From an uncultured Clostridia bacterium (GTDB taxonomy: Bacteria; Bacillota; Clostridia; Christensenellales; Borkfalkiaceae), in NCBI GenBank assembly GCA_964592605.1, contig CAZQFP010000001.1:6755-70754 (forward strand): 64,000 nt of DNA, written 5' to 3'. Positions within the stretch are counted from its first letter, which is position 1. Every line of letters starts with the position of its first letter. Both the position numbers and the translations under genes were made by a program. A model generated the notes under the pieces. The model made no database searches. It worked only from the letters and a program-made list of their open reading frames with translations, and was not told where the DNA came from. Below, piece by piece: positions 1 to 64,000 of this stretch.

Positions 1-1
1 C

Positions 2-1450
2 GCGACGCTTACCGACGAAATTGCCGCAATAGACAATTTGAAAATAGTTCACGCAAGCGAAGCCGGCATAAGCGTAGATATTCCCGTGGCGCTTGTGAGC
101 GGAAGTTTACAGCAAAACGGTAAGTACGAAACGTACGGCGAAGTTGAGCTTAACGAAGACGACGGATTCTATCACGATAAAGCTACGGGTAATCTGGTCG
201 TTGCCGACTTAAGGAACAGCACACTCTGGACAGAACGCGTGGTTGGCAAAACGTTTATAGGAACCGACGAGCAATCGCATTCCGCCAGCCTTTACAATTT
301 GGCTTACTTCCTTATGTCAAACTATCGTCAGCTTGAAGATGACCACGACACAGACATAGAGTTGGCATATGATTTCGGTCATACCGATGCTTTACACGAA
401 TACTACTATTTGCAAATGTTTTCGGACACGGAATACGTTCCCGTAACACAAGATTTGAAAGATACGATGGTCGCATTTTTGGAAATGTACTGCGACAGAA
501 ACGAGAAAGATTACTACGACGAGCAGTGGCTTGAATTCTGCTATATCTTCAAACACTACGGCGGCGAACATGCAAAGGGCGACGTTTGCTATGAAAAAGT
601 AGACCCCACCGCAGGACGCGGACGCCACAACGCATACGTTGCCGTTGAAGACGAACTCAACAAGGTTGACATCACCCACACTTCAACTTATAACGGCGGC
701 GGCTTATACTATAAGTTCACACCTTCCAAGACGGGCGTATACAAGTTTGTTTCTTCTGAAAACGTTTACAAAAACTCGCTGGGAGACACCGAAGAAAGCG
801 ACCCCGCATTGATGGTTGAAGACGAAAACGGCACAATATTGTATTATTTCAATTCCGACCAATCTTACGATAAGGTGGGCGAAACAGGGGCTAACTACTT
901 CGGTTACGGCGAGTTGCAAGCAGGTAAAACCTACTATCTGCACTCCATTATGGGTTATATAGGCAAAGCTGGAAAGTATTCGTTCCAGACAACGTACGTT
1001 GGCACCAGTTACGATCACCTTGTAACTTGCACGGACGGTTCGTGGGCGGACGACGGAAATTACAATGCAATATCCGTTGCGCTCGGTTCTGACGGTTACT
1101 ACCACCAAGTTGACAGAGCCGGAAAGTTGAAATCGATTGTGTACCTTGATTTCGTACACGTAAACCATCTTGACTCCAACGGACATTCGGTTTACGAAAT
1201 GGTTAAAGCGGATATGTTCAATATGCTTACAACTTTCGGATTAGACTACACCGCCGATATGGAACGCTACTACGATATGTCTATCGAAGGCAAAGACCCG
1301 AGCGACGAGCTTTACGGACTTGTGCCCGTTGACCAAGAGCTGTGCGACATACTTGTAGCGTACACGCAGGTGATTAGCCTTGAAGGCGACGGCAGGGGCT
1401 CGAATTACTGGTTGTCGACGTGTTGCTACTACCAGCACTACGGCGCATAA
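2..1450 (+). CDS. hypothetical protein (probable secreted/surface protein), 5' end cut by window edge
   Basis: The frame of ORF 38..1450 stays open back to nt 2 (ATLTDEIAAIDNL precedes the first Met), so the true start lies upstream of the window. More than 470 aa, Tyr/Asp/Gly-rich, no catalytic motif recognised. TAA at 1448-1450 is followed by a strong hairpin terminator. Confidence 0.6.
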   Translation, partial: ATLTDEIAAIDNLKIVHASEAGISVDIPVALVSGSLQQNGKYETYGEVELNEDDGFYHDKATGNLVVADLRNSTLWTERVVGKTFIGTDEQSHSASLYNLAYFLMSNYRQLEDDHDTDIELAYDFGHTDALHEYYYLQMFSDTEYVPVTQDLKDTMVAFLEMYCDRNEKDYYDEQWLEFCYIFKHYGGEHAKGDVCYEKVDPTAGRGRHNAYVAVEDELNKVDITHTSTYNGGGLYYKFTPSKTGVYKFVSSENVYKNSLGDTEESDPALMVEDENGTILYYFNSDQSYDKVGETGANYFGYGELQAGKTYYLHSIMGYIGKAGKYSFQTTYVGTSYDHLVTCTDGSWADDGNYNAISVALGSDGYYHQVDRAGKLKSIVYLDFVHVNHLDSNGHSVYEMVKADMFNMLTTFGLDYTADMERYYDMSIEGKDPSDELYGLVPVDQELCDILVAYTQVISLEGDGRGSNYWLSTCCYYQHYGA

Positions 1451-1470
1451 ATTACTACAACAAAATTAAA

Positions 1471-1505
1471 AATCCCGAAGTGTAAACTTCGGGATTTTCT
1501 TTTTA
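1471..1505. terminator. bidirectional rho-independent terminator between convergent genes
   Basis: Perfect 11-bp stem AATCCCGAAGT/ACTTCGGGATT (1471-1481 / 1486-1496) with a GTAA loop. T-run TTTCTTTTT follows on the plus strand; the A-run upstream gives a T-run on the minus strand. Confidence 0.8.
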
Positions 1506-1539
1506 GCTCTTAATTGACGGAGCGCTTGTGTTTGGGAGA

Positions 1540-1596
1540 CGGAAAACAAAACGGCAAAGCAAAACCCCTTGCGTGTGCGTTTGCACGTACAAGGGG
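1540..1596 (-). terminator. rho-independent terminator ending the long minus-strand operon
   Basis: Hairpin CCCCTTG...CAAGGGG (1565-1571 / 1590-1596) with inner GTGC/GCAC pairing. On the minus strand it is followed by TTTTGCTTTGCCGTTTTGTTTT. It lies 20 nt after the stop of ORF 1617..1877. Confidence 0.7.
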
Positions 1597-1616
1597 TAAA
1601 TTCTTTAAAACTGTTT

Positions 1617-1877
1617 TCAGTGTCCTATCCACAGATAGGCAACCGCTACAACTATTCCGAAAGCCAAGATAATGCAAGCAAGCATCGGCCAGTATGCGGC
1701 GAACGCGCCGCGAACCATCTTCCAGTACTCCTTGCGCGAAACCTTCTGCCGCGGCATATTGCCGTTTTTCTTTCTCTGCGGGTCGTACCATCTGAAACCT
1801 TCTACGTTCATATCTACAATCGTAGTTTCGGTGTCCAAATCGTCCTTTTTTTTGGGCTTATCACTCTTGCGCGGCAT
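1617..1877 (-). CDS. small membrane protein (86 aa): basic N-terminal half, single C-terminal TM helix
   Basis: GGAGA lies 8 nt upstream of the ATG. The gene overlaps the 3' end of the preceding ABC ATPase gene by 17 nt. Lys/Arg-rich N-half is followed by the hydrophobic segment AFAAYWPMLACIILAFGIVVAVAYLWI. It is the last ORF before the operon terminator. Confidence 0.55.
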   Translation of the reverse strand: MPRKSDKPKKKDDLDTETTIVDMNVEGFRWYDPQRKKNGNMPRQKVSRKEYWKMVRGAFAAYWPMLACIILAFGIVVAVAYLWIGH

Positions 1878-4170
1878 CTGTCGTATCTCCGCTGTTATCT
1901 TGCGCCTTATCTGAAGTTTTATGCTTAAACAAATTCTTTAAACTGAATTTGGACTTAATTTTCTGCTCGTTCTCAAGTTCCGCTTTTTCACGCTCTTCGG
2001 CTTCTTTTAAAAGCATTGCGTTCTCTTCTTCGGTGTTGTACAAATGGCACGCGCAGAAATGTCCTTCTTCCACTTCCTTGTAAAGCGGTGCGGCTTTGGA
2101 ACAGATTTCCATACAGCTTTCGCATCTTGTGTGGAACTTGCAGCCCTTGGGCGGATTTACCGGCGAAGGAATATCGCCTTTAAGCACTATTCTGTTCATC
2201 TTCACGTGCGGATTGGGCACGGGAACTGCCGAAAACAACGCTTTTGTGTACGGATGCAGGGTGTTTTCAAACACTCTCTGCTTGCTACCGTATTCCACCA
2301 TATTACCAAGGTACATAACGCCTACGTCGTCGGAAATGTGTTTTACGACCGACAAGTCGTGCGATATGAATATATACGTAAGACCGAGCGTTTCTTTCAG
2401 CTCTATAAGCATATTTATTATCTGAGCCTGTATCGAAACGTCCAATGCGGAAACGGGTTCGTCGCAAACGACGAGTTCGGGTTTTAACGCAAGCGCCCTT
2501 GCTATACAAATTCTCTGGCGCTGTCCGCCCGAAAATTCGTGGGGGTAGCGTTCGAAGTAATGCGGTTGAAGTCCGCACTGCTTCATAACTTCCAAAACGT
2601 AGTCGTGGTAATCTTTTTTGCTAACCAGCTTATGCTGGCGCGCCGCTTCGCCGATAATTTCGCCGACCGTAAGTCTTGGTGAAAGACTTGAATAAGGGTC
2701 CTGGAAAATCATCTGCATGTTGGGACGCAATTTATCGAATTCGCGGTTTTTAAGGTCGGAAACCTTTTTGCCCTTGAACCACACTTCGCCTTTCGTAATA
2801 TCGTGCAGGCGTAAAACCGACCTGCCCATAGTTGATTTGCCGCAACCGCTTTCACCGACTATGCCGAGCGTCGTTCCCTTTTTGAGATTGAACGTTACGC
2901 CGTCTACTGCCTTTAAAAACTTATTGGGTCTGCCGAAGAAGTCCTTGCCGACAACGAAATATTTGCAAAGATTTTTAACTTCGAGCAAATTTTCGCCGAT
3001 AAACTCTTCTTCCTTTACTCTCGACCTTTTCTTTTCGATAAACGTTGTCAGCGCGGGCTGTGCAACCGAAAGCGCAAACGCCGCAACCGCTAAAACGAAG
3101 ATAGCGACGGGAACGCCGAGATTGTTTACGTACGCTATAAGCGGCGTAGGTTCAACGCCTGTCGGCAAATCCGCATTGGCATTGGCTATATCGGAATTTA
3201 TTTTCGTTACGCCTATTATGTCAAGGTAGTAACCGCCGATAAGCGCGGCAAACAAAATAGTTGCCAGAGTAATTGCAAAACCAACGGCAAAGAACACGGA
3301 ATCGTTCTTCTTTTCGTCGAAAAGCGTAAACAGCTTATTAACTATAAAAACAGAATACAGCGCCGAAATTGCCACAAGCGATATGCTTCCGATAGACGCC
3401 GCCGAAGTGAGAAGGCTTATTTTGTCTTCCACCGCGGGAACAACCGCGCCTTCTTCAACGAAGTGGAAAAATCCGCCGCTTATTTTAACCGACATACTTT
3501 CTACCGTAAGAACGTTTACGTTGCAGGTAGTTAAAATTACTATCGCCGTTAAAATTAAAATGCGGAGCGCCGCGAAACCGAAGTTTACGCAAGTGTGCTT
3601 TTGCTTGAATTTTGCGCGCTCTTCGTACGTTTTGCAAACGAAGTACGCGCCAGCCGTAAGCGTTGTTGCCGTAAGTCCTATAATTGTTGCTATATTATAG
3701 CCAACACCGTCTGCACGAACAGAAGCAAAGTGCATTGCCGCAAACACAACGTACGCAAAATACGTGTAAATTGCAAAGTTTTCCATGCGGCAGTGTTTTT
3801 TTAGCACAAACTTTTTAATAGCGCCGTAAACGGTGAATCCGGCAAGCGCAATAACGGCTACAAGTCCTATTACGGAAATTGCAAGGCGCAGGTTTGCCGC
3901 CGTATACATTGACGAAAGCGCCGATTCGCCAAGCGGAAGCGATGAAATATCGTTTTGCGCGCTACCGAAGAAATAATATATGTAGTTTTCGGAAATTTCC
4001 GTTCTGCTACCAACCAAAAACGCGAAAAGCAGAGAAAGTCCCGCCGCCGCCAGTGCAAGAAAGGGCAACAGTTTATGGAGAATTTCCGAAAAATTTAATT
4101 TGTTACGTTCCTGCCCGTCCGCAGTAACTTCCGTGCCGACGTTCTCGCCGGTATTTGCGTTATTCTGCAT
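1861..4170 (-). CDS. Opp/Dpp-type ABC transporter ATP-binding protein (OppF-like) fused to a ~375-aa N-terminal polytopic membrane domain
   Basis: The C-terminal half has Walker A GESGCGKST, signature FSGGQRQRICIARAL, Walker B VVCDEPVSALD, H-loop FISHD and the Cys-containing oligopeptide C-terminal region (GCKFHTRC...C..C). The N-terminal ~375 aa contain about 8 hydrophobic helices. AAGGAGAA RBS sits 5 nt upstream, and the ATG directly follows the TAA of the upstream gene. Confidence 0.85.
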   Translation of the reverse strand: MQNNANTGENVGTEVTADGQERNKLNFSEILHKLLPFLALAAAGLSLLFAFLVGSRTEISENYIYYFFGSAQNDISSLPLGESALSSMYTAANLRLAISVIGLVAVIALAGFTVYGAIKKFVLKKHCRMENFAIYTYFAYVVFAAMHFASVRADGVGYNIATIIGLTATTLTAGAYFVCKTYEERAKFKQKHTCVNFGFAALRILILTAIVILTTCNVNVLTVESMSVKISGGFFHFVEEGAVVPAVEDKISLLTSAASIGSISLVAISALYSVFIVNKLFTLFDEKKNDSVFFAVGFAITLATILFAALIGGYYLDIIGVTKINSDIANANADLPTGVEPTPLIAYVNNLGVPVAIFVLAVAAFALSVAQPALTTFIEKKRSRVKEEEFIGENLLEVKNLCKYFVVGKDFFGRPNKFLKAVDGVTFNLKKGTTLGIVGESGCGKSTMGRSVLRLHDITKGEVWFKGKKVSDLKNREFDKLRPNMQMIFQDPYSSLSPRLTVGEIIGEAARQHKLVSKKDYHDYVLEVMKQCGLQPHYFERYPHEFSGGQRQRICIARALALKPELVVCDEPVSALDVSIQAQIINMLIELKETLGLTYIFISHDLSVVKHISDDVGVMYLGNMVEYGSKQRVFENTLHPYTKALFSAVPVPNPHVKMNRIVLKGDIPSPVNPPKGCKFHTRCESCMEICSKAAPLYKEVEEGHFCACHLYNTEEENAMLLKEAEEREKAELENEQKIKSKFSLKNLFKHKTSDKAQDNSGDTTDAAQE

Positions 4171-5526
4171 TTAGTTCTCCTTTGCGCCCTGACCGTACAG
4201 ATAGCACGCCACCATATGCGTGGGCGATACCTGCACCATCGCGGGGTAATCGCCCGCACATTTTTCGGTACATTTTTCGCATCTGTCGCGGAAATAACAG
4301 TAATTAGGCATATTTATAGGGTTGGGAACAAACCCGGGTATGCAGTAAAGTTTGTCCACTTCCTGATCTACGGTCGGTTTCGACTTCTGCAAACCTATAG
4401 TATACGGATGCATGGGATGGTCGTAAATATCTTCCGCCGTACCGGCTTCTATAACCTTGCCCGCATACATAACCACAACGTAGTCCGCCATTTCGGCAAC
4501 CACGCCCAAATCATGTGTAATGAGCATTATCGAGCCGTTTATTTTGCCCTTTATGTCGCGCAGAAGGTCGAGTATCTGCGCCTGTATGGTTACGTCGAGT
4601 GCGGTCGTAGGTTCGTCCGCAACTATAAGTTTAGGATTGCACAAAAGCGCTATCGCTATCATAACTCTTTGACGCATACCACCCGAAAGTTCGTGCGGGT
4701 ACTTTTTGTACACGCCTTCGGGATCGGCAATACCTACGAGCTTCAACATCTCTATACTGCGCGCCTTTACGTCCTTTTTGGAAATGCCTTCAATGTGAAG
4801 TCTACCTACTTCGTCAAGCTGGTTGCCGATAGTGAATACCGGATTGAGCGACGTCATCGGCTCCTGAAATATCATTGAAATTTCTCTGCCGCGAATAGTA
4901 CGCATTGCTTCGATAGGCATTTTGGCAATATCTACCACCTGCCTTTCCATTTCGTACATATTGCCGCCGAGAGCATTCTTTTTTATAATTTTTTTGCCTT
5001 TTGAATTCAGCTTAAAGCGCTCTTGCCCGTCTTCGCCGATTTCGGTTTCGTATACGGGAATTTTTCTGCCGCGTCCGTCCAGCTTGAACATATCGGCTTT
5101 AAAGCGTATAGAACCTTCTACAATCTGACCGCTGGGCGCCTGCACAAGTTGCATAAGTGAGAGCGAAGTTACGCTTTTGCCGCAACCGCTTTCGCCTACT
5201 ACGCCGACGGTAGAACCTGCCGGAATTGAAAAAGTTACGCCGTTAACAGCTTTTACCGTACCTGCGTCCGAAAAGAAATAGGTGTGCAGATTTTCAAACT
5301 CTACGATGTTGTTGTCATCCTTCATCCGGGTAACGTACTCTTCGGGTTTAACTCTGCGCTTTTTTCTCTTTTCGTAGTAGTTTATCGCCTTTGCGTTTTC
5401 TTTTGCGATTTTTCTAGATTCTTTGCGCGATATATAATGCTTTTTGCTTTCGTTTTTCTTATCGGCTACATTCTTCTTATTTTTGCGCAATATATTTTTT
5501 TTGCTGTCTTTTTTATTATCAGCCAT
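4171..5526 (-). CDS. Opp/Dpp-type ABC transporter ATP-binding protein (OppD-like) with Lys-rich N-terminal extension and internal insertion
   Basis: Walker A GESGCGKSV, signature LSGGMRQRVMIAIAL, Walker B IVADEPTTALD, H-loop ITHD. About 75 N-terminal residues are Lys/Asn/Arg-rich (MADNKKDSKKNILRKNKKNV...). A ~60-aa insert (FKADMFKLDGRGRK...MERQVVDIAKMP) lies between Walker A and the Q-loop. Confidence 0.85.
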   Translation of the reverse strand: MADNKKDSKKNILRKNKKNVADKKNESKKHYISRKESRKIAKENAKAINYYEKRKKRRVKPEEYVTRMKDDNNIVEFENLHTYFFSDAGTVKAVNGVTFSIPAGSTVGVVGESGCGKSVTSLSLMQLVQAPSGQIVEGSIRFKADMFKLDGRGRKIPVYETEIGEDGQERFKLNSKGKKIIKKNALGGNMYEMERQVVDIAKMPIEAMRTIRGREISMIFQEPMTSLNPVFTIGNQLDEVGRLHIEGISKKDVKARSIEMLKLVGIADPEGVYKKYPHELSGGMRQRVMIAIALLCNPKLIVADEPTTALDVTIQAQILDLLRDIKGKINGSIMLITHDLGVVAEMADYVVVMYAGKVIEAGTAEDIYDHPMHPYTIGLQKSKPTVDQEVDKLYCIPGFVPNPINMPNYCYFRDRCEKCTEKCAGDYPAMVQVSPTHMVACYLYGQGAKEN

Positions 5527-5528
5527 TT

Positions 5529-6653
5529 TTACCTCTTCATTTTGGGGTCAAACGCGTCGCGCAGACCGTCGCCGACAAAATTGAACGCAAGTATTGCAAG
5601 TGTTATGCACACGCCCGAACCAAGCCACAGGTTGGGGTAGTAAGTTCTGTATCTTGAGTTGGAAGCAAGGTTAATCATATTGCCCCAGGTTGCCGTACCT
5701 TCAGGCGCGCCTATTCCAAGGAAACCGAGCGTTGCTTCCATAAGTATTACGCTACCCAATCCCAAAGTCATTGAAACTATAAGTTGCGGCACAATGTTTG
5801 GTATTAAATGTTTGAATATTTTTTTGCTTGTTGAAAGACCTGAACCCTTTGCCGCCAGCATAAAGTCTTGCTCTCGTAGCGAAAGTATCTGTCCGCGCAC
5901 AAGTCGGGCTGTGCTCGTCCAACCTAAAAGACATAGCACCGCCATCATATAATACAGCTTCATTATGTTACCCGCCAAGCCCCAGGAATCGAATACAAGT
6001 CCTAAAATCAACATTATAGGTAGCGACGGTATACAGCTTAAAATGTCCACAATACGCATTATAAGAGTATCGACCCACTTGCCGAAGTACCCCGCAAGTC
6101 CGCCGAAGAATATACCGAGCAGAGTTTCGAGTATTACGACGACAAAGCCTATGGTAAGCGAAATTCTTCCGCCGTACATAAGGTTAGTGAATACGTCGTT
6201 GCCCATATCGTCAGTGCCCATCCAGTGGTCGCCGGTAATTCCGCCGAGCGTATTATACTGGCGCGAATCGTTTACGACGACTTCCCACGCTTCGTACTCC
6301 ACTCCGTCAATTTCGTATGTAACGTTTGTGTAGAACGTTTCGGGATTTATATTATCATAGTCCTTTTTGGTTCCGTCGCCGCCGTTACTCCAAGGTGAGA
6401 ACACAGGACCTAAAAACGAGAAAACAAACAAAAAGATAATCGTTACCAAACCTATAATTGAAAGTTTGGAACGGAAAAACCTTTTTATAACGGTCATTGC
6501 AGGGGAAAGAACCTTTGCCCTTTCGGTAAGGTTTTCTCCGTGAAGGTCGTCGCTAAAGTTGCCGCCTGCCGCAGTTTCTTCAACGGGTGCCGCCGCAATT
6601 TCTTCCGCAACCGTTTCCCCTTCGGGTAAATTGTTTAATTTTTTCTTTTTCAT
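5529..6653 (-). CDS. ABC transporter permease, OppC/DppC-like
   Basis: Binding-protein-dependent transport inner-membrane component pattern with multiple TM helices, positioned after the OppB-like gene. I prefer the ATG at 6653 (MKKKKL..., GGTGAG RBS 4 nt upstream) over the TTG at 6671 used by the ORF track. The N-terminal ~60 aa are a hydrophilic extension. Confidence 0.8.
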   Translation of the reverse strand: MKKKKLNNLPEGETVAEEIAAAPVEETAAGGNFSDDLHGENLTERAKVLSPAMTVIKRFFRSKLSIIGLVTIIFLFVFSFLGPVFSPWSNGGDGTKKDYDNINPETFYTNVTYEIDGVEYEAWEVVVNDSRQYNTLGGITGDHWMGTDDMGNDVFTNLMYGGRISLTIGFVVVILETLLGIFFGGLAGYFGKWVDTLIMRIVDILSCIPSLPIMLILGLVFDSWGLAGNIMKLYYMMAVLCLLGWTSTARLVRGQILSLREQDFMLAAKGSGLSTSKKIFKHLIPNIVPQLIVSMTLGLGSVILMEATLGFLGIGAPEGTATWGNMINLASNSRYRTYYPNLWLGSGVCITLAILAFNFVGDGLRDAFDPKMKR

Positions 6654-6663
6654 AAACTCACCG

Positions 6664-7665
6664 TTATGCAACCAGCTTTACTCTGGGGTCTACTACCGCA
6701 TACATTATGTCGGCAAGCAAAGTACCCAATACCGTCAGCACCGCAAGAAACATATTATACGCCATTGCAAGCGGTATATCGCCGACTTTCAGCGCCTGAT
6801 AAGCAATATTACCTATACCGGGAATATCGAACACTGTTTCGGTAATCATCGCGCCGCCGAAAAGCGTGGGAAGCGTAAACGAAAGCGTTGTGATAAGCGG
6901 AATTAAAGTATTCCTGAAAACGTGCTTGTATACAACCTTTCCGTTTGAAAGTCCCTTTGCGCGCGCCGTTCTTATGTAGTCGGCGTTGAGAACTTCAAGC
7001 GTGTTCGTACGCGTGTATCTCATAAGCGAGCCTATGCTCAGCAACACCATAACTATTATCGGCAACACAAGGTGCCACAGCATATCGCCAAATCTTTGGG
7101 CTCCGGTTGCGTCTACGGGCATATTCGACGAAACAAGTCCGCCTAAATCGAACCAACCCAAATCTACCGCAAACCACTTTATAAACAAGTTGCCTATAAA
7201 GAACGTGGGGAAAGCCATAAGCACCATGCAGACTACCGTTGTAAAATAGTCGAACTTGCCGTACTGATTGCACGCGCATTTTATTCCCAGCGGAATTGCT
7301 ATTATGAGTTCGAGTATGAGCGAGAAGAACGAAATGCCGAAAGACGTTCCCATATTTTTGGAGATAACGTTTTCTACCTTGTCGTCGAACTGGAACGAAG
7401 TTCCCATATCTCCCGACATGAAACTTGTAAGCCAGCTCCAATAGCCTTTTAAAATACCTAAAAAGCTATTGTCGTTCAAGCCGAACTGTGCGAGCATTTG
7501 ATCTAACACAGCCAGTTCTTCTTCGGTTGCATTGGGATGCTGATCGTAGAACCTACTTGTAAAGAAGTCCGTAGGCATCATGCGCAGCAAACAATACAAA
7601 AGTATTGAAACGCCGAAGAGAACAAGCAGTGCTAGCAAAACTCTCTTTAATAAATACTTTGCCAT
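6664..7665 (-). CDS. ABC transporter permease, OppB/DppB-like
   Basis: 333 aa. N-terminal MAKYLLKRVLLALLVLFGVSILLY and C-terminal AVVDPRVKL are typical of OppB/DppB permeases. Six predicted TM segments. Lies between the binding-protein gene and the OppC-like gene. Confidence 0.85.
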   Translation of the reverse strand: MAKYLLKRVLLALLVLFGVSILLYCLLRMMPTDFFTSRFYDQHPNATEEELAVLDQMLAQFGLNDNSFLGILKGYWSWLTSFMSGDMGTSFQFDDKVENVISKNMGTSFGISFFSLILELIIAIPLGIKCACNQYGKFDYFTTVVCMVLMAFPTFFIGNLFIKWFAVDLGWFDLGGLVSSNMPVDATGAQRFGDMLWHLVLPIIVMVLLSIGSLMRYTRTNTLEVLNADYIRTARAKGLSNGKVVYKHVFRNTLIPLITTLSFTLPTLFGGAMITETVFDIPGIGNIAYQALKVGDIPLAMAYNMFLAVLTVLGTLLADIMYAVVDPRVKLVA

Positions 7666-7694
7666 AAGTTGAAGTTTACTCCGTAAAAGTTACA

Positions 7695-10466
7695 TTAAAC
7701 GTAGCTTATTTGCCAAATTTTATCGAAAAGACCGATGTAGCTGTTAGGTTTTTGAACAAGCGTGTTTCTATCAATAACCTTATTGTTATAAACGCAAAGG
7801 TCCATTCTCTGATAGGTGGGCATTTCCACGTACAGCGACATTATCATATCAAGACATTCTGCATATTTGGGAATACGGTCGTCCTGTTCTGCATACGAAC
7901 GCGCTTCCATTATCTTATCGCTTAAGTTTTCAATAACGTTGCTTTCGTAGGGCCAGCTACCGGGAGCGCTTAAAATGTTTGTATAGTTCCAGTTCTTAAC
8001 GCTGGTTGCCTTACTGTCCTTGTGGTAAACCTGATACAGGTCGGGGTCGGTAGCCGCCGTCCACGCAGCCGCCCATATAGCAAGGTTACCGGTGTTCATC
8101 TTTTTGAGCGCCTGAATATCGGTTGCAACGGTAATTTTGAAACCGATTTCGTTTAACTCTCTTGCCGTATCAACAAACAGTTTGTATGTGGGGTGGTCCT
8201 TGGATTCGCCCGCGATTGTAAACGTGAAGTCAAGAGCCGAGCCCAAAGGCGCATTGTTCATGCCGTCCATAATTTTAGTCTTTTTATAGACGCCGTCTAC
8301 AAGTTCGTAGCCCGCCTGAGCTATAAGCGTTTTAACTTCTTCAAGGCTGGAGTCGTAAGCAACGCCCGAGTACTCGCCTACGGGTCTGGAGTTGCCGTCC
8401 TTAGGGTAAGCCCAGGAAGTGAGCGACATAGGTCTGTAAATTACCTGCGCAAGGTTTGCGCCTTCGCCGCCGTAATAGTCCTTAATGATATTTGCCGTGT
8501 TGAACGACTTCATTATAGCCTGTCTTACCTTATATTCGGGAACGTATTTGGGGTTGATGCCTATATAGCCGTAACCGCCAGTATAGTAATTTTCTTTGCT
8601 AAGGAAACTGCTGTTTTGAGTAACGGTTGCAATATTGGTCGTCGTTGCGTTGGGAGTACCGTAATCGATAGTTTTCGAAGTGAGCGCTTCCATAATTTTG
8701 TCGTCTGACATAACCTTGTAGTTGACGTACTTTATTTTAGCGTTCTGTATGCCGTTTTCCTTTCCGCCGCCAAGGGTATGGAAATTATCGTTACGCTTGA
8801 AATAAACCACGTTGTTTTCATAGAACGAATTACCGTCGGGATTGTCGCCGCCGCTTGCCGTGGTAGCCTTGTAAGCACCTGCGCCTACGGGCAACTTGTT
8901 CTTTTCGCTTGCCTTCAGAACGTCGTCGAAGAAGTTGCTGTCGCCCATTTCTATACCGAAATGAGTAATCTGCTCGCCGTCAAGCGCCTTGCCGCCGTTG
9001 TCGTTCAAGGCTTCCTGAACATAGTTTTTATGGTCCTTTTTAGCATAGTCTGTTGTGGAATAATAGTGCATGGGTGCAACCGTAAAGCCGAAGTTATATA
9101 CGGCTTTGGGGTCTATTCCGTTTACTTCTACCCTTAAAACGTAGTTGTTGTCAAGTTGTACGTTGCCCGCCGCCTTGTCTTTGAAGGTGCCGGAAGAAAG
9201 ATACGTCTTAATTCCTGAAACGGTGGGTACGGGAAGCGAGCCGCCCGCTTTGATTTCGTTGTAGTGTTCGGTACGCGCTTCGTTAGCAAACTTAGTTAAA
9301 ACTTCACTACCCGTTGCCCAATACAAAAGAATTTGGTCAAGAGTACTTTTATCGCTGTAGAAGTTGTATACGATATCAATACAAGCCGCTTTCTGAAGAG
9401 CAATTTTTGCGTCTGCGCGCGAAGGTTTTGTACCGGTAACGCTGTTGATATACTCGGTAATTTTGTCTTCAGTACAAGCCGCGTTAACCATATCTATATA
9501 GTCCTGGTGAACGGCAACGCCTTCCTGTCCGCCGTCTGCGTTGGGCTGCTGGGGATCGAGCGTGGTGTAGTAAAGTTCGCCGTCGTCCTTTTTGCCGTCG
9601 CCGTTTTTATCTTCAAACAACTGGTTCTTAACGGGGGGATCACTGTCTACCACCCAGCCTTCCTGTACCTTTACAACGCCTTCGTTGAAAAGATACGCCT
9701 GCCATGCTTCGGTAAATCTGTAAGAATCTTTATAGCTTTCGTACCAGCTGGTTTCGATAGCCGTCCAGTCGGTAGTGATTTCCTGTTTGAAAAGTTCGTA
9801 AGTTGTAGCAACGTCCGCCGCAATTTTTGCGTCTGCGGGCGTTGTTTCGGATTCGGGGCTGTCTTCAAGCCAGTCCAAAATAGCGTCAATTCTGTTCATT
9901 GCCGAAGCGGTGTATTCGGAATCGATATCTACCACGTCGTCGTCTTCAACGTTTCCGTCCTGCGCGCGGTAAGCCTTAAGTCCCACGATGTTCGTAGAAT
10001 AGAGCGTTGACGAACCTGAATACGAAGGGTCGAGATAAGTGTAAAGGTTGAAAAGTACGTCGTGAATGGTAAGATCGGTACCGTCGCTGAACTTTAAGCC
10101 GTTCTTAATTACGAACTCGTAAACGGTTTTGCCGTCTTCGTCGCCCTTAGTCGTTACGTTGCCGGCGGCGTCGTACATAGTTTCGTTGTAATACGCAACT
10201 GCGCAGGCTTCGTCGTAGCCGACCTTTATACCGCCCTTGTTATCTATGGAGAGCATAGTTATCTGCGTCATGGAAAGAATACTGCCGTCCGTTGCAGAAG
10301 TATAGAAGAACGGGTTGAAGTTGCCGTCAAGCGCCGCCGTGGAAAGCTGCAACTGACGCGTTTCGGTGTCTAACTTTGCACCGCCGCCGCACGCCGTTGC
10401 AAGCGTTGTGGAAAGCATTATCGCACCTAAACCAACACAGGCCAATCCTTTTAAAGTTTTTTTCAT
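7695..10466 (-). CDS. ABC transporter substrate-binding lipoprotein, family 5 (peptide/nickel type), unusually large (923 aa)
   Basis: Signal peptide with lipobox LATAC-GG. The family-5 motif region IKNGLKFSDGTDLTIHDVLFNLYTYLDP is present. Strong RBS GGAAGGAGA. First gene of the transporter block. Confidence 0.8.
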   Translation of the reverse strand: MKKTLKGLACVGLGAIMLSTTLATACGGGAKLDTETRQLQLSTAALDGNFNPFFYTSATDGSILSMTQITMLSIDNKGGIKVGYDEACAVAYYNETMYDAAGNVTTKGDEDGKTVYEFVIKNGLKFSDGTDLTIHDVLFNLYTYLDPSYSGSSTLYSTNIVGLKAYRAQDGNVEDDDVVDIDSEYTASAMNRIDAILDWLEDSPESETTPADAKIAADVATTYELFKQEITTDWTAIETSWYESYKDSYRFTEAWQAYLFNEGVVKVQEGWVVDSDPPVKNQLFEDKNGDGKKDDGELYYTTLDPQQPNADGGQEGVAVHQDYIDMVNAACTEDKITEYINSVTGTKPSRADAKIALQKAACIDIVYNFYSDKSTLDQILLYWATGSEVLTKFANEARTEHYNEIKAGGSLPVPTVSGIKTYLSSGTFKDKAAGNVQLDNNYVLRVEVNGIDPKAVYNFGFTVAPMHYYSTTDYAKKDHKNYVQEALNDNGGKALDGEQITHFGIEMGDSNFFDDVLKASEKNKLPVGAGAYKATTASGGDNPDGNSFYENNVVYFKRNDNFHTLGGGKENGIQNAKIKYVNYKVMSDDKIMEALTSKTIDYGTPNATTTNIATVTQNSSFLSKENYYTGGYGYIGINPKYVPEYKVRQAIMKSFNTANIIKDYYGGEGANLAQVIYRPMSLTSWAYPKDGNSRPVGEYSGVAYDSSLEEVKTLIAQAGYELVDGVYKKTKIMDGMNNAPLGSALDFTFTIAGESKDHPTYKLFVDTARELNEIGFKITVATDIQALKKMNTGNLAIWAAAWTAATDPDLYQVYHKDSKATSVKNWNYTNILSAPGSWPYESNVIENLSDKIMEARSYAEQDDRIPKYAECLDMIMSLYVEMPTYQRMDLCVYNNKVIDRNTLVQKPNSYIGLFDKIWQISYV

Positions 10467-10490
10467 TTTTATATCTCCTTCCTTGTTTGT

Positions 10491-11849
10491 TTACTTGTTT
10501 ATTTCTATTTCCGCGCCGCTTACGCTTACGGTTGTAAAGCGCTGTATGAACGCTTCGTCGCTACCTTCACCGCCGAACAGCCAGTTATTGGTAACGTACA
10601 CGCCGTCGGTCAAGGGAATGTTACTTATGCTTGAAGTTGCGGGAATTGTCATTGTCATCTTAATTCCGTCTATTGCAACGTTTTCAAGCGTGGCGCCAGC
10701 TTCCGCTTCGCGCGTTATTGCAAAGAACGACGCTACGGCGTTTGCTCTCACCTGTATGTTCAGAGTTATATCTTGGAACGTAAGGTCTTTAATGCTTGCA
10801 TCCTTTGTAAGTTTGCCTAATATTGAATAGTTAGAGCTTGCCGTTATAAATCCGCGCCCGGGATTGTAGGTAAGGTTTTTGATTGTAAAGCCGTTGCCTG
10901 CAATTTTTATGTTACACTCGCCTGTTTTAAGAGTAACGGAACGGTTGTCCATATCTATTTCTTTCTTCTCCACCGTGTTGAAGAAATAGTAGCTGTTGCC
11001 GCTGTTCAAGTTGAGTAGCATATTCGCAACGCCTGACGCATCCTTGACGATTACGTGCTTACCCGAAATGTATTTTGCGTAAATTTCGGAATCTTCGTCT
11101 TCACCTTCGCCGTTTTCACCGCGGGTATATCTGTCTATAGGTTGCGTACATTCGGCATCCTTATAGTATTGCAGGAAGGTATGTTCGGCACCTTCGGCAA
11201 CAGTAATACCGCTGAGCGATACCGTGCCGCTTTTGGGGAATATTGCACTGCCCACACTGTCGCCCGAGTTGAACGTATGCCCTTTCGCAAATTCTTCACC
11301 GTCGATCGTAACCGCTTTGTCAAGAGTTATCGATTGGTCGCTGACAAGTTTTACAAGCAGAACTTTTTCCTTCAACCAGTCCGCACAAAAATACCTGTGT
11401 TCGTCCTTCTTTATTTTACTTAAGTCCGCGGGAGTATCGGAAATTTGCAAAAGTTTTACCGCAATATTGTCGGCGTCTGCGGAAACCTGGTTTCCGTTTT
11501 CGTCGTAACACAGATAATCGGGGTTGCCGTCTGCGTCGACTTTAGCCGCATACCAGCCAAGGAAAATATAGCCGGGGCGTATAAGGTGATAGTTGGTGTC
11601 GCCGACGCATTCAAAGTCATCCGAAATAATATCGGCGTTTTCCCTGTAATACATATCTATCGTTTCTTTGCCCTGACCTATTTCACCGAACCAACCGCCG
11701 TTTGCGTAGTAAGTTACGCCCTGCATTGCGTTTTGACCTTCAAGAAATTCCCAAGCAGTCATTTCGCCGATACAACCGGCGCACAATACGCACAGCACCA
11801 TTGCCAACGCACAAAGTATTACGAATTTTACTTTAGTTTTAAAGTTCAT
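10491..11849 (-). CDS. hypothetical lipoprotein (452 aa)
   Basis: Signal peptide with lipobox LCAGC-IG. One GYIFLGWY segment resembles the Listeria/Bacteroides-type repeat (GYxFxGW). The rest is not recognised. Sits 24 nt upstream of the binding-protein gene on the same strand. Confidence 0.6.
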   Translation of the reverse strand: MNFKTKVKFVILCALAMVLCVLCAGCIGEMTAWEFLEGQNAMQGVTYYANGGWFGEIGQGKETIDMYYRENADIISDDFECVGDTNYHLIRPGYIFLGWYAAKVDADGNPDYLCYDENGNQVSADADNIAVKLLQISDTPADLSKIKKDEHRYFCADWLKEKVLLVKLVSDQSITLDKAVTIDGEEFAKGHTFNSGDSVGSAIFPKSGTVSLSGITVAEGAEHTFLQYYKDAECTQPIDRYTRGENGEGEDEDSEIYAKYISGKHVIVKDASGVANMLLNLNSGNSYYFFNTVEKKEIDMDNRSVTLKTGECNIKIAGNGFTIKNLTYNPGRGFITASSNYSILGKLTKDASIKDLTFQDITLNIQVRANAVASFFAITREAEAGATLENVAIDGIKMTMTIPATSSISNIPLTDGVYVTNNWLFGGEGSDEAFIQRFTTVSVSGAEIEINK

Positions 11850-11943
11850 TTTTTTCTCGCAAAAATATATTTTAAATTAACTTAAAATAAATTATAAACC
11901 AAAACGCAAAAACAAACAAGTTATATGCGCCGCAAAAAACAAC

Positions 11944-14900
11944 TTAATTGCGTTTTTTGAATTTTGCTACCATCGTTGCCGCAAACATTATGCCGACAGC
12001 GCCTAAAAGTACAAGGAAGCCGCCGTCAAAACCGCCGTCCGAGCCGATTGTTCCGCAACCTGAGCAATTACCGCCCTCTTCCCCTTCGTTAGGGTTGCCG
12101 CCCTGATTTTGCGATACCGTTACGTTTACTCTCAGTTTTACACCGTAACCTTCTACCTGAACGTATCTGTCAAGCGAGCTGAGCGCGCCGTCGGAGCCTG
12201 CACTCAACTTGATTTTGGACATATCTGCAAGCTCTTCAGAGAAGTCGTCGTATACGACTACCAGCTTAAGTCCGGACATATCGAACTTTTCACCCGACAC
12301 GTACGAAGTTTTGTGCGTGCTGTCTTCCGCAAGTTTAAGCGATTCAGCCTTTGTGGGGATACCGAACTTTGTTTTAATTGCACGAAGTTCTGTTTCGACA
12401 GCGGTGAGTTTTTCAATATTTTCCACACCGAGAAGCTCAAGCTGTTTAGAGTTGTAAACGCCACGGTTAATGTTGTCGTTTACCTGGTTTAAAAGTGCGT
12501 GCGCATCTTTAACTTCTTTGGCAAAAGCAGAAACCATTGCTTTGTTTTCGTCGTTTACGGTCAGGCTTGCCCAGCCCTTTACCGTTTCGGCAGATTCAAG
12601 CGCTTCGATTTTTTGCTTTAATTCGCTTGTAACTTCTTCAAGAATTTCTTCGCCCACTATTTTGTTAGCGAAGTACGCGTTATAAACAAAGTTGTTGTAA
12701 CCCGTTCCGTTGGAAGGATAGGTCATTGTAAGAGTTGCGGGGAATTTATTTGCCGCAATTAAATCGGTATTTACAATACCCGTATATTCGATAAAGCGGC
12801 TTTCAAAGTTGTAATAGAACATTGTGTTTATTCTTTGACCGGTTATCGAAGGGTATACCGAAGCAAGGTCTACGTATTCTTCCATAAGCACCGGAGCGGT
12901 CAACGAGCGGAACTCGTATTCCGTTATGCCGCTACCCGCAAACGCGTTTATGCCGACCGTCTTTAAGCTGTAGGGAAGAATTACCTTTGTTACCGGTGAA
13001 TTGCCCTGTGATTTAAGCAAGCCTGAGAACGCGTAGTCGCCTATTGCAACAGTGCCGTCCTTTACAGTGTACGTGCCCGTTGTCAGCGTGCTGGGGTAAA
13101 GCACAAGCTCGAATTCGTTTGACGTGATATAGCGGTAAAGCACGTTGTTTTCAACGAAGAATTTATCGTTTTCAGCTATTGAAATTCTGTTAAGTCTGGA
13201 AGTTGCAAATGCGCCTGCCCCGACGCTTTCAAGACTGGCGGGCAACGAAACGCTGTCTGCGCCGCCGCCGTAGAACGCAAGGTAGCCTATTGAAACCACT
13301 TTAGGCATTGAAACTGACGTGTATCTTGTAGACGAAGTCGTGCCGTCGTCAAGAATTACGCAGAACGCCAGGTCGCCGATATATTCAGCCGAAGCAAGGT
13401 TAAGCGATGAAAGTGCGGAACAGCCCCTGAACGCTTCGTCGCCGATAACTACAAGGTTTTCCATTCCTGTAACCTGCGCAAGACTTGAGCAGGCTTTGAA
13501 TGCGGCCGCTCCCGCTACTACAACGTTTTTAAGGTCAATATTTACAAGGCTACCGCATGCTTCAAACGCGCTTGCACCTATCGTAAGCGTATTGTCGCCG
13601 AGTGTTACGCTTGTAAGCGAGCTGTGATAAGTGCCTATGCCGTCGTTACCGGGATAGAACGTGTAGCTACCAGTTGTTGACGAGCCTGCACCGAACGTTA
13701 CCGTTGTAAGCGAATAGCATCCGAAGAATGTGTAAGCGCCGAGATAGGTGAGCGAAGGCAACTCTACGCTTTGCAGATTAAAACAGCCGTAGAACACTTC
13801 ACTGCCCATCATTGCGCCGCCGGTAATGCCGCTTTCGCCGACAACCACTGCGGGACCTGCGGGGAATTCAACGGTTAAAAGCGAAGTGCAGTTTTTAAAC
13901 GCGCTGTCCGAAATAACTTCGAGCAAAGAATTTTCAGCAAACTCAATCGTAGCGAGCGAACCGCATCCTTCAAACGCGCTTGCGCCTATAACTTTGACGC
14001 TTGCGGGAATTGTAATTGAAGTGATATTTTCCGCGCCGTACAGCAAGAAGTTAGGAATTTCCGCAATGGCGGGCAACTGCAACGTCTGCAAGTTGAGATA
14101 TGCGAACGCGCCTTCGCCGATTTTTGTTACGCTTGCGGGGATCGTAATAGTTGTTACGCCGCTTGCAAGAGTGCTGTCAGAGAACGCATAGGGAGCAATT
14201 TCCGTAGTATCGGACTTAATTGCCCAGCCCGCGCCTATCGTCTTGGGAGCAAGCACGAGCGTTGTGCCCGAATAGAGAGCGCCGTCCTGCGTGGTTATAC
14301 CCGTTATCGTTACGTTTGAATTTTTGAATACGCCGTCGCCGAAAGCAACGTCTTCGTTGGGCAATGCCACAGTTGTAAGCGACGGGCAGTTTGCAAACGC
14401 CATATCGCCGAGTGATACGACCTTATCTCCGGTAAACGTAACGCTGTTTAAGTTTGCACAATTATTGAACGCAAACGCGCCGATATAGAATTCGAGATTA
14501 GGTTGCGACGCTCCGAACGCTACGGTTTTAAGATTTATACAGTTTTCAAACGCATAATTGCCGACGCGAGCGCAGTTGATTTCAACGTTTTGCAACGAAG
14601 TACAGCCGTAGAACATATAGTCGCTTATTGACGTATATTTGCCGGTCGTTACCGTTGTAAGCGAAGTACAGCCGTAGAACACGCCGCACTTTTCGGAGTG
14701 AATTCCCGTAACGTAGCCGTTTTCGTCCACGTCGCAGAAGTATTCGTTGAAGGGCATTGAACCCGAGCCGGAATTGTGCAGACCGCTGATGTCGGCTTCT
14801 TCCAACTTGGAGCAGTTTGTAAACGCGCCCATGTTCATCGTGCCGATATTGTCCATTGCACGCACTTCTTCCAAAGCGGTACAATCTTTAAACACGAACT

Positions 14901-17900
14901 TATCGAGCGTTATCGTCTTTACGTTGCTGAAATCAACGAGTTTTAACGACGTACAGCCTTCGAACGCGTTCTGAAGTATTGAAGACAATTTCGAGTTTGC
15001 TATGGGCTGTTTGTCTTTAGATATAAAGTAAACTTCTTCCAGAGCGGTGCAGTTTTTAAACGCGCGCTCCTGAATTTGCGTTACCGTTTCGGGAATGACA
15101 ATCGAAGTAATGTTTTTGTTGTTCTTAAACGCATCCGGACCTATCGTAGTGATATTTTCGTTTACGGGAAGAACCACTTCGCCGCCAGTGCCGTTGTATT
15201 CTGTAAGCGTTGAGTTCGTAATTGTAAACGGATCCAAAACTCTTAGCGTTACGCTTGCGGAATAGCTTGATTCGGTGCCGTTTTCGTTGAGAACGACAGC
15301 CTTAATGAACGCGTTACCCTTTTCGTCGTATGTGGTAACTTTGCCGTTCTGGTCAACCGAAGCCACGTTTTCGTTGTCGCTCGTCCACTTCAGTTTAAGG
15401 TTATCAGCAGGGTAATACCACGGGTTGCAAATTACGTTTAAATTGAAGTTCTGTCCCGCGCTTACCGAAACAGTACCCACGGCAGGTTGCAAACCTTTAT
15501 CGCTGTTTTTTATTACTTCAAAGGAAATGGAATTGAGCCTTACGGTATTTTTAGCTTCCACTACCTTTACGTTAAGGAACTTTCTCGATTCGTTTTTACC
15601 GATAACGGTAATTGTGGTTTCGCCAACGCTCTTCGCGAAAATCTGTCCGTTTTTAACCAACGCAACGTCGGGATTGCCCGTTTCCCAACCGAAGTTGGAA
15701 AGATCGGCTTCACCAGTGCCGGTAAGTTTTACGGTGAACGCTTCGTTAAGTCCGAGCGTCAACTGCTTTTCGCCTTTTTTGTCAATCGTAATTTTGCTGT
15801 TTTCAGCGATGTCGAAGTTTTCGGGCAGATTTGCCGAATTTGTACTCGACATATTGAGAGTATAAACGGTGTAATTGAGTGCGTAATCCGTAACCTGTAC
15901 GTACAGACTGTTTTTGTACTTATCGCTCTTTAAAATATCGGTTATATCTATTGTAACAGTGGTTATATCGTTCTTCTTTGCATTGTATACGGGCGTTACA
16001 TAATTCGTTGCAAGCTGAATTACAACACTTCCGTCCGCGTTTGCGTTTTCGTCTTCCGAAGCGTAGCAAAGCATTACCGCCTGCGGGTAATGGTTATCGA
16101 AAACATCGAGTTCGAGCGTAGCCGTCTGAACTGCGTTTGCGCCTGTGCCAGAAGTTCTGTACTTAATGCGCGATTCTATGAGCACGGGGGCTTCGTAGTC
16201 CACGTAGAAAGTCATGTTGAACGTGTTGCCCTTTGCGTACTCAGCCTTCTCTTCCGCAGTCATCTTATCTTCCGCTTCCTTGTCTTCTATAGTGCGGTAG
16301 AAGTGGAATTCAAGCGCGTACTTGCCGTTGGCTTTAAGACCGAGCTGGTCGGGAGTATATTCGAGTTTTACGTTTGCAGGCACAGTTGAGCCGCCGCCGG
16401 AGAACGCCTTTGCTACCCTGTAAAGTTCGCGGTATTCGTTGCCGTTTTCGTCGTAAATAACTTCGCCCGTGTCTGCGTTGGTAAGCCTGTAAGTTACGAG
16501 TTCGGCGTTTCTTAAAAGTCCCGTATAGAGAGCTTTTAAGCCCGTAGTCGTCATATAGTTGCCAAGGTTTTCTTCGTCGGTGTAGTCGTTATAACGCGAT
16601 ATTGCCATGTGTTCGGCGTCGAAATAAATCTGCTGTTCGTTTTCGTCCTGAACGTAAATGTACGAACCCATGGGAATGGTGTAACGGTCGTTATAGTATG
16701 TTGCATACGGGTGCGTTGCCCAAACCTGGGGCTGGGGACGCGTAAGGTTCGTATACTGGCTGTCCTTGTCGTACTCGGCCTTTTTGTAGCAGTCCATATC
16801 GAGCATGGGAGCCTTACCCCAGTCGCCGTAGAAGCCCATGAACGGACAGGTAAGGTCGCACTGACCGTCGGTTTCGGCAATGAGCTTTAAGAAGCCTTCA
16901 ACGTACATACCGTTTACAAAGCTGTTTTCAAGGTAGTCCTTTTCCGTCTTGGTAAGCGTAAGCGTTACTGAAATTTCAGCCGTATCACCCTTTGAAACGG
17001 TGAAAGTTTGCCCGTCCGCAAGCGCGGTACCGTTTACTTTCCACGTACCCTTGTCTGAGAAGAGATGAGCCTTTTCCGCAACAGCCAAGCCGTTTAAAGC
17101 GGTCGTTTCGGTGAAGAATATTGCCTGCGTTTTGAACGTAAGACTGTCCGCGCCGAAGTTCTTGACTTTGAAAGTCATATTGTATACGCCGTTGCCCTTG
17201 TTTGAGCCTTTTTTAAGCATATCTGCGCCGAGTTCTATTTTGGGACGCTTGTCGTCGTCGTTATCGGTGTAAAGATATGCGTTTGTCGTAAACGCGTTAT
17301 CAAGCGTTGCAAGACCGGCGCCCTGTTTTCTGGGAGAATAAGGCAAGCCTTCCCTGTCGTAAACCGTAGTTGCCGTACTCATTAAAATCTGGTTGGTAAG
17401 CTCGGTGTACTTATCGGGAGTGCAAACCAAATTTTCGTTTGTTTTGATATAGCTTGTGAGAAGCGCCGCAAAGCCCGCCATGTTGGGCGAAGCCATCGAA
17501 GTACCGCTCTGCTCGTCGTAGCCGCCGGCAACGGTGGAAGTTATTTCACCGCCGTGCGCGGTTAAATCGGGTTTAAGTTTTAAATCGGGAGTTGCGCCCC
17601 AGCTGGAGTAATCGTTCATGAACGGACCTTCCTGGAAGGACTCGTTCAGCGTTATATAGCCCACTCTGCCGCCGTTGGTGGCTTTTCTTAAAAGTTCGCC
17701 CGCGTCAAGCGAAACCGAAGCCGACGGAATGGGATTTTCCATGTCGCCAAGGTTCATTCTTATTGTACCGGCAACGTTGTTGTAAACGATTATCGCCGCC
17801 GCACCGTTACGCATTGCAACGCCGACTTTGTCTTCAAACGTGTTGCTACCGCGCTGAACGACTGCAATTACGGGCTCTTCACCTTTAAATTCTTTGGAAA

Positions 17901-19473
17901 CGGCAATATAGTCGCCGTTTTCGCCGTAGCCCGAAATCATAACGTACTTATAGGTTTTTGTCTGTTCGCCCTTCAACATTTGCTCGTTGAAGTCGTACAT
18001 CTTCATATTTACGTTACTTGAATCTTCGTAGTAAATGGGTTGAGCTTTGCCGTCCGCCTGCACCGTCATATAGCGCGAAAGCTGACCGTTGATACTTGCA
18101 ACGGAAAGCGCGCCCGTAAACGTTGAAGGCGAACCTACCGTACCCGAGTCGGGACTGTCCGCACGGTTTGTACCGTATGCACTGCCGTAGCCCGAGCTGA
18201 ACTCGTTACTTGCCGCGCAAACAAGGTTTATGCCGCCGTCCCTTATTTTGCCGTAAACTTCGTTCATCCACTTGCCTTCGGTATCGCCGTCTATATCTAT
18301 GGACGAGAAACCGCCCGAAGTTCCGAGCGACATATTTATTATGTCTACGTCAAGTTTAATGCAATCTTCAAGTGCGGCAAGTATATCTTCAGTTACGGCG
18401 CCGCCCAAATCTTTGCTTTCGAAGTCGTCCGTGAACACTTTACATATTACGAGCTGAGATTCGGGAGCAACGCCGCGGAAAGTCAACGGATTGCCGTCTT
18501 TGTCCTTTGCCACTTCGCCTTCTTTATTCGTATAGCTGTCATCCTTGCCGCCTATGATGCCCGCAACGTGCGTGCCGTGCTGGGAGTACGAAGGATAAAC
18601 GTCCGCGTCATGATCGGCGTAGTCGTAGGCAAAGGGAACTTTTGCGCTTACGTATACGTCGTCCACGGTAGAATTTGTGGCTTCGACGGAAAAGTCGTTG
18701 GAATTCATTAAACTACGCACTCTTTCTTTGGTGAGCGAAACTTCTGCGGGGTCGTGGCTGAAAGCGCTGTGCGTGTAATCGAGACCGGTATCGAGTATGG
18801 CAACCACCATTCCGCGGCCGTCTATGCCCTGTTCAACGTACTTTGAAGAATTGTAAATACCTGTTGCGTATACGTTACTGGGGTTTATGGTTTCAGACTG
18901 CTGTTCGGATTCAACAGCCTGCGGGTATGCGTATGTTGAAGAATAAACCACCGATTTAACGGAGTTTATGCTCTTGATTTTTGAAACATTAGCGGCGTCA
19001 GTAGTTATAGCCACCGCGTTGGTTACGGTGTTGTAGCTGTCAATGTATTTATAGCCTATTCCCTTGCTTGTAAGCTGGGTAAAGAAGTCGCGCTGACTGC
19101 TTTCTATTGATTTCAGCGCCTTTGCGCCTGCCGAGCTTGCAACGTATTCGGTAACAGGCATACCTGCGGGAGCGCTTTCGAGTATGCTGTCCGCGTCAAG
19201 TTCGACTATGACGGTGTGCTTTCCGCTTACGTTGCTTGTGGAAGACGCCGAGCCGTCGCTTTTTAAAACGCTTGAATTGAGATTGCTTAAAGCTACGCCC
19301 TGCAAGTCGATTTGACCTGTTACGTCTTCAAACGATACGGTATCGTAATCGCGCGACGAGCCGCTTGCGCTTTTATTGTCGTCGGCAAAAGCAAGCACGT
19401 TGCCCGCTACAAACGTTGAAACCATTAACGCGCTTAAACATATACACGACGCGTTCTTTAACTTTTTAGTCAT
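11944..19473 (-). CDS. giant cell-surface subtilisin-family (S8) serine protease with PA-domain insert, Big_2-like Ig domains, long BspA-type leucine-rich-repeat region and C-terminal TM anchor (2509 aa)
   Basis: Signal peptide (..VLAFA/DD). Catalytic triad motifs are VAILDTGLDYTH (Asp, about nt 18795), SQHGTHVAGIIGG (His) and SGTSMASPNMAG (Ser, about nt 17496). PA-like insert PVIAVVQRGSNTFEDKVGVAMRNGAAAIIVYNN. Big_2-like segments (VALVKNGQIFAKSVGETTITVIG; NVASVDQNGKVT). About 25-30 repeats of the I-x-IP-x-SVT-x-IG-x-x-AF-x-x-C-x-x-L type. C-terminus is GGNCSGCG, then a TM helix, then KKRN. GGAG RBS. Confidence 0.85.
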   Translation of the reverse strand: MTKKLKNASCICLSALMVSTFVAGNVLAFADDNKSASGSSRDYDTVSFEDVTGQIDLQGVALSNLNSSVLKSDGSASSTSNVSGKHTVIVELDADSILESAPAGMPVTEYVASSAGAKALKSIESSQRDFFTQLTSKGIGYKYIDSYNTVTNAVAITTDAANVSKIKSINSVKSVVYSSTYAYPQAVESEQQSETINPSNVYATGIYNSSKYVEQGIDGRGMVVAILDTGLDYTHSAFSHDPAEVSLTKERVRSLMNSNDFSVEATNSTVDDVYVSAKVPFAYDYADHDADVYPSYSQHGTHVAGIIGGKDDSYTNKEGEVAKDKDGNPLTFRGVAPESQLVICKVFTDDFESKDLGGAVTEDILAALEDCIKLDVDIINMSLGTSGGFSSIDIDGDTEGKWMNEVYGKIRDGGINLVCAASNEFSSGYGSAYGTNRADSPDSGTVGSPSTFTGALSVASINGQLSRYMTVQADGKAQPIYYEDSSNVNMKMYDFNEQMLKGEQTKTYKYVMISGYGENGDYIAVSKEFKGEEPVIAVVQRGSNTFEDKVGVAMRNGAAAIIVYNNVAGTIRMNLGDMENPIPSASVSLDAGELLRKATNGGRVGYITLNESFQEGPFMNDYSSWGATPDLKLKPDLTAHGGEITSTVAGGYDEQSGTSMASPNMAGFAALLTSYIKTNENLVCTPDKYTELTNQILMSTATTVYDREGLPYSPRKQGAGLATLDNAFTTNAYLYTDNDDDKRPKIELGADMLKKGSNKGNGVYNMTFKVKNFGADSLTFKTQAIFFTETTALNGLAVAEKAHLFSDKGTWKVNGTALADGQTFTVSKGDTAEISVTLTLTKTEKDYLENSFVNGMYVEGFLKLIAETDGQCDLTCPFMGFYGDWGKAPMLDMDCYKKAEYDKDSQYTNLTRPQPQVWATHPYATYYNDRYTIPMGSYIYVQDENEQQIYFDAEHMAISRYNDYTDEENLGNYMTTTGLKALYTGLLRNAELVTYRLTNADTGEVIYDENGNEYRELYRVAKAFSGGGSTVPANVKLEYTPDQLGLKANGKYALEFHFYRTIEDKEAEDKMTAEEKAEYAKGNTFNMTFYVDYEAPVLIESRIKYRTSGTGANAVQTATLELDVFDNHYPQAVMLCYASEDENANADGSVVIQLATNYVTPVYNAKKNDITTVTIDITDILKSDKYKNSLYVQVTDYALNYTVYTLNMSSTNSANLPENFDIAENSKITIDKKGEKQLTLGLNEAFTVKLTGTGEADLSNFGWETGNPDVALVKNGQIFAKSVGETTITVIGKNESRKFLNVKVVEAKNTVRLNSISFEVIKNSDKGLQPAVGTVSVSAGQNFNLNVICNPWYYPADNLKLKWTSDNENVASVDQNGKVTTYDEKGNAFIKAVVLNENGTESSYSASVTLRVLDPFTITNSTLTEYNGTGGEVVLPVNENITTIGPDAFKNNKNITSIVIPETVTQIQERAFKNCTALEEVYFISKDKQPIANSKLSSILQNAFEGCTSLKLVDFSNVKTITLDKFVFKDCTALEEVRAMDNIGTMNMGAFTNCSKLEEADISGLHNSGSGSMPFNEYFCDVDENGYVTGIHSEKCGVFYGCTSLTTVTTGKYTSISDYMFYGCTSLQNVEINCARVGNYAFENCINLKTVAFGASQPNLEFYIGAFAFNNCANLNSVTFTGDKVVSLGDMAFANCPSLTTVALPNEDVAFGDGVFKNSNVTITGITTQDGALYSGTTLVLAPKTIGAGWAIKSDTTEIAPYAFSDSTLASGVTTITIPASVTKIGEGAFAYLNLQTLQLPAIAEIPNFLLYGAENITSITIPASVKVIGASAFEGCGSLATIEFAENSLLEVISDSAFKNCTSLLTVEFPAGPAVVVGESGITGGAMMGSEVFYGCFNLQSVELPSLTYLGAYTFFGCYSLTTVTFGAGSSTTGSYTFYPGNDGIGTYHSSLTSVTLGDNTLTIGASAFEACGSLVNIDLKNVVVAGAAAFKACSSLAQVTGMENLVVIGDEAFRGCSALSSLNLASAEYIGDLAFCVILDDGTTSSTRYTSVSMPKVVSIGYLAFYGGGADSVSLPASLESVGAGAFATSRLNRISIAENDKFFVENNVLYRYITSNEFELVLYPSTLTTGTYTVKDGTVAIGDYAFSGLLKSQGNSPVTKVILPYSLKTVGINAFAGSGITEYEFRSLTAPVLMEEYVDLASVYPSITGQRINTMFYYNFESRFIEYTGIVNTDLIAANKFPATLTMTYPSNGTGYNNFVYNAYFANKIVGEEILEEVTSELKQKIEALESAETVKGWASLTVNDENKAMVSAFAKEVKDAHALLNQVNDNINRGVYNSKQLELLGVENIEKLTAVETELRAIKTKFGIPTKAESLKLAEDSTHKTSYVSGEKFDMSGLKLVVVYDDFSEELADMSKIKLSAGSDGALSSLDRYVQVEGYGVKLRVNVTVSQNQGGNPNEGEEGGNCSGCGTIGSDGGFDGGFLVLLGAVGIMFAATMVAKFKKRN

Positions 19474-19572
19474 AACTACTCCGAAATTTATTGTTTACGG
19501 AAAAATTCCGCTTGTGTGCTTTTTAAACCTAACGGGAAAGCGGTGCGGTAGCACCACTTCCCCTTGTTTCAG

Positions 19573-22500
19573 TTAGTTTTTAGTTATTGTCATAGGATAT
19601 TCGCTGGTTCCATAGCTCATCTCAGCCGTGTAGGTATTACCCTGCGCGTCGGTAAGCGTGAACACGAATACGAGTTTATCGACGTCTGGTTCGGGAATGG
19701 TCGTATAGCTGTAAACGGTGCCGTCGGAGCAGATAATCTGTCCCACGCCGTTGAAGTCGTAAGTTACGCCTTCATTTTCCGCGTCGTTGGAATGCACTTT
19801 ATAGAACTTGTCGGGTTTTATAAGCTCGAACCAGTTGCCGTTTAATGCGTACGCGCCGTCCTGCTTACCACTCAACGGATTGAGAACGTATTTGACAACG
19901 CCCTGCAATCTGAGCTCCACAACGCCGAATGCGTTTTCCGAATAGTCGTACTCGGTCATTTTGCCTTCAAGCCCTATAACGGTTGCCTTACCACTGCCTA
20001 CGGTGCTTACTATAAAGCCGTCCAAAACAATCTTCTGACCGTCTTCCGCCACGTACTCGCCGGCAAATTTATCAAGCGCACCCGCCTTTATGCAACGGGT
20101 GAAGCCGTAGCGCGTACTGGGTGCTTGGCAGAGAGCTATTTCCTGCTGTTTACCCGTTACTATGCTGAGTTTAATAAGGTACAGCGTTTTGCCGCCGTAT
20201 TTAAACGACATAAGGTTTTCGGACTCATAAACGAACGTTACGTTTTCACCGCAGTAAGTGCCGCTTGCCGTGCTGTCGGAACCGACTTCGCCTACGGTTA
20301 TACTGCCGCCCAAGCCGCCGATTGTCCAGCTACCCGTAAACACGTTGACTATTTTAAGGCTTGCGTCGGGTGAGCCGCTCTTTTTAAGAACGTAACCGTT
20401 TGCGTTTTTAACTATCGTTTCGCCGCTTGTAAGCGTTACGGTATTGCCGTCTGCGCTTACAGTATAGCCGCACTCGGTGGTGTTTGCACCGTTTGTTACG
20501 GTAGCCTTACCGCCGCCCGAAAGCAAGCCGTAGCCGTTAAACGCGTAAACGTTGCCGCCGTTATCGGAAAGTTTAACGTTGCGCCATGTATCGTAGTGGT
20601 GCATTACGAAGTTATCTCCGCCGCCCGTTACCGTTACAGTATCGTTTGCGGGGCTGTATACTATGCTGTAAGTAGTACCGTTGTATTCGAACGAACCGTT
20701 GAAGCCAGTGCCATCAACGGTATAGGGTATATATTCGCCGGAAATTATCACCGTACCTTCCACGGCAATTCCCGTAGCCTGGCTTGCGCTGAGTGAATAT
20801 GCGCCGAAGCCGTCGAACGTTACGATACCGAACTTCGTGCTAAGCCATTCGCCCCTGAAATTATCGTACAGACAGAACGCCGCATTCGACAACGCACCGC
20901 CGTCTTTAATTGAATAAATTTGACCCGAAAGCGTAAGTTTTTGCAAATCGAAACCGAGCTGAGCATACATATCGCTGTCAAGGAAAATGCGCACGTAGCT
21001 GTTTTCGCCCTGCTTAACGTTTTCGTACTTCATTTCCATAGGTTGCGTAAGATAGGTGCTTGAAAGCGTTACCGTTCCGTAGCCGTCCTTGCCTATGCCG
21101 TTGAATTTAAGAGTTATCGATTCTTCGTAGAACATCTTCCACTCGCCCACGTTGCTGTTTTCGCGGTAGAAGGTCTTTTGAACGGAATTTGCAGTTACTT
21201 GCAGATAGCCGTTTTCGTCAAACTGTGCACTGCCGCAAACCGCATTACTGCCGTTATATAGCGTAACTACGCCGCCTGCAACGGTATAAGTGCCGTTCGA
21301 AGTCGAAACTTCTTTTACGGAATTTGTGCCGCCGACTTTTTCGTATTCAAAACTTGTGTATTTCCAGGTGTTTTTGCCGTCGAATTCGTAAAGTTCGTGC
21401 GCGGAAGCCGCGGTTTCCCAAACGCCTTCGAATGCGTCGTATGCCGTATACGTCGTACCGTTTACCGTAACGGTATCGGTGCCGAACGTAGCCGCAATAC
21501 CGTTTATTAAAAGGTTGGTGCCGTTGAACATATAGGTTACCGAATTGCCGTTATACTCTGCAGTACCGTCGGAGTTGAGAACCAAATTTTGATTACCCGA
21601 ATAGTACTTGCCGTAAGTTAAACCTTCAATCTTCTTTACGCCGTTGAGCGTTGCCGTCTGCGTATAGCTCTGGTTGTCGTACATTTTTATAAGGTTGCCG
21701 TCAACCGTTGCCTTGCCCGCATACAAAGCTCCGCCCGTAACAAACAGGGGACATCCGTAAAGTGTGATATACGTGCCGTCGTAAGCGTAATACGAAAGGT
21801 TCTGTGCCGCGCCGCTTGCGTACAACAACGAGCCGTCCGCTTTAAGTTCGATATAAGTTCCGCTACCTTGAACGGAAGTTTTAACGTAGTACACGCCTGC
21901 AATCTGGGAATAATCCGCAAACCCGACGTAGAGTTCTTCGCCCGTAGGCACGTACGCCGCGGGCGCCTTATAGTAATTTTCGCCGTCCTTCAAATAATAG
22001 CCGTACGATAATTCACCGTTCTTTGCTATATATTCTTCAACGCCGTTCGAAGCATACCAAAGCGACAGCGGCTGATATTTATTGAGTGTAAATGAAGCGG
22101 CATTGCCGTTCGCGCCGTTCATTTCAAGCACGTTCAAAGTTACGCTCTTTACTGCGCTTATACCCTGCTTAGCCACGGGATATGTGCCGCCGAACGTCCA
22201 ATCGGCTTCACTGAAGCCGAGAGTATTTTTAAGCGCTTCCGCACTTGTAAAATCAACACCCGAATTTTTTGCAAAGTTATTTAAAGCAAGGCCGGCAACC
22301 GATTCAACTCTGCCGCTGTCAGCGGGCCGTATTCCGCCGACTATATCGCCCCTGTGCGCATAGCTTGCACCTGCCGTTGCGTTTGCGTTAACCGTTGCAA
22401 CCGAGAAACAGTCCTTAACTATGCTGTCGCTATATACGTAACCGGCAACGCCGCCGGCATACGAACTTAAGCTGTCCGCAGTGCTGCCCGCAACAAAACT

Positions 22501-24000
22501 CGTACGGTTGTACGCGCTTACTGAAGAAGCCGAGCAATAACTCTTTTGAAGAGATGCGAAACTGTCAAGGAAACCGACGAGTCCGCCAGCATAAATAGCG
22601 CCGTTAATACTGCCGGAAGCCGCACTGTTAATTACCATTGCGGGAGCAGTTTCCGACATACCGCTCATTGCGCCGACAATTCCGCCCGCCGCAAACAGTC
22701 TGCCCGATCTGCCGTTGATGGCAACGTTAGACATACAGCCGCTAATCTGGGAAACGTGCTTATACTGTTCGTCAGCGTAATACGCCTGGTCAAAACCGAC
22801 AAGTCCGCCCGCATAGCCGCCTTCGCTCGAGTCGGCGTCCACGGTTATTTTTCCGCTTGCGGTGCAACCGCTGATTTCGGTACCCATTGCGTAGCCGATA
22901 AGTCCGCCCGCATAGAAACCGCTACGGTATTTTGCGGCGTCAACCACTATTTCGTAGTTCTCAAGATTTAAGTCCTTGATTACGCAGGGTGTCAACGAAA
23001 TTTCGCCGGTTTTCGTACGCTCGAGATTAGGACTTGTTCTGCCGAAAAGTCCGATGTATTTAACGAAAACGTCCGTAAAGCCGGACTGTTCTATTAAAGT
23101 GTCTTCCAACACGAAGTTGCTTATTTTGTGCCCGTTGCCAAGGAAAGTTCCGCTGAAATATGCAGTTTCCGTAGTTCCGTCGCCGATAATGTAAAGCTGT
23201 TCGCCCTTCATATCGATGTCGTTTTCAAGGCTGTAATACGCGCCGTTGTAAAGACCGCCATAGTAACTGTCGTTCACGATATCGGCAAGCAGGTACAAAT
23301 CCATTGCTTCCCTTATACGGTAGGGATTCTCGTAAGAGCCGTCGCCGTCTTCTCTTTGTCCGAAGTTTTTCTTAAGTTCAAGACCGGTAACGGTTATGTT
23401 CGTGTCGCGTATGGGCGAGATAGAATAAACGGTTTTGCCGCCTATTTCTTCCCCGATAAGCACCATATCGTTTGCAAGTACGGTGTAGGGATTTTCCTTA
23501 TCAACGTCGTAGTAGACGCTTATATCGATAGTGAACTTGATTTCGGTGCCCGATTCAACGTTAAGATTGTCAAGCTCGTTGCCGTCCAAATCCAAATAAT
23601 TAAGGCGGTTTTCAACCAAAGTATTGTCCGCGCCGGTGAATATTTTCAGGAAGGAAACTTTGTAAGAGCCGGACGTTGAAACGCCGCCAACCGTTACGTT
23701 GCTGTCTTCTTTCATTACGAACGAATAGGTGCCGTCAGCGTTCTTTGTAAGCGTTTGACCGTTGACTTTAACCTGCGCATCGTCCTTGCCCTGCAACTGG
23801 TCGCTGAATTCCGCGGTAAACACAACGGTGTAGCCGTCCTTTACTTCCGCACCGCTTTCAATTCCGTTAAAGTCGAAAGTTACTCCTTCGATATTTTCGT
23901 AAGTGAGTTTATAATACGCAGGGGTACCACAGCCGACAAGCGCGCAAATCGCGCAGGCTATGCTTATCATTCCCAATAAAACAGTTAAAAACTTTTTCAT
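19573..24000 (-). CDS. giant surface lipoprotein with GLUG-motif repeats (1475 aa)
   Basis: Lipobox ALVGC-GT. Repeated GGL(I/V)G motifs (YAGGLIGYAMG, GYAGGLVGF, AAGGIVGA, YAGGLVGF, YAGGVAGY) are typical of GLUG-motif domains. The remainder is Gly/Tyr/Thr-rich and looks beta-rich. I prefer the ATG at 24000 (GGAAGG RBS 7 nt upstream) over the TTG at 24003. Confidence 0.7.
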   Translation of the reverse strand: MKKFLTVLLGMISIACAICALVGCGTPAYYKLTYENIEGVTFDFNGIESGAEVKDGYTVVFTAEFSDQLQGKDDAQVKVNGQTLTKNADGTYSFVMKEDSNVTVGGVSTSGSYKVSFLKIFTGADNTLVENRLNYLDLDGNELDNLNVESGTEIKFTIDISVYYDVDKENPYTVLANDMVLIGEEIGGKTVYSISPIRDTNITVTGLELKKNFGQREDGDGSYENPYRIREAMDLYLLADIVNDSYYGGLYNGAYYSLENDIDMKGEQLYIIGDGTTETAYFSGTFLGNGHKISNFVLEDTLIEQSGFTDVFVKYIGLFGRTSPNLERTKTGEISLTPCVIKDLNLENYEIVVDAAKYRSGFYAGGLIGYAMGTEISGCTASGKITVDADSSEGGYAGGLVGFDQAYYADEQYKHVSQISGCMSNVAINGRSGRLFAAGGIVGAMSGMSETAPAMVINSAASGSINGAIYAGGLVGFLDSFASLQKSYCSASSVSAYNRTSFVAGSTADSLSSYAGGVAGYVYSDSIVKDCFSVATVNANATAGASYAHRGDIVGGIRPADSGRVESVAGLALNNFAKNSGVDFTSAEALKNTLGFSEADWTFGGTYPVAKQGISAVKSVTLNVLEMNGANGNAASFTLNKYQPLSLWYASNGVEEYIAKNGELSYGYYLKDGENYYKAPAAYVPTGEELYVGFADYSQIAGVYYVKTSVQGSGTYIELKADGSLLYASGAAQNLSYYAYDGTYITLYGCPLFVTGGALYAGKATVDGNLIKMYDNQSYTQTATLNGVKKIEGLTYGKYYSGNQNLVLNSDGTAEYNGNSVTYMFNGTNLLINGIAATFGTDTVTVNGTTYTAYDAFEGVWETAASAHELYEFDGKNTWKYTSFEYEKVGGTNSVKEVSTSNGTYTVAGGVVTLYNGSNAVCGSAQFDENGYLQVTANSVQKTFYRENSNVGEWKMFYEESITLKFNGIGKDGYGTVTLSSTYLTQPMEMKYENVKQGENSYVRIFLDSDMYAQLGFDLQKLTLSGQIYSIKDGGALSNAAFCLYDNFRGEWLSTKFGIVTFDGFGAYSLSASQATGIAVEGTVIISGEYIPYTVDGTGFNGSFEYNGTTYSIVYSPANDTVTVTGGGDNFVMHHYDTWRNVKLSDNGGNVYAFNGYGLLSGGGKATVTNGANTTECGYTVSADGNTVTLTSGETIVKNANGYVLKKSGSPDASLKIVNVFTGSWTIGGLGGSITVGEVGSDSTASGTYCGENVTFVYESENLMSFKYGGKTLYLIKLSIVTGKQQEIALCQAPSTRYGFTRCIKAGALDKFAGEYVAEDGQKIVLDGFIVSTVGSGKATVIGLEGKMTEYDYSENAFGVVELRLQGVVKYVLNPLSGKQDGAYALNGNWFELIKPDKFYKVHSNDAENEGVTYDFNGVGQIICSDGTVYSYTTIPEPDVDKLVFVFTLTDAQGNTYTAEMSYGTSEYPMTITKN

Positions 24001-24090
24001 CAAAATACCTTCCTGTGAACGCGTTTACAGGCTCCTTTTTTCAAGGTTCAGCCGCAAACAAGCTATATGTCCCATAATAATAGCCTTAAC

Positions 24091-24119
24091 ATTATACAAT
24101 ATAGTAAACAAAAATTCAA
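24091..24119 (-). promoter_or_regulatory. candidate sigma-A promoter of the surface-protein/Opp locus
   Basis: On the minus strand: TTGAAT (24119-24114), 17 nt, TATAAT (24096-24091), about 90 nt upstream of the start codon at 24000. Confidence 0.4.
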
Positions 24120-24425
24120 CTGATTTCCAATCGTTTAATAATTATAAGTATGCGCATTTTTATAGCGGTAATAAGCACAGATTATACCCCAATTAACGTA
24201 TATCCTTCGTTTTTGTCGTTTTCCGCAATAAAACAAGCAATTTTTTGTCAAAAACGGATAAAAACGCATCAGTTTTAAAACTTTTTATAAGAAAATCTTT
24301 TTAAAATAATATGCCGTCCGCAAAATAATCGTAATATTTTTGTATGCATAATTTTTGTATAATTTTATATTTTAACCATTGCAACAGGCTAAAAAACTGT
24401 TTTTTTGTCCTTTACTAAGAAAAGC

Positions 24426-24452
24426 GGCGCAAGCGTTTAAAGCGCTTGCGCC
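24426..24452. terminator. second (outer) hairpin closing array A; bidirectional terminator-like
   Basis: GGCGCAAGCG / CGCTTGCGCC 10-bp stem, followed by T-rich runs on both strands. It occupies the same position as hairpin 32091-32117 of array B but has an unrelated sequence. Confidence 0.6.
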
Positions 24453-24467
24453 TGATTTTAATTTTAA

Positions 24468-24739
24468 GCCCCCGAAAGGGGGCGACCTGCCCGCTTAGAA
24501 ATAAGCTAATGCGGGTAAAAGCGCGGCTATTCCACGCCGTTACCGCAAGGACGGTCCAGTTCGCCATGCATCAAAGCAAGGCAGGACAAAGTTCCCTTCA
24601 ACTCATAACAATTCTGTTACGTATTCCTTGAAATACGCAATACCGGTAAACCTGCTTTTTTCTTGTCATACTGAGCCTTGGCGAAGTATCTCGTGAGATT
24701 CTTCACTACGTTCAGAATGACATTCACAGGTGAGTTCAT
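24468..24739 (-). ncRNA. conserved structured RNA-like segment ('scaffold') terminating cassette array A; class not recognised
   Basis: Reverse complement of 31861-32072 with roughly 85% identity by eye outside indels. It shares the same series of hairpins, with compensatory or loop-restricted differences. It ends (minus strand) in GCCCCC-UUUC-GGGGGC plus a U/A-rich tract (24468-24483). It carries a 73-nt insertion in the first hairpin loop. Confidence 0.55.
24664..24722. repeat. MITE-like imperfect palindrome (TGTCATxCTGAG...GAAG-ATCTC / GAGATTCTTC...CAGAATGACA) inserted in scaffold A
   Basis: Left arm TGTCATACTGAGCCTTGGCGAAGTATCTC and right arm GAGATTCTTCACTACGTTCAGAATGACA are inverted copies. 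Absent from the otherwise collinear scaffold B. Same family as 42170-42248 and the half-copies listed below. Confidence 0.7.
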
Positions 24740-24911
24740 GCGCGGGCCGCACCGAATACCAACGGAAATCATCGCCCTGGCTAGTAGCACCAGACTGAGA
24801 AACTGCAAGTGTAAGGTTTGTATGTTCGTGGTAGCCGGAGCGCAGCGGTGCGTAAAAATAAAAAAACTTTGCCCTTTTGCACATTTTAACATATTAAGCC
24901 GTATGTTACAA
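24740..24911 (-). repeat. cassette unit A1 (promoter + leader box + invariant 18-mer + variable core + invariant 14-mer)
   Basis: Minus strand: TTGTAA (24911-24906), 17 nt, TAAAAT (24888-24883), AGGGCAAA box, T-run, GCACCGCTGCGCTCCGGC (24852-24834), 80-nt core (24833-24754), GGTGCGGCCCGCGC (24753-24740). Confidence 0.75.
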
Positions 24912-24926
24912 CTAAACCGAGTTGGA

Positions 24927-25096
24927 GCGCGGGCCGCACCGTGTACCAGCGGTCAGACCTACCATTGCCCATACCGCCATCGACGTAGAGAATGTAAGCA
25001 TTTCTCGTGTCGCCGTAGGCGCCGGAGCGCAGCGGTGCGAAAAATAAAACTTTTGCCCTATATGCGCATTTTAACATATTAAGTTGGTCGTTGCAA
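24927..25096 (-). repeat. cassette unit A2
   Basis: Minus strand: TTGCAA (25096-25091), 17 nt, TAAAAT (25073-25068), AGGGCAAA, T-run, 18-mer (25039-25021), 80-nt core (25020-24941), 14-mer (24940-24927). Confidence 0.75.
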
Positions 25097-25111
25097 CTAA
25101 CCTGAGTTGGA

Positions 25112-25260
25112 GCGCGGGCCGCACCGATAGCCAATCAGTAACGTCGTGCCCGTAAAGATAGCCCGAAACACGGAAACTGAAACACTGCCGCGTGCCGCCA
25201 CGGTCGCCGGAGCGCAGCGGTGCGTAAAATAAAAAACTTTACCCTTCTACGAGTGTTTAA
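25112..25260 (-). repeat. cassette unit A3 (promoter-proximal unit, degenerate -10)
   Basis: Minus strand: TTAAAC instead of TAAAAT (25260-25255), AGGGTAAA, T-run, 18-mer (25224-25206), 80-nt core (25205-25126), 14-mer (25125-25112). Confidence 0.65.
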
Positions 25261-25448
25261 CCCAAATAGAATACACCTAAAAGCAATGTTTTTGCCTATC
25301 TCGGCGTTAAACTCGCTTGTCGTAGCACGCAGGCACGGCAAGAGGCGTTTTGGGTGTATTGACCGTGATTTTTCCGTAAAAATGTATTTTATATGGAGTT
25401 ATACACTCGTCCTAATTATAGCAAAGGGCAATTTTATTTGCAAACTTT

Positions 25449-25745
25449 TTATACGTTGGATTTTAATGCACTTTTCTGTTTTTTGTAGGTGGAATTGGCT
25501 TCGTCAATAAGATTTTTATTGGCGGGCTTAGGTTCGTAGTAGCCGCGTGTGTTCATCTGCGTATATATCGAATACTGGTTTTCGGCAACGCCCAAAAGAT
25601 TTGTAGAAAAATTTTTGCGCATAGATTTGGTGCTACCTTCAAACAGCGCGGTCGTATAAAGAGCCATAAGCTGTTTTTCGGATTCAAGCATATCCTGAAG
25701 CGCGTCCTTTTCGTTTAACATGCAATCGCTTTTTGTAAGTTTCAT
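25449..25745 (-). CDS. spore coat protein, CotF-like (coat F domain)
   Basis: 98 aa. The pattern LNEKDALQDMLESEKQLMALYTTALFEGSTKSMRKNF...AENQYSIY matches my memory of the coat-F-domain family. The start follows 2 nt after the upstream small gene. Confidence 0.65.
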   Translation of the reverse strand: MKLTKSDCMLNEKDALQDMLESEKQLMALYTTALFEGSTKSMRKNFSTNLLGVAENQYSIYTQMNTRGYYEPKPANKNLIDEANSTYKKQKSALKSNV

Positions 25746-25747
25746 TT

Positions 25748-25936
25748 TCAGCCCCCCAAAACGTTTAAAAGCGCGTTATAACGCTGTTCGTGTTCGTCCG
25801 CAATTTTCGTCATACATTCGGCAAGTTCCATATCGGTAAGTGTTTTCGAATACGCCCTTGCCTTTTTGCAGATAAGACCTTCGGCGCAAAGCGCGTCGGA
25901 GATGAGTTCAAGTTCCTTTGAAGTTATGTCCTGCAT
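25748..25936 (-). CDS. small hypothetical protein (62 aa), co-transcribed with the CotF-like gene
   Basis: GGAGG RBS 7 nt upstream of the ATG. Helical-looking sequence with conserved-looking Cys/Glu positions. No function recognised. Confidence 0.55.
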   Translation of the reverse strand: MQDITSKELELISDALCAEGLICKKARAYSKTLTDMELAECMTKIADEHEQRYNALLNVLGG

Positions 25937-26004
25937 AAAAAATACCTCCGCATAATGTTTTGACTTATGCGAAGGTTTTTATTCGGAAATTGAATTTATT
26001 TAGT

Positions 26005-26835
26005 TTACTGCTTTTTTTCGCCGCCGAATATATCGGCTTCGGATACGCTGTGCGCCGAAATTATCTGATAGTACGGGTCGGAAGAAAAATCGCGCTGTTT
26101 TGTGTACTCGCCGCCGAGAGCTTCGATAGCGTATTTAAGTTCCTGATACTCGATAAACGGAATATTCTCTTCGTCTATTTTGTCTAAAAGATATTTCAGC
26201 GCGCGCTCGTCGCCGTAGGACGCAAGATAGCTTGCGTGCATGGGAACGTTTTCTATATCGCCGCGGAATTCGCTGAGCAAAATTTCGAAAACCTTGTCGT
26301 TTTTTACTACCGAACGCGACATTATTTCAAGCATATATTCCCTGTCAACGCCCTTAGAATAATTTTCAAGCGCTTCACTAATTACAAGGTCGGCTTTTTC
26401 CTTTATGAAGTCCACGCACCTGTTTTTCATATCTTCGTCGTCGGTGGAAACGAGTATGGTCATATACTTTTTTATAGCCTTGTCGTCAGCGCCTATTAAA
26501 TTCATTGCATACTCGCGCTCGGCTTCCGTGCCGTCTAAAAGCGGCATAAGTTTTTCCACTTCGGCTTTGCTCTCTATTGCTTCGCACAAGAATTCGGAAA
26601 CGGGGATTTCCTGCTTAATATGTGCCCGCAAACACTTAATAAGCTCGTCGCCGTCCATTTCGCCGTAGTACTCGCGCGGGGTTTTTCCAAGCGACTTTAT
26701 AGTGGTGTCGCCGAAGCGTTGATAAAGCTGGGGAATTACGTCTTCCCATTCGCTTTCGTTGTATTTTTCGGAATTCTTCTTGACGTATTCGGCGAGCTTT
26801 TCGTCGAACATACCGTCGAAATCGTACAGTTTCAT
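26005..26835 (-). CDS. hypothetical protein (276 aa), helical-repeat-like
   Basis: I prefer the start at ATG 26835 (MKLYDFDGMF...). It has a GGAGAA RBS and an ATGA overlap with the stop of the upstream TPR gene. The ORF-track start at 26949 would add an Arg-rich 38-aa extension overlapping that gene by 118 nt. Confidence 0.6.
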   Translation of the reverse strand: MKLYDFDGMFDEKLAEYVKKNSEKYNESEWEDVIPQLYQRFGDTTIKSLGKTPREYYGEMDGDELIKCLRAHIKQEIPVSEFLCEAIESKAEVEKLMPLLDGTEAEREYAMNLIGADDKAIKKYMTILVSTDDEDMKNRCVDFIKEKADLVISEALENYSKGVDREYMLEIMSRSVVKNDKVFEILLSEFRGDIENVPMHASYLASYGDERALKYLLDKIDEENIPFIEYQELKYAIEALGGEYTKQRDFSSDPYYQIISAHSVSEADIFGGEKKQ

Positions 26836-28490
26836 ATTTTCTCCGTAATTTTTTGAACGCGCTCTTCTTCTATATCGAAAAACGCGCATACTCCGCCTTC
26901 TGCAACGACGGCTTCCTTTACGCCCGACCGCATAAATATTGCGGCGCAAAGCGCGTCCACGTCCTTAGCCGCATCCAGCCGCCCATCGTTTTTCAACTCG
27001 TCGTAAATGCTTTCCGCGGCAATCGCAAACGCCTTGCCGTGCTCGTCGTCGAGTATCGAAAAATGCGCAATGAGCCGCGCATATGCCTGAACGAAGCACT
27101 TTTTTTTGTTTTTGCCGAGTGCAAGCTGTTGCATTGTAACGCGCTTATAAACGTTGCATATAACCACGCCGAAGCTATCAAAACGGTTGCGCTCCGCAAG
27201 CGCGGTTAAAACGTCTATTTTAAGTTGGTCTTCCAAAAACGCGTTTAAAAGAATATCGCGCACGATACCGTCAAGTTCCGCCTTCACTGCAACCTGCGCC
27301 GCAAGGTATTGCAACTCGCCGCCGCCCTTGCCTTCGCACTCGTCAAAGCACCACAGCACGCACGACGACAAATCCAGCTCGGACGAAAGTTTTTGCGCCG
27401 CACCCTGCGAAAGCCGCATATATGCCGCAAGCATTTTAAGTGAAGATTCGCGTATGCGTTGCGGAAGTCTGTAAAAATAGCTTAACTCGGCTATATCACC
27501 GCTCTTAACCATAGCGCGCGCCGCATTATAGTAAAACCGCGCGGTTACCGCTTCGGGGTAAATTGTAACTATATCGTCGAAAGCCGAAAAGCTGTCTTCG
27601 TACTTTCCGCAGTTGAACGCCGACACCGCCTTAAAGTACAAAACGGTTAAATCGTATGCGTAATCTTCCGAAAGTTTGCAAAACATCGAGTACGCTTCGG
27701 CGTGCAGTTTGTTCTCGCAACATACCGTGGCTATTTTATAAATTTCGTCGGGGTTGTCAAGGTCGAGTGAAAGCAACTTTTTTGCAAGTTGCAACGCTTC
27801 GTCGCTTTTACCCGCTTCGGTCTTTACCGCGGCAAGCGTAGTAAGCGCCTGAACGTCGTCGGGACGCTTTTTCAAAATGTTTTCGCACTCGGCTTCGGCT
27901 TCTTCAATTTTGTCGGAAATAATATTGCACATCGCAATATAGTTGCGGGCGGACGAATATTTTTCGTTGCCTTCGCCCACCTTTGCAAACTCTTCCGCCG
28001 CCGCTTCGTACTCGCCGTTTTTCATGCGCGAAATGCCTTCCGAAATAATGTCCGAACAGTCTGCAAGCGCGGGCGGGTATACGAATTTTAAGGGATTTTT
28101 ACTTGTGGTTAAAAAATCGCGTGCTATCTCTTCGCGCATTTCGCCGTCTATCTCGTTGCACTCGAAAAGCAGCTTATTGTAGTAGTAAGCCGAAAAGTGT
28201 TCCGCGCCCAAATTCATATAGCTTACCGCAAGCCCTTCGTAGCATTCGGACATATCGCTCGGCGCGGCAAAGTCCATATACCTGAACCAGCCGTTAACGC
28301 ACTTTTCGTACAGCCCCAAATCGTCGAAAATTTCGGCGTAAAGCATATACGAATCTTCGTCGTTAAAGCCCAGTTGCGCGTTCTTGTTCAGCATTTTAAG
28401 CGCGCCTATAAAGTTGTGGTCTTCGACCATGTCGGCGGCCATGCCTATAAGCCTGTCCGCGCCAAGGTCTATCTTCAATGTTTTAGCCAT
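26832..28490 (-). CDS. TPR-repeat protein (552 aa)
   Basis: Multiple 34-aa-like helical repeats with small and aromatic positions (e.g. ALQLAKKLLSLDLDNPDEIY, AYSMFCKLSEDYAYD, YYNKLLFE). Function not assignable. Confidence 0.55.
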   Translation of the reverse strand: MAKTLKIDLGADRLIGMAADMVEDHNFIGALKMLNKNAQLGFNDEDSYMLYAEIFDDLGLYEKCVNGWFRYMDFAAPSDMSECYEGLAVSYMNLGAEHFSAYYYNKLLFECNEIDGEMREEIARDFLTTSKNPLKFVYPPALADCSDIISEGISRMKNGEYEAAAEEFAKVGEGNEKYSSARNYIAMCNIISDKIEEAEAECENILKKRPDDVQALTTLAAVKTEAGKSDEALQLAKKLLSLDLDNPDEIYKIATVCCENKLHAEAYSMFCKLSEDYAYDLTVLYFKAVSAFNCGKYEDSFSAFDDIVTIYPEAVTARFYYNAARAMVKSGDIAELSYFYRLPQRIRESSLKMLAAYMRLSQGAAQKLSSELDLSSCVLWCFDECEGKGGGELQYLAAQVAVKAELDGIVRDILLNAFLEDQLKIDVLTALAERNRFDSFGVVICNVYKRVTMQQLALGKNKKKCFVQAYARLIAHFSILDDEHGKAFAIAAESIYDELKNDGRLDAAKDVDALCAAIFMRSGVKEAVVAEGGVCAFFDIEEERVQKITEKI

Positions 28491-28510
28491 GTTATCGTAA
28501 GATATTATTT

Positions 28511-29329
28511 TTAAAAGAGTTTTAAAACGTCTTCTTCAAAAAAATCGTAATCGGTGTTGCAATAATGGCAGTGAACGCTCACTTTTCCGCGTTCGACTAC
28601 TATATTCAAAAGCTCCGCCTTGCCAAGGGGAAGTATTACCCCTTCTATTTTTTTGCGCGAACAGTTGCATTTATATTCGGGAAACGAAAGATACGAGCCA
28701 TATTTTAAAGTTTCTTCGGCAAAGTACCCGTTAATAATTCCTTCCGCGCCCAGTTTTGAAAGCACGCTAACCACGTCGGAAAAGTTCTGCATAGCGTCTT
28801 CGGCTTTGCGCATATTCTCTTCCTTAGCGCCTGGCATAAGCTGCATAACCACGCCGCCCGCGCAAACGCATTTTCCGCCCTGCATTTTTACGCCTATCGC
28901 AACGGCGGTATCAATCTGCTCGCTCTTAAAAAAATACTGCATTAAATTTTCGGAAACGTCGCAAGACTTCAACTCGCACGTTCCAGTAAACGGTCTGAAA
29001 AAGCCGTCGTCCTTAATTACGGTCATAGTGCCGCCGGCAAGTCCGCCGTCCGCTCCGTCTATATACCCGCGTATATGCCCCGAACTGTCGCCCGAAACGC
29101 TTACGGTTGCGCTTCCGTCGCCTGACTTTACAGTCAGCGAAACGGCTCCCTTTTCACTCTTCAAACAGCCTGCCATATAAGCGCATGCAGTAAGCATACC
29201 GCCCAGTATTTCCGCGCCCTTTTCGTCGAGATTGTGTATTTTTATAGCGTCGTTTACCATGTCCGTCGTTTCCAGTACGGAAAGCGAAACGTCCATTCCG
29301 TAAACAAGCGCCTTATACAGTTTGTTCAT
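28511..29329 (-). CDS. hslO: Hsp33 family redox-regulated chaperone
   Basis: 272 aa, the typical Hsp33 length, with the C-terminal zinc centre C-x-C (YKCNCSRKKIE) ... C-x-x-C (VHCHYCNTDYDF). Confidence 0.8.
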   Translation of the reverse strand: MNKLYKALVYGMDVSLSVLETTDMVNDAIKIHNLDEKGAEILGGMLTACAYMAGCLKSEKGAVSLTVKSGDGSATVSVSGDSSGHIRGYIDGADGGLAGGTMTVIKDDGFFRPFTGTCELKSCDVSENLMQYFFKSEQIDTAVAIGVKMQGGKCVCAGGVVMQLMPGAKEENMRKAEDAMQNFSDVVSVLSKLGAEGIINGYFAEETLKYGSYLSFPEYKCNCSRKKIEGVILPLGKAELLNIVVERGKVSVHCHYCNTDYDFFEEDVLKLF

Positions 29330-29397
29330 TATATGATTACCCTAACCTTAAATTCAAGCGGCAATTTTTGCATAAATCAATACGCACCGGCAACGTT

Positions 29398-30141
29398 TTA
29401 ATCTTTGCGGCAGATAAAGTTAATTCTCTGTTCCTTGCTACCGCCAAGGTGCCCTTCGGTTTGCGCCGTAAAGCCTGCCGCGTTCAAAGCCGCCAAAATT
29501 TCGTTTTCCCCGTATATATATTGCGTTTGACGCTCGTCCGAGCGCGTGTAATCTCCGTCCGTCCTGCGCGAAAACACGGTAATTTCCATATCAACACAGT
29601 CTTCTTTCAGCGTGTTAAACCACATGTACGAAAGCTCTTCCCTGTCTTCGCAAAATACGTTTGAACCGATGATATGTTTGAGTTTATACTCCGAACTTAT
29701 ATCGAATATAAACGCGCCGCCCTTTTTCAAACTTGCGTAAATCCTTTTAAAAGTTTGGCACAGCTTGTCTTTGGGAACGTAATTTATACAGTCGTTTACG
29801 GCGGTTATAAAATCGCACTTAAAGTCGAGCTTCAGCTTTGTTACGTCCTGCAATAAAAACTGCGCCGCAACGCCTTCGCTCCTTGCAATTTCCACAGCCC
29901 TATTCAGCATTTGCGGCGATATATCTGCGCCCCAAACGTCAAAACCCGCCTTATAGAGCGCGCGAGTAAAATAGCCGTTTCCGCACCCTATATCAACTCC
30001 GCGCGCGCCGCTTTTTAAGCCCAACGCGCGTAGCGTTTCAATTAAATACTGCGACCATTTTTCATAGCCGCAGTCGTCGTTTAAATATTCAAAAACCGAG
30101 CCGAGCGCGGAATACGCTCCCGAATACTCTTCATTTTTCAT
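29398..30141 (-). CDS. class I SAM-dependent methyltransferase
   Basis: Motif I VDIGCGNGYFT, motif post-I GADISPQML, and motif II-like FITAVNDCINY. ATGA overlap with the upstream gene. Confidence 0.75.
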   Translation of the reverse strand: MKNEEYSGAYSALGSVFEYLNDDCGYEKWSQYLIETLRALGLKSGARGVDIGCGNGYFTRALYKAGFDVWGADISPQMLNRAVEIARSEGVAAQFLLQDVTKLKLDFKCDFITAVNDCINYVPKDKLCQTFKRIYASLKKGGAFIFDISSEYKLKHIIGSNVFCEDREELSYMWFNTLKEDCVDMEITVFSRRTDGDYTRSDERQTQYIYGENEILAALNAAGFTAQTEGHLGGSKEQRINFICRKD

Positions 30142-31388
30142 TTCAATAAATTGTCCGAACTTATCTTTTTAGCCTTTTTGCCTTTCTTGCCGGTGGACTG
30201 CAACGCCTTTTCACGTTCGGCAAACAGCTTGTTGTACTCCACGTAAACGGGATCGTTTTTGTGTTCTTCTTCATAGCCGCTTATATCTGCCGAAAGTTTG
30301 GCTCTGTCCGCATCGGCGCGTGCAAGGTCTGCGCGGTTAAAAGTGAGCGAAGGAGTTTTAACAGCCGCTTCCGCCGCAATGGGCATTATAGGGCGGGCAA
30401 TCAGCTCGCTTTTGCCTGCGGCAAGCAGTTCCATTGCCGCTTTTTTGTCGCTTTCCTGTTTTTCAATAGCAAGTTCCTTTTCGCTCTTTTTGGAATTTGC
30501 ATCTTCCTGCGCCGCTTTTATGTTGGGCGTTACGTACAAATCGAAGCCCCACTGCGTGAACGAAAGCCAGCACATAAGCATAAACGAGAAGCCTATGAAT
30601 ATGAAAATTATCATAGCTATCGTTTCCGCAAAGCCGCCTATAAGATAAATCCATATGGGAATAAGCGAGAAACCCGCCATAAGCACGGTCTGCAAGGGTG
30701 TGCCCAAAATCATAACGAATGCGTTTTTGAAAAGCTGACCGAACTTAACGCGGTAACTGTTACCTACCGCAAACAGCCAGCCGCAGTAAACGCCCACGAT
30801 TACCGTGGCGATTATTACGAAAATCTGCGCCGTAATTGCGCCGGCTACGTTCCCGCCGGTTGCCGCAACAACGTCCTTCCAGTCGCCGATAACAACTGAT
30901 GCGAATACGAAAATCAAGAGAATAGTAACAGGCAAAACCGTTGAAAAATAACCGACTTTTATGCCGTGGAAAAAGTTTTTCAGCTTAAATTCGCCGTGCG
31001 TGTAAAGCATTTTGCGTATACAGTAAGTCGCACCAGATATGCCTATGGAAGCAATAAAGCCGGCAACCAGCAAAAGCGAATAGAACAAAAGGTCGGCGGA
31101 AAGTCTTACGCTTTCACTCCAGCCCTGAATATTGGGGTCGAAGGTTATAGCTATACTGGAATTGCCGGGACCAAGCGTTTCCATACCGCTTATATACGCA
31201 CCGCGGAAAACCATTACGGCGACGCCGGGAACTACCGTTATAAGAACAAAAATGTTCAGCAAAATAAGTTTAAAGAAATTAGACTTAAATATGGACCAAG
31301 TTTCGCCCCATCTGCCGCGAGTGGCAGGTTTTCTTATAAAGTCGTCGGCAAGTTCGTTGCCTTCGAGACCGCTTACATTTATAGCCAT
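30138..31388 (-). CDS. polytopic membrane protein (YesL/DUF624-like N-terminal domain) with Lys/Glu/Ala-rich C-terminal tail
   Basis: AGGGGAA RBS. The N-terminal WSIFKSNFFKLILLNIFVLITVVPG segment and about 6 TM helices resemble the DUF624 family as I remember it. The last ~130 aa are charged and coiled-coil-like. Confidence 0.45.
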   Translation of the reverse strand: MAINVSGLEGNELADDFIRKPATRGRWGETWSIFKSNFFKLILLNIFVLITVVPGVAVMVFRGAYISGMETLGPGNSSIAITFDPNIQGWSESVRLSADLLFYSLLLVAGFIASIGISGATYCIRKMLYTHGEFKLKNFFHGIKVGYFSTVLPVTILLIFVFASVVIGDWKDVVAATGGNVAGAITAQIFVIIATVIVGVYCGWLFAVGNSYRVKFGQLFKNAFVMILGTPLQTVLMAGFSLIPIWIYLIGGFAETIAMIIFIFIGFSFMLMCWLSFTQWGFDLYVTPNIKAAQEDANSKKSEKELAIEKQESDKKAAMELLAAGKSELIARPIMPIAAEAAVKTPSLTFNRADLARADADRAKLSADISGYEEEHKNDPVYVEYNKLFAEREKALQSTGKKGKKAKKISSDNLLK

Positions 31389-31514
31389 AAAAATTCCCCT
31401 GAATGTAGGATTGCTTGTATTATTCTATCATATAATAACGAATAATTCAACTGTTTTTTAAGTCATTTACGCATTTGTTTAAGCCGAAAAATGCTACCGC
31501 AAACCCCAAAACGC

Positions 31515-31682
31515 TTGCAAGTTTTTTATTGCACCGTTAAAATGCGCTTATAGGGCAAAAGTTTTTTATTTTCGCACCGCTGCGCTCCTGCTCAGACTAC
31601 GGTACAAGCGTTGGCTTTACTCTGTCAGATGCCGGTCTCAGTTACACTTTGGTAGTCGATTGGCTAGCGGTGCGGCCCGCGC
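31515..31682 (+). repeat. cassette unit B1
   Basis: TTGCAA (31515-31520), 17 nt, TAAAAT (31538-31543), AGGGCAAA, T-run, GCACCGCTGCGCTCCTGC (31574-31591, one G>T), 77-nt core (31592-31668), GGTGCGGCCCGCGC (31669-31682). The promoter spacer contains GTTTTTTATTGCACCG, a vestige of a further unit. Confidence 0.75.
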
Positions 31683-31692
31683 TTCAACTTAA

Positions 31693-31860
31693 TTGCTTTT
31701 TTATATCTCACATGCTAAAATGTGCGAAAGGGCAAACGTTTTTATTTTGCACCGCTGCGCTCCGGCTACTTTTACTATGCTGGCAATGCTTACAACCTTA
31801 CGGTAGGTGGTAGCCTTAACACTGACATCACTGCTTATTGGTTCTCGGTGCGGCCCGCGC
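31693..31860 (+). repeat. cassette unit B2
   Basis: TTGCTT (31693-31698), 17 nt, TAAAAT (31716-31721), AGGGCAAA, T-run, 18-mer (31749-31766), 80-nt core (31767-31846), 14-mer (31847-31860). Confidence 0.75.
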
Positions 31861-32072
31861 ATGAACTCACCTGCAAAAACAGGTTTACCCGTATTGCGTA
31901 TTTCAAGGAATACGTAACAGAAACGTTACGAGTTGAAGGGAACTTTGTCCTGCCTTGCAAAGTTATTGCATGGCGAACTTGACCGTCCTTGCGGTAACGG
32001 CGCAAAACAAGTTGCACTTTTATTCGCATTAGCTTTTACGTAAAGCGGGCAGGTCGCCCCCCTTACGGGGGC
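31861..32072 (+). ncRNA. conserved structured RNA-like segment ('scaffold') terminating cassette array B; class not recognised
   Basis: Hairpins: ACCTG-CAAAAA-CAGGT; CGTATT-TCAAGG-AATACG; GTAAC-AGAAAC-GTTAC; GCCTTGC-loop-GCATGGC; GCAA-AACAAG-TTGC; GCTTT-TACGT-AAAGC. Possible long-range pairing TCCTGCC/GGCAGG. Terminator GCCCCC(C)-TTAC-GGGGGC plus TTAAATTT (32056-32080). Confidence 0.55.
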
Positions 32073-32090
32073 TTAAATTTAAAAATAAAA

Positions 32091-32117
32091 GCGGCGTGTG
32101 CTTAAAGCTCACGCCGC
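32091..32117. terminator. second (outer) hairpin closing array B; also the terminator of the convergent gene 32135..33004
   Basis: GCGGCGTG / CACGCCGC stem. TTTGTT follows on the plus strand and TTTTATTTTT on the minus strand. It lies 18 nt from the stop of the minus-strand membrane-protein gene. Confidence 0.7.
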
Positions 32118-32134
32118 TTTGTTCATTTAAAAAA

Positions 32135-33004
32135 CTATATTCCCAAAAGAGCCATAAAGCCGTTTATTGCAATTCCCGCAACAACGCCGACCGCGTACAA
32201 GGTTACGGTAAGCAAGATATTGCGCTTAATTTTTTTAGTGTTTTTAAAAAGCACAACAAGCCCTATTCCCGCATTTGCGCACAAGCCACCGACAAAACTT
32301 CCGAAAAGTATTCCGCCGCCCGTAAACGCACCGGTCAAAATTACGCTTGACGCGCAGTTGGGTATTAGACCGATAAGCGCGGTTAAAAGCGGTTGCCAGT
32401 ACCTTCCGCCCATAAGCATTGCCGCTTCTATCGATTCCTTTGCGGCGTCCATAACAAAACCCAAAACAAGGTTTACAATTAAAAGATACAGCACAACTTT
32501 AAGCGCGTGCAACAGCGGCGACAAAAAGTAAACGTAAACGTCGGATTTTTTGGAATGTGCTTCTTCTTCGGAATGCGCGCGGTAATCGGCAAGGAGTGTT
32601 ACTTCTTCCAGCTTTTCCTTGGGCAAAATGAAATTGGAAAGATAGCCAATAGCAACGGCAAGCGCAAGTTTAATAAAAATAAGCGGCATAATCCAGCCCG
32701 CCACGCTGAATTTGGCAAGCATTATAATAAGTGCTTCGTCGCTGGTTGCAATAAACACCGCAAGCAGTGTACCCGTGCGTATAAAGCCCTTATCGTACAA
32801 TTTTGCCGCCATTGCCGAAAAGCCGCACTGCGGAATTATACCCGTAGCCGAACCTATAAGCGGCGCAAGCTCGCCCTGCAAAATTTTGCGGTTTTGTGTG
32901 AGCGACGTTCTGTGTTCCAAAATCTCAATCAAAATGTAAATTAAGAGTATGAACGGAAACACTAGCGCCGTGTCTATAACCGCGTCCTTTATAATCTCCC
33001 ACAT
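32135..33004 (-). CDS. polytopic membrane protein, putative permease/exporter (resembles the ArsP_2/DUF2899 '10-TM' family)
   Basis: 289 aa with about 9-10 TM helices. The N-terminal MWEIIKDAVIDTALVFPFILLIYILIEILEH matches my memory of that family's start. Function uncertain. Confidence 0.45.
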   Translation of the reverse strand: MWEIIKDAVIDTALVFPFILLIYILIEILEHRTSLTQNRKILQGELAPLIGSATGIIPQCGFSAMAAKLYDKGFIRTGTLLAVFIATSDEALIIMLAKFSVAGWIMPLIFIKLALAVAIGYLSNFILPKEKLEEVTLLADYRAHSEEEAHSKKSDVYVYFLSPLLHALKVVLYLLIVNLVLGFVMDAAKESIEAAMLMGGRYWQPLLTALIGLIPNCASSVILTGAFTGGGILFGSFVGGLCANAGIGLVVLFKNTKKIKRNILLTVTLYAVGVVAGIAINGFMALLGI

Positions 33005-33036
33005 AGAATAATTTATTGCCTAAGTTGCTTCTTTTT

Positions 33037-33071
33037 AAACGTACGACCCCGGTTTGCGGGGTCGTACGTTT
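33037..33071. terminator. long perfect hairpin between two minus-strand genes (terminator or attenuator-like)
   Basis: 14-bp stem AAACGTACGACCCC / GGGGTCGTACGTTT with a 7-nt loop. The T-run is on the plus-strand side only, so its function as a minus-strand terminator is uncertain. Confidence 0.4.
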
Positions 33072-33080
33072 AAATTTTGT

Positions 33081-34304
33081 TTATCTCTTTTTGTTTTTAT
33101 TTTCTTTTTTCGGTTTTAACTTTTCTGTTACGGCTTTTTCGTCGTCAAACGGCATAGGCACAAAATCCGCGTCGGCATAACCAGTTGCCTTGTAACCTTC
33201 GTCGCGCGATAAAAGCGTAAGCCTTGTCTGTCCGTCGAACACGTAAAGTTTTTGAGTGTTTACCGTAAGTTTAACAGTGCTTCCCTTAACGGTGTTTGCG
33301 TTCGCGGTAACTATAACGTAGCTACCGTCGGCAAGTTTAACTTCGGCAAATACCGTACCGTCAGCTTCTTCAACTTTTTCAACCGTGCCAGAAAGTTCGC
33401 CGTCTGCCGCCACGCATATATCTTCGGGTCTTACGCCCAGCCAAACTTCTTTTTCTGCGTTTGCGTATTCGGTAGCCGCAGTAAACCTTTTGCTTATATT
33501 TTCGGGCAAAACAATTTCGCAAACGGGCGTAACCGCAACATATTCGCTACCCTGCGCCTTTATTTTAACGTTTTTAATAAAGTTGATAGTCGGCGAACCG
33601 ATTAAAAACGCAACGTACACGTTAGCGGGGTAATCGTAAAGGTTTACAGGGGTGTCTATCTGCTGAACAAGTCCGTTTTTAAGCACTACAACGCGCGTTG
33701 CAACCGTCATTGCTTCTGCTATATTCTTGGTCGAATATATAAACGTGCCCTGCATTCTCGCCTGCAAATTTACGATAATGTTCAGCATATCGGCTTTTAA
33801 CTTATCGTCTAGGCCGGCAAGCGGCTCGTCAAACAAATACAGCTTGGGTTCGCGCGCAATCGCTCTGCCTATCGCTACGCGCTGTTTTGCCGCGGCGGTC
33901 AAAGCCTTGGGTTTGCGGTACAAAATTTCGTTAAGTCCCAAAATGTTGGAAACCGCTTTAACGCGCTGTTCTATAAGCGCCTGCGGCGCTTTTCTCATTC
34001 TCAGTCCGAACGCCATATTGTCGAACACGGTAAGCGCGGGATACAGAGTGTTCTCTCTGAAAACCATTGCAATGTCCCTGTCCTTGGGGTCGACGTCGGT
34101 AACGTCCTTTCCGTCGATATTCACCGTGCCGGAAGTTGCGTCTTCAATGCCGGCGATAATTCTTAAAAGCGTGGTTTTGCCGCACTTTTCGCCGCCGACA
34201 ATCGCAATAAATTCTCTGTCGCCCGTTTCAAGGTTGACGTCGTACAATGCGGCTTCACCCGAAGGGTAAATTTTGTTAACGCCGCTCAATTTTAAACTCG
34301 ACAT
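33081..34304 (-). CDS. MalK/MsmX-like ABC ATPase with degenerate catalytic motifs (orphan, no adjacent permease)
   Basis: The fold is clear: Walker A GGEKCGKTT, Walker B LYLFDEPLAGLD, and a C-terminal MalK-type regulatory/TOBE-like domain. However, the Q-loop reads MVFRENTLYP, the signature reads LTAAAKQRVAIGRA instead of LSGGQ, and the H-loop reads YSTKN. I prefer the start at ATG 34304 (GGAG RBS, MSSLKLSGVNKIY). Confidence 0.75.
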   Translation of the reverse strand: MSSLKLSGVNKIYPSGEAALYDVNLETGDREFIAIVGGEKCGKTTLLRIIAGIEDATSGTVNIDGKDVTDVDPKDRDIAMVFRENTLYPALTVFDNMAFGLRMRKAPQALIEQRVKAVSNILGLNEILYRKPKALTAAAKQRVAIGRAIAREPKLYLFDEPLAGLDDKLKADMLNIIVNLQARMQGTFIYSTKNIAEAMTVATRVVVLKNGLVQQIDTPVNLYDYPANVYVAFLIGSPTINFIKNVKIKAQGSEYVAVTPVCEIVLPENISKRFTAATEYANAEKEVWLGVRPEDICVAADGELSGTVEKVEEADGTVFAEVKLADGSYVIVTANANTVKGSTVKLTVNTQKLYVFDGQTRLTLLSRDEGYKATGYADADFVPMPFDDEKAVTEKLKPKKENKNKKR

Positions 34305-34435
34305 AATAAACTCCGAAAATCGTATATGCATATAATACCATATTTTTTAATTTTTACCAACGTTTATAACGTGTTTTTTGCGTTAAATTTTTAAAATTCC
34401 TTGCGCGCGTAAGATATTTGTGTTAAACTTCGGGT

Positions 34436-35023
34436 ATGAACGCCTTATCTTTCGACGCGCTGATGCAAAAAGAAATTGAAAATTCGGGCGGCGGAAAGCG
34501 GCTTTTACTGCACTGCTGTTGCGCGCCTTGCTCGTCGGCGTGTCTTGAACGGCTTGCGCCGCACTTCAAAATTACGGTGTTTTTCTATAATCCGAACATT
34601 GAAGACGGCGAATACGAAAAGCGAAAGGCGGAACTTATGCGCTTTATAGCCCAAACGGGCTACGCCGATTACATTGACTGCGACCACGATACTTCACAAT
34701 TTTTTACCGCCGTGCGCGGGCTTGAAAGAGAAAAAGAAGGCGGCGAAAGATGCAAAAAATGCTTTGAACTCCGCCTTGAAAAGACGGCGCGCACAGCCGA
34801 CGAACACGGCTACGACTACTTTGCAACCACTCTTACGCTAAGCCCGTTGAAAAACGCGCAAGCTATAAACGAAATAGGCAAAAGTTGCGAGCAAAAAGCT
34901 AAATGGCTGTATTCCGACTTCAAAAAGCGGGGCGGCTATCAAAGAAGCATTGAACTTTCAAAAGAGCACAGTCTTTACAGACAGAATTTTTGCGGCTGCG
35001 TATTCTCGCGCGGCGAAAACTAA
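34436..35023 (+). CDS. queH: epoxyqueuosine reductase QueH (DUF208)
   Basis: 195 aa with the characteristic LLLHCCCAPCS motif and later Cys residues (CKKCF, FCGC). Confidence 0.8.
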   Translation: MNALSFDALMQKEIENSGGGKRLLLHCCCAPCSSACLERLAPHFKITVFFYNPNIEDGEYEKRKAELMRFIAQTGYADYIDCDHDTSQFFTAVRGLEREKEGGERCKKCFELRLEKTARTADEHGYDYFATTLTLSPLKNAQAINEIGKSCEQKAKWLYSDFKKRGGYQRSIELSKEHSLYRQNFCGCVFSRGEN

Positions 35024-35038
35024 AAAAGGAATTATTTT

Positions 35039-35977
35039 ATGGACATTAACCGCTACACCCCGTCATATGGCGTAAAGAACGAACATTTAACCGCGCTTGC
35101 CGACTACTCTACCGAAGAAATTTTTGAAATTCTGTACGCAACTAAAGTTATGAAAGGCAAATTCTGCGCGCACGAAGACACGCGCATTTTAGAAGGCGTA
35201 ACGATTGCGCTTTTGTTCGGCGATACTTCGCTGAGAACGCGCTCGGCAATAGAAATAGGCGTGCGCCAGCTCGGCGCGGAATGCGTGGATTTGCCGTACA
35301 GCGAAGACGATATGCGCGCGGGCGAAAACATAAGCGACGTGGTAAAAGCTATCAGCCGCTACGGCGTCGGTGCGCTTATAACCCGCGGAATAAATTACGA
35401 CGAACTTAAAGAATTCTGCGCCGTTTCACCCATGCCCGTAATCAATTCCACAAACGACTACTCCACTCCGCTTCAAACGCTGAGCGACTTGTATACTATT
35501 TGGGAAAAGAAAAACAAACTCGAAGGTCTTAAACTCGCGTACGTGGGCAAAGGATGCAGTAACTCGGCTTCGCTCATCATGGGCGCCATAAAGTGCGGAC
35601 TTGACGTTTCCATAGCCACGCCGAAAGAGTATGCTCTGCCCGAAAAAGTTTTAGATAAAGTAAGACAGTACGGAAATCTTTTGGTTACGCAAAACCCTAT
35701 TGAAGCCGTAAAAAACGCCGACATAGTTTATACAGACAACTATAACTATCACTCGTCGGTAACCGAAAAAGAACGCGAAACTATGGCGCCCTACCAGGTG
35801 AACAATTCGCTTATGTCCGTTGCGGCGCACGGCGCGCTGTTTATGCACTCTCTGCCCGCAAACCGCGGCGTAGAAGTTATGCCCGAAATTATCGACGGCA
35901 AAAGCAGTCTTGTTTTGGAACAGGCTGAAAACAAGCTCCACGCAGTAAAAGCTACTCTTGCATTACTTATAAAATAG
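35039..35977 (+). CDS. aspartate/ornithine carbamoyltransferase-family protein, divergent (substrate unknown)
   Basis: 312 aa. SLRTR stands in place of STRTR, TPLQTLSDL in place of HPxQxLAD, and MHSLPANRGVEV is close to the OTCase HCLPAxRGxEV. AAGGAA RBS. Confidence 0.65.
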   Translation: MDINRYTPSYGVKNEHLTALADYSTEEIFEILYATKVMKGKFCAHEDTRILEGVTIALLFGDTSLRTRSAIEIGVRQLGAECVDLPYSEDDMRAGENISDVVKAISRYGVGALITRGINYDELKEFCAVSPMPVINSTNDYSTPLQTLSDLYTIWEKKNKLEGLKLAYVGKGCSNSASLIMGAIKCGLDVSIATPKEYALPEKVLDKVRQYGNLLVTQNPIEAVKNADIVYTDNYNYHSSVTEKERETMAPYQVNNSLMSVAAHGALFMHSLPANRGVEVMPEIIDGKSSLVLEQAENKLHAVKATLALLIK

Positions 35978-35990
35978 TTACAATAATAAA

Positions 35991-36023
35991 GCCGCCGCGG
36001 CACATGCCGCGGCGGCTTTTTCT
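35991..36023. terminator. bidirectional rho-independent terminator
   Basis: 12-bp GC-rich stem AGCCGCCGCGGC / GCCGCGGCGGCT with an ACAT loop, followed by TTTTTCTG. It lies between convergent genes. Confidence 0.8.
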
Positions 36024-36053
36024 GTTTTACACGAAATTTAACACGCTATACCC

Positions 36054-36848
36054 CTATATATGCGGTAACAAATCAATTACCACGACTTCAGGTCTGTTAA
36101 AAAGTCTTAAAGGAAACTCCGAATTACCTAAACCGCGCGATATTATCATTTTAGTTTTTCCGCTCTCGTGTATACCCGAAGTGTATTTTGGGAAAGCCCC
36201 CTGCCCGGGCGCATACAAGCCTATGCCCGTAAACGGTATGCGCCATTGTCCACCGTGCGCGTGCCCGCTTAAAACCAACTTATAGCCCGCCTGCACATAT
36301 TTTTCAAAGTACTGCGGAAAGTGCGCAAGCAAAATATCGGCTTTGCCGTCTTCGTTTAATTTAAAGAATTCGCCCCGCTTTATCGAAGCGCAGTTTACGC
36401 CTGCAACCGTTAAACCGCATATATCAGCGGTGCAATCGTCCAAAACCACCGCCCCCGCTTCGGCAATATCGCGCCTGAAAAAGCGGTAGCCCTTGTTGCG
36501 CATTTCGTGATTACCCGAAACGAACAGTACGGGTGCAATTCGCGAAAGCGCCGATACAAGCCCCAGCGCGGCGCGACGGTCTCTTTCTCTGTACCTGTGT
36601 ACGATATCGCCCGTAAACGCTATGAAGTCGGGTTTTTCTTCCATCACTTTTTTTATAAGGCGCGCGTTGTTCTTTGAAAAACTTTTGCCGTGCAAATCGC
36701 TGAGCTGCACAATCTTAACGCCGCTTTTCAAACCGCCCGCTTCAACACGGTAACGCGTAGTTTTCAAAAGGCTGTTATTTAGCCATATAAACAGCGCGCA
36801 AAGGGCTAAGCCCCCTAATATGCCCAAACCAATCCACAAATAAATCAT
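36054..36848 (-). CDS. membrane-anchored metallophosphoesterase (YkuE-like)
   Basis: N-terminal TM helix. Calcineurin-like motifs LSDLHG, GDIVH, GNHE and GHAHGG. TAATG overlap with trmB. Confidence 0.8.
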   Translation of the reverse strand: MIYLWIGLGILGGLALCALFIWLNNSLLKTTRYRVEAGGLKSGVKIVQLSDLHGKSFSKNNARLIKKVMEEKPDFIAFTGDIVHRYRERDRRAALGLVSALSRIAPVLFVSGNHEMRNKGYRFFRRDIAEAGAVVLDDCTADICGLTVAGVNCASIKRGEFFKLNEDGKADILLAHFPQYFEKYVQAGYKLVLSGHAHGGQWRIPFTGIGLYAPGQGAFPKYTSGIHESGKTKMIISRGLGNSEFPLRLFNRPEVVVIDLLPHI

Positions 36849-37519
36849 TATACTTTCTTTACTTCGGCACGAAAAATGCGCTTACCCTGCTCTTTAAACT
36901 TGCGCTCGTGCTCGGTCTCAATATCGCCTTCAACGGGTTGCACGGCAAGGTCGCGGCAGACCGAGCAAACTTCAAATCCGCAAGATACAAAACTTTCAAG
37001 CGAAAATTCAAAAAAGTTTTCGTCGTCCGTCTTTTGTATTATATAACCGCCGTTACGCAAAAGCCGCTTGTAAATTTCCAAAAAGCGCGGGTGAGTAAGC
37101 CGCTGTTTTTTATACCCTTCCTTGGGGAGCGGATTTGAAAAATTTAAATATATTTTCTCAACCGCGCCGTTCGGAATATACTTTTCCAAAACTTCCGCCG
37201 CACAGTTCAAAAAATATACGTTTTTAAGGTTTTTATCTTTCGCCTGCTCCAGCGCTTCTATTAAAACGTTTGAAATTTTTTCAACGGCAATAAAGTTTAG
37301 GTTCGGGTTTTTCGCCGCTGTTTCGCACACGAACTTCCCTTTGCCGCAACCTATTTCAAGGTGAACGGGGTTGCCGTTATTAAAAATCTTTTCAAAATCA
37401 AGGTACTCGCTCAAAGTAGCCGCGCGCTTCATATTCTTGTCCGTAAGATCGGCAACGGTAACAATGTCGCCGCAAGCCGCAATGCGCTCTTCAAGATGAC
37501 CTTTTTTATGCATTCTCAT
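36848..37519 (-). CDS. trmB: tRNA (guanine-N7)-methyltransferase
   Basis: 223 aa. SAM motif HLEIGCGKGKF; LNFSNPLPKEGYKKQRL corresponds to the TrmB FPDPWxKxRHxKRR region. Confidence 0.75.
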   Translation of the reverse strand: MRMHKKGHLEERIAACGDIVTVADLTDKNMKRAATLSEYLDFEKIFNNGNPVHLEIGCGKGKFVCETAAKNPNLNFIAVEKISNVLIEALEQAKDKNLKNVYFLNCAAEVLEKYIPNGAVEKIYLNFSNPLPKEGYKKQRLTHPRFLEIYKRLLRNGGYIIQKTDDENFFEFSLESFVSCGFEVCSVCRDLAVQPVEGDIETEHERKFKEQGKRIFRAEVKKV

Positions 37520-37713
37520 ACCCGTATATTATCATATGCGGAAAGTTTTTGCAAATTTTTATGTGTGAAAGCGCAACGCTTTTATTTTATATTTATTATT
37601 GCTTTTCGCGTTTAAAAATATCGGCACGGCATTATAAAACCGAAGTCGGGTGAAAATCAAAAAAATTATCGGGCGTGCGGAGCGTCGGGCGCTACCCTGT
37701 ACGGAGAAATATT

Positions 37714-38265
37714 TTGTCGATAATTCAAATAATAGATACATTCACCTTTTACGGTATAGACGTGCTTTTGCTCGCCGTGTTAACCTGCTTTACCGTTCAG
37801 CTTTTAAAAGTTACTCTGCTTAAAAAGCTCAACAAAAAACTTATAACCTTTTTACCGTTTGCTTTCGGAACGCTGTTTTACGCCGCGTACGCCGCAATCA
37901 GAAATTTAAGCCTTGAATACCTTTTAACGGAATACGTTTCCGTTTTGGAACACGGCGTTTCAGTAGGCGCGGCGGCTACGCTTATTTACGTACTGTACGA
38001 ACAGTTCGTGCGCGAAAAAAAGAACGGACTTTCAACGGTAGAAAACGTTATAAAAACTCTTATCGAAGGCTACGTGCCGACGGCAAACCTTGAAAGCGTC
38101 GCTAAAAAAATTGCCAAAGCTATTGAAAAAGACGTTACGGGTAGCGGAGCTGAACGCGCAAAAGAAATACTTTTGGAAAACACTGAAGAAGGCGTAACCG
38201 AGCACGATATTCAGCTTGTTGCAACGCTGATTATAGAAACTCTTGCGCACACTTCAATAAAGTAA
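37714..38265 (+). CDS. hypothetical membrane protein
   Basis: The ORF has no internal Met. I prefer the TTG at 37714 (GGAGA 8 nt upstream) over the GTG at 37675. Two or three TM helices are followed by a charged helical C-terminus. A terminator follows at 38298. Confidence 0.5.
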   Translation: MSIIQIIDTFTFYGIDVLLLAVLTCFTVQLLKVTLLKKLNKKLITFLPFAFGTLFYAAYAAIRNLSLEYLLTEYVSVLEHGVSVGAAATLIYVLYEQFVREKKNGLSTVENVIKTLIEGYVPTANLESVAKKIAKAIEKDVTGSGAERAKEILLENTEEGVTEHDIQLVATLIIETLAHTSIK

Positions 38266-38297
38266 AGTAGCAAAACATCGTTATACCAAAAAAACGG

Positions 38298-38333
38298 GCG
38301 GTGCAGGCGTTAATGCCTGCACCGCTTGTTTTT
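38298..38333. terminator. bidirectional rho-independent terminator
   Basis: GCGGTGCAGGC / GCCTGCACCGC 11-bp stem, followed by TTGTTTTT. The A-run upstream serves the convergent ger operon. Confidence 0.8.
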
Positions 38334-38338
38334 AAATT

Positions 38339-39619
38339 TCAGTTTATATTGCCTATATCTATTTTGTACACTATCTGCATACGCGTAAGCAAATCGTCCT
38401 TAAACGCTTCGTAGTACTTGTTGTTGTACTTATAAAGCAATTCCTTAGCGCCCAACACGTCGCAGTCGCTCTCTACAAATTTTTCCGTAAGCGATTCAAG
38501 CCTTGACTGCAATTCTTCCTTGCACGCATTTAAAACTCCTGAAGGAACGCTCGCCTGCCGCGAGTTCTTTTTAGGCTCGCTCGCTTCGGTAACGCCGTTT
38601 ATCTGCGCCTTTGCGTTAAAGCCTATGGTAAGTTTAGGAACGCCGTTTTCAACGCTTAGTCCTACGCTTCCCGAAGCGTCTTTAAGTCTCAGCGTGTAGC
38701 TCAGTCCTTCGTACTCGCAAGGCACGACGGCAATATGCACTTCGTTTTTTATAATGTCAAGCGCGAACGACTGCTTGTCGTCAAGTACACCTACATACGC
38801 GCCGTCTTTGAACATTACGGTTTTTCTTGCCGAATAGTCGGCTTCCTGCATCGAGCTTTCGCTTGAACCGCCGCCACCGCCGCCTTCACTTCCGCCGGAA
38901 CCGCCGCTACCGCCTGAGCCACCGCCGCCGCCCGAACTTTCACTGCCCTGTTCGGGGGCTTCACCGCCCACGCTGTCGCCACCGCCGCCGCCCTGCGAAG
39001 TGCCGGGTTTATGCGCTTCTACAAGCGGCATATAGCACATTCCGCTCGGCGAATACTGCATCATTGCAATATCTTTCAAGCTGACGGTAGAAACGTTAGC
39101 CGACTTTTTAAGCTCTTCCGAAAGCACTCTCTGCACCGAAAGCGCGTTCAAATCGGTAATGGGCGTATGGTTGCACATTAAATCGCACGATTTGCCGTCG
39201 AACATTGCAACCAGCGTGGTAAGTTCGGAAAAAGTATTTCGGTAAAAGCAATCTAAAATTTCGAATATATTGCCGTTCTGACAGGTTTTGCCAAGAACTA
39301 TCAACTTGCAGAATAAAAGTTTGGGGTAAAAGCCCGTTTTGGAATTTATTTCGTTCAAAGCGTCGGCAACCGTAAGCCCCCTACCCTGCACGGCGGTGTA
39401 AGTTATCGCTTCACCGCTCTGCGAAGGTTGCGGCACGGCAAGCTGTGCGGTAACCACAACGTCGCCTTCTTCCAGTTCTATGCCTATGGCCGTTATTATA
39501 GAAGTTTTACGTATGTCCACAAGCCCGTAGTCGTTCGTAAAAAACAATCCCAAAAGCGCTATTAAAATCGCCCAGTAAACCAACACAGAAAATCTGCTTA
39601 TCGCACGCAAACGCTTCAT
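38339..39619 (-). CDS. spore germination receptor subunit C (Ger(x)C family) with Gly/Ser-rich insertion
   Basis: Third gene of a GerA-type operon, with an ATGA overlap. Family-like N-region (ITAIGIELEEGDVVVTAQL) and C-region (DVLGAKELLYKYNNKYYEAFKDDL). A ~55-aa G/S/E low-complexity insert (GGGGGDSVGG...GGGGGGSSESS). The N-terminus has a TM helix but no lipobox Cys. Confidence 0.75.
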   Translation of the reverse strand: MKRLRAISRFSVLVYWAILIALLGLFFTNDYGLVDIRKTSIITAIGIELEEGDVVVTAQLAVPQPSQSGEAITYTAVQGRGLTVADALNEINSKTGFYPKLLFCKLIVLGKTCQNGNIFEILDCFYRNTFSELTTLVAMFDGKSCDLMCNHTPITDLNALSVQRVLSEELKKSANVSTVSLKDIAMMQYSPSGMCYMPLVEAHKPGTSQGGGGGDSVGGEAPEQGSESSGGGGGSGGSGGSGGSEGGGGGGSSESSMQEADYSARKTVMFKDGAYVGVLDDKQSFALDIIKNEVHIAVVPCEYEGLSYTLRLKDASGSVGLSVENGVPKLTIGFNAKAQINGVTEASEPKKNSRQASVPSGVLNACKEELQSRLESLTEKFVESDCDVLGAKELLYKYNNKYYEAFKDDLLTRMQIVYKIDIGNIN

Positions 39620-40680
39620 CTCTTTTCTCTCCTTTTAAGCGCCCATGCACAGAGCGGAATTATTATTGCAAATATCAGCATTGCAATCCACATCCATTTT
39701 CCGAAGAAGGTGGCAACCGCCGAAAAGCTGTTGTTGAAAACCAAGGTAAGCGCAAAAATTATTGCGCTCATTGCAAGCGACCACACCATTGAATTTTTGT
39801 ACCCCGTGCAGTCTGAAATGCAGTACACCGAAAACTGAATATTGAGTAGCACGCTGAACAGCATAACGATTTCCATAACGTACAAGAATATCAAATCTAT
39901 TCTTCCTATAACTTCTATCGCGGGGAAGTGCACAGCTATCTGCGTAATTGCAAACTGGCGTATGGGAGCAATGTTTCCGTAAATTGCAACAAACGTTGCA
40001 AGGAATACAAGCACCAGAAGCGCGCCGCCGACGTATGAAAGCGTTATTTTTGCGGCGTCTCCCTTTTTGTATTTGAAATGCCCCATCATCATAAGTAGCC
40101 AGCAAGGCTCTACAAAATGGAAAACCGTACTATATGTGCCGCCCAACACTCCGGTAGCCGGCGTTTTTAATACGGGCAGAAGGTTGGAAAAATCGGCTTT
40201 TCCGAGCGACATCGAAAGTATTGCGATAAACGAAACTACAAACAGCGGAAAGCAGAAATCCGCACATCTGCCCACGTTTCCCAAGTCCTTGCTTCCCGCA
40301 TACACGGAAAAGAAGAAAAAGGGCAAAAACGCCATAAGCGAAGGTATGGTATCGTAAAAAATGGACTGCACGTACAGCTTTTGTTCAAGCACCGTAAATA
40401 TGGTGCACGCAATGAAAAATAACGCGAAAACGCCGTATATTATGCGGGCAACCACGTTTCCGAACGTGTTTTCAAGCAGTCCGAAAAACGTTTTGTCAGT
40501 GCGCGAACAAAGATAGCTCACCGCCCATATTACAATTCCCGTAACCACAAAATTTATCGCGGCGGAAAACAGCAAATCTCTTCCGCTTATCAGGCTTAGC
40601 GCCGTAGGGTAAGTTATAACTTTGGTAACCACCGTATACGCCAGCATTATAAAACATATCTGTCTTACCGAAATTTTCAT
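39616..40680 (-). CDS. spore germination receptor subunit B (GerAB-type APC-family permease)
   Basis: 354 aa with 10 TM helices. N-terminal KISVRQICFIMLAYTVV is typical of the spore permease family. 4-nt overlaps with both neighbours. Confidence 0.8.
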   Translation of the reverse strand: MKISVRQICFIMLAYTVVTKVITYPTALSLISGRDLLFSAAINFVVTGIVIWAVSYLCSRTDKTFFGLLENTFGNVVARIIYGVFALFFIACTIFTVLEQKLYVQSIFYDTIPSLMAFLPFFFFSVYAGSKDLGNVGRCADFCFPLFVVSFIAILSMSLGKADFSNLLPVLKTPATGVLGGTYSTVFHFVEPCWLLMMMGHFKYKKGDAAKITLSYVGGALLVLVFLATFVAIYGNIAPIRQFAITQIAVHFPAIEVIGRIDLIFLYVMEIVMLFSVLLNIQFSVYCISDCTGYKNSMVWSLAMSAIIFALTLVFNNSFSAVATFFGKWMWIAMLIFAIIIPLCAWALKRREKR

Positions 40681-42104
40681 TTTCTTTTAAGTCTCACTTT
40701 GTCGCCCGTATTCAGCGACTCCGGTCTTTTGTTTAGTTTAAATATATTGGCTTTTACCATGCTGTCGTACAAATCACTCTTGACAAGCGGCGCAAACGGC
40801 GTTAAAAGCGGCGTTCCGTAGCTCTGTTCGCCCGTAAGATATGCCACGAGATAGGCCACGAAAATTATTATACCGAAGGGTCCCACACTACCCGCCACAA
40901 TAAGGAAAATCCAGCGCAAAGTAGACGTTATTTCAACCATATTCGGCACCGTATAAAGTCCGATTGCCGAAAACGCAATAATTATAATAGCCGGCGTAGA
41001 TATTATTCCCGCCTTAACCGCGGTATCGCCCAGAACGAGCGCGCCAACGACTGAAAGCGCAAGTCCAACGTACTTTGGCATTCGTATCGACGCTTCCGTT
41101 AAAACTTCCAGTAGGAACAGCGTTAAAAACATTTCCACACTCGGCGAAACCGGTAGTCCCGAAACCGAGCTTGAAATTTTTAAAAGTAGCTGGAAGGGTA
41201 TAAGCTGTATTTTGAACAGCTGCGCACCGATATACAGCGCGGGCAAAAGAATACCTATCAGCAGTGCCGAAACGCGCAAAATTCTCAGCGTTGTCGAACG
41301 GTACGAAGTAACATAATAGTCTTCCACCGACTGAAAATCTTCAACCAGCATATAGGGCACGGTTAGCGCAATGGGCGAACCGTCCACAATTATTCCCACT
41401 CTTCCTTCGCAAACCTTGGCGCAGAAAATATCGGGCTTTTCGGCAGTGCCGCAACGCTTAAAAAGCGAGCGCGGCTTTTTAGATATAAACTGCGCCACGT
41501 ACGAAGAATCGGGCACAAGGTCTATATTGCCCTTTAAAATTTCCTTTTCTATGCGCTTGGGCAATCCCTTATCGCACACGCCTTCAATGTAAACAATCGC
41601 CACCGCCGTGTCCGAGCGCTCGCCGATATTTATAGTTTTAACCTGTAATTTTTCGCTCTTTATACGCTTTCTCACCAGCGCAAGATTGGTCTTTATATCT
41701 TCGATAAAACCTTCGCGCGGGCCGCGTACTGCAATCTGCGTGGGCGGTTCGGCAACAGCTCTTGCGGGCGGATTTTTCAAACCAATTATAAAGAAGTCCT
41801 TTTCGCCGTCTATAAAGAGTACGGCGTTACCGTTTGAAACTTCCTTTATAGCGTCTTCCATTTTGCCGCCGTCCTTAACTTCGGGCGAAGCGAGCAAAAG
41901 TTTAACGTCCTGAACTGTTGCGTTTTTTTCAACGTCGCGCAGCGGCTTTGCAACAAGCTCGCCCAAAAGCTGTTTGTCTGCAAGCCCGTCGGCGTAAATT
42001 GCCGCAAACTTTTTACCGCCGCCGGACATAAACTCGTAGACGAGTATGTCTTCGCTCGTTAAAACGTCCTTAACGGCTTTAATATTCTTTTCAAGTGTAA
42101 CCAT
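40677..42104 (-). CDS. spore germination receptor subunit A (GerAA-type)
   Basis: 475 aa. Soluble N-domain plus C-terminal TM region, with the conserved LTVPYMLVEDFQSVEDYY motif. Confidence 0.8.
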   Translation of the reverse strand: MVTLEKNIKAVKDVLTSEDILVYEFMSGGGKKFAAIYADGLADKQLLGELVAKPLRDVEKNATVQDVKLLLASPEVKDGGKMEDAIKEVSNGNAVLFIDGEKDFFIIGLKNPPARAVAEPPTQIAVRGPREGFIEDIKTNLALVRKRIKSEKLQVKTINIGERSDTAVAIVYIEGVCDKGLPKRIEKEILKGNIDLVPDSSYVAQFISKKPRSLFKRCGTAEKPDIFCAKVCEGRVGIIVDGSPIALTVPYMLVEDFQSVEDYYVTSYRSTTLRILRVSALLIGILLPALYIGAQLFKIQLIPFQLLLKISSSVSGLPVSPSVEMFLTLFLLEVLTEASIRMPKYVGLALSVVGALVLGDTAVKAGIISTPAIIIIAFSAIGLYTVPNMVEITSTLRWIFLIVAGSVGPFGIIIFVAYLVAYLTGEQSYGTPLLTPFAPLVKSDLYDSMVKANIFKLNKRPESLNTGDKVRLKRK

Positions 42105-42169
42105 ACAATTACTTTTTGTATTTTTTTATAAATAATTCAAAACAACAAAACATTTCCCATTCCCCCGCT

Positions 42170-42248
42170 TGTCATTCTAAGCCTTCGGCGAAGAATCCCA
42201 TAAAAAACCGCTACAAAATGGGGCCCTTCGCCAAGGCTCAGTGCGACA
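42170..42248. repeat. MITE-like inverted-repeat element (full copy)
   Basis: Left arm TGTCATTCTAAGCCTTCGGCGAAGAATCCC and right arm GGGGCCCTTCGCCAAGGCTCAGTGCGACA are inverted, separated by ~20 nt. Intergenic. Confidence 0.7.
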
Positions 42249-42300
42249 GATACAAACCTTCCCCCGCCCCAAAAAATTTTAAAAATTTTCACAAAAACAC

Positions 42301-42331
42301 TTGACAAGCAATACTATGCAATGTATAGTAT
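42301..42331 (+). promoter_or_regulatory. sigma-A promoter of the PadR operon with overlapping inverted-repeat operator
   Basis: TTGACA (42301-42306), 17 nt, TATAGT (42324-42329). Inverted repeat ATACTAT-N7-ATAGTAT (42311-42317 / 42325-42331) covers the spacer and the -10. Confidence 0.65.
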
Positions 42332-42352
42332 TAGACAAAACGGGGTATTTGT

Positions 42353-42664
42353 ATGGATATACAACTTAAAAAAGGAATTTTAGACGTTTGCGTTCTCCAT
42401 GCAATTTCCAACGGAGAAAGCTACGGCTATAAAATAATCAGCGATTTGCAGGGAGTTATCGAAATTTCCGAAAGCACTCTCTACCCCATTTTAAAGCGGC
42501 TTGAAGCGGCGGGCTACGTAACAACGCGAACGGCTGAATACAGCGGCAGACTTCGCAGATACTATAAAATAACTACTCTCGGTTTAAAAAGGCTTGTTTC
42601 GGGAAAATGCGACCTGCTTGAAATAAACCAAATTTACAAAAAACTGTTCGGAGGGAAAATATGA
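42353..42664 (+). CDS. PadR family transcriptional regulator
   Basis: 103 aa. Winged-helix pattern LDVCVLHAISNGESYGYKIISDL...STLYPILKRLEAAGYV...YYKIT. Confidence 0.85.
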   Translation: MDIQLKKGILDVCVLHAISNGESYGYKIISDLQGVIEISESTLYPILKRLEAAGYVTTRTAEYSGRLRRYYKITTLGLKRLVSGKCDLLEINQIYKKLFGGKI

Positions 42665-43431
42665 CCTATAACGAATGGCGCGACGAACTTAAAAGCAATT
42701 TATTGTGCGTTTCCGAAAGCGAACGCAGGCGCGTACTCGACTACTATGCCGAAGCCTACGCAGACAGGCGCGAAGCGGGTTTTACCGAAAAGGAAATTAT
42801 AGACTACTTCGGCGCACCCTACGACGCGGCGCAGAGAATACTCGGCGAAGGTCAAAGCACTAACGACTACTACGAGCAGCCGCAAGAAGATAAAAAATCT
42901 TCCCGCCGCGAAGAAAGAGAGCGCATGCACGCCGAAAAGGAACGTATACGCCGCGAACGCCATTCCAAGCGCGCCGACGATTTTGACGACGTCTTTTACG
43001 AAAACGGCAACCGTAACGAAAACCGTTACGACGGGTACGATAACGCAAGCTACAACAGCCAAAGCGCACCCCCTTCGTACACTCAACACGAACAGCGCGG
43101 AGACTACACCTGGGTATTTGTACTGCTGTGCATACTTTTCGCCATTCCTATCTTCTGGGTAGTTATGGCAATGGTCGGCGTAACGATAGGCTTTTGCGTA
43201 GCCCCCTTCGCGGTTCTCATCTCTGGCGTGGCTTCGGTGGGCGCGGGCATAGGTCAGCTTTTTGTGGACCCGGTAGGCGGCGCAATAACCATCGGCTCGG
43301 GACTGATAATCTTCGGCATAAGTTTAATTTTAATGCCGCTGTGCTTCAAGCTCGTAAAATGGATGTGGAAACTATTTCACATGTTCTTTGCCTGGCTTAG
43401 AAGATTTTTCAGCGGAAGGGAGAAAATATAA
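42661..43431 (+). CDS. DUF1700-like membrane protein (PadR-operon partner)
   Basis: The N-terminal segment YNEWRDELKSNL...ESERRRVLDYYAEAY...EKEIIDYFGAP is typical of DUF1700. Charged linker, C-terminal TM helices, ATGA overlap with padR. Confidence 0.7.
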   Translation: MTYNEWRDELKSNLLCVSESERRRVLDYYAEAYADRREAGFTEKEIIDYFGAPYDAAQRILGEGQSTNDYYEQPQEDKKSSRREERERMHAEKERIRRERHSKRADDFDDVFYENGNRNENRYDGYDNASYNSQSAPPSYTQHEQRGDYTWVFVLLCILFAIPIFWVVMAMVGVTIGFCVAPFAVLISGVASVGAGIGQLFVDPVGGAITIGSGLIIFGISLILMPLCFKLVKWMWKLFHMFFAWLRRFFSGREKI

Positions 43432-44222
43432 TGAAAGGATTTGTAAAAGTGATTATTGCAGGTGCGGTTATAATAGGTTTGGGTATAGCGGTTTTACTTA
43501 TAGCGTTGGGACTGAACGGCTGGTCGTTCACCCCTAACTTTGAAATGCAGGACTTCGCCGCCGAACAGGAGAACACTTCTCTTTCGGTCAATCTCGACGC
43601 AGGCAGACTTAAAGTTGAATATCTTGAAGACGGTAGCGACAAAATTCAGATTACCTACCCCACCGCAAAGGGCTGGGAAACCACTATTTCTGAAAACGGC
43701 GGCAAACTTACGCTTGTCGGCAACAAACACAACTGGTACACGTTCACATGGGGCGTAACCTTCCCCGAAACGGTAATTAAAATTCCCAAAAACACAATCG
43801 GCACCGTTGATATAACCTTGAACGCGGGCACCGTTGATCTTGCCGGCGGCGAATACCAAAGCGTAAAAATTCAGGTCAATGCAGGCACATGCAACGTCGG
43901 CGAAATAAGCGGTTGCAATACGCTCGATTTAACGGTAAACGCAGGCACGTTAAACGTGGAAGGCGCGCAGTGCAACAAGGTTACAAGCGAAGTTAACGCC
44001 GGCTCTGCCACTATTAAGAAGATTGACAGCGCGCAAACCGACGTTACCGTAAGCGCAGGCTCGGCAACGCTTGCCTTCACGGGAGCTAAAACCGAGTACA
44101 ACGCTACGGTAGACGTAAGCCTTGGCAAATGCGAAGGTTTGGAAACGCAGTCGGGCAACGGCGACAAAAATATTTCAATAAACGTTTCGGCAGGCTCGGC
44201 AAAAGTATCGTTCTCAAACTAA
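43431..44222 (+). CDS. DUF4097-like 'putative adhesin' beta-repeat protein with N-terminal TM anchor
   Basis: Repeated VNAGT/VNAGS/VSAGSA strands are characteristic of DUF4097. This is the common third gene of PadR-DUF1700 operons. TAATG overlap. Confidence 0.7.
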   Translation: MKGFVKVIIAGAVIIGLGIAVLLIALGLNGWSFTPNFEMQDFAAEQENTSLSVNLDAGRLKVEYLEDGSDKIQITYPTAKGWETTISENGGKLTLVGNKHNWYTFTWGVTFPETVIKIPKNTIGTVDITLNAGTVDLAGGEYQSVKIQVNAGTCNVGEISGCNTLDLTVNAGTLNVEGAQCNKVTSEVNAGSATIKKIDSAQTDVTVSAGSATLAFTGAKTEYNATVDVSLGKCEGLETQSGNGDKNISINVSAGSAKVSFSN

Positions 44223-44228
44223 CACTAT

Positions 44229-44258
44229 TGTCATTCCGAGTAAAACGAAGAATTCCCC
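44229..44258. repeat. MITE-like repeat, left-arm half copy
   Basis: TGTCATTCCGAGTAAAACGAAGAATTCCCC, followed by AATACAAG. Starts 7 nt after the stop codon at 44222. Confidence 0.6.
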
Positions 44259-44384
44259 AATACAAGCGCAACACAACGCGAATAATCCCATAATTCACCA
44301 AACTTCACAAAGTTGACAACAAAATATACAAATGCTAAAATACAGCCGTATACAACGGCTGTATTTTTTTACTAAGGTGAACAT

Positions 44385-45206
44385 ATGAAATTTGATTACA
44401 ATGCGGAATACTTCAATCCCGAACACGTTTTGGAATGCGGACAGACCTTCCGCTTTTCCCCGTATAAAAACGGCTATCTCGTCAACTCTGCGGACAAAAT
44501 CTGCTACGTTTACACCGACGGCGATAAAACGGTTGTAGAAAGCGACGACAATGACTATTTTTACAACTATTTCGACCTTGACCGCGACTATAAAAGCATT
44601 GTGGAACGCGCAAAAGTCCACAATATTCCCCTACTTACGCGCTCGTGCGAGCTGTGCAAGGGACTGCGGCTTTTAAACCAGAACCGCGAAGAAATGCTGT
44701 TTTCTTTCATTATTTCGCAAAACAACAACATACCGCGCATAAAGGGCATTATCTCGCGCATATGTGCGGGGCTAGGCGAAAAACGTGAGTTTTTAGGCGA
44801 AGAATATTTCACCTTCCCCACCGCGCAAAAACTTACTTCGGCTGGCAAAGAATTTTTTAAAAACGCAGGTTGCGGCTACCGCGACAGCTATCTTGCCGAA
44901 ACGTCCGCAAGGGTATGCGCCGAAGGACTTGCCCAGCTTGAAAACCTGCCCACGGAAGAGCTTAAACGCCGCCTTTTAACCTACAAGGGCGTCGGCGGAA
45001 AAGTTGCCGACTGCATTTCGCTTTTCGGCTTTTCAAAACGCGACAGCTTCCCCGTAGACACGTGGATTGAAAAAGTGTACCGCGAAGACTTCGGCGGCGA
45101 GCTTACCGACAGAAACAAAATAACGCAATACTTTATGTCGCTGTTCGGCGAAGACGCAGGTTATATTCAGCAGTATTTATTTTACGGAAAACGGCAAAAC
45201 TTATAG
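44385..45206 (+). CDS. ogg: 8-oxoguanine DNA glycosylase/AP lyase (HhH-GPD superfamily, Ogg-type)
   Basis: AAGGTGA RBS. ECGQTFRF N-domain motif, HhH with catalytic Lys YKGVGGKVADCISLFGF, and Asp in FPVDTWI. Confidence 0.8.
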   Translation: MKFDYNAEYFNPEHVLECGQTFRFSPYKNGYLVNSADKICYVYTDGDKTVVESDDNDYFYNYFDLDRDYKSIVERAKVHNIPLLTRSCELCKGLRLLNQNREEMLFSFIISQNNNIPRIKGIISRICAGLGEKREFLGEEYFTFPTAQKLTSAGKEFFKNAGCGYRDSYLAETSARVCAEGLAQLENLPTEELKRRLLTYKGVGGKVADCISLFGFSKRDSFPVDTWIEKVYREDFGGELTDRNKITQYFMSLFGEDAGYIQQYLFYGKRQNL

Positions 45207-45207
45207 T

Positions 45208-45882
45208 ATGCCCGATTACTTTTCACACATTATCGTAGCCGAAAAAATTTACGAACGGCTTGAACCTGACTTAAAAGAAAAAATAACTAACCAGACCCTG
45301 TACTTTTTGGGCTCGCAAGGACCCGACATATTTTTCACGTACAGCGCAAAACCCACCAAAACCAATTTAGGGCGGGTTATTCACGGTCGTAGCGCGGTTG
45401 AAGTTTTTACCGCTCTTACAAGCGCAAACCCTTCGTATGCGGCGGGCTTTGCCGCACACTACGCGCTAGACAGTATGCTTCATCCCGCAGTATATGCGTA
45501 CGAAAGCGGTAAGCGCTCCCCGTTTGCGCACCAGCGCTTTGAAAAAGATTTGGGGCTGTATATAAGCAAGTTTTACCGCACGCGCCGCACGATTTTACAG
45601 CGCGAAAAGATACTTGAATGCACCTTTGCCATTTACGACAGCGCAAAACTTTTGGACGACGAAATTACGGTTACCGGCGTTGAACGTTGCTTAAAGCGCC
45701 ACTTCGAATACACCCGCTACCTTTACCGCACTAAAAAGCAAAGCTATAAGTGCCGTTTCGATTTCTCGTCGCTTGCCGGCGCGGTTGAAGACGCCGTAAC
45801 TTTGGGCGCGGAGTGCGTTAAATGCGTGCTTACTGGCGATATAAACGCTGAAACTTTCGAAAGAGAATTTCTGCAACATTAA
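45208..45882 (+). CDS. zinc-dependent phospholipase C-like family protein
   Basis: N-terminal FSHIIVAE, GSQGPDIFF, HG and FAAHYALDSMLHP match the His/Asp-rich pattern I associate with that family. Starts 2 nt after ogg. Confidence 0.5.
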   Translation: MPDYFSHIIVAEKIYERLEPDLKEKITNQTLYFLGSQGPDIFFTYSAKPTKTNLGRVIHGRSAVEVFTALTSANPSYAAGFAAHYALDSMLHPAVYAYESGKRSPFAHQRFEKDLGLYISKFYRTRRTILQREKILECTFAIYDSAKLLDDEITVTGVERCLKRHFEYTRYLYRTKKQSYKCRFDFSSLAGAVEDAVTLGAECVKCVLTGDINAETFEREFLQH

Positions 45883-45889
45883 CCATAAC

Positions 45890-45917
45890 TGTCATTTTGA
45901 GTGAAACGAAAAATCCC
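45890..45917. repeat. MITE-like repeat, left-arm half copy
   Basis: TGTCATTTTGAGTGAAACGAAAAATCCC, followed by ACAATACAAATG. Starts 8 nt after the stop codon at 45882. Confidence 0.6.
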
Positions 45918-45974
45918 ACAATACAAATGCAAAGCCTTACAAAAAATCCCGTTATAGCAAGAAAAAACAATTAA

Positions 45975-46020
45975 AGACCGCGGAAAGTCAAACATATTCC
46001 GCGGTCTATTCTATTATTTT
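45975..46020. terminator. hairpin terminator shared by convergent genes
   Basis: AGACCGCGGAA / TTCCGCGGTCT 11-bp stem (45975-45985 / 45997-46007), followed by ATTCTATTATTTT. It overlaps the stop of the minus-strand M50 protease gene. Confidence 0.65.
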
Positions 46021-46803
46021 ATCGTATATATTCTTTTCAAGTAATTTCTCGTACAGCTCGTCTTCGGTAATCTCGTCGATAAATTTGTCGCCGTAAATCT
46101 GCAAAACCAGATACCTGCTTCCGTCCAAAAAGCGCAAGGCGTCGCGGTACGTCGCCGCTTCGTCCAAAATTACGTAACGGATGTCCTTGCCCCGCTTTTT
46201 CTTTCTCAGCGCAAAGTTTATCTTTTTTGCAGGCGGGCTCTTTGCAAATACCGAACCGAACAACATTACCGCAGAACTCAAAAGCGACATATTGTGAAAT
46301 GCAAAAAAGTACAGCAAAACCATTGCCGCAACAACCAGCACGTTTATAGCTCTAAGGCATATATTTGCGGCTTTGGGCTTCAAAAATTTGCACAAAACGC
46401 ACTTTGCAACTCTGCCGCCGTCCAAAGGGTAAGCGGGCAACAAATTCAGCAAAAGCATACCTGCGCTGGCGTAAAAAACGGTGTCGGTATATGCGTAGGT
46501 TACTGGGTAAAACCACCACAGCCCCCCTATTATAAGGCAAATAACGCAGTTTACCGCAGGACCGGCAAGCGCAAGTTTCGTTTCGTCGGCAAAAGAAATT
46601 CCTTCAATGTCGCACACCGCCGCCGCGCCGTAAGCCATAAGCGAAACCTTACTGCACTCATACCCCATTTTCGCCGCGCAAAATATATGACCGCACTCGT
46701 GTAAAAGTGCGGTCAGTGCGCATATTATAAATTCGGGAAATCCGCCGAATATTGCGCAGAACAGTCCCACCGCAAAGAACAGCGGGTGTATTGTTATTTT
46801 CAC
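46006..46803 (-). CDS. spoIVFB: site-2 (M50) intramembrane metalloprotease, SpoIVFB-like
   Basis: HECGH zinc motif in a TM helix, NLLPAYPLDGGRV second motif, and a C-terminal CBS-like segment. Overlaps the upstream LytM-like gene as in spoIVF operons. Confidence 0.7.
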   Translation of the reverse strand: MKITIHPLFFAVGLFCAIFGGFPEFIICALTALLHECGHIFCAAKMGYECSKVSLMAYGAAAVCDIEGISFADETKLALAGPAVNCVICLIIGGLWWFYPVTYAYTDTVFYASAGMLLLNLLPAYPLDGGRVAKCVLCKFLKPKAANICLRAINVLVVAAMVLLYFFAFHNMSLLSSAVMLFGSVFAKSPPAKKINFALRKKKRGKDIRYVILDEAATYRDALRFLDGSRYLVLQIYGDKFIDEITEDELYEKLLEKNIYDKIIE

Positions 46804-47576
46804 GAATTCCAGACGGGTACTACGCCCGAAAGCGTGTAGCAGTTCAAAAGAGTGTCGCCGTCGTACATAGAAACTTTAATTTCGTTTTCGCCGTCGCTGT
46901 AACCTAAGGGCAGGTTCGCAGCAATCTTCGTTCCCTTTTCGGCGTAAACGTTTGTAAGCCCGGTAACAACGCTTTTAAAGGTAGACGAGTGCGCAATCTG
47001 CACCGAATACAGTCCGTCGCTTTCGCTTATGGAAGCAACCGTACCGCCGCACACGGGATAAACCGCTCCCTTTTCGGTAAACGAAAGCACACCGTTAGAA
47101 GCAACGGTAATTTCCGCGTCGGAAAAATCGCTTACAACCGGCGTTAAAGTAAAGCTGGTGTACGCGGGTTCTTCCGCCGTAACAGTGCCGTCCTTGAACG
47201 AGCCGATAAACGTATTTATAGCGCTTTGCGGCATAAGCATATTTGTTATGAAAATAGCGAACGCAATTACGCAAACGGCGATAAGCTCGCTAAAAAGCAC
47301 AATACTTCCCTTGTCGCGCGTCAGCTTTTTAAAGGGCGCGTTAGTATTTTCCTTTTCTTCGGCGTTTACCGGCGGATCGGACAAATCTTCGGCGTAAACG
47401 TACGCGCCTACGCGCTCGTTAACGCTGTCCACAACAAGTTCTTTCAAATCGTCCTGCTGTTGCGGCAGCTTTTCCGCCGTCTTGCGCTTGAAAAGATTAA
47501 AACTCTTCTTTTTTACAACGTTTACGGTGCTTACGGGTATTTCAAGCATCTCGGCATAATCAAGTTCCTGATTCAT
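46800..47576 (-). CDS. membrane protein with degenerate LytM/M23-like C-terminal domain, SpoIVFA-like
   Basis: Single TM helix (IVLFSELIAVCVIAFAIFITNML). C-terminal beta-rich domain (GAVYPVCGGTVASISESDGLYSVQIAHSSTFKSVVTGL) lacks the HxxxD/HxH metal ligands. Lies immediately upstream of the M50 protease gene. Confidence 0.55.
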   Translation of the reverse strand: MNQELDYAEMLEIPVSTVNVVKKKSFNLFKRKTAEKLPQQQDDLKELVVDSVNERVGAYVYAEDLSDPPVNAEEKENTNAPFKKLTRDKGSIVLFSELIAVCVIAFAIFITNMLMPQSAINTFIGSFKDGTVTAEEPAYTSFTLTPVVSDFSDAEITVASNGVLSFTEKGAVYPVCGGTVASISESDGLYSVQIAHSSTFKSVVTGLTNVYAEKGTKIAANLPLGYSDGENEIKVSMYDGDTLLNCYTLSGVVPVWNS

Positions 47577-47732
47577 ATCTTTCTCCTAATTTTTAAGTCT
47601 AAGATAATGTATTCAGTGCCTAATTTATTTAGAACAAAATTTTTAACCGCGGCATATAATGAACGCCACCAAGCATTAAAAAACCGCCGACTGCAGAAAA
47701 TTGCAATCGGCGTTAAAAACAATATATTTAAT

Positions 47733-48563
47733 TTAAAAACTCGGAAGTCTGTCCGAAAGACAAGCAAACTGTTCGGGCGAAAGCGTTTCGCCGCGCGCCT
47801 TAATATCAATTCCGCACTCGCAAAGTATGCGTTCCGCGTCTTCGCGCGAAAGTTTAAACGAGTTCATCAAATTGTTTGCAAGCGTCTTTCTGCGCGCCGA
47901 AAACGCCGCACGCACGGTCTTTTTGTAAGTTTCCGCGTCCTTTACGGCAATTCTGCCGTCTTGTATAACAAGATTTACTACCGCGCTGTCAACGTTAGGG
48001 CGCGGGTAAAAATACGTGCGCGGCACTTTTTTAACTGTCGTTGCCTGTGCTCTCAGCGCTATCGCCGCCGTTATCGCCCCGTATTCGGGCGTGTTCGCCG
48101 CCGCACAAAACCTGTCTGCAACTTCTTCCTGTACCATCACGGTAAGGCTCTTGCACTTTTTGCTCTCTTCCAAAAATTTCATAATTACGGGCGTTGTAAT
48201 GTAATAAGGAAGGTTCGCCACCACAAAATATTCGCCGGTTTTTTCTTCAAGCGCCTTCAAATTAACCTTTAAAAAGTCCTGAAAAACTATTTCAGCGTTT
48301 TCAACGCCGGCAAGCGTGCGTGCAAGCACTCCTTCAAGCGTTTTGTCTACTTCAAAAGAAATAATCTTTTTAACGCGCTTTGCCACCGCGCGCGTAAGCG
48401 TACCAGCGCCGCAACCTATTTCTATAACGGTATCGTCCGCACCCGCGCCCGAAAGTTCGGCAATTTCGTCTAAAAGCGCTTCGTCGGTAATAAAATTCTG
48501 CCCGAATTTCTTTTTAAAGCCGAAACCGCTCGCCGCAATGGCACTTTTAACGTCATTTCCCAT
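47733..48563 (-). CDS. rsmA: 16S rRNA (adenine1518/1519-N6)-dimethyltransferase
   Basis: KKKFGQNFI motif, SAM motif VIEIGCGAGTLT, and NLPYYITTP. Confidence 0.9.
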   Translation of the reverse strand: MGNDVKSAIAASGFGFKKKFGQNFITDEALLDEIAELSGAGADDTVIEIGCGAGTLTRAVAKRVKKIISFEVDKTLEGVLARTLAGVENAEIVFQDFLKVNLKALEEKTGEYFVVANLPYYITTPVIMKFLEESKKCKSLTVMVQEEVADRFCAAANTPEYGAITAAIALRAQATTVKKVPRTYFYPRPNVDSAVVNLVIQDGRIAVKDAETYKKTVRAAFSARRKTLANNLMNSFKLSREDAERILCECGIDIKARGETLSPEQFACLSDRLPSF

Positions 48564-48659
48564 ATTTTAGCCGCCCGATAAAATGTATAAAGCAATTATA
48601 ACAACTTAAACTAAGATTGTAAACGAAATTAAACCGTTTGCCATACTTCCGATAAAAAA

Positions 48660-48682
48660 GCCCGCGAGCATCGCTCGCGGGC
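48660..48682 (-). terminator. rho-independent terminator after tatD
   Basis: GCCCGCGAGC / GCTCGCGGGC stem with a 3-nt loop. On the minus strand it is followed by TTTTTTATCGG. Confidence 0.75.
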
Positions 48683-48698
48683 TTCAATCTTTATATCG

Positions 48699-49475
48699 TC
48701 AATTCAGTTTTTTAAAAAGCCTATGCGCGTTTTGCCACACAACGTCCGTCATTATTTCAACGCTTTCGCCGCGAAGCTCCGCCATATTTTGCAAAATTTC
48801 GGGTATGCTTTCGGGCGTGTTCGGATACTGCCCCGCTTTTGATTTTGGCGCAAGATACGGGCTGTCCGTTTCGGTCAAAAGCCTTTCACCGCTTATCGCG
48901 GCAATACTTTTTCTTGCGCGCTTACTGCCAGAATACGTGCTTGTACCGCCGAAAGAAAAGTAAAAGCCCATTTGTTGCAATTCAAGCGCAATTTCAGCGG
49001 AATGAGAATAACAGTGCATAAGCGCGCCGTTTTTCAGCAAACTTTTATGCTCTTTAAGCATATTAAGCATATCTTCCGCACAGTCTCGCGAATGTATCTG
49101 CACAGGCAAGCGTAATTTGTCGGCAAGCTGTAACTGCCGCACAAACATTTGCTTTTGTAACGGCTTATCGGTATCGGGGTAATGGTAATCAAGCCCTATT
49201 TCGCCGATAGCAACGCACTTTTTGTCGTTTGCAAGCTCTTCCACCCTTTCAAGGTCGCCTTCTCTGCATTTTGAAAGCTCCGTTGGATGTAAACCTGCCG
49301 TAAAGTAAACGCAAGAGTACTTTTTTGAAAGTTCTCGGCTGAACTCGCTTGACGGTACGTCAAACCCCGCCGCAATCACCTTATGCACGCCCGCCGCTTC
49401 CAGTCTTTCAAAAAACGCGTTCAAATCGCCGTAGTGTCCGCCGTCAAGGTGGCAATGCACGTCGATAAACTTCAC
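48699..49475 (-). CDS. tatD: TatD family metal-dependent hydrolase (DNase)
   Basis: IDVHCHLD N-terminal motif, later HSR and H-C-Y-S motifs, 258 aa. 4-nt overlap with metG, the conserved metG-tatD pairing. Confidence 0.85.
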   Translation of the reverse strand: MKFIDVHCHLDGGHYGDLNAFFERLEAAGVHKVIAAGFDVPSSEFSRELSKKYSCVYFTAGLHPTELSKCREGDLERVEELANDKKCVAIGEIGLDYHYPDTDKPLQKQMFVRQLQLADKLRLPVQIHSRDCAEDMLNMLKEHKSLLKNGALMHCYSHSAEIALELQQMGFYFSFGGTSTYSGSKRARKSIAAISGERLLTETDSPYLAPKSKAGQYPNTPESIPEILQNMAELRGESVEIMTDVVWQNAHRLFKKLN

Positions 49476-51424
49476 GAAAGCAAGCTCCCGTCGGGCAAAT
49501 CTTTTTCGGGCGAAACCAAACTAAGCGTACCGTCGGGCGCTTCCGCGCACACAATCATACCTTCGCTTAAAAGCCCTTTCATCTCGCGCGGCGGCAAATT
49601 GCAAACAACTATAACCTTTTTGCCGACCATCTCTTCGGGCGTGTAATACTTTGCTATGCCCGAAAGTATTGAAAGCGTTTTGCTTCCCACTTTCACCGTT
49701 TCGTGCAACAGTTTGCTCTTTTTAACGGCTTCGCACGCAATAACCGTGCCCGTGCGCATCTCTATCTTTGCAAAATCGTCTATGGTTATCTGCGGTTTGC
49801 TTTCAATTTCTATCTCTTCCACAACGCTCTCCTTTTTAGTAAACGCGGGTAAAACGTCTTCCTGCTTAATCCTTTCAAACAGCGTCTGCGGCGCCAAAGT
49901 AACGCGGTATTCCTTTCCGCCTTCGGTTGCGCCTACTTCGGCAAGTATCTTTTCGGCAGTTGAAGGCATAAACGGCTTCAACGTCTGTGCGCCGACTTCC
50001 AACGCGTTTAAAAGATTATATAAAACTGTGCTAAGCGTTTCGCGCTTGCTCTCGTCCTTAGCCAAAATCCAAGGACAGGTTTCGTCAATGTACTTGTTCG
50101 CGCGGCGGAACAGCGTCCACAGCGCGTCCAACGCTTCGGCAACCTTATATTCTTCCATCTTCGCGTCAACCTTTTCACACACTGCGGAAAGAGTGCTGCG
50201 CAAATCTTCGTCGAAGTCCGTTTTTGCCGAAGTTTTTTTAGCAACTCCGCCCAAATACTGGTTTGTCATAGAAACGGTGCGTTTCAACAAATTGCCCAAA
50301 GTGTTTGCAAGATCGGAATTTATGCGCTCGCACATAAGCTCAACCGTTATAATTCCGTCGTCCTGATATGGCATTTCGTGTAAAATGAAATACCTTACCG
50401 CATCCACTCCGAAAACGTTTGCCAGCTCGTCCGCGTACAATACGTTGCCTTTGGACTTTGACATCTTGTCGCCGCCCTGCAACAGCCAGGGGTGCCCTAA
50501 AACGCACTTAGGCAGCGGCTGACCCAACGCCGTTAAAAATATAGGCCAGTAAATGGTATGGAAACGCAAAATGTCCTTACCTATAACGTGCACGTCGCAA
50601 GGCCACCACTTTTTGTAAGCGTTTTCGGGTTTTTCCACGTCGTAACCAACGCCCGTTATATAGTTTGTAAGCGCGTCCAGCCACACGTATACGACGTGCT
50701 TATCGTCGAAGTCCACGGGCACGCCCCATTTGAACGTCGAACGCGAAACGCACAAATCCTGTAATTTAGTATTTAATTTTCCGCTCTTGGCAATGGCGAG
50801 AATTTCTTCGTCGCTCTTTGCCGCGTCTTCTTCGCACAATAAAAAATTGTTAAGCATTTCGCGCTTGCGCGATGCGGGTTTAATAAATTCGGGATGGCTT
50901 AAAATATGCTCCACAAGTCTAGGCGCATATTTACCCATCTTAAAAAAGTACGCATCTTCGCGCGCGGGTTTTACTTCTCTGCCGCAGTCGGGGCACTTTC
51001 CGTTTACAAGCTGGCTTTCCGACCAAAAGCTCTCGCACGGAGTGCAGTACAATCCTTCGTACGCGCCCTTGTAAATATCGCCCTGCTGGTACAGTTTTTT
51101 AAATATTTTTTGAACCTGCCGCTCGTGATAATCGTCGGTAGTGCGTATGAATTTATCGTACGAAACGCCCATTAAGTCCCAAATGCGCTTAATTTCGCCC
51201 GAAACTTCGTCTACGAACTGCTTGGGCGTAACGCCGCGGTCGGCGGCTTTCTGCTCCACTTTAAGCCCGTGTTCGTCCGTGCCCGTCATAAAGAATACGT
51301 CGTAGCCCTTAGCGCGCTTAAACCGCGCAATGCTGTCCGCAAAAACGCTTTCGTAGGTGTTGCCTATATGCGGCTTGCCCGAAGTATAGGTTATAGCCGT
51401 AGTCAAATAAAACTTCTGCTTCAT
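49472..51424 (-). CDS. metG: methionine--tRNA ligase with C-terminal tRNA-binding (EMAP/Trbp111-like) domain
   Basis: HIGN variant of HIGH (GKPHIGNTYE), KMSKS (DKMSKSKGN), zinc knuckle CPDCGRE, and a C-terminal OB-fold segment (IDDFAKIEMRTGTVIACEAV). Confidence 0.9.
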   Translation of the reverse strand: MKQKFYLTTAITYTSGKPHIGNTYESVFADSIARFKRAKGYDVFFMTGTDEHGLKVEQKAADRGVTPKQFVDEVSGEIKRIWDLMGVSYDKFIRTTDDYHERQVQKIFKKLYQQGDIYKGAYEGLYCTPCESFWSESQLVNGKCPDCGREVKPAREDAYFFKMGKYAPRLVEHILSHPEFIKPASRKREMLNNFLLCEEDAAKSDEEILAIAKSGKLNTKLQDLCVSRSTFKWGVPVDFDDKHVVYVWLDALTNYITGVGYDVEKPENAYKKWWPCDVHVIGKDILRFHTIYWPIFLTALGQPLPKCVLGHPWLLQGGDKMSKSKGNVLYADELANVFGVDAVRYFILHEMPYQDDGIITVELMCERINSDLANTLGNLLKRTVSMTNQYLGGVAKKTSAKTDFDEDLRSTLSAVCEKVDAKMEEYKVAEALDALWTLFRRANKYIDETCPWILAKDESKRETLSTVLYNLLNALEVGAQTLKPFMPSTAEKILAEVGATEGGKEYRVTLAPQTLFERIKQEDVLPAFTKKESVVEEIEIESKPQITIDDFAKIEMRTGTVIACEAVKKSKLLHETVKVGSKTLSILSGIAKYYTPEEMVGKKVIVVCNLPPREMKGLLSEGMIVCAEAPDGTLSLVSPEKDLPDGSLLS

Positions 51425-51482
51425 AATTTAACTCCTTCAAAATTTTAACATAATCGCCGCCGATTGTAAATAAAAATAACTT

Positions 51483-52046
51483 ATGAACGCAATTTTTGCG
51501 GTAATCTTCATCTCATCGCTGATAGCAATAACCTTTATCGAACCCGATAAACTTCTTCCGTCTCTTCTCGGCGGCGCGCAAAACTCCCTTAAAATGGCGG
51601 TTACTCTCTTTTGCATATACGCCGTATGGATGGGGCTTAGCCGCCTTGCCGAAAAAAGCGGACTTTCTAAGGGCGCGGCGCGCGCGTTAAAGCCGCTTTC
51701 GCGCAGGCTCTTCAAAACGCAGAACGAAACCGCGCTTGAAAGCATTGCAATGAATCTTTCGTGCAATCTTTTGGGTATCGGCGGCGCGGCGACGCCGTAC
51801 GCAGTTAAAGCTATCGGCGAGCTTGAAAAGGACAAGAACGACTACGCGCAAAAACTGCTTTTCGTAATAAACGCAACTTCTATTCAGCTTTTACCAACGA
51901 CGGTAATAGCTCTGCGCGCCAGCGCTGGAAGTGCGGCGGCTTTCGATATATTTTTACCGTCGCTCATATGCACAGCTTTTTCAACCGTGCTTGCCGCAGG
52001 GCTGTTTATTTTAAGCCGCAAACTGAAATTGCGCAAAAAAAGATAA
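51483..52046 (+). CDS. spmA: spore maturation protein A (nucleoside-recognition domain)
   Basis: 187 aa membrane protein. N-terminal MNAIFAVIFISSLI... and the gate-domain pattern. Followed by an overlapping spmB-like gene. Confidence 0.75.
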   Translation: MNAIFAVIFISSLIAITFIEPDKLLPSLLGGAQNSLKMAVTLFCIYAVWMGLSRLAEKSGLSKGAARALKPLSRRLFKTQNETALESIAMNLSCNLLGIGGAATPYAVKAIGELEKDKNDYAQKLLFVINATSIQLLPTTVIALRASAGSAAAFDIFLPSLICTAFSTVLAAGLFILSRKLKLRKKR

Positions 52047-52549
52047 TGGCGTACGTACTTCCAGTAATTTTTATATTTGTTTTCATATTCGCCGCAATAA
52101 AAAAAGTACGGCTGTACGACGAATTTTCGGCGGGAATACGCGAAGCCGTAAAATTTACAATTTCGCTTCTTCCTTGCCTTGCGGCAATGTTTATGTTCTG
52201 CGAGCTGTTTGAAGTTTCGCATCTTTCGGACATGCTTACAAACCTTCTTTCGCCGGTATTCGGCGCGCTGGGAATTCCGCCCGAGCTTACCAAACTTGTA
52301 CTGATAAAACCCTTTTCGGGAAGCGGTTCGCTTACGTATTTGAACAATATTATTACGGAATACGGCGCGGACAGCTACATAGCGCGGTGTGCATGCGTGT
52401 GCTTCGGTTCGTCCGAAACGGTTTTCTATATTTCTGCCGTTTATTTTGCTGGCGCTAAAAACAAAAAACTTGCCCTGCCGATAATAATTGTGTTAATTTC
52501 AATCTTTTTAACAACGATTTTGGCGTGTTTAATATGTAAAATTATGTGA
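52046..52549 (+). CDS. spmB: spore maturation protein B
   Basis: I prefer the ATG at 52046 (MAYVLPVIFIFVF...), which shares one base with the spmA stop (TAATG). 167-aa membrane protein paired with spmA. Confidence 0.7.
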   Translation: MAYVLPVIFIFVFIFAAIKKVRLYDEFSAGIREAVKFTISLLPCLAAMFMFCELFEVSHLSDMLTNLLSPVFGALGIPPELTKLVLIKPFSGSGSLTYLNNIITEYGADSYIARCACVCFGSSETVFYISAVYFAGAKNKKLALPIIIVLISIFLTTILACLICKIM

Positions 52550-52701
52550 ATTGTTAATTTACAACAAAAAATGTGAACCGCACTTAATTTTTAAATATGT
52601 CAAATTTTTTTACCGATTATGTTTTAAATATTTTGTCGAAAGTATATAATTTAAGCGTAAACGAAATTTACTTATCATTTTTCCCCCTTATCATATAGAG
52701 A

Positions 52702-52738
52702 CGGCGCAAATTCCGGTTTGCGTCGTTTCTGTTTTTTA
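52702..52738 (+). terminator. rho-independent terminator about 150 nt downstream of spmB
   Basis: ACGGCGCAAA / TTTGCGTCGT stem with one mismatch, followed by TTTCTGTTTTTT. Confidence 0.6.
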
Positions 52739-52746
52739 TCAAATAA

Positions 52747-52777
52747 AGCTGCCCGCGCTTTTTAAGCGCGGGCAGCT
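52747..52777 (-). terminator. rho-independent terminator of the cysteine desulfurase operon
   Basis: AGCTGCCCGCGC / GCGCGGGCAGCT 12-bp stem. On the minus strand it is followed by TTTATTTG. Confidence 0.75.
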
Positions 52778-52791
52778 AAATTATAATATTT

Positions 52792-53916
52792 TCAGTTTTT
52801 TCTTATCTTTTCAACTGCTGTTTTCAGCGCGTTTACGGCAAAATCAACTTCTTTTAAAGTGTTGTATTTGCCGAACGTAAACCTTACCGCACCTTTAACT
52901 CTGTCTTTTTCAAGCCCCATAGCCGTAAGCACGTGCGAAGACTCTACCGCCCCCGCCGAGCACGCCGAACCCGTTGAAACGCACACACCCTGCAAATCCA
53001 GCAAAAACAGTATTTTTTCACCCGTACAGCCGTCGAACGATAAATTCGCATTAGAAGGCAATCGCAATTCGGCATCTCCGTTAAGGTGCGCGCCGTCTAT
53101 TTCCTTTAAAACGCGGCTTACAAACTCGTCGCGAACAGCCATAACTTTAGCGCAGTTTTTTTCTCTGTCGCGTTCGGCAACTTCAAGCGCTTCGGCAAGC
53201 CCTACAATAGCCGCCGCGTTCAGAGTGCCGCCGCGGAAACCGCGCTCCTGCATTCCCCCCGAAATAAGCCTTTGCAATTTACTCGCCTTTTTAATATACA
53301 GCGCGCCGCAACCGTGCGGACCGTAAAATTTATGCGAAGAAATGCCCAGCCCGTCGCAGTTTTTTGTATTCAGTGTAAGCCAGCCAGCCGCCTGAACGCC
53401 GTCGCAATAGTAAAAAACGCCCCTTTTGCGGCAGATTTCACCTATTTTATCCACCGGCTGAATTGTTCCCACTTCGTTATTCGCCGCCATAACCGCGCAA
53501 AAAACGGTGTCAGGTCGCATAGCCCTTTCAATATCTTCGGGAGAAATTATTCCGCGACTGTCGGGTTGCACGTAAGTTACTTCAAAGCCGAACTTTTTCA
53601 TATCTTCCGCGCTTTCTATAATGCAGTGATGCTCTATGGCGGAAATTACAAGGTGTCCGCCGCCGTGAGCGCCGCACACGCCTTTAAGCGCGGTATTTCC
53701 CGCTTCGGTGCCGCCAGAAACAAAGTAAACTTCATCAGCATTACAGCCTAAAATACGCGCAACGCTGTCGCGCGCCGCAATGACGGCGTTAGCCGCTTCC
53801 CGTCCGACCGCGTGTTGCGACTGCGGATTTCCGAATTTTTCGCTCATATACAGCAACATTTTCCGCAAAACGCCGCTATCGAGCGGAGTTGTCGCCGCAT
53901 TATCAAGATAAATCAT
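52792..53916 (-). CDS. cysteine desulfurase (NifS/IscS family, class V aminotransferase)
   Basis: PLP-lysine motif SSHKFYGP, active-site Cys loop GSACSAG, N-terminal IYLDNAATTP. Confidence 0.85.
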   Translation of the reverse strand: MIYLDNAATTPLDSGVLRKMLLYMSEKFGNPQSQHAVGREAANAVIAARDSVARILGCNADEVYFVSGGTEAGNTALKGVCGAHGGGHLVISAIEHHCIIESAEDMKKFGFEVTYVQPDSRGIISPEDIERAMRPDTVFCAVMAANNEVGTIQPVDKIGEICRKRGVFYYCDGVQAAGWLTLNTKNCDGLGISSHKFYGPHGCGALYIKKASKLQRLISGGMQERGFRGGTLNAAAIVGLAEALEVAERDREKNCAKVMAVRDEFVSRVLKEIDGAHLNGDAELRLPSNANLSFDGCTGEKILFLLDLQGVCVSTGSACSAGAVESSHVLTAMGLEKDRVKGAVRFTFGKYNTLKEVDFAVNALKTAVEKIRKN

Positions 53917-54817
53917 TATTGACCTTTATAGCCTGTGCCACCGCGTTCAGTTTTTCAAGTTCGGCGCGGTTTTTTTCGTATTCGCGCCCAACCTTTGTGC
54001 GCAAATTGTTTTCGTTTAGCTTTAAATTGCGCTTGGCAACCCAAATTTTATGCGCCGCAACCAAAAATACTATGAACGCGGCGCCCGCGAGAGAAGCAAA
54101 AACAATGGTTAAAACAACGTTCGTTCCGTCTTCGCGCGCGTAAATCATACTTGCGAATACCGCCGCAACTATTGCAAGCGCAACAAATACCGCCGAGCTT
54201 ATTGCAAAAAATTTAGTAGCCGTTTTAGCGCGGCTTTGGAATACAGGTCTGCGCTCGTCCTTTTTGCGCTCGTTTTCTTCGTTAAGCCGCTCAACTTCAA
54301 CCTTAACTTCTTCAATTCTGTTATAAAGCGGCAAAGCAACTTCACAAAGCTCGTTCTTTTGCCCGTCGTCGCAGTACTCGGCAACGCCCTTAGCCGCATC
54401 CACGCACTCGTCAATGCGTGTAAAATCGCTCAAACCGCAACTTTCCGCAATGAGTTTAAGTTTATAAACTTCGCCGTTTTCGGGCGCAATCTCTTCAGCT
54501 TCCGCAAGAACTTCTCTCGCGCTTTCGTACTCGCCGTCCGCAACAGCCTTGCGCGCCTTTTTGAGTTTTTCTTCGGTTTCTTCAAGAATTCTTTTCTCTT
54601 CTTCTTCGCGCGCCCTTTTAAGCTCTGCAAGCTGTTCGGGAGTAAGCACCGCCGCTTCTTCGTCGTCGCTTTCCTGCTCGCTCACTTCAAAAACGGGTTC
54701 TTCTCTCTCTTCGTCTTCGCCCTGCGGCACAAGCACGAGTTCTTCTTCACCGTCGGCGTTTTTTATAACTTTGTATTTTCTGTCCTTGTCGTCGTCAATC
54801 AATCTCTCTTCAGCCAT
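53903..54817 (-). CDS. hypothetical protein: acidic coiled-coil N-terminal region, two TM helices, basic C-terminal helix
   Basis: 304 aa, Glu/Asp-rich first 200 aa, hydrophobic segments FFAISSAVFVALAIVAAVFASMIY and VVLTIVFASLAGAAFIVFLVAA. Overlaps the desulfurase gene by 14 nt. Confidence 0.55.
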   Translation of the reverse strand: MAEERLIDDDKDRKYKVIKNADGEEELVLVPQGEDEEREEPVFEVSEQESDDEEAAVLTPEQLAELKRAREEEEKRILEETEEKLKKARKAVADGEYESAREVLAEAEEIAPENGEVYKLKLIAESCGLSDFTRIDECVDAAKGVAEYCDDGQKNELCEVALPLYNRIEEVKVEVERLNEENERKKDERRPVFQSRAKTATKFFAISSAVFVALAIVAAVFASMIYAREDGTNVVLTIVFASLAGAAFIVFLVAAHKIWVAKRNLKLNENNLRTKVGREYEKNRAELEKLNAVAQAIKVNNDLS

Positions 54818-54827
54818 TTTTCACTCC

Positions 54828-55682
54828 TTAAAATTCTTGCGGCTCAACCGTTTTAAGCCTTATACATTCGAACGCGCCGCGGTATCTGCTCTTTGCCCAG
54901 TCGCACATTTCACGGCTTTCAAACAGCGCGAACACTGCGCTACCCGAACCTGTCATTCCAACTCCGTACGGCGAAAAGTCTTTCAACTCATCAAAAGCCC
55001 TTTTAACTTCGGAATTGATTTTTGCCGCAGGCTCGTACAAAGCGTTTGAAAAAGCTGCGCCCAAATCCGTTAAATTACCCTTTCTCAGCGCAAGTGCGGC
55101 TAAATCCGCCGTATTTTCTTCACCGTGCGACAAATACTCGCGGAAGCATTGCGCCGTTGAAACGCCGCTTTTAGGCACGAGCGCCAAAAAATTCAACTGC
55201 TTAGAAGAACTCAGCTTTTCAACTATCTCTCCCCTGCCGCGAAGCCTTGCAAAGCCGCCCGAAAGCATATAGCCGCAATCGCTCCCCAGGCTGTCGGCAA
55301 TTTGTTTAAGCTGTCTTTCGCTACCGTAGCCGTAAAGTTTACTCATTCCGCGAAGTACTCCGGCGATATCGGCGGACGAACCGCCCATACCCGCGCCTAC
55401 GGGAATATTTTTGTAAATTTTTATGTCCGCGCCGCAGGTTGAAAACGCCTTAACGTAGGCTTCCGCCGCCTTTACCGCGTTGTTTTCTTCGGGCGCAAGC
55501 GTTTCAAGCCCCATGCCGTACATTCTCACGTTTACAAGCTCGTCTTTGCGCTTTGTAAGTTTTATCAAATCGAACAAGTCAACAGTACAGACAACGCTGT
55601 CAAGCATATGAAAGCCGCCGCTCTCGCCCGTTACGGCAAGCGTTAAATTAAGTTTTGCATACGCCTTAACCCTTTGGCTCAT
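54828..55682 (-). CDS. ispE: 4-diphosphocytidyl-2-C-methyl-D-erythritol kinase
   Basis: AKLNLTL N-terminal motif and GHMP kinase motif PVGAGMGGSSADIAG. I prefer the ATG at 55682 (MSQRVKAYAKLNL) because the ATG at 55712 lies inside the promoter spacer described next. Confidence 0.85.
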   Translation of the reverse strand: MSQRVKAYAKLNLTLAVTGESGGFHMLDSVVCTVDLFDLIKLTKRKDELVNVRMYGMGLETLAPEENNAVKAAEAYVKAFSTCGADIKIYKNIPVGAGMGGSSADIAGVLRGMSKLYGYGSERQLKQIADSLGSDCGYMLSGGFARLRGRGEIVEKLSSSKQLNFLALVPKSGVSTAQCFREYLSHGEENTADLAALALRKGNLTDLGAAFSNALYEPAAKINSEVKRAFDELKDFSPYGVGMTGSGSAVFALFESREMCDWAKSRYRGAFECIRLKTVEPQEF

Positions 55683-55688
55683 AAACAA

Positions 55689-55717
55689 ATTATACCACGC
55701 CGCACCGCGCATTTCAA
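55689..55717 (-). promoter_or_regulatory. near-consensus sigma-A promoter placed for a leaderless ispE mRNA
   Basis: Minus strand: TTGAAA (55717-55712), 17 nt, TATAAT (55694-55689), then 6 nt (TTGTTT), then ATG at 55682. No Shine-Dalgarno in between. Confidence 0.5.
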
Positions 55718-55759
55718 TCTATTTCAAAAAGTTTTTAAAAGGCACATTGCGTAACTTAA

Positions 55760-55787
55760 GCCGCGGAAGCGTAAACGCTTCCGCGGC
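55760..55787. terminator. GC-rich hairpin after the DUF3794/LysM gene
   Basis: GCCGCGGAAGCG-TAAA-CGCTTCCGCGGC perfect 12-bp stem. The U-tract is weak on both strands. Confidence 0.5.
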
Positions 55788-55821
55788 TGTAAATTCTTAA
55801 ATATTAAATTTTATTTTTGTT

Positions 55822-57294
55822 TCAGCCCTGTTTTGCCCTGTAAACCAAAATTCTTTCTTTGCCCGTCAACGGGAAAGTCAAATCGGGGTTTGAACTCTGT
55901 ATGCTTTCGGGGCTGGACGAAAGTTTTTTAGCCGTTTCCCAAAGTCCGTCGCCTGCGGTGGGAATATACACGCTTATAGCGCAGTCGTTAACCTGCTTTT
56001 TGTCGCCTTCGGTAATTTCGGTAACGTACGTGCATTTGCACTGCGTGCCGTCGAAAGCGGCTATTTTAAGCGTAGCTTCGCCTTCACATTCGCCTTCCGC
56101 ACGCTGGCGCAGGCTTGCCGAAAGCACAGCAACCGATATATTTTTGCAATTTGCGGAAAGCCCGGGCAAGCTCAAAGTAAACGGCATATTTACTTCGGTA
56201 GAATGAACTTCACCGCCCTGTTCGTACAAAAGCGTTGCGGTAACCGCACCTTCCAAGCCGTCCGCCGTGCGCTCGAATTCGGCACGCGGCAACGAAGCCG
56301 CAAGGAACGCGCACGTGTAGTCCAGTTTTGCTTTCACCGCGCACGCACCGCTTACTCTTTCGGAATAAACCTTTACGTCGTCGTCCGTTTCGCACACTTC
56401 TTCGGCGGTTGAAAGATTAAGCTCGCACTCGGGCGAAAACGCGTCGTCAAGCAACGATATTTCTTCTTCTTCGTAGAAGTGTCCGTAAAGCCCCAACGTT
56501 GCGTTCAACTCAACCGAGCACTGATTTTTTTCTTCGTTAACTTTGCAATTTACGCTAACGTTCTTAATTTCGGCGCGGCAGTAAGCTCTGCGCGAAAGCA
56601 ACGCCTGATCGCACTCGGTTTCGCATCTAAAAGGAATAACTCTGTCAAGCCCGACCGGCATACCGTCGCGTACGGCGAGCAACGAAAGATAAATTTCTCC
56701 GCTCGTTTCTACAACGCCAGCCTTTACCGAACAGTCAAGTACGAGCGCCTGAGCGGCAGGAATAAGCACGTCGGTTGCAACGCATTCGAATTCGTCTTCA
56801 ACTTCGCTTTCGCCCGAAAAATTAACCAAAGAATACAGTTTTTTAGTTTCGTTTTTGCAAATCGCACCGTCCGCCGAAGTCAAGTAGCTCCTTGCCGCTT
56901 CTTCGAACACGGTTATTTCCGCGCCTGCAACGACGGCTACAATCACCGTAGAACCTTCGCGCTTTACCTGATAGCGCTCGCAGGAAAGGCGGCACTCCAC
57001 GTTCTGCGCGGGCGTAAGCCGCTCGTCGTCGGCATAGTGCGTAAACTCCGCGCCTTTCTGAACGCGGCAAAGTTTATTTTCGCCGTCAGAATACACAAGC
57101 GTTGCAATTAGTCTGCCGCCGTAGTTTACTCTGCCAGACGACGCTTCACACGTTGTAAGCGAAATCTGCGGGTATACCGCCGCAACCTCTATTGCTTCAG
57201 TGTTAGCGAATTTTATTTCAATCACCGATTGTGTGTGCAGAACGGCAAGTTTGCGTGTATAAGAACCCGTCTGCAACTGAGAATTAACTGCCAT
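55822..57294 (-). CDS. hypothetical sporulation-associated protein (DUF3794-like repeats) with C-terminal LysM-like domain
   Basis: 490 aa. Beta-rich repeats resemble DUF3794 as I remember it. The C-terminal ISVYIPTAGDGLWETAKKLSSSPESIQSSNPDLTFPLTGKERILV fits the LysM pattern. Located between veg and ispE. Confidence 0.5.
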   Translation of the reverse strand: MAVNSQLQTGSYTRKLAVLHTQSVIEIKFANTEAIEVAAVYPQISLTTCEASSGRVNYGGRLIATLVYSDGENKLCRVQKGAEFTHYADDERLTPAQNVECRLSCERYQVKREGSTVIVAVVAGAEITVFEEAARSYLTSADGAICKNETKKLYSLVNFSGESEVEDEFECVATDVLIPAAQALVLDCSVKAGVVETSGEIYLSLLAVRDGMPVGLDRVIPFRCETECDQALLSRRAYCRAEIKNVSVNCKVNEEKNQCSVELNATLGLYGHFYEEEEISLLDDAFSPECELNLSTAEEVCETDDDVKVYSERVSGACAVKAKLDYTCAFLAASLPRAEFERTADGLEGAVTATLLYEQGGEVHSTEVNMPFTLSLPGLSANCKNISVAVLSASLRQRAEGECEGEATLKIAAFDGTQCKCTYVTEITEGDKKQVNDCAISVYIPTAGDGLWETAKKLSSSPESIQSSNPDLTFPLTGKERILVYRAKQG

Positions 57295-57359
57295 ATTACG
57301 ACCTCCGACCGTTACAAGGCTATAATATGCCGTTTTAATTCCCGATATTACAAAAAATT

Positions 57360-57617
57360 TTACTCCGATTTACTTTCGGCGCTTTCCGAAACTTTTACTC
57401 TGCCGCAAAGAATTTCAGAATACGAATACGCCGTTTTACCCAAAAAGTTTTTATCGAAGGGGCTTACCGTGAACAGCGAAGGATACACGCCGCTTACAAC
57501 CGCGGGAAAAGTTACGAATTTATTGCGCCCTAAATTGAGCTTTACAGTAACGTACTTGCCGCTAAGCGCTTTTATTTTTTCTTTAATTGCGTTTACCGTT
57601 AAATTTACTTTAATCAT
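57360..57617 (-). CDS. veg: Veg (biofilm/sporulation-associated small DNA-binding protein, DUF1021)
   Basis: 85 aa. IKEKIKALSGKYVTVKLNLGRNKF...GVYPSLFTV...AYSYSEILCGRVKV aligns with the Veg family pattern. Confidence 0.8.
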   Translation of the reverse strand: MIKVNLTVNAIKEKIKALSGKYVTVKLNLGRNKFVTFPAVVSGVYPSLFTVSPFDKNFLGKTAYSYSEILCGRVKVSESAESKSE

Positions 57618-57685
57618 ACAATTATTTTTGCCAAAAAACGGTAAATTATGCGTATTTTGTTACGGTTTGAAGCGACAATAAAAAT

Positions 57686-57713
57686 ACCGCTTCCCCGAAT
57701 ATTCGGGAAAGCG
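57686..57713 (-). terminator. rho-independent terminator
   Basis: CCGCTTCCCCGAA / TTCGGGAAAGCGG stem. On the minus strand it is followed by TATTTTTATT. It lies 35 nt after the stop of 57748..58257. Confidence 0.7.
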
Positions 57714-57747
57714 GCACACTTTATTTAAAATTACGCATTATTCAAAA

Positions 57748-58257
57748 TTAAAAATCATCGTCGTCATCGTCTTCTTCGTCGTCATACTCGTCGTCATCGT
57801 CTTCTTCGTCGTCGTATTCGTCCAAATCGCCGTCCAAATCGTCAAGTTCGTCTTCGCCGTCGTAGTACTCGTCGTCATCGTCTTCGTTTTCGGCGAACTC
57901 TTCTTCTATTTCTTCCTGTAACTCTTCGTCTACGGTAAGGTCGCCGTCGTCTTCTTCAATGTAGTTTTTCCACTCTTCGTCCTTGTCAATGTCAACTTCC
58001 TGCTCTTCTTCGTAGTCTTGCTGCTGTTTGCAGGTTTCGCACATTTTTTCGCCGGCTTTTATATGATTAACTCCGCAAACGGGGCAAAGTTCAACCTGTT
58101 CAAGCTCGGCGTCCAACTCTTCGTAATCGTCGACGTCAAGGTCTGCGAACTGCAACTTGTTGCCCTTCATTTCGGCAATACAAACGTCGCAGTATTCCTG
58201 TTTATCGGAGTCTATATAATTCAATTCGCATCTGGGACATTTAACGTATCTGACCAT
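57748..58257 (-). CDS. double zinc-ribbon protein with extremely acidic C-terminal tail
   Basis: CPRC...CDVC and CPVC...CETC pairs. The last ~90 residues are almost only Asp/Glu/Tyr and end in DDDDDDF. Confidence 0.6.
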   Translation of the reverse strand: MVRYVKCPRCELNYIDSDKQEYCDVCIAEMKGNKLQFADLDVDDYEELDAELEQVELCPVCGVNHIKAGEKMCETCKQQQDYEEEQEVDIDKDEEWKNYIEEDDGDLTVDEELQEEIEEEFAENEDDDDEYYDGEDELDDLDGDLDEYDDEEDDDDEYDDEEDDDDDDF

Positions 58258-58522
58258 AAAAACTTTCTCCGTTTTTTATAACATATGCCGCAACTCGGAT
58301 ATATGCTTATTTACCTTTAATTTCGGTAACATTATATTAGTTATTAACCTGTTTGTAAACTAATTTAAAAAACTTTATTCGCAATTTTATAAATTTTTTA
58401 TATAAAATTGCCGCACGCAATGCGCCGTCCTTTAAAAACACTTTGCGATACGTAAATCAAGTATAATATTGCGCAAAAAAATTCCCGCCCATACACAGGG
58501 CGGGAATTTTCTTTATAATTTT

Positions 58523-60877
58523 TTATTTGTCGCCGTTTTCTTCAGTTTCGCTCTCGTCGCCGGCGTAAACGTCAATATTCTTGTCGTCGGTCGTGTCAAC
58601 CTTAATTCTTCTGCGCTTAGGTTCGCCGTCCGAGCTCTTGCGGCGGAATATGCGTTCAAGCACGTCCTTTTTGCCGCAAAGCACAAGTATAAGCGCAACG
58701 ATTGCCGCTAGAACTATCAGTCCTATAACGCACATACCGAATACAAAGAAGCCTTTCGCCACGTCGGAAAGTCCGTCCCACCAGCTTTCTTCTTCGGGCA
58801 TGCTCTGCAAATACGTGTTCTTGTAACCGTCCGCAAGCGCGTCCTTGTCGGTTTCGGTCATTTCACCGATAACCGAATAATAATAATCGCGGCGGTTTGC
58901 GTAAACTTCTTTGCCGTTCACGGTTTTCGTAGCCGAATAGTCGTAATCTCCGCTGTTCCACTTGTTGCCTTCGGTTGCGGGGTTAAGGAAGTCTTCGTAT
59001 TCTTTAAGCGTCTTTTCGGAATAAATAAGGTCCGCGTCTTCTTCAAGCTCCGCATTGACTGCAACCGCAAGCTCCTTTATATACTCGCTTTCGCCAGTAT
59101 AATATGCGTATCTTACCGCATTTTTAACGTTTGCATAGTCCTTTGCAGGGTACTTTTCGCTATCGTCGTATTCGTTGATAACCTTGTCGATGCCCTTGAA
59201 CTGTCTGTTGAGTTCTTCAAGCTCTTTGTTGTCTAAAATTTTGCCGTCTTCGCCGCGCAAATCGCAAGCCATAACGTAGTTTACGTTGGCAATATTAGTA
59301 TCGGTTTCGCTTGCAAATAAAAGCTGTCCGTCAATCAGTTCGGGAACGAACCAGTTCGAGCTTGCGTCTATATTCAAAATCCGCACGTCGGTGTAATCGT
59401 CCGCATCGCCGGTTGCGGGGTACTTGCCGTAAGCGCCCTTTTCGCCGGTGTACTTTATGCGGTTAACCGAATAGCCGTTACTTGCCGCGCCGCTAACCGA
59501 ATAATATACAAACTCGTCGTCGGTGAAAAGCAACGTACAAGTGCCTTCGTTGCGCAGATAATAGTAATCGTCTGTGCCGATTTTTTCCGAGAACTTGCCG
59601 TCTTTAAATTTGTTTACGGTAAGTCCGCCGCCGCTTTCGGCAATCAACGCGCCGCTGAGCGCGCCTTCGTCGTCGAATAAGAATTTATAACCCGTAGCCG
59701 AAGAACCGTTTTGAAGAAGTCTGTCTTCCTGCGCGGGGTTGCCTGCAACGGGGTTGTTTTCTTCGGTATTCCAGCTTGAAAGCACGCCGTCGCTAATTGC
59801 AAAGAGATTTTTCGAACCGTTGCCGTTGTCGTCTCTCGTATAGAACAACGTATTGCCCTGATAGGTTGAAAGCGTGTACGTATATCTGTTCGCGCCGTTG
59901 TTGGTTGCGCCCGTGGAGTCGTAGTTGAAAATAGTTGCGCTGTAATCGTCGTTCGCAAGCGTATCGGCTTTACTTATGCCGTCAAGTACAAGGTCGCCGC
60001 AGTTTATATATCTGTCTACCGTGCCTTCTTCTTCGTCGTCGTTCCAGCCTTCTATTTTGTCCGCGCCCACTTTATCGGCAAACTTGTCTTCGGTTGCCGA
60101 AGCCGTAACCGTGTAAATCTGGTTGTAGCCGTAATTCGAATCGGTAACGTAATTTCTTACGTTCATCGTATAGTAAACTCTGGGGTTTGTTTTGTCCGCG
60201 CCGTCGAAAACAACGCCGCCGACGTTATATGCAAGCAGAGTATCTTCGCCCGTAGCAGTGTTGTACGAATGAAGGTTGTTAACGCCCGTGCTCTCTTCAT
60301 ACAGCTTTTCGCTTGTAGCTACATATAAAATATATACCGTACCTTCTTCTTCAACGTATCTGAATTCGTACGTATTGGAAGGGAACTGCACGTACGCATT
60401 GTAAAGCGTGTCCGTTCCGTCGAGCTTGGTGCTCTTCAATTCGAGATAGTTATTTAAAATTGTGCCGTCCGAAGTTTTAGCCGTTGAAGGCGTAGAATAA
60501 TAAATTCTGTCGCCGTAAATATAAAGTCCCGAATTGTAGTCGGCGGTGTAAGCTACGTGCTTTGCAACCGGCTCTGCGCTGGAATAATTGCGCGCCGCCA
60601 AATCGCTTGCGGCAATGCGGTAAATCGCGCCCTTTACGGGTGTGCCGAAAGTATTGTCTGCAGTGTTGCTTTCCACGCCGTTTACAAAGTAAACGTAATT
60701 GCCCTTTTTAACGGCGAAGCCGCCGTTGGATTCCGCTTTGTCGGCGGTAAAAATTTCACCCTTTTCCGTGCCGAGCTGCGTTCCGCCGTAGTTTCCGCAA
60801 CCGAATGATGCGGCAACGCCGAATGCGGCAATTACTGCGACCGACGCGCATATAATTTTAGTAAAGCGTTTACTCAT
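58523..60877 (-). CDS. large extracytoplasmic protein with N-terminal lipobox and C-terminal TM helix plus cytoplasmic tail
   Basis: I prefer the ATG at 60877 (GGAG RBS 9 nt upstream). Lipobox ASFGC-GN. Tyr/Gly/Asp/Asn-rich beta-rich body. TM segment FFVFGMCVIGLIVLAAIVALILVLCG is followed by a charged 55-aa tail. Confidence 0.6.
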   Translation of the reverse strand: MSKRFTKIICASVAVIAAFGVAASFGCGNYGGTQLGTEKGEIFTADKAESNGGFAVKKGNYVYFVNGVESNTADNTFGTPVKGAIYRIAASDLAARNYSSAEPVAKHVAYTADYNSGLYIYGDRIYYSTPSTAKTSDGTILNNYLELKSTKLDGTDTLYNAYVQFPSNTYEFRYVEEEGTVYILYVATSEKLYEESTGVNNLHSYNTATGEDTLLAYNVGGVVFDGADKTNPRVYYTMNVRNYVTDSNYGYNQIYTVTASATEDKFADKVGADKIEGWNDDEEEGTVDRYINCGDLVLDGISKADTLANDDYSATIFNYDSTGATNNGANRYTYTLSTYQGNTLFYTRDDNGNGSKNLFAISDGVLSSWNTEENNPVAGNPAQEDRLLQNGSSATGYKFLFDDEGALSGALIAESGGGLTVNKFKDGKFSEKIGTDDYYYLRNEGTCTLLFTDDEFVYYSVSGAASNGYSVNRIKYTGEKGAYGKYPATGDADDYTDVRILNIDASSNWFVPELIDGQLLFASETDTNIANVNYVMACDLRGEDGKILDNKELEELNRQFKGIDKVINEYDDSEKYPAKDYANVKNAVRYAYYTGESEYIKELAVAVNAELEEDADLIYSEKTLKEYEDFLNPATEGNKWNSGDYDYSATKTVNGKEVYANRRDYYYSVIGEMTETDKDALADGYKNTYLQSMPEEESWWDGLSDVAKGFFVFGMCVIGLIVLAAIVALILVLCGKKDVLERIFRRKSSDGEPKRRRIKVDTTDDKNIDVYAGDESETEENGDK

Positions 60878-61019
60878 TGTTAAAACTCCGTTTATAAACA
60901 CGAATGTGAATACATTTTGTGCATACAGTCTATACGGTAAAAATTATAACCCAATCAAATTTTTTAAGCAATAAAAAACGGCTTGATTTTAAAAAAAACA
61001 ATAAAATAAGGAAATAATT

Positions 61020-61244
61020 TTGGAAAAATTCGCACTTTTGAATTTACTTAAAGCATTGCAGAGTTTGTCGCCGCAAAATCAAAGTCAGACTGAAAGCGGC
61101 GAAACGCCGCCACAGCCGACAGAAAAACCGCCAGTACCCCCTGCGGAAACCGTTAGCGTTCGGCAATCCCCCTACCCCAACGTTATGGCTTCGGTAATCG
61201 AACGGCACGAAGCAATTTCAAACCGCTTAAAAAACAAACGTTAA
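61020..61244 (+). CDS. small hypothetical protein (74 aa, Pro/Gln-rich), TTG start
   Basis: AAGGAA lies 6 nt upstream of the TTG. Low-complexity centre (PPQPTEKPPVPPAE). Coding status uncertain. Confidence 0.35.
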   Translation: MEKFALLNLLKALQSLSPQNQSQTESGETPPQPTEKPPVPPAETVSVRQSPYPNVMASVIERHEAISNRLKNKR

Positions 61245-61248
61245 CCTT

Positions 61249-61286
61249 TGTCATTCTGAACGGACGAAGCGCAATAAAAAATCTCA
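61249..61286. repeat. MITE-like repeat, left-arm half copy
   Basis: TGTCATTCTGAACGGACGAAGCGCAATAAAAAATCTCA. Starts 5 nt after the stop at 61244. Confidence 0.55.
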
Positions 61287-61308
61287 CTCCCCCAACTTAC
61301 ATAAAAAA

Positions 61309-61331
61309 GCCCGCAGGCGTAGTCTGCGGGC
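61309..61331 (-). terminator. rho-independent terminator of pfk
   Basis: GCCCGCAG / CTGCGGGC stem. On the minus strand it is followed by TTTTTTAT. Confidence 0.75.
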
Positions 61332-61356
61332 TTAAACAGCGTTATAAAAATTTATA

Positions 61357-62586
61357 TTACTTTTTTGCGTGAAGCCTTATATGGCGGGGCAAACCGTTTA
61401 CCCAAAGCGGCGTAATTTCAGCCTGAATAAGCGGCAAAATGTAGTGTACGAGTTCGGGCTTTACGTTGGTGCCGTCGTCGTTAATCCATTCGCGCGGCAC
61501 CTTCTTTTCAACGTTTGCAATAAGATGAACGTCGGCTTCTTCGGCAATGCACATATAAGGATCGTCGGAAACGCGCTTTAAGGTTATAACAAGACCGCTC
61601 TTGCCTGCAAAAGCGGCTTTAACGCCAGCACCGCCGCAGTTGAACGCTTCGGTTACGTCTATTCTCGACTGAATGTGCGCCGCACAGCGTTGCAACGACG
61701 AAAGTTCTATTGCTCTCGTCTTTACGCCGTACTTTTCGGCAACCTTGCCTGCAAGGTAACGCGCCGTGCCTGCAAGCTGTTTATGACCGAACGCGTCAAC
61801 GTAGTCAACGTGGTCGGAAAGTTCGCAAACGTATCTGCCGTCGGCGATTTTTACGCCTTCGGAAACGGCTATAACAACCGAACGCTCTTCTTTAAGCAGT
61901 TTGCCTACGTCTTTTACGAATTTATCTACGTCGAACACAACTTCGGGCAGATAAACAAGGTCAACGCCTTCGCAGTCTTCGCTCTTTGCAAGCGCGGTTG
62001 CGGCTGTAAGCCAGCCCGCGTTTCTTCCCATTACTTCTATTACGGAAACTACGGGGTAATCGTAAACCAAACCGTCGCGAATAATTTCCTTCGTGGTTGC
62101 CGCAATATACTTTGCCGCACTGCCGAAACCGGGAGTATGGTCGGTTATTGCAAGGTCGTTATCAATGGTTTTGGGAACGCCTATAAAACGGATGGGGCTT
62201 TTAATCTTTTGACCGTAGTCGGTAAGCCGCATTATCGTGTCCATAGAATCGTTGCCGCCTATGTAGAAGAACGCGTAAATATCGAGTTCCTTCAATATTT
62301 CGAAAATTTTATCGTAGGTCTTTTCGTTGCCTTTAATATCGGGCAGTTTATAGCGGCACGAGCCTAAAAACGACGAAGGCGTTCTCTTCAACAAGTCCAT
62401 ATCAAGGTCGTTTTTAAGGCGCGTTGAAAGGTCCACTATGTCGCCGTCCAAAAGTCCCTTAATGCCGTGCACCATGCCGTAAACTTTGTCCGCTCCCCTG
62501 TCCTTTGCGGTTTTGTAAACGCCCAAAAGCGACGCGTTGATTACAGAAGTAGGTCCGCCGGACTGTCCTACGATTACATTTTTCAT
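61357..62586 (-). CDS. pfk: 6-phosphofructokinase, long PfkA-family form (phosphoryl donor uncertain)
   Basis: I prefer the ATG at 62586 (GGGGGA RBS; MKNVIVGQSGGPTSVINAS). Motifs GGNDS, PKTIDNDL and MGRNAGW. 409 aa. Confidence 0.85.
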   Translation of the reverse strand: MKNVIVGQSGGPTSVINASLLGVYKTAKDRGADKVYGMVHGIKGLLDGDIVDLSTRLKNDLDMDLLKRTPSSFLGSCRYKLPDIKGNEKTYDKIFEILKELDIYAFFYIGGNDSMDTIMRLTDYGQKIKSPIRFIGVPKTIDNDLAITDHTPGFGSAAKYIAATTKEIIRDGLVYDYPVVSVIEVMGRNAGWLTAATALAKSEDCEGVDLVYLPEVVFDVDKFVKDVGKLLKEERSVVIAVSEGVKIADGRYVCELSDHVDYVDAFGHKQLAGTARYLAGKVAEKYGVKTRAIELSSLQRCAAHIQSRIDVTEAFNCGGAGVKAAFAGKSGLVITLKRVSDDPYMCIAEEADVHLIANVEKKVPREWINDDGTNVKPELVHYILPLIQAEITPLWVNGLPRHIRLHAKK

Positions 62587-62757
62587 TATTATTCCCCCGA
62601 GAATATTTATTTTTAAGTTGCAAAGCGCAAACCGCGCCAGCCGTATATTTGAATTATAATACAAACCGTTTAAAAAATCAATAGCAAATAAAAAAATCTA
62701 CGCCCCATTAGCATAGATTTTTAAGCAATTTTGTTTTTTGCAGATTGTAAAATACGG

Positions 62758-62958
62758 TTAATCTTCCAAACCCAACAAATAATCGGCGGAAACTTCGTAA
62801 AATTTACAAATACGTTTAATTATTTCAACTGAAGGCTGGCGAATACCGTGTTCATAATTTGCATATGCACTTAACGTCAGTTGCAGAGCAGACGACGTTT
62901 GTTTTAACGTCAGCCCCCTTTCAATTCTCAATTCTTTTAACCGTTCATATAATTCCAT
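62758..62958 (-). CDS. XRE-family helix-turn-helix transcriptional regulator
   Basis: 66 aa from ATG 62958 (MELYERLKELRIERGLTLKQTS...YEHGIRQPSVEIIKRICKFYEVSADYLLG), the classic Cro/CI-type HTH. The ORF-track TTG start at 62976 lies inside an operator-like repeat. Confidence 0.8.
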   Translation of the reverse strand: MELYERLKELRIERGLTLKQTSSALQLTLSAYANYEHGIRQPSVEIIKRICKFYEVSADYLLGLED

Positions 62959-62968
62959 ATTTATATTT

Positions 62969-63039
62969 TTACACAATTTGTGAAATAATACTTGACTTTA
63001 CACAATTTGTGCAATATAATTATTACACAAAATGTGTAA
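62969..63039. promoter_or_regulatory. divergent control region: three operator-like inverted repeats plus a consensus promoter
   Basis: TTACACAATTTGTG (62969-62982), TTACACAATTTGTGCAA (62998-63014) and TTACACAAAATGTGTAA (63023-63039). Plus-strand promoter TTGACT (62992-62997), 17 nt, TATAAT (63015-63020), with the middle repeat as its spacer. Confidence 0.65.
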
Positions 63040-63052
63040 TAAGGTAAATTTT

Positions 63053-63340
63053 ATGGAAGCTGAAAAAACTTGTAAAAATTGCAGATGGTTTTTACAACAT
63101 TACGTTAAGGGCAAAACTTTGTCTACTTATTTTTCAACAACGTCGTGCGGGCATTGCATTTGCCGCGAATTGACCTTAAAAGAGCGAAACCGCGTTCCAA
63201 ACGTTGCCGATTGCAGATGCTGGCAACCGATTGAAATTCAAAAAGCCGAACGACTGGAAAGCATTGAAGCAGTTTTGCGTAGTATGCAAAAGCATTTAAA
63301 ACAAATTGCTTTTATACTTAAAGAAGATTTCGGCAAATAG
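63053..63340 (+). CDS. small Cys-rich hypothetical protein (95 aa)
   Basis: I prefer the ATG at 63053 (TAAGG 9 nt upstream). The ATG at 63032 would lie about 5 nt from the predicted transcription start. Cys pattern CKNC...CGHCIC...CRC suggests a zinc-binding protein. Confidence 0.55.
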   Translation: MEAEKTCKNCRWFLQHYVKGKTLSTYFSTTSCGHCICRELTLKERNRVPNVADCRCWQPIEIQKAERLESIEAVLRSMQKHLKQIAFILKEDFGK

Positions 63341-63365
63341 CTTAGGAATTTGATTTTTGGCTTAC

Positions 63366-63414
63366 TCTCAAAATGACGGTAATTTAGTCATGTTGAGCCT
63401 TGGCGAAACATCCC
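63366..63414. repeat. MITE-like repeat, rearranged copy
   Basis: TCTCAAAATGAC (right-arm-like) followed by AGTCATGTTGAGCCTTGGCGAAACATCCC (left-arm-like), then AATACG. Confidence 0.55.
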
Positions 63415-63427
63415 AATACGTAAAAAA

Positions 63428-63450
63428 AGAGATGCGGTGAACGCATCTCT
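63428..63450. terminator. bidirectional rho-independent terminator
   Basis: AGAGATGCG / CGCATCTCT stem with a GTGAA loop. TTGATTTT follows on the plus strand and TTTTTTTACG on the minus strand, after rpsI. Confidence 0.75.
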
Positions 63451-63456
63451 TTGATT

Positions 63457-63870
63457 TTATCTCTTTGAGAACTGGGGTGCTTTACGCGCTTTCTTCAAGC
63501 CGTACTTCTTTCTTTCCTTAACTCTCGGGTCGCGGGTAAGGAAGCCAGCCTTTTTAAGTGCGGGACGGCATCCTTCTTCCGCCTGCAACAGTGCGCGCGC
63601 AATGCCCAAACGAATTGCGTTTGCCTGACCGGTATAACCGCCGCCGTATACGTTTACAAGAACGTCGTACTTAGCTTCTGCGCCGATAAGCGTAAGGGGC
63701 TGTTTTACAACGTACTGCAAAACCGACTGCGGAAAGTAGTCTTCAAAAGTTCTGTCGTTAATTTCTATAACGCCCGTTCCGGCAGGAATAAGACGAACGC
63801 GAGCGATAGCCTTTTTACGTCTGCCCGTTCCCCAGAACTGGAGCTTTTTCTTTAAATTAGCCTTTGCCAT
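63457..63870 (-). CDS. rpsI: 30S ribosomal protein S9
   Basis: [33 protein letters not shown], and C-terminal [21 protein letters not shown] at 63870 preceded by AAAGGTGGG. Confidence 0.9.
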
Positions 63871-63887
63871 AATATCTTTTCCCACCT

Positions 63888-64000
63888 TTAAAATAATTTA
63901 AGCTCTTCGGGTTTCTGCGCAGCATGATTGTGCTCGCCGCCCTTGTATACTCTCAGTTTTTTAATCATATCTCTGCCGAGCGAATTTTTGGGAAGCATAC
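63888..64000 (-). CDS. rplM: 50S ribosomal protein L13, 3' end only (cut by window edge)
   Basis: The minus-strand translation ...[36 protein letters not shown]-stop matches the L13 C-terminus. It lies immediately upstream of rpsI, as in the conserved rplM-rpsI operon. Confidence 0.8.

Follow-up and report, generated by a model that had tools for sequence, protein, structure and literature searches.

The window, i.e., the whole stretch of 64,000 nucleotides that was analyzed, carries five short units in two arrays, three on the reverse strand (array A) and two on the forward strand (array B). Each array ends in one copy of a ~210-base segment, here called the terminal RNA, with terminator-like hairpins at its far end. 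The units are each made up of their own sigma-70-like promoter, a conserved leader (AGGGCAAAAGTTTT), a copy of the last ~40 codons of DUF6273, and a G+C-rich 3′ end, and the promoter-like sites of units A2 and A3 are arranged as at unit B1. The arrays are laid out as follows, where P0 is the long-range duplex between a leader and the terminal RNA:

25236-25245, minus strand: leader of unit A1, AGGGTAAAGT
25112-25223, minus strand: unit A1
25068-25096, minus strand: promoter-like site of unit A2
25050-25059, minus strand: leader of unit A2
24927-25038, minus strand: unit A2
24883-24911, minus strand: promoter-like site of unit A3
24866-24875, minus strand: leader of unit A3, AGGGCAAAGT (P0, -17.0 kcal/mol)
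24740-24851, minus strand: unit A3, the last of array A
24484-24739, minus strand: terminal RNA, copy A (nhmmer E = 1.6e-27; compared region 24424-24739)
31515-31543, plus strand: promoter-like site of unit B1, TTGCAA-17 nt-TAAAAT
31552-31563, plus strand: leader of unit B1, AGGGCAAAAGTT, the 5′ strand of P0 (duplex with 31940-31951, -13.7 kcal/mol)
31574-31682, plus strand: unit B1 (GCACCGCTGCGCTCC .. GGTGCGGCCCGCGC), open in the frame APLRS..VRPA and homologous to the DUF6273 C-terminus
31683-31690, plus strand: tail of unit B1, TTCAACTT, fully complementary to GAGTTGAA (8 bp, -7.7 kcal/mol)
31693-31721, plus strand: promoter-like site of unit B2, TTGCTT-17 nt-TAAAAT, weaker, below the scan threshold and identified by eye
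31728-31742, plus strand: leader of unit B2, AAAGGGCAAACGTTT, the 5′ strand of P0 (-13.7 kcal/mol with 31940-31951)
31749-31860, plus strand: unit B2, the last cassette of array B
31861-32117, plus strand: terminal RNA, copy B, downstream of array B

Judging from their sequence, the array units are template repeats (TRs) of a diversity-generating retroelement (DGR), and each encodes, without being translated, the ~40 residues at the C-terminus of DUF6273. In all five, the frame APLRS..VRPA stays open, with Gly and Trp conserved inside it, and stops occur in the other frames; encoded there, in frame though untranslated, is a portion of the fold of a known DGR target. When used as a search profile, the units retrieve DUF6273 proteins and align to the C-terminal part of the domain, and DUF6273 is a C-lectin-like DGR target with its variable region (VR) at the C-terminus (PMC10743442, PMC11792537). 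Pfam searches with the 40-aa unit translations returned no match. The unit flanks (CTGCGCTCCGGC ..(84 nt).. GGTGCGGCCCGCGC; 18 nt and 14 nt) are exact in the five units except for one mismatch in the 5′ flank of B1, both recur in the homologue L001, and the 84-nt cores between them are almost unrelated to each other. The units are adenine-poor, with 12-20% A and 0-3 AAY codons compared to 28-33% and 13-15 in canonical TRs, and are without the Trp codon of WLRSG, which was removed by a 2-nt deletion; this adenine poverty and lost codon could be signs of decay. We also considered whether the units are small protein genes, a reading rejected given that start codons are in differing frames or missing and that ribosome binding site and frame are inconsistent across copies. 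Read as an ORF, B1 has an in-frame stop and no start, and an ORF through the terminal RNA is broken by an insertion in copy A and ends in HELTC and a stop in L001.

The terminal RNA had been described in a first-pass annotation as a structured RNA of unrecognized class, based on features common to its two copies. All six hairpins (H1-H6) and both terminator hairpins of that description are in place in both copies, and the segment is composed as follows:

31864-31868, plus strand: 5′ strand of helix P1 (AACTC), in the tail of the last unit, pairing with GAGTT at 31930-31934 in the minimum-energy fold
31869-31884, plus strand: H1 (ACCTG/CAGGT), directly after the template
31885-31895, plus strand: conserved single strand TTACCCGTATT (TTCCCGnATT in other lineages)
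31896-31915, plus strand: H2, (G)CGTATT-TCAAGG-AATACG(T), 7 bp with the loop TCAAGG, identical in copy A
31916-31927, plus strand: H3, hairpin AACA/(C)GTT, 4/4 pairs changed on both sides
31930-31937, plus strand: primer strand GAGTTGAA of copy B, the 3′ strand of P1, with A31937 as the proposed priming adenosine
31938-31939, plus strand: GG linker between the two duplex strands
31940-31951, plus strand: 3′ strand of P0, GAACTTTGTCCT, pairing with the leader upstream of the unit
31952-31974, plus strand: H4, stem-loop GCCTTGC/GCATGGC with an internal T-T mismatch, directly 3′ of P0
31975-31980, plus strand: A-rich joiner GAACTT (GAAACAA or AAAACAT in other lineages)
31981-32055, plus strand: 3′ domain P5/P6/H5/H6, with a conserved ACGG inside P5
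31981-31988 with 32047-32055, plus strand: P5, 6/8 pairs changed on both sides
31990-31997 with 32020-32028, plus strand: P6, 6/8 pairs changed on both sides
31999-32017, plus strand: H5, a variable hairpin enclosed by P5
32032-32046, plus strand: H6, enclosed by P5
32056-32072, plus strand: terminator-like hairpin 1 of copy B (GCCCCCC-TTA-CGGGGGC, then a T-rich run)
about 32091-32120, plus strand: terminator-like hairpin 2 of copy B (GCGGCGTG..CACGCCGC TTT)
24731-24727 with 24654-24650, minus strand: H1 of copy A
24662-24726, minus strand: palindromic MITE-like insertion in the H1 loop of copy A, 65 nt
24604-24597, minus strand: primer strand GAGTTGAA of copy A, with A24597 as the proposed priming adenosine
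24426-24483, minus strand: two terminator-like hairpins of copy A (24468-24483 and 24426-24452)

H1 is found in every lineage with a different sequence each time, its stem measuring 5-8 bp and its loop 5-12 nt, and this loop tolerates insertions of 65-90 nt. The stem is conserved between the window copies, as the first-pass annotation had noted, but the "73-nt loop" it gave for copy A is due to the 65-nt MITE-like insertion. This element occurs a single time in the window, and members of the same family lie in the H1 loop and H4 loop of the homologues L001 and L023; MITE-like insertions are tolerated in the H4 loop of L001, L023, and L027. As for the remaining hairpins, H3 reads GTAAC/GTTAC in copy B and GTAACA/TGTTAT in copy A, H4 has the same stem with a different loop, H5 differs in sequence, and H6 reads GCTTT/AAAGC in copy B and GCTTA/TAAGC in copy A.

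Such differences between two copies had been taken as signs of structure, but the copies are too alike to prove much; proof is supplied by ten further homologues from other assemblies, which we located via spurious small ORFs called over the arrays there. The resulting 12-sequence alignment was fitted to the structure manually and includes near-duplicate rows (L031/L032 and L035a/c). Of its 462 cells, 96.1% are paired (79.8% on average after shuffling), and both sides have changed in 24 of 40 pairs (13.6 after shuffling), with none of 500 shuffles as high in either measure. H2 alone shows 6 of its 7 pairs changed on both sides with 100% of cells paired, and when partners were slid by 1-3 columns as a control, only 31-47% of cells paired. 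H1 was scored apart from the padded alignment, as MAFFT displaced its columns. Using RNAalifold on a plain MAFFT alignment unfitted to the structure, 11 of 23 pairs were compensated, and the inner half of P5, P6, H6, the base of H5, and a local hairpin that we re-read as P0 were recovered. The helix cells contain 42 G-U and 6 A-C combinations, which assigns the fold to the sense strand. Folding energy gave z = -5.2 for copy B and -5.9 for copy A, with the reverse strand also at -5.0. The ~210-base segment is a genuinely folded RNA, with covariation in about nine lineages.

The most informative helices are long-range and extend back to the array units. Four long-range helices (P1, P0, P5, and P6) were missing from the earlier helix list. 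P1, formed by the tail of a unit and the primer strand, covaries from AACTC/GAGTT in the window to TTCACT/AGTGAA in L031 and TCACAAAG/CTTTGTGA, across about 250 nt, in L027; the tail of the last unit (ATGAACTC) pairs with the primer strand less well than the tails of internal units. P0 joins the leader to the core of the terminal RNA, and leader and core likewise covary across lineages. Cognate P0 duplexes average -20.0 kcal/mol vs. -11.8 kcal/mol for non-cognate ones, the leaders of each lineage score best with their own cognate core, and in L035, where three arrays lie in one locus, each array matches its own terminal RNA. Overall, 94.2% of P0 positions are paired, whereas 14,833 derangements average 75% and reach at most 88.5%. 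Leader-core and tail-core complementarity is intact in every unit. By covariation and the cognate/non-cognate tests, P0 and P1 form two adjacent duplexes separated by GG, as for DGR template RNA, with spans of 100 to more than 250 nt. The motif TGAAGGG is found unchanged in all 12 aligned sequences and occurs in L038 as well, and the invariant GAA-GGG junction at the end of P1 is, by analogy with A56 of the Sp RNA of Bordetella phage BPP-1, a candidate priming site. A local hairpin following GAAGGG (GGGA/TCCT) was considered and rejected, as zero of its pairs are changed on both sides and its 3′ strand is better explained as the P0 partner.

No Rfam 15 covariance model matched anywhere in the window at the gathering score, and at E ≤ 10 either copy gave only weak, terminator-like noise over the two terminator hairpins; the families covered include riboswitches, RNase P, 6S, tmRNA, T-box, group I/II introns, and the retron and RT motifs. 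With homologue covariation and the absence of an Rfam match, the description as a structured RNA of unrecognized class was borne out, and the class left unnamed at that point can now be given. We consider it highly probable that a DGR template RNA has the ~210-base segment as its structured 3′ domain, making the segment the tail of the template transcript and the counterpart of the BPP-1 "spacer" (Sp) RNA, with putative roles in priming and enzyme docking. In 13 of the 13 instances examined, a DUF6273-type template unit immediately precedes it, and it base-pairs with the tail and leader of that unit. The genes flanking it vary by locus and include ArsP_2, a GLUG protein, MnmA, PFK, S9, and an Fe-dependent repressor.

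The BPP-1 Sp RNA comprises, in order, an Avd-binding stem-loop, a primer strand paired with the TR 3′ end (Sp 50-56, priming from A56), two nucleotides (Sp 57-58), a strand paired upstream of the TR (11 bp; 13 bp on average in 207 DGRs), a stem-loop, adenosines, and a bRT-binding stem-loop (PMC6182149, bioRxiv 10.1101/2023.10.23.563531). The modules of the window RNA are collinear with these, and the RNA is likewise directly 3′ of the TR. P0, at 10-13 bp, is the counterpart of the 'cPRT Stop' duplex, the GG linker corresponds to the two nucleotides Sp 57-58, and the A-rich joiner to the unpaired adenosines after the BPP-1 stem-loop. In position, H1 corresponds to the Avd-binding stem-loop and the 3′ domain to the bRT-binding stem-loop; H1, H4, and the A-rich joiner are found in all lineages, and their match to BPP-1 is a structural correspondence only. 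In both systems, copying would start in a G+C-rich TR stretch, whose end lies about 75 nt from the proposed primer adenosine here and 73 nt in BPP-1.

The two RNAs differ in that sequence similarity is undetectable, that the window RNA has the extra hairpins H2 and H3 between the first stem-loop and the primer strand, and that its 3′ domain is a three-way junction, whereas that of BPP-1 is one long interrupted stem. The first stem-loop of BPP-1, with an 11-bp stem and a UNCG tetraloop, is also unlike the shorter H1 with its larger loop. Upstream, the P0 partner is a dedicated leader behind its own promoter rather than the end of the avd gene, and downstream the window RNA ends in terminators, whereas the BPP-1 RNA runs into the RT gene. 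Finally, the arrays that the window RNA would serve contain two or three templates, and neither an RT nor an Avd lies nearby.

Canonical DGRs include this RNA as well, as seen in the contig L038, where it follows the TR of an RT-Avd-TR cassette. This contig contains an RVT_1 reverse transcriptase, bAvd, a promoter (TTGCTT-17 nt-TATAAT), the leader GGGGCAAAAGTTTTG, and an Asn-rich TR, after which come H1, TTTTCCCGTATTC, H2, ACGAGTTGAAGGGGCTTTTGTCCTGCC, H4, P5 (ACTCAACC/GGTTGAGT), H6, and a T8 run, i.e., the motif series seen in the window. While the unit of promoter, leader, TR, and terminal RNA equals that of the window motif by motif, L038 has a single TR beside RT and Avd, compared to five TRs in two arrays and zero enzyme genes in the window. 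The window is unusual in having several promoter-bearing TRs with one common terminal RNA and in being without an RT, Avd, or target gene. Among other relatives, an Avd homologue lies directly upstream in L024. In L031, unit u2 and the VR of an adjacent 1084-aa gene have ~118 nt in common, with 8 of 8 mismatches at unit adenines; TR-to-VR transfer with adenine-specific changes has occurred in this related locus.

Pfam searches of the 64-kb window, covering all but a few of the ORFs of at least 150 aa, found no RT, Avd, or DUF6273-type VR. A tblastn search of the window with two RT/Avd pairs gave noise only, and a six-frame motif scan of it returned the five units only. Beyond the window, the unit-flank pattern gave only chance matches, in G+C-rich genomes, among genome contigs and metagenome contigs, and no match was obtained in scans of viral contigs, by BLAST of array B and its terminal RNA against phages and plasmids, by tblastn searches of phages with an Asn-rich unit and a DUF6273 protein, or with a chimeric query of terminal-RNA six-frame peptides against a protein database. 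The array type of the window and its flanks do recur in other samples (L001, L023, and L025), and the arrays of relatives are located at different intergenic sites, with MITE-like elements clustered around them. No RT gene was found in L027, L031, L032, or L035. Given that the arrays in L031 and L035, which have no nearby RT, adjoin a gene whose VR matches a unit, distance from the RT appears normal for this lineage.

In the mechanism that we propose, transcripts from any unit would run to the two terminators beyond the terminal RNA, and the core GAGTTGAA-GG-GAACTTTGTCCT would bracket the template, with its left half paired to the tail just 3′ of the unit (P1, the template:primer duplex) and its right half paired to the leader 5′ of the unit (P0, the 'stop' duplex). 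A DGR reverse transcriptase and its accessory protein Avd, encoded elsewhere in the genome and acting in trans, would dock on H1 and P5/P6/H5/H6. The cDNA would be primed from the 2′-OH of the final A in GAA, which is A31937 in copy B and A24597 in copy A. Copying would begin in the G+C-rich unit end and halt at P0, and the resulting cDNA would take the place of the VR in a DUF6273 gene. Under this mechanism, the two arrays of the window may well still be active.

Since the leader is the same in all units and each has a complementary tail, a single terminal RNA could suffice for every unit in its array. In two unit/VR pairs (the L035 unit at 104, and an L027 unit vs. the L032 VR), the partners are identical or one base apart despite many adenines, contrary to the expectation from adenine mutagenesis. 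The existence of adenine-poor, VR-like units that equal coding VRs or are one base off suggests that units receive or archive VR states. We tentatively put forward, as a possibility with less than even chances, a joint reading in which the arrays are template libraries with one shared priming/stop RNA and a remote RT, plus a two-way flow between VRs and cassettes. The cassette copied would then be set by whose leader and tail pair with the single core. If true, such a system would be a hybrid of DGR hypermutation and cassette-based antigenic variation.

The arrays and terminal RNAs may instead be relics of a DGR whose RT, Avd, and target were lost, still foldable and unused. The absence of RT, Avd, and VR from the 64 kb would fit such a loss, as would the adenine-poor units and the Trp codon removed by deletion, and there is a precedent in Treponema denticola, where leftover DGR parts without a core are known (PMC4891356). 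We regard this as unlikely, however, given that the 18-nt and 14-nt flanks have remained exact in five units bar one mismatch around cores that are almost unrelated, and that leader-core and tail-core complementarity, the promoters, and the double terminators are all intact. The recurrence of the same array type and flanks in L001, L023, and L025, and the RT-distant arrays beside VR-matching genes in L031 and L035, likewise argue against decay.

Far less probable is that the segment acts at the DNA level, with cruciforms or single-stranded hairpins serving as a recombination or target-recognition site, or as the end of a mobile element. DGR targets do require a DNA hairpin or cruciform on the downstream side of the VR (PMC3240598), the arrays of relatives occupy different intergenic sites with MITE-like elements clustered around them, and by energy the reverse strand folds about equally well. 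Duplex-symmetric DNA, however, would lack the asymmetry between 42 G-U and 6 A-C cells, the upstream promoters and downstream terminators lie on one strand, and the long spans of P0 and P1 match the solved RNA architecture of BPP-1. A regulatory RNA unrelated to the repeats and beside them by chance, whether an sRNA or a cis-acting leader or trailer of neighboring genes, would also be compact, structured, terminator-ended, and without an Rfam match, but is the least probable of these, given that all 13 instances directly follow a template unit and pair with its tail and leader and that the neighboring genes change from locus to locus. Integron attC sites, shufflon segments, and silent gene-conversion cassettes free of a retroelement were rejected, given the lack of inverted segment ends, the adenine-specific TR/VR pair, and the RT-Avd-linked copy. 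A tmRNA-like tag or trans-splicing 3′ exon is without Rfam support, and the units are too short for it.

The DGR template RNA reading also invites comparison with retrons, whose msr-msd RNA is structured, acts as both template and primer for its RT with internal 2′-OH priming, and has its template closed by pairing of the flanks. Retrons differ in priming from a guanosine, in a non-protein-coding template, in an adjacent RT gene, and in having no Avd, and no Rfam retron family matched the window RNA. The parallel between DGR RNA and retron RNA has been drawn previously (PMC6182149). Rfam also holds RT-1 to RT-19, structured motifs beside bacterial RT genes, some of which may belong to DGRs (PMC5737381), although none of these matched in the window at the gathering score.

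The window RNA appears to represent a second DGR RNA family, sequence-unrelated to that of BPP-1 and backed by covariation, which follows the same logic: a primer duplex and a stop duplex separated by a 2-nt linker, then a stem-loop with adenosines and a large 3′ domain. To our knowledge, detailed knowledge of DGR RNA requirements comes from one phage only, BPP-1. The second family, with modules particular to it (H2, H3, and the three-way junction), provides a natural test of which features are universal. A covariance model could find DGR template RNAs without an adjoining RT gene, including multi-template arrays with one terminal RNA and enzymes elsewhere, which RT-anchored surveys would overlook. 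This overlooked organization is seen as several arrays at different intergenic sites in related genomes; template number, and therefore reachable protein diversity, may be underestimated in spore-forming Bacillota. The design also suggests multiplexed templates for engineered DGR mutagenesis.

Among phages, Faecalibacterium phage Roos (PP479939) has the order Avd-TR-spacer-RT with a DUF6273-type TR, albeit of another DUF6273 subtype (..GVVPGF) and with a spacer otherwise unlike the window RNA. This spacer contains ATAGGTGAAAGACGACC about 45 nt after the TR, and has GTGAAAGACGA in common with the spacer after unit u2 of L031.

The RNA that ends each of the two arrays in the window is the Sp-type 3′ domain of a diversity-generating retroelement (DGR) template transcript, Sp being the 'spacer' RNA of BPP-1; this is a known kind of element, and the family seen here is absent from Rfam. 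The new aspects are the promoter-bearing template arrays sharing one Sp-type RNA, the presence of several arrays at varying intergenic sites, and the placement of the enzyme genes elsewhere. Surveys mention DGRs with more than one template repeat (TR; PMC6642488), and we found no literature description of promoter-bearing template arrays sharing one terminal RNA.

Arrays and terminal RNAs in the window
25258 to 24740, minus strand: array A, three units (A1-A3) of ~186 nt
24739-24424, minus strand: terminal RNA, copy A
24662-24726, minus strand: MITE-like insertion in the H1 loop of copy A, 65 nt (GTCATTCTGAAC..GTGAAGAATC..CTCAGTATGAC)
31520 to 31860, plus strand: array B, two units (B1, B2) of ~176 nt
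31861-32117, plus strand: terminal RNA, copy B
31981-31988 with 32047-32055, plus strand: long-range helix P5 of copy B

Each unit comprises a sigma-70-like promoter (TTGCAA or TTGTAA, 17 nt, TAAAAT), a leader (AGGGCAAAAGTTTT), a 5′ flank (GCACCGCTGCGCTCCGGC; exact throughout, bar one mismatch in B1), a core of 84 nt (81 nt in B1) with near-zero identity among units, and an invariant 3′ flank (GGTGCGGCCCGCGC). All five cores are open in one frame (APLRSG-x28-VRPA, with a conserved Gly and Trp within), the remaining frames contain stops, and start codons are inconsistent, indicating that the cores are under protein-level constraint, yet are not genes. A unit profile gave 43 matches among 1.84 billion representative proteins, many being spurious small ORFs over similar arrays in other assemblies, some with Asn-rich units (e.g., WLRSGNNNNTNN..NNWLSVRPALH), and others large surface proteins in which the matched part is the C-terminal end of Pfam DUF6273. 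Given that DUF6273 is a C-type-lectin-like domain and known DGR target with the variable region (VR) at its C-terminus (PMC10743442, PMC11792537), the units look like TRs. Dozens of spurious small ORFs from these non-coding arrays are present in public protein sets (P0044 (JGI), P0002-P0042), one annotated as 'K+-transporting ATPase c subunit'.

The first-pass annotation had read the terminal segment as a structured RNA from its two copies, which are alignable end to end except for one block unique to copy A. All six hairpins that it listed were found in both copies: H1 (stem ACCTG/CAGGT), H2 (CGTATT-TCAAGG-AATACG, the same sequence in each), H3 (GTAAC/GTTAC in copy B, GTAACA/TGTTAT in copy A), H4 (a common GCCTTGC/GCATGGC stem with differing loops), H5 (same position, unrelated sequences), and H6 (GCTTT/AAAGC vs GCTTA/TAAGC), as were the GCCCCC/GGGGGC hairpin and a second hairpin thereafter, which differs in sequence between the copies. 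In copy A, what had been taken for a 73-nt H1 loop is the 65-nt palindromic insertion, which folds on itself and is the sole copy of this element in the 64-kb window; in two homologous loci (L001 and L023), the same element family occupies the H1 loop and also the H4 loop. The folding energy of both copies lies far below that of shuffles (z = -5.2 and -5.9), but the reverse strand folds equally well (z = -5.0), so folding energy alone decides nothing. Rfam 15 returned 0 matches at the gathering score over the whole window (terminator-like noise only at E <= 10), and nhmmer found no copies of the terminal RNA in the window beyond the two.

Pattern scans of large sequence collections recovered no homologues; these were located via the spurious ORFs over arrays, which were traced to their contigs. 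The yield was 11 more instances of the terminal RNA, 10 of which entered the alignment; a DUF6273-type unit immediately precedes each one. Logan contigs L020-L022, which are short-read contigs from the same species and carry the window's 416-aa protein, stop within unit B1, at 298 nt upstream of the gene for that protein; assemblies break at arrays, a probable reason for the scarcity of the element in public contigs and for the failure of pattern scans to detect it.

Loci outside the window with homologous arrays
L001, L023, L025: window-type arrays
L024: Asn-rich units
L027: two arrays; the region is syntenic with window 51-62 kb
L031, L032: three A-rich units
L035: three arrays in succession, each with a separate terminal RNA
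L038: canonical DGR cassette

The 12 instances were aligned by hand, block by block, after removal of MITE-like loop insertions (tool alignment A7 is identical to it from H2 onward), and covariation was scored on 40 pairs in seven helices. Standard pairs occupied 96.1% of 462 cells (shuffled mean 79.8%, 0/500 as high), both sides changed in 24/40 pairs (13.6 when shuffled; 0/500 shuffles as high), the covariation score was 0.467 vs 0.182, and sliding the partners by 1-3 columns reduced pairing to 31-47%. Covarying pairs were richest in H2 (6/7), H3 (4/4), P5 (6/8), and P6 (6/8), the last two being long-range helices missed at first reading; P5 closes a three-way junction containing P6, a conserved ACGG, the variable hairpin H5, and H6. 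H1 was found in all lineages, with a different sequence in each. As the main alignment was hand-fitted, RNAalifold was also run on a plain MAFFT alignment, and it recovered the inner half of P5, P6, H6, and the base of H5, with 11/23 pairs compensated. Given that the helices contain 42 G-U vs 6 A-C cells, the fold is that of the sense transcript rather than of duplex DNA or the antisense strand. The structured RNA reading is thus supported, with a sense-strand fold conserved across about nine lineages.

A direct link to DGRs is seen in L038, where an RVT_1 reverse transcriptase (RT), bAvd, a promoter, a leader (GGGGCAAAAGTTTTG), and an Asn-rich DUF6273-type TR are followed by H1, TTTTCCCGTATTC, H2, ACGAGTTGAAGGGGCTTTTGTCCTGCC, H4, P5 (ACTCAACC/GGTTGAGT), H6, and a T8 run; this is the same RNA as that of the window, motif by motif. 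In L031, the internal unit u2 shares about 118 nt with a stretch inside the adjacent 1084-aa gene, and the 8 differences all fall at unit adenines, the classical TR-to-VR signature. In L024, two tandem units come immediately after an Avd homologue, and the first of them is truncated (300-370; ~20 codons WLRSG-VRPA vs 28).

Two further long-range helices join the terminal RNA to the units. P1 joins the tail that directly follows the unit's G+C-rich end to the conserved core immediately 5′ of the invariant GAAGGG; P0 joins the leader 5′ of the unit to the 12-13 nt immediately 3′ of GAAGG.

Strands of P1 and P0
P1, window: AACTC/GAGTT; 8 bp for the internal tail TTCAACTT
P1, L031: TTCACT/AGTGAA
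P1, L024 and L035: TTCA-CTC/GAG-A-TGAA
P1, L027: TCACAAAG/CTTTGTGA, spanning about 250 nt
P0, window: AGGGCAAAGT/ACTTTGTCCT
P0, L024: AGGGCGACGGTC/GACCGCCGTCCT
P0, L035 array 1: GGGGTTATCGCT/AGCGGTAGCCCC
P0, L035 array 2: GGGGCTGTCGTT/AACGATAGTCCC
P0, L035 array 3: GGGTCTGTCGCT/AGTGATAGTCCC

Leaders of every lineage score best with their own core (mean P0 duplex -20.0 kcal/mol for cognate vs -11.8 kcal/mol for non-cognate combinations), and 94.2% of P0 positions are paired, compared to 75% on average and at most 88.5% across all 14,833 derangements. A local hairpin first drawn at the P0 3′ strand showed 0 compensatory changes and was dropped, with P0 replacing it. Internal unit tails are, if anything, better primer-strand partners than that of the last unit, which is always poorer in window-type arrays (ATGAACTC). 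Since the leader is common and internal tails pair at least as well, one terminal RNA could serve each unit of its array, in keeping with u2, the unit used in L031, being internal. The primer strand also recurs in condensed form in internal spacers (CAACT-CAGGTT-AGTTG-CAA in the window, TTCAC..GTGAAAGACGAAAC in L031), and internal units may be primed either locally or by the terminal core. At the internal promoters (25096-25068, 24911-24883, and 31515-31543), the -35-like hexamer TTGCAA/TTGTAA overlaps AGTTGCAA, which resembles a condensed copy of the primer strand GAGTTGAA and pairs with the tail of the unit before it (CAACT-CAGGTT-AGTTG); these bases may double as promoter and RNA element.

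In BPP-1, cDNA is primed from the 2′-OH of Sp A56, which ends a 7-bp duplex (Sp 50-56 with TR 118-124), and copying begins within a G+C-rich stretch, at TR G117 (PMC6182149). The order of Sp elements, known from a cryo-EM study (bioRxiv 10.1101/2023.10.23.563531), is common to the window RNA: the Avd-binding stem-loop (Sp 3-33) corresponds to H1, the primer strand (Sp 50-56) to GAGTTGAA, the two nucleotides after it to GG, Sp 59-70 (paired upstream of the TR; 'cPRT Stop', 11 bp) to the P0 strand, the short stem-loop to H4, the unpaired adenosines to an A-rich joiner, and the bRT-binding stem-loop (Sp 95-139) to the 3′ domain (P5/P6/H5/H6). H2 and H3 are extra, lacking a BPP-1 counterpart, while no separate counterpart of the single-stranded 'Thumb Ring' was identified in the window RNA. 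The unit's G+C-rich end and the last A of GAA lie about 75 nt apart in the window, vs 73 nt for the corresponding distance in BPP-1. The two RNAs show no sequence similarity. Among 278 DGRs, 207 have been reported to carry a stem-loop immediately downstream of the TR together with an upstream:downstream duplex of 13 bp on average (bioRxiv 10.1101/2023.10.23.563531). The spacer of the canonical DGR of phage Roos (L036 26960-27290) carries ATAGGTGAAAGACGACC about 45 nt after the TR, with ATAGGTG in common with the BPP-1 primer region (AATAGGTGGTCA56), and shares GTGAAAGACGA with the L031 spacer after u2 (L031 4690-4760); it is possibly a short primer motif shared among distant DGRs.

We infer that an RT-Avd encoded elsewhere in the genome would dock on H1 and the 3′ domain, that priming would occur from A31937 (copy B) or A24597 (copy A), that the unit bracketed by P1 and P0 would be copied with a stop at P0, and that the resulting cDNA would replace the VR of a DUF6273 gene. 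No RT or Avd was found in the window by Pfam (ORFs of at least 150 aa, all but a few scanned), tblastn of the window with L038 and phage Roos protein queries gave only noise for either, and neither lies within 6-10 kb of the arrays in L027, L031, L032, and L035. A target gene adjoins the arrays in L031, L032, and L035; no VR was found in the 64-kb window. Downstream of array A lie two very large surface-type proteins, of 2509 aa (11944-19473, minus strand; S8 peptidase, PA, BspA-type LRR, and Big_2 domains) and 1476 aa (19573-24003, minus strand; GLUG motif), which both lack a DUF6273 match and any stretch resembling a unit and are thus not obvious targets.

Adenine is scarce in the window units (12-20% A and 0-3 AAY codons vs 28-33% and 13-15 in canonical TRs), and relative to L025 a 2-nt deletion has cost them the Trp codon. 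The two arrays of the window may be active or may be relics. An adenine-poor, VR-like unit of L035 (104-220) is 100% identical over about 116 nt to the VR (4099-4215) of the adjacent 2713-aa gene, and an L027 unit of the same adenine-poor, VR-like kind (minus strand, about 14796) differs from the VR of an L032 protein (minus strand, about 1907), from a different sample, at one position in about 118 nt (A in the unit, C in the VR). These pairs fit poorly with adenine mutagenesis, which should alter more positions, and possibly reflect non-mutagenic transfer or exchange, VR-to-array copying, or selection.

Relatives with the window's gene order carry arrays at intergenic sites that are empty in the window (window 60901-61357 vs L027 9960-11220 and about 13800-14900; window 45882-46006 vs L033/L034 about 6000). 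These sites lie between a 764-aa gene and PFK, close to ribosomal protein S9, and following Peptidase_M50. In those gene-order-matched loci, neither of the two sites used in the window was seen occupied. Given this differing occupancy, array positions vary among related genomes, a pattern suggestive of mobility or of frequent gain and loss.

Palindromic MITE-like elements (GTCATTCTGAAC..GTGAAGAATC....CTCAGTrTGAC; GTCATTGCGAGAAGCGTAGCGACGAAGCAATCC in L035) are clustered within and around the arrays, in H1 loops, H4 loops, and gaps between units.

MITE-like elements in homologous loci
L001: 121-190, 407-492, 585-668
L023: 170-260, 350-520
L027: 10830-11090
L031: 3600-3740, 4060-4200, 5170-5290
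L035: 2460-2500, 2860-3040

The strings 'HSERSEES' and 'QCD' in many spurious array ORFs are translated MITE-like elements.
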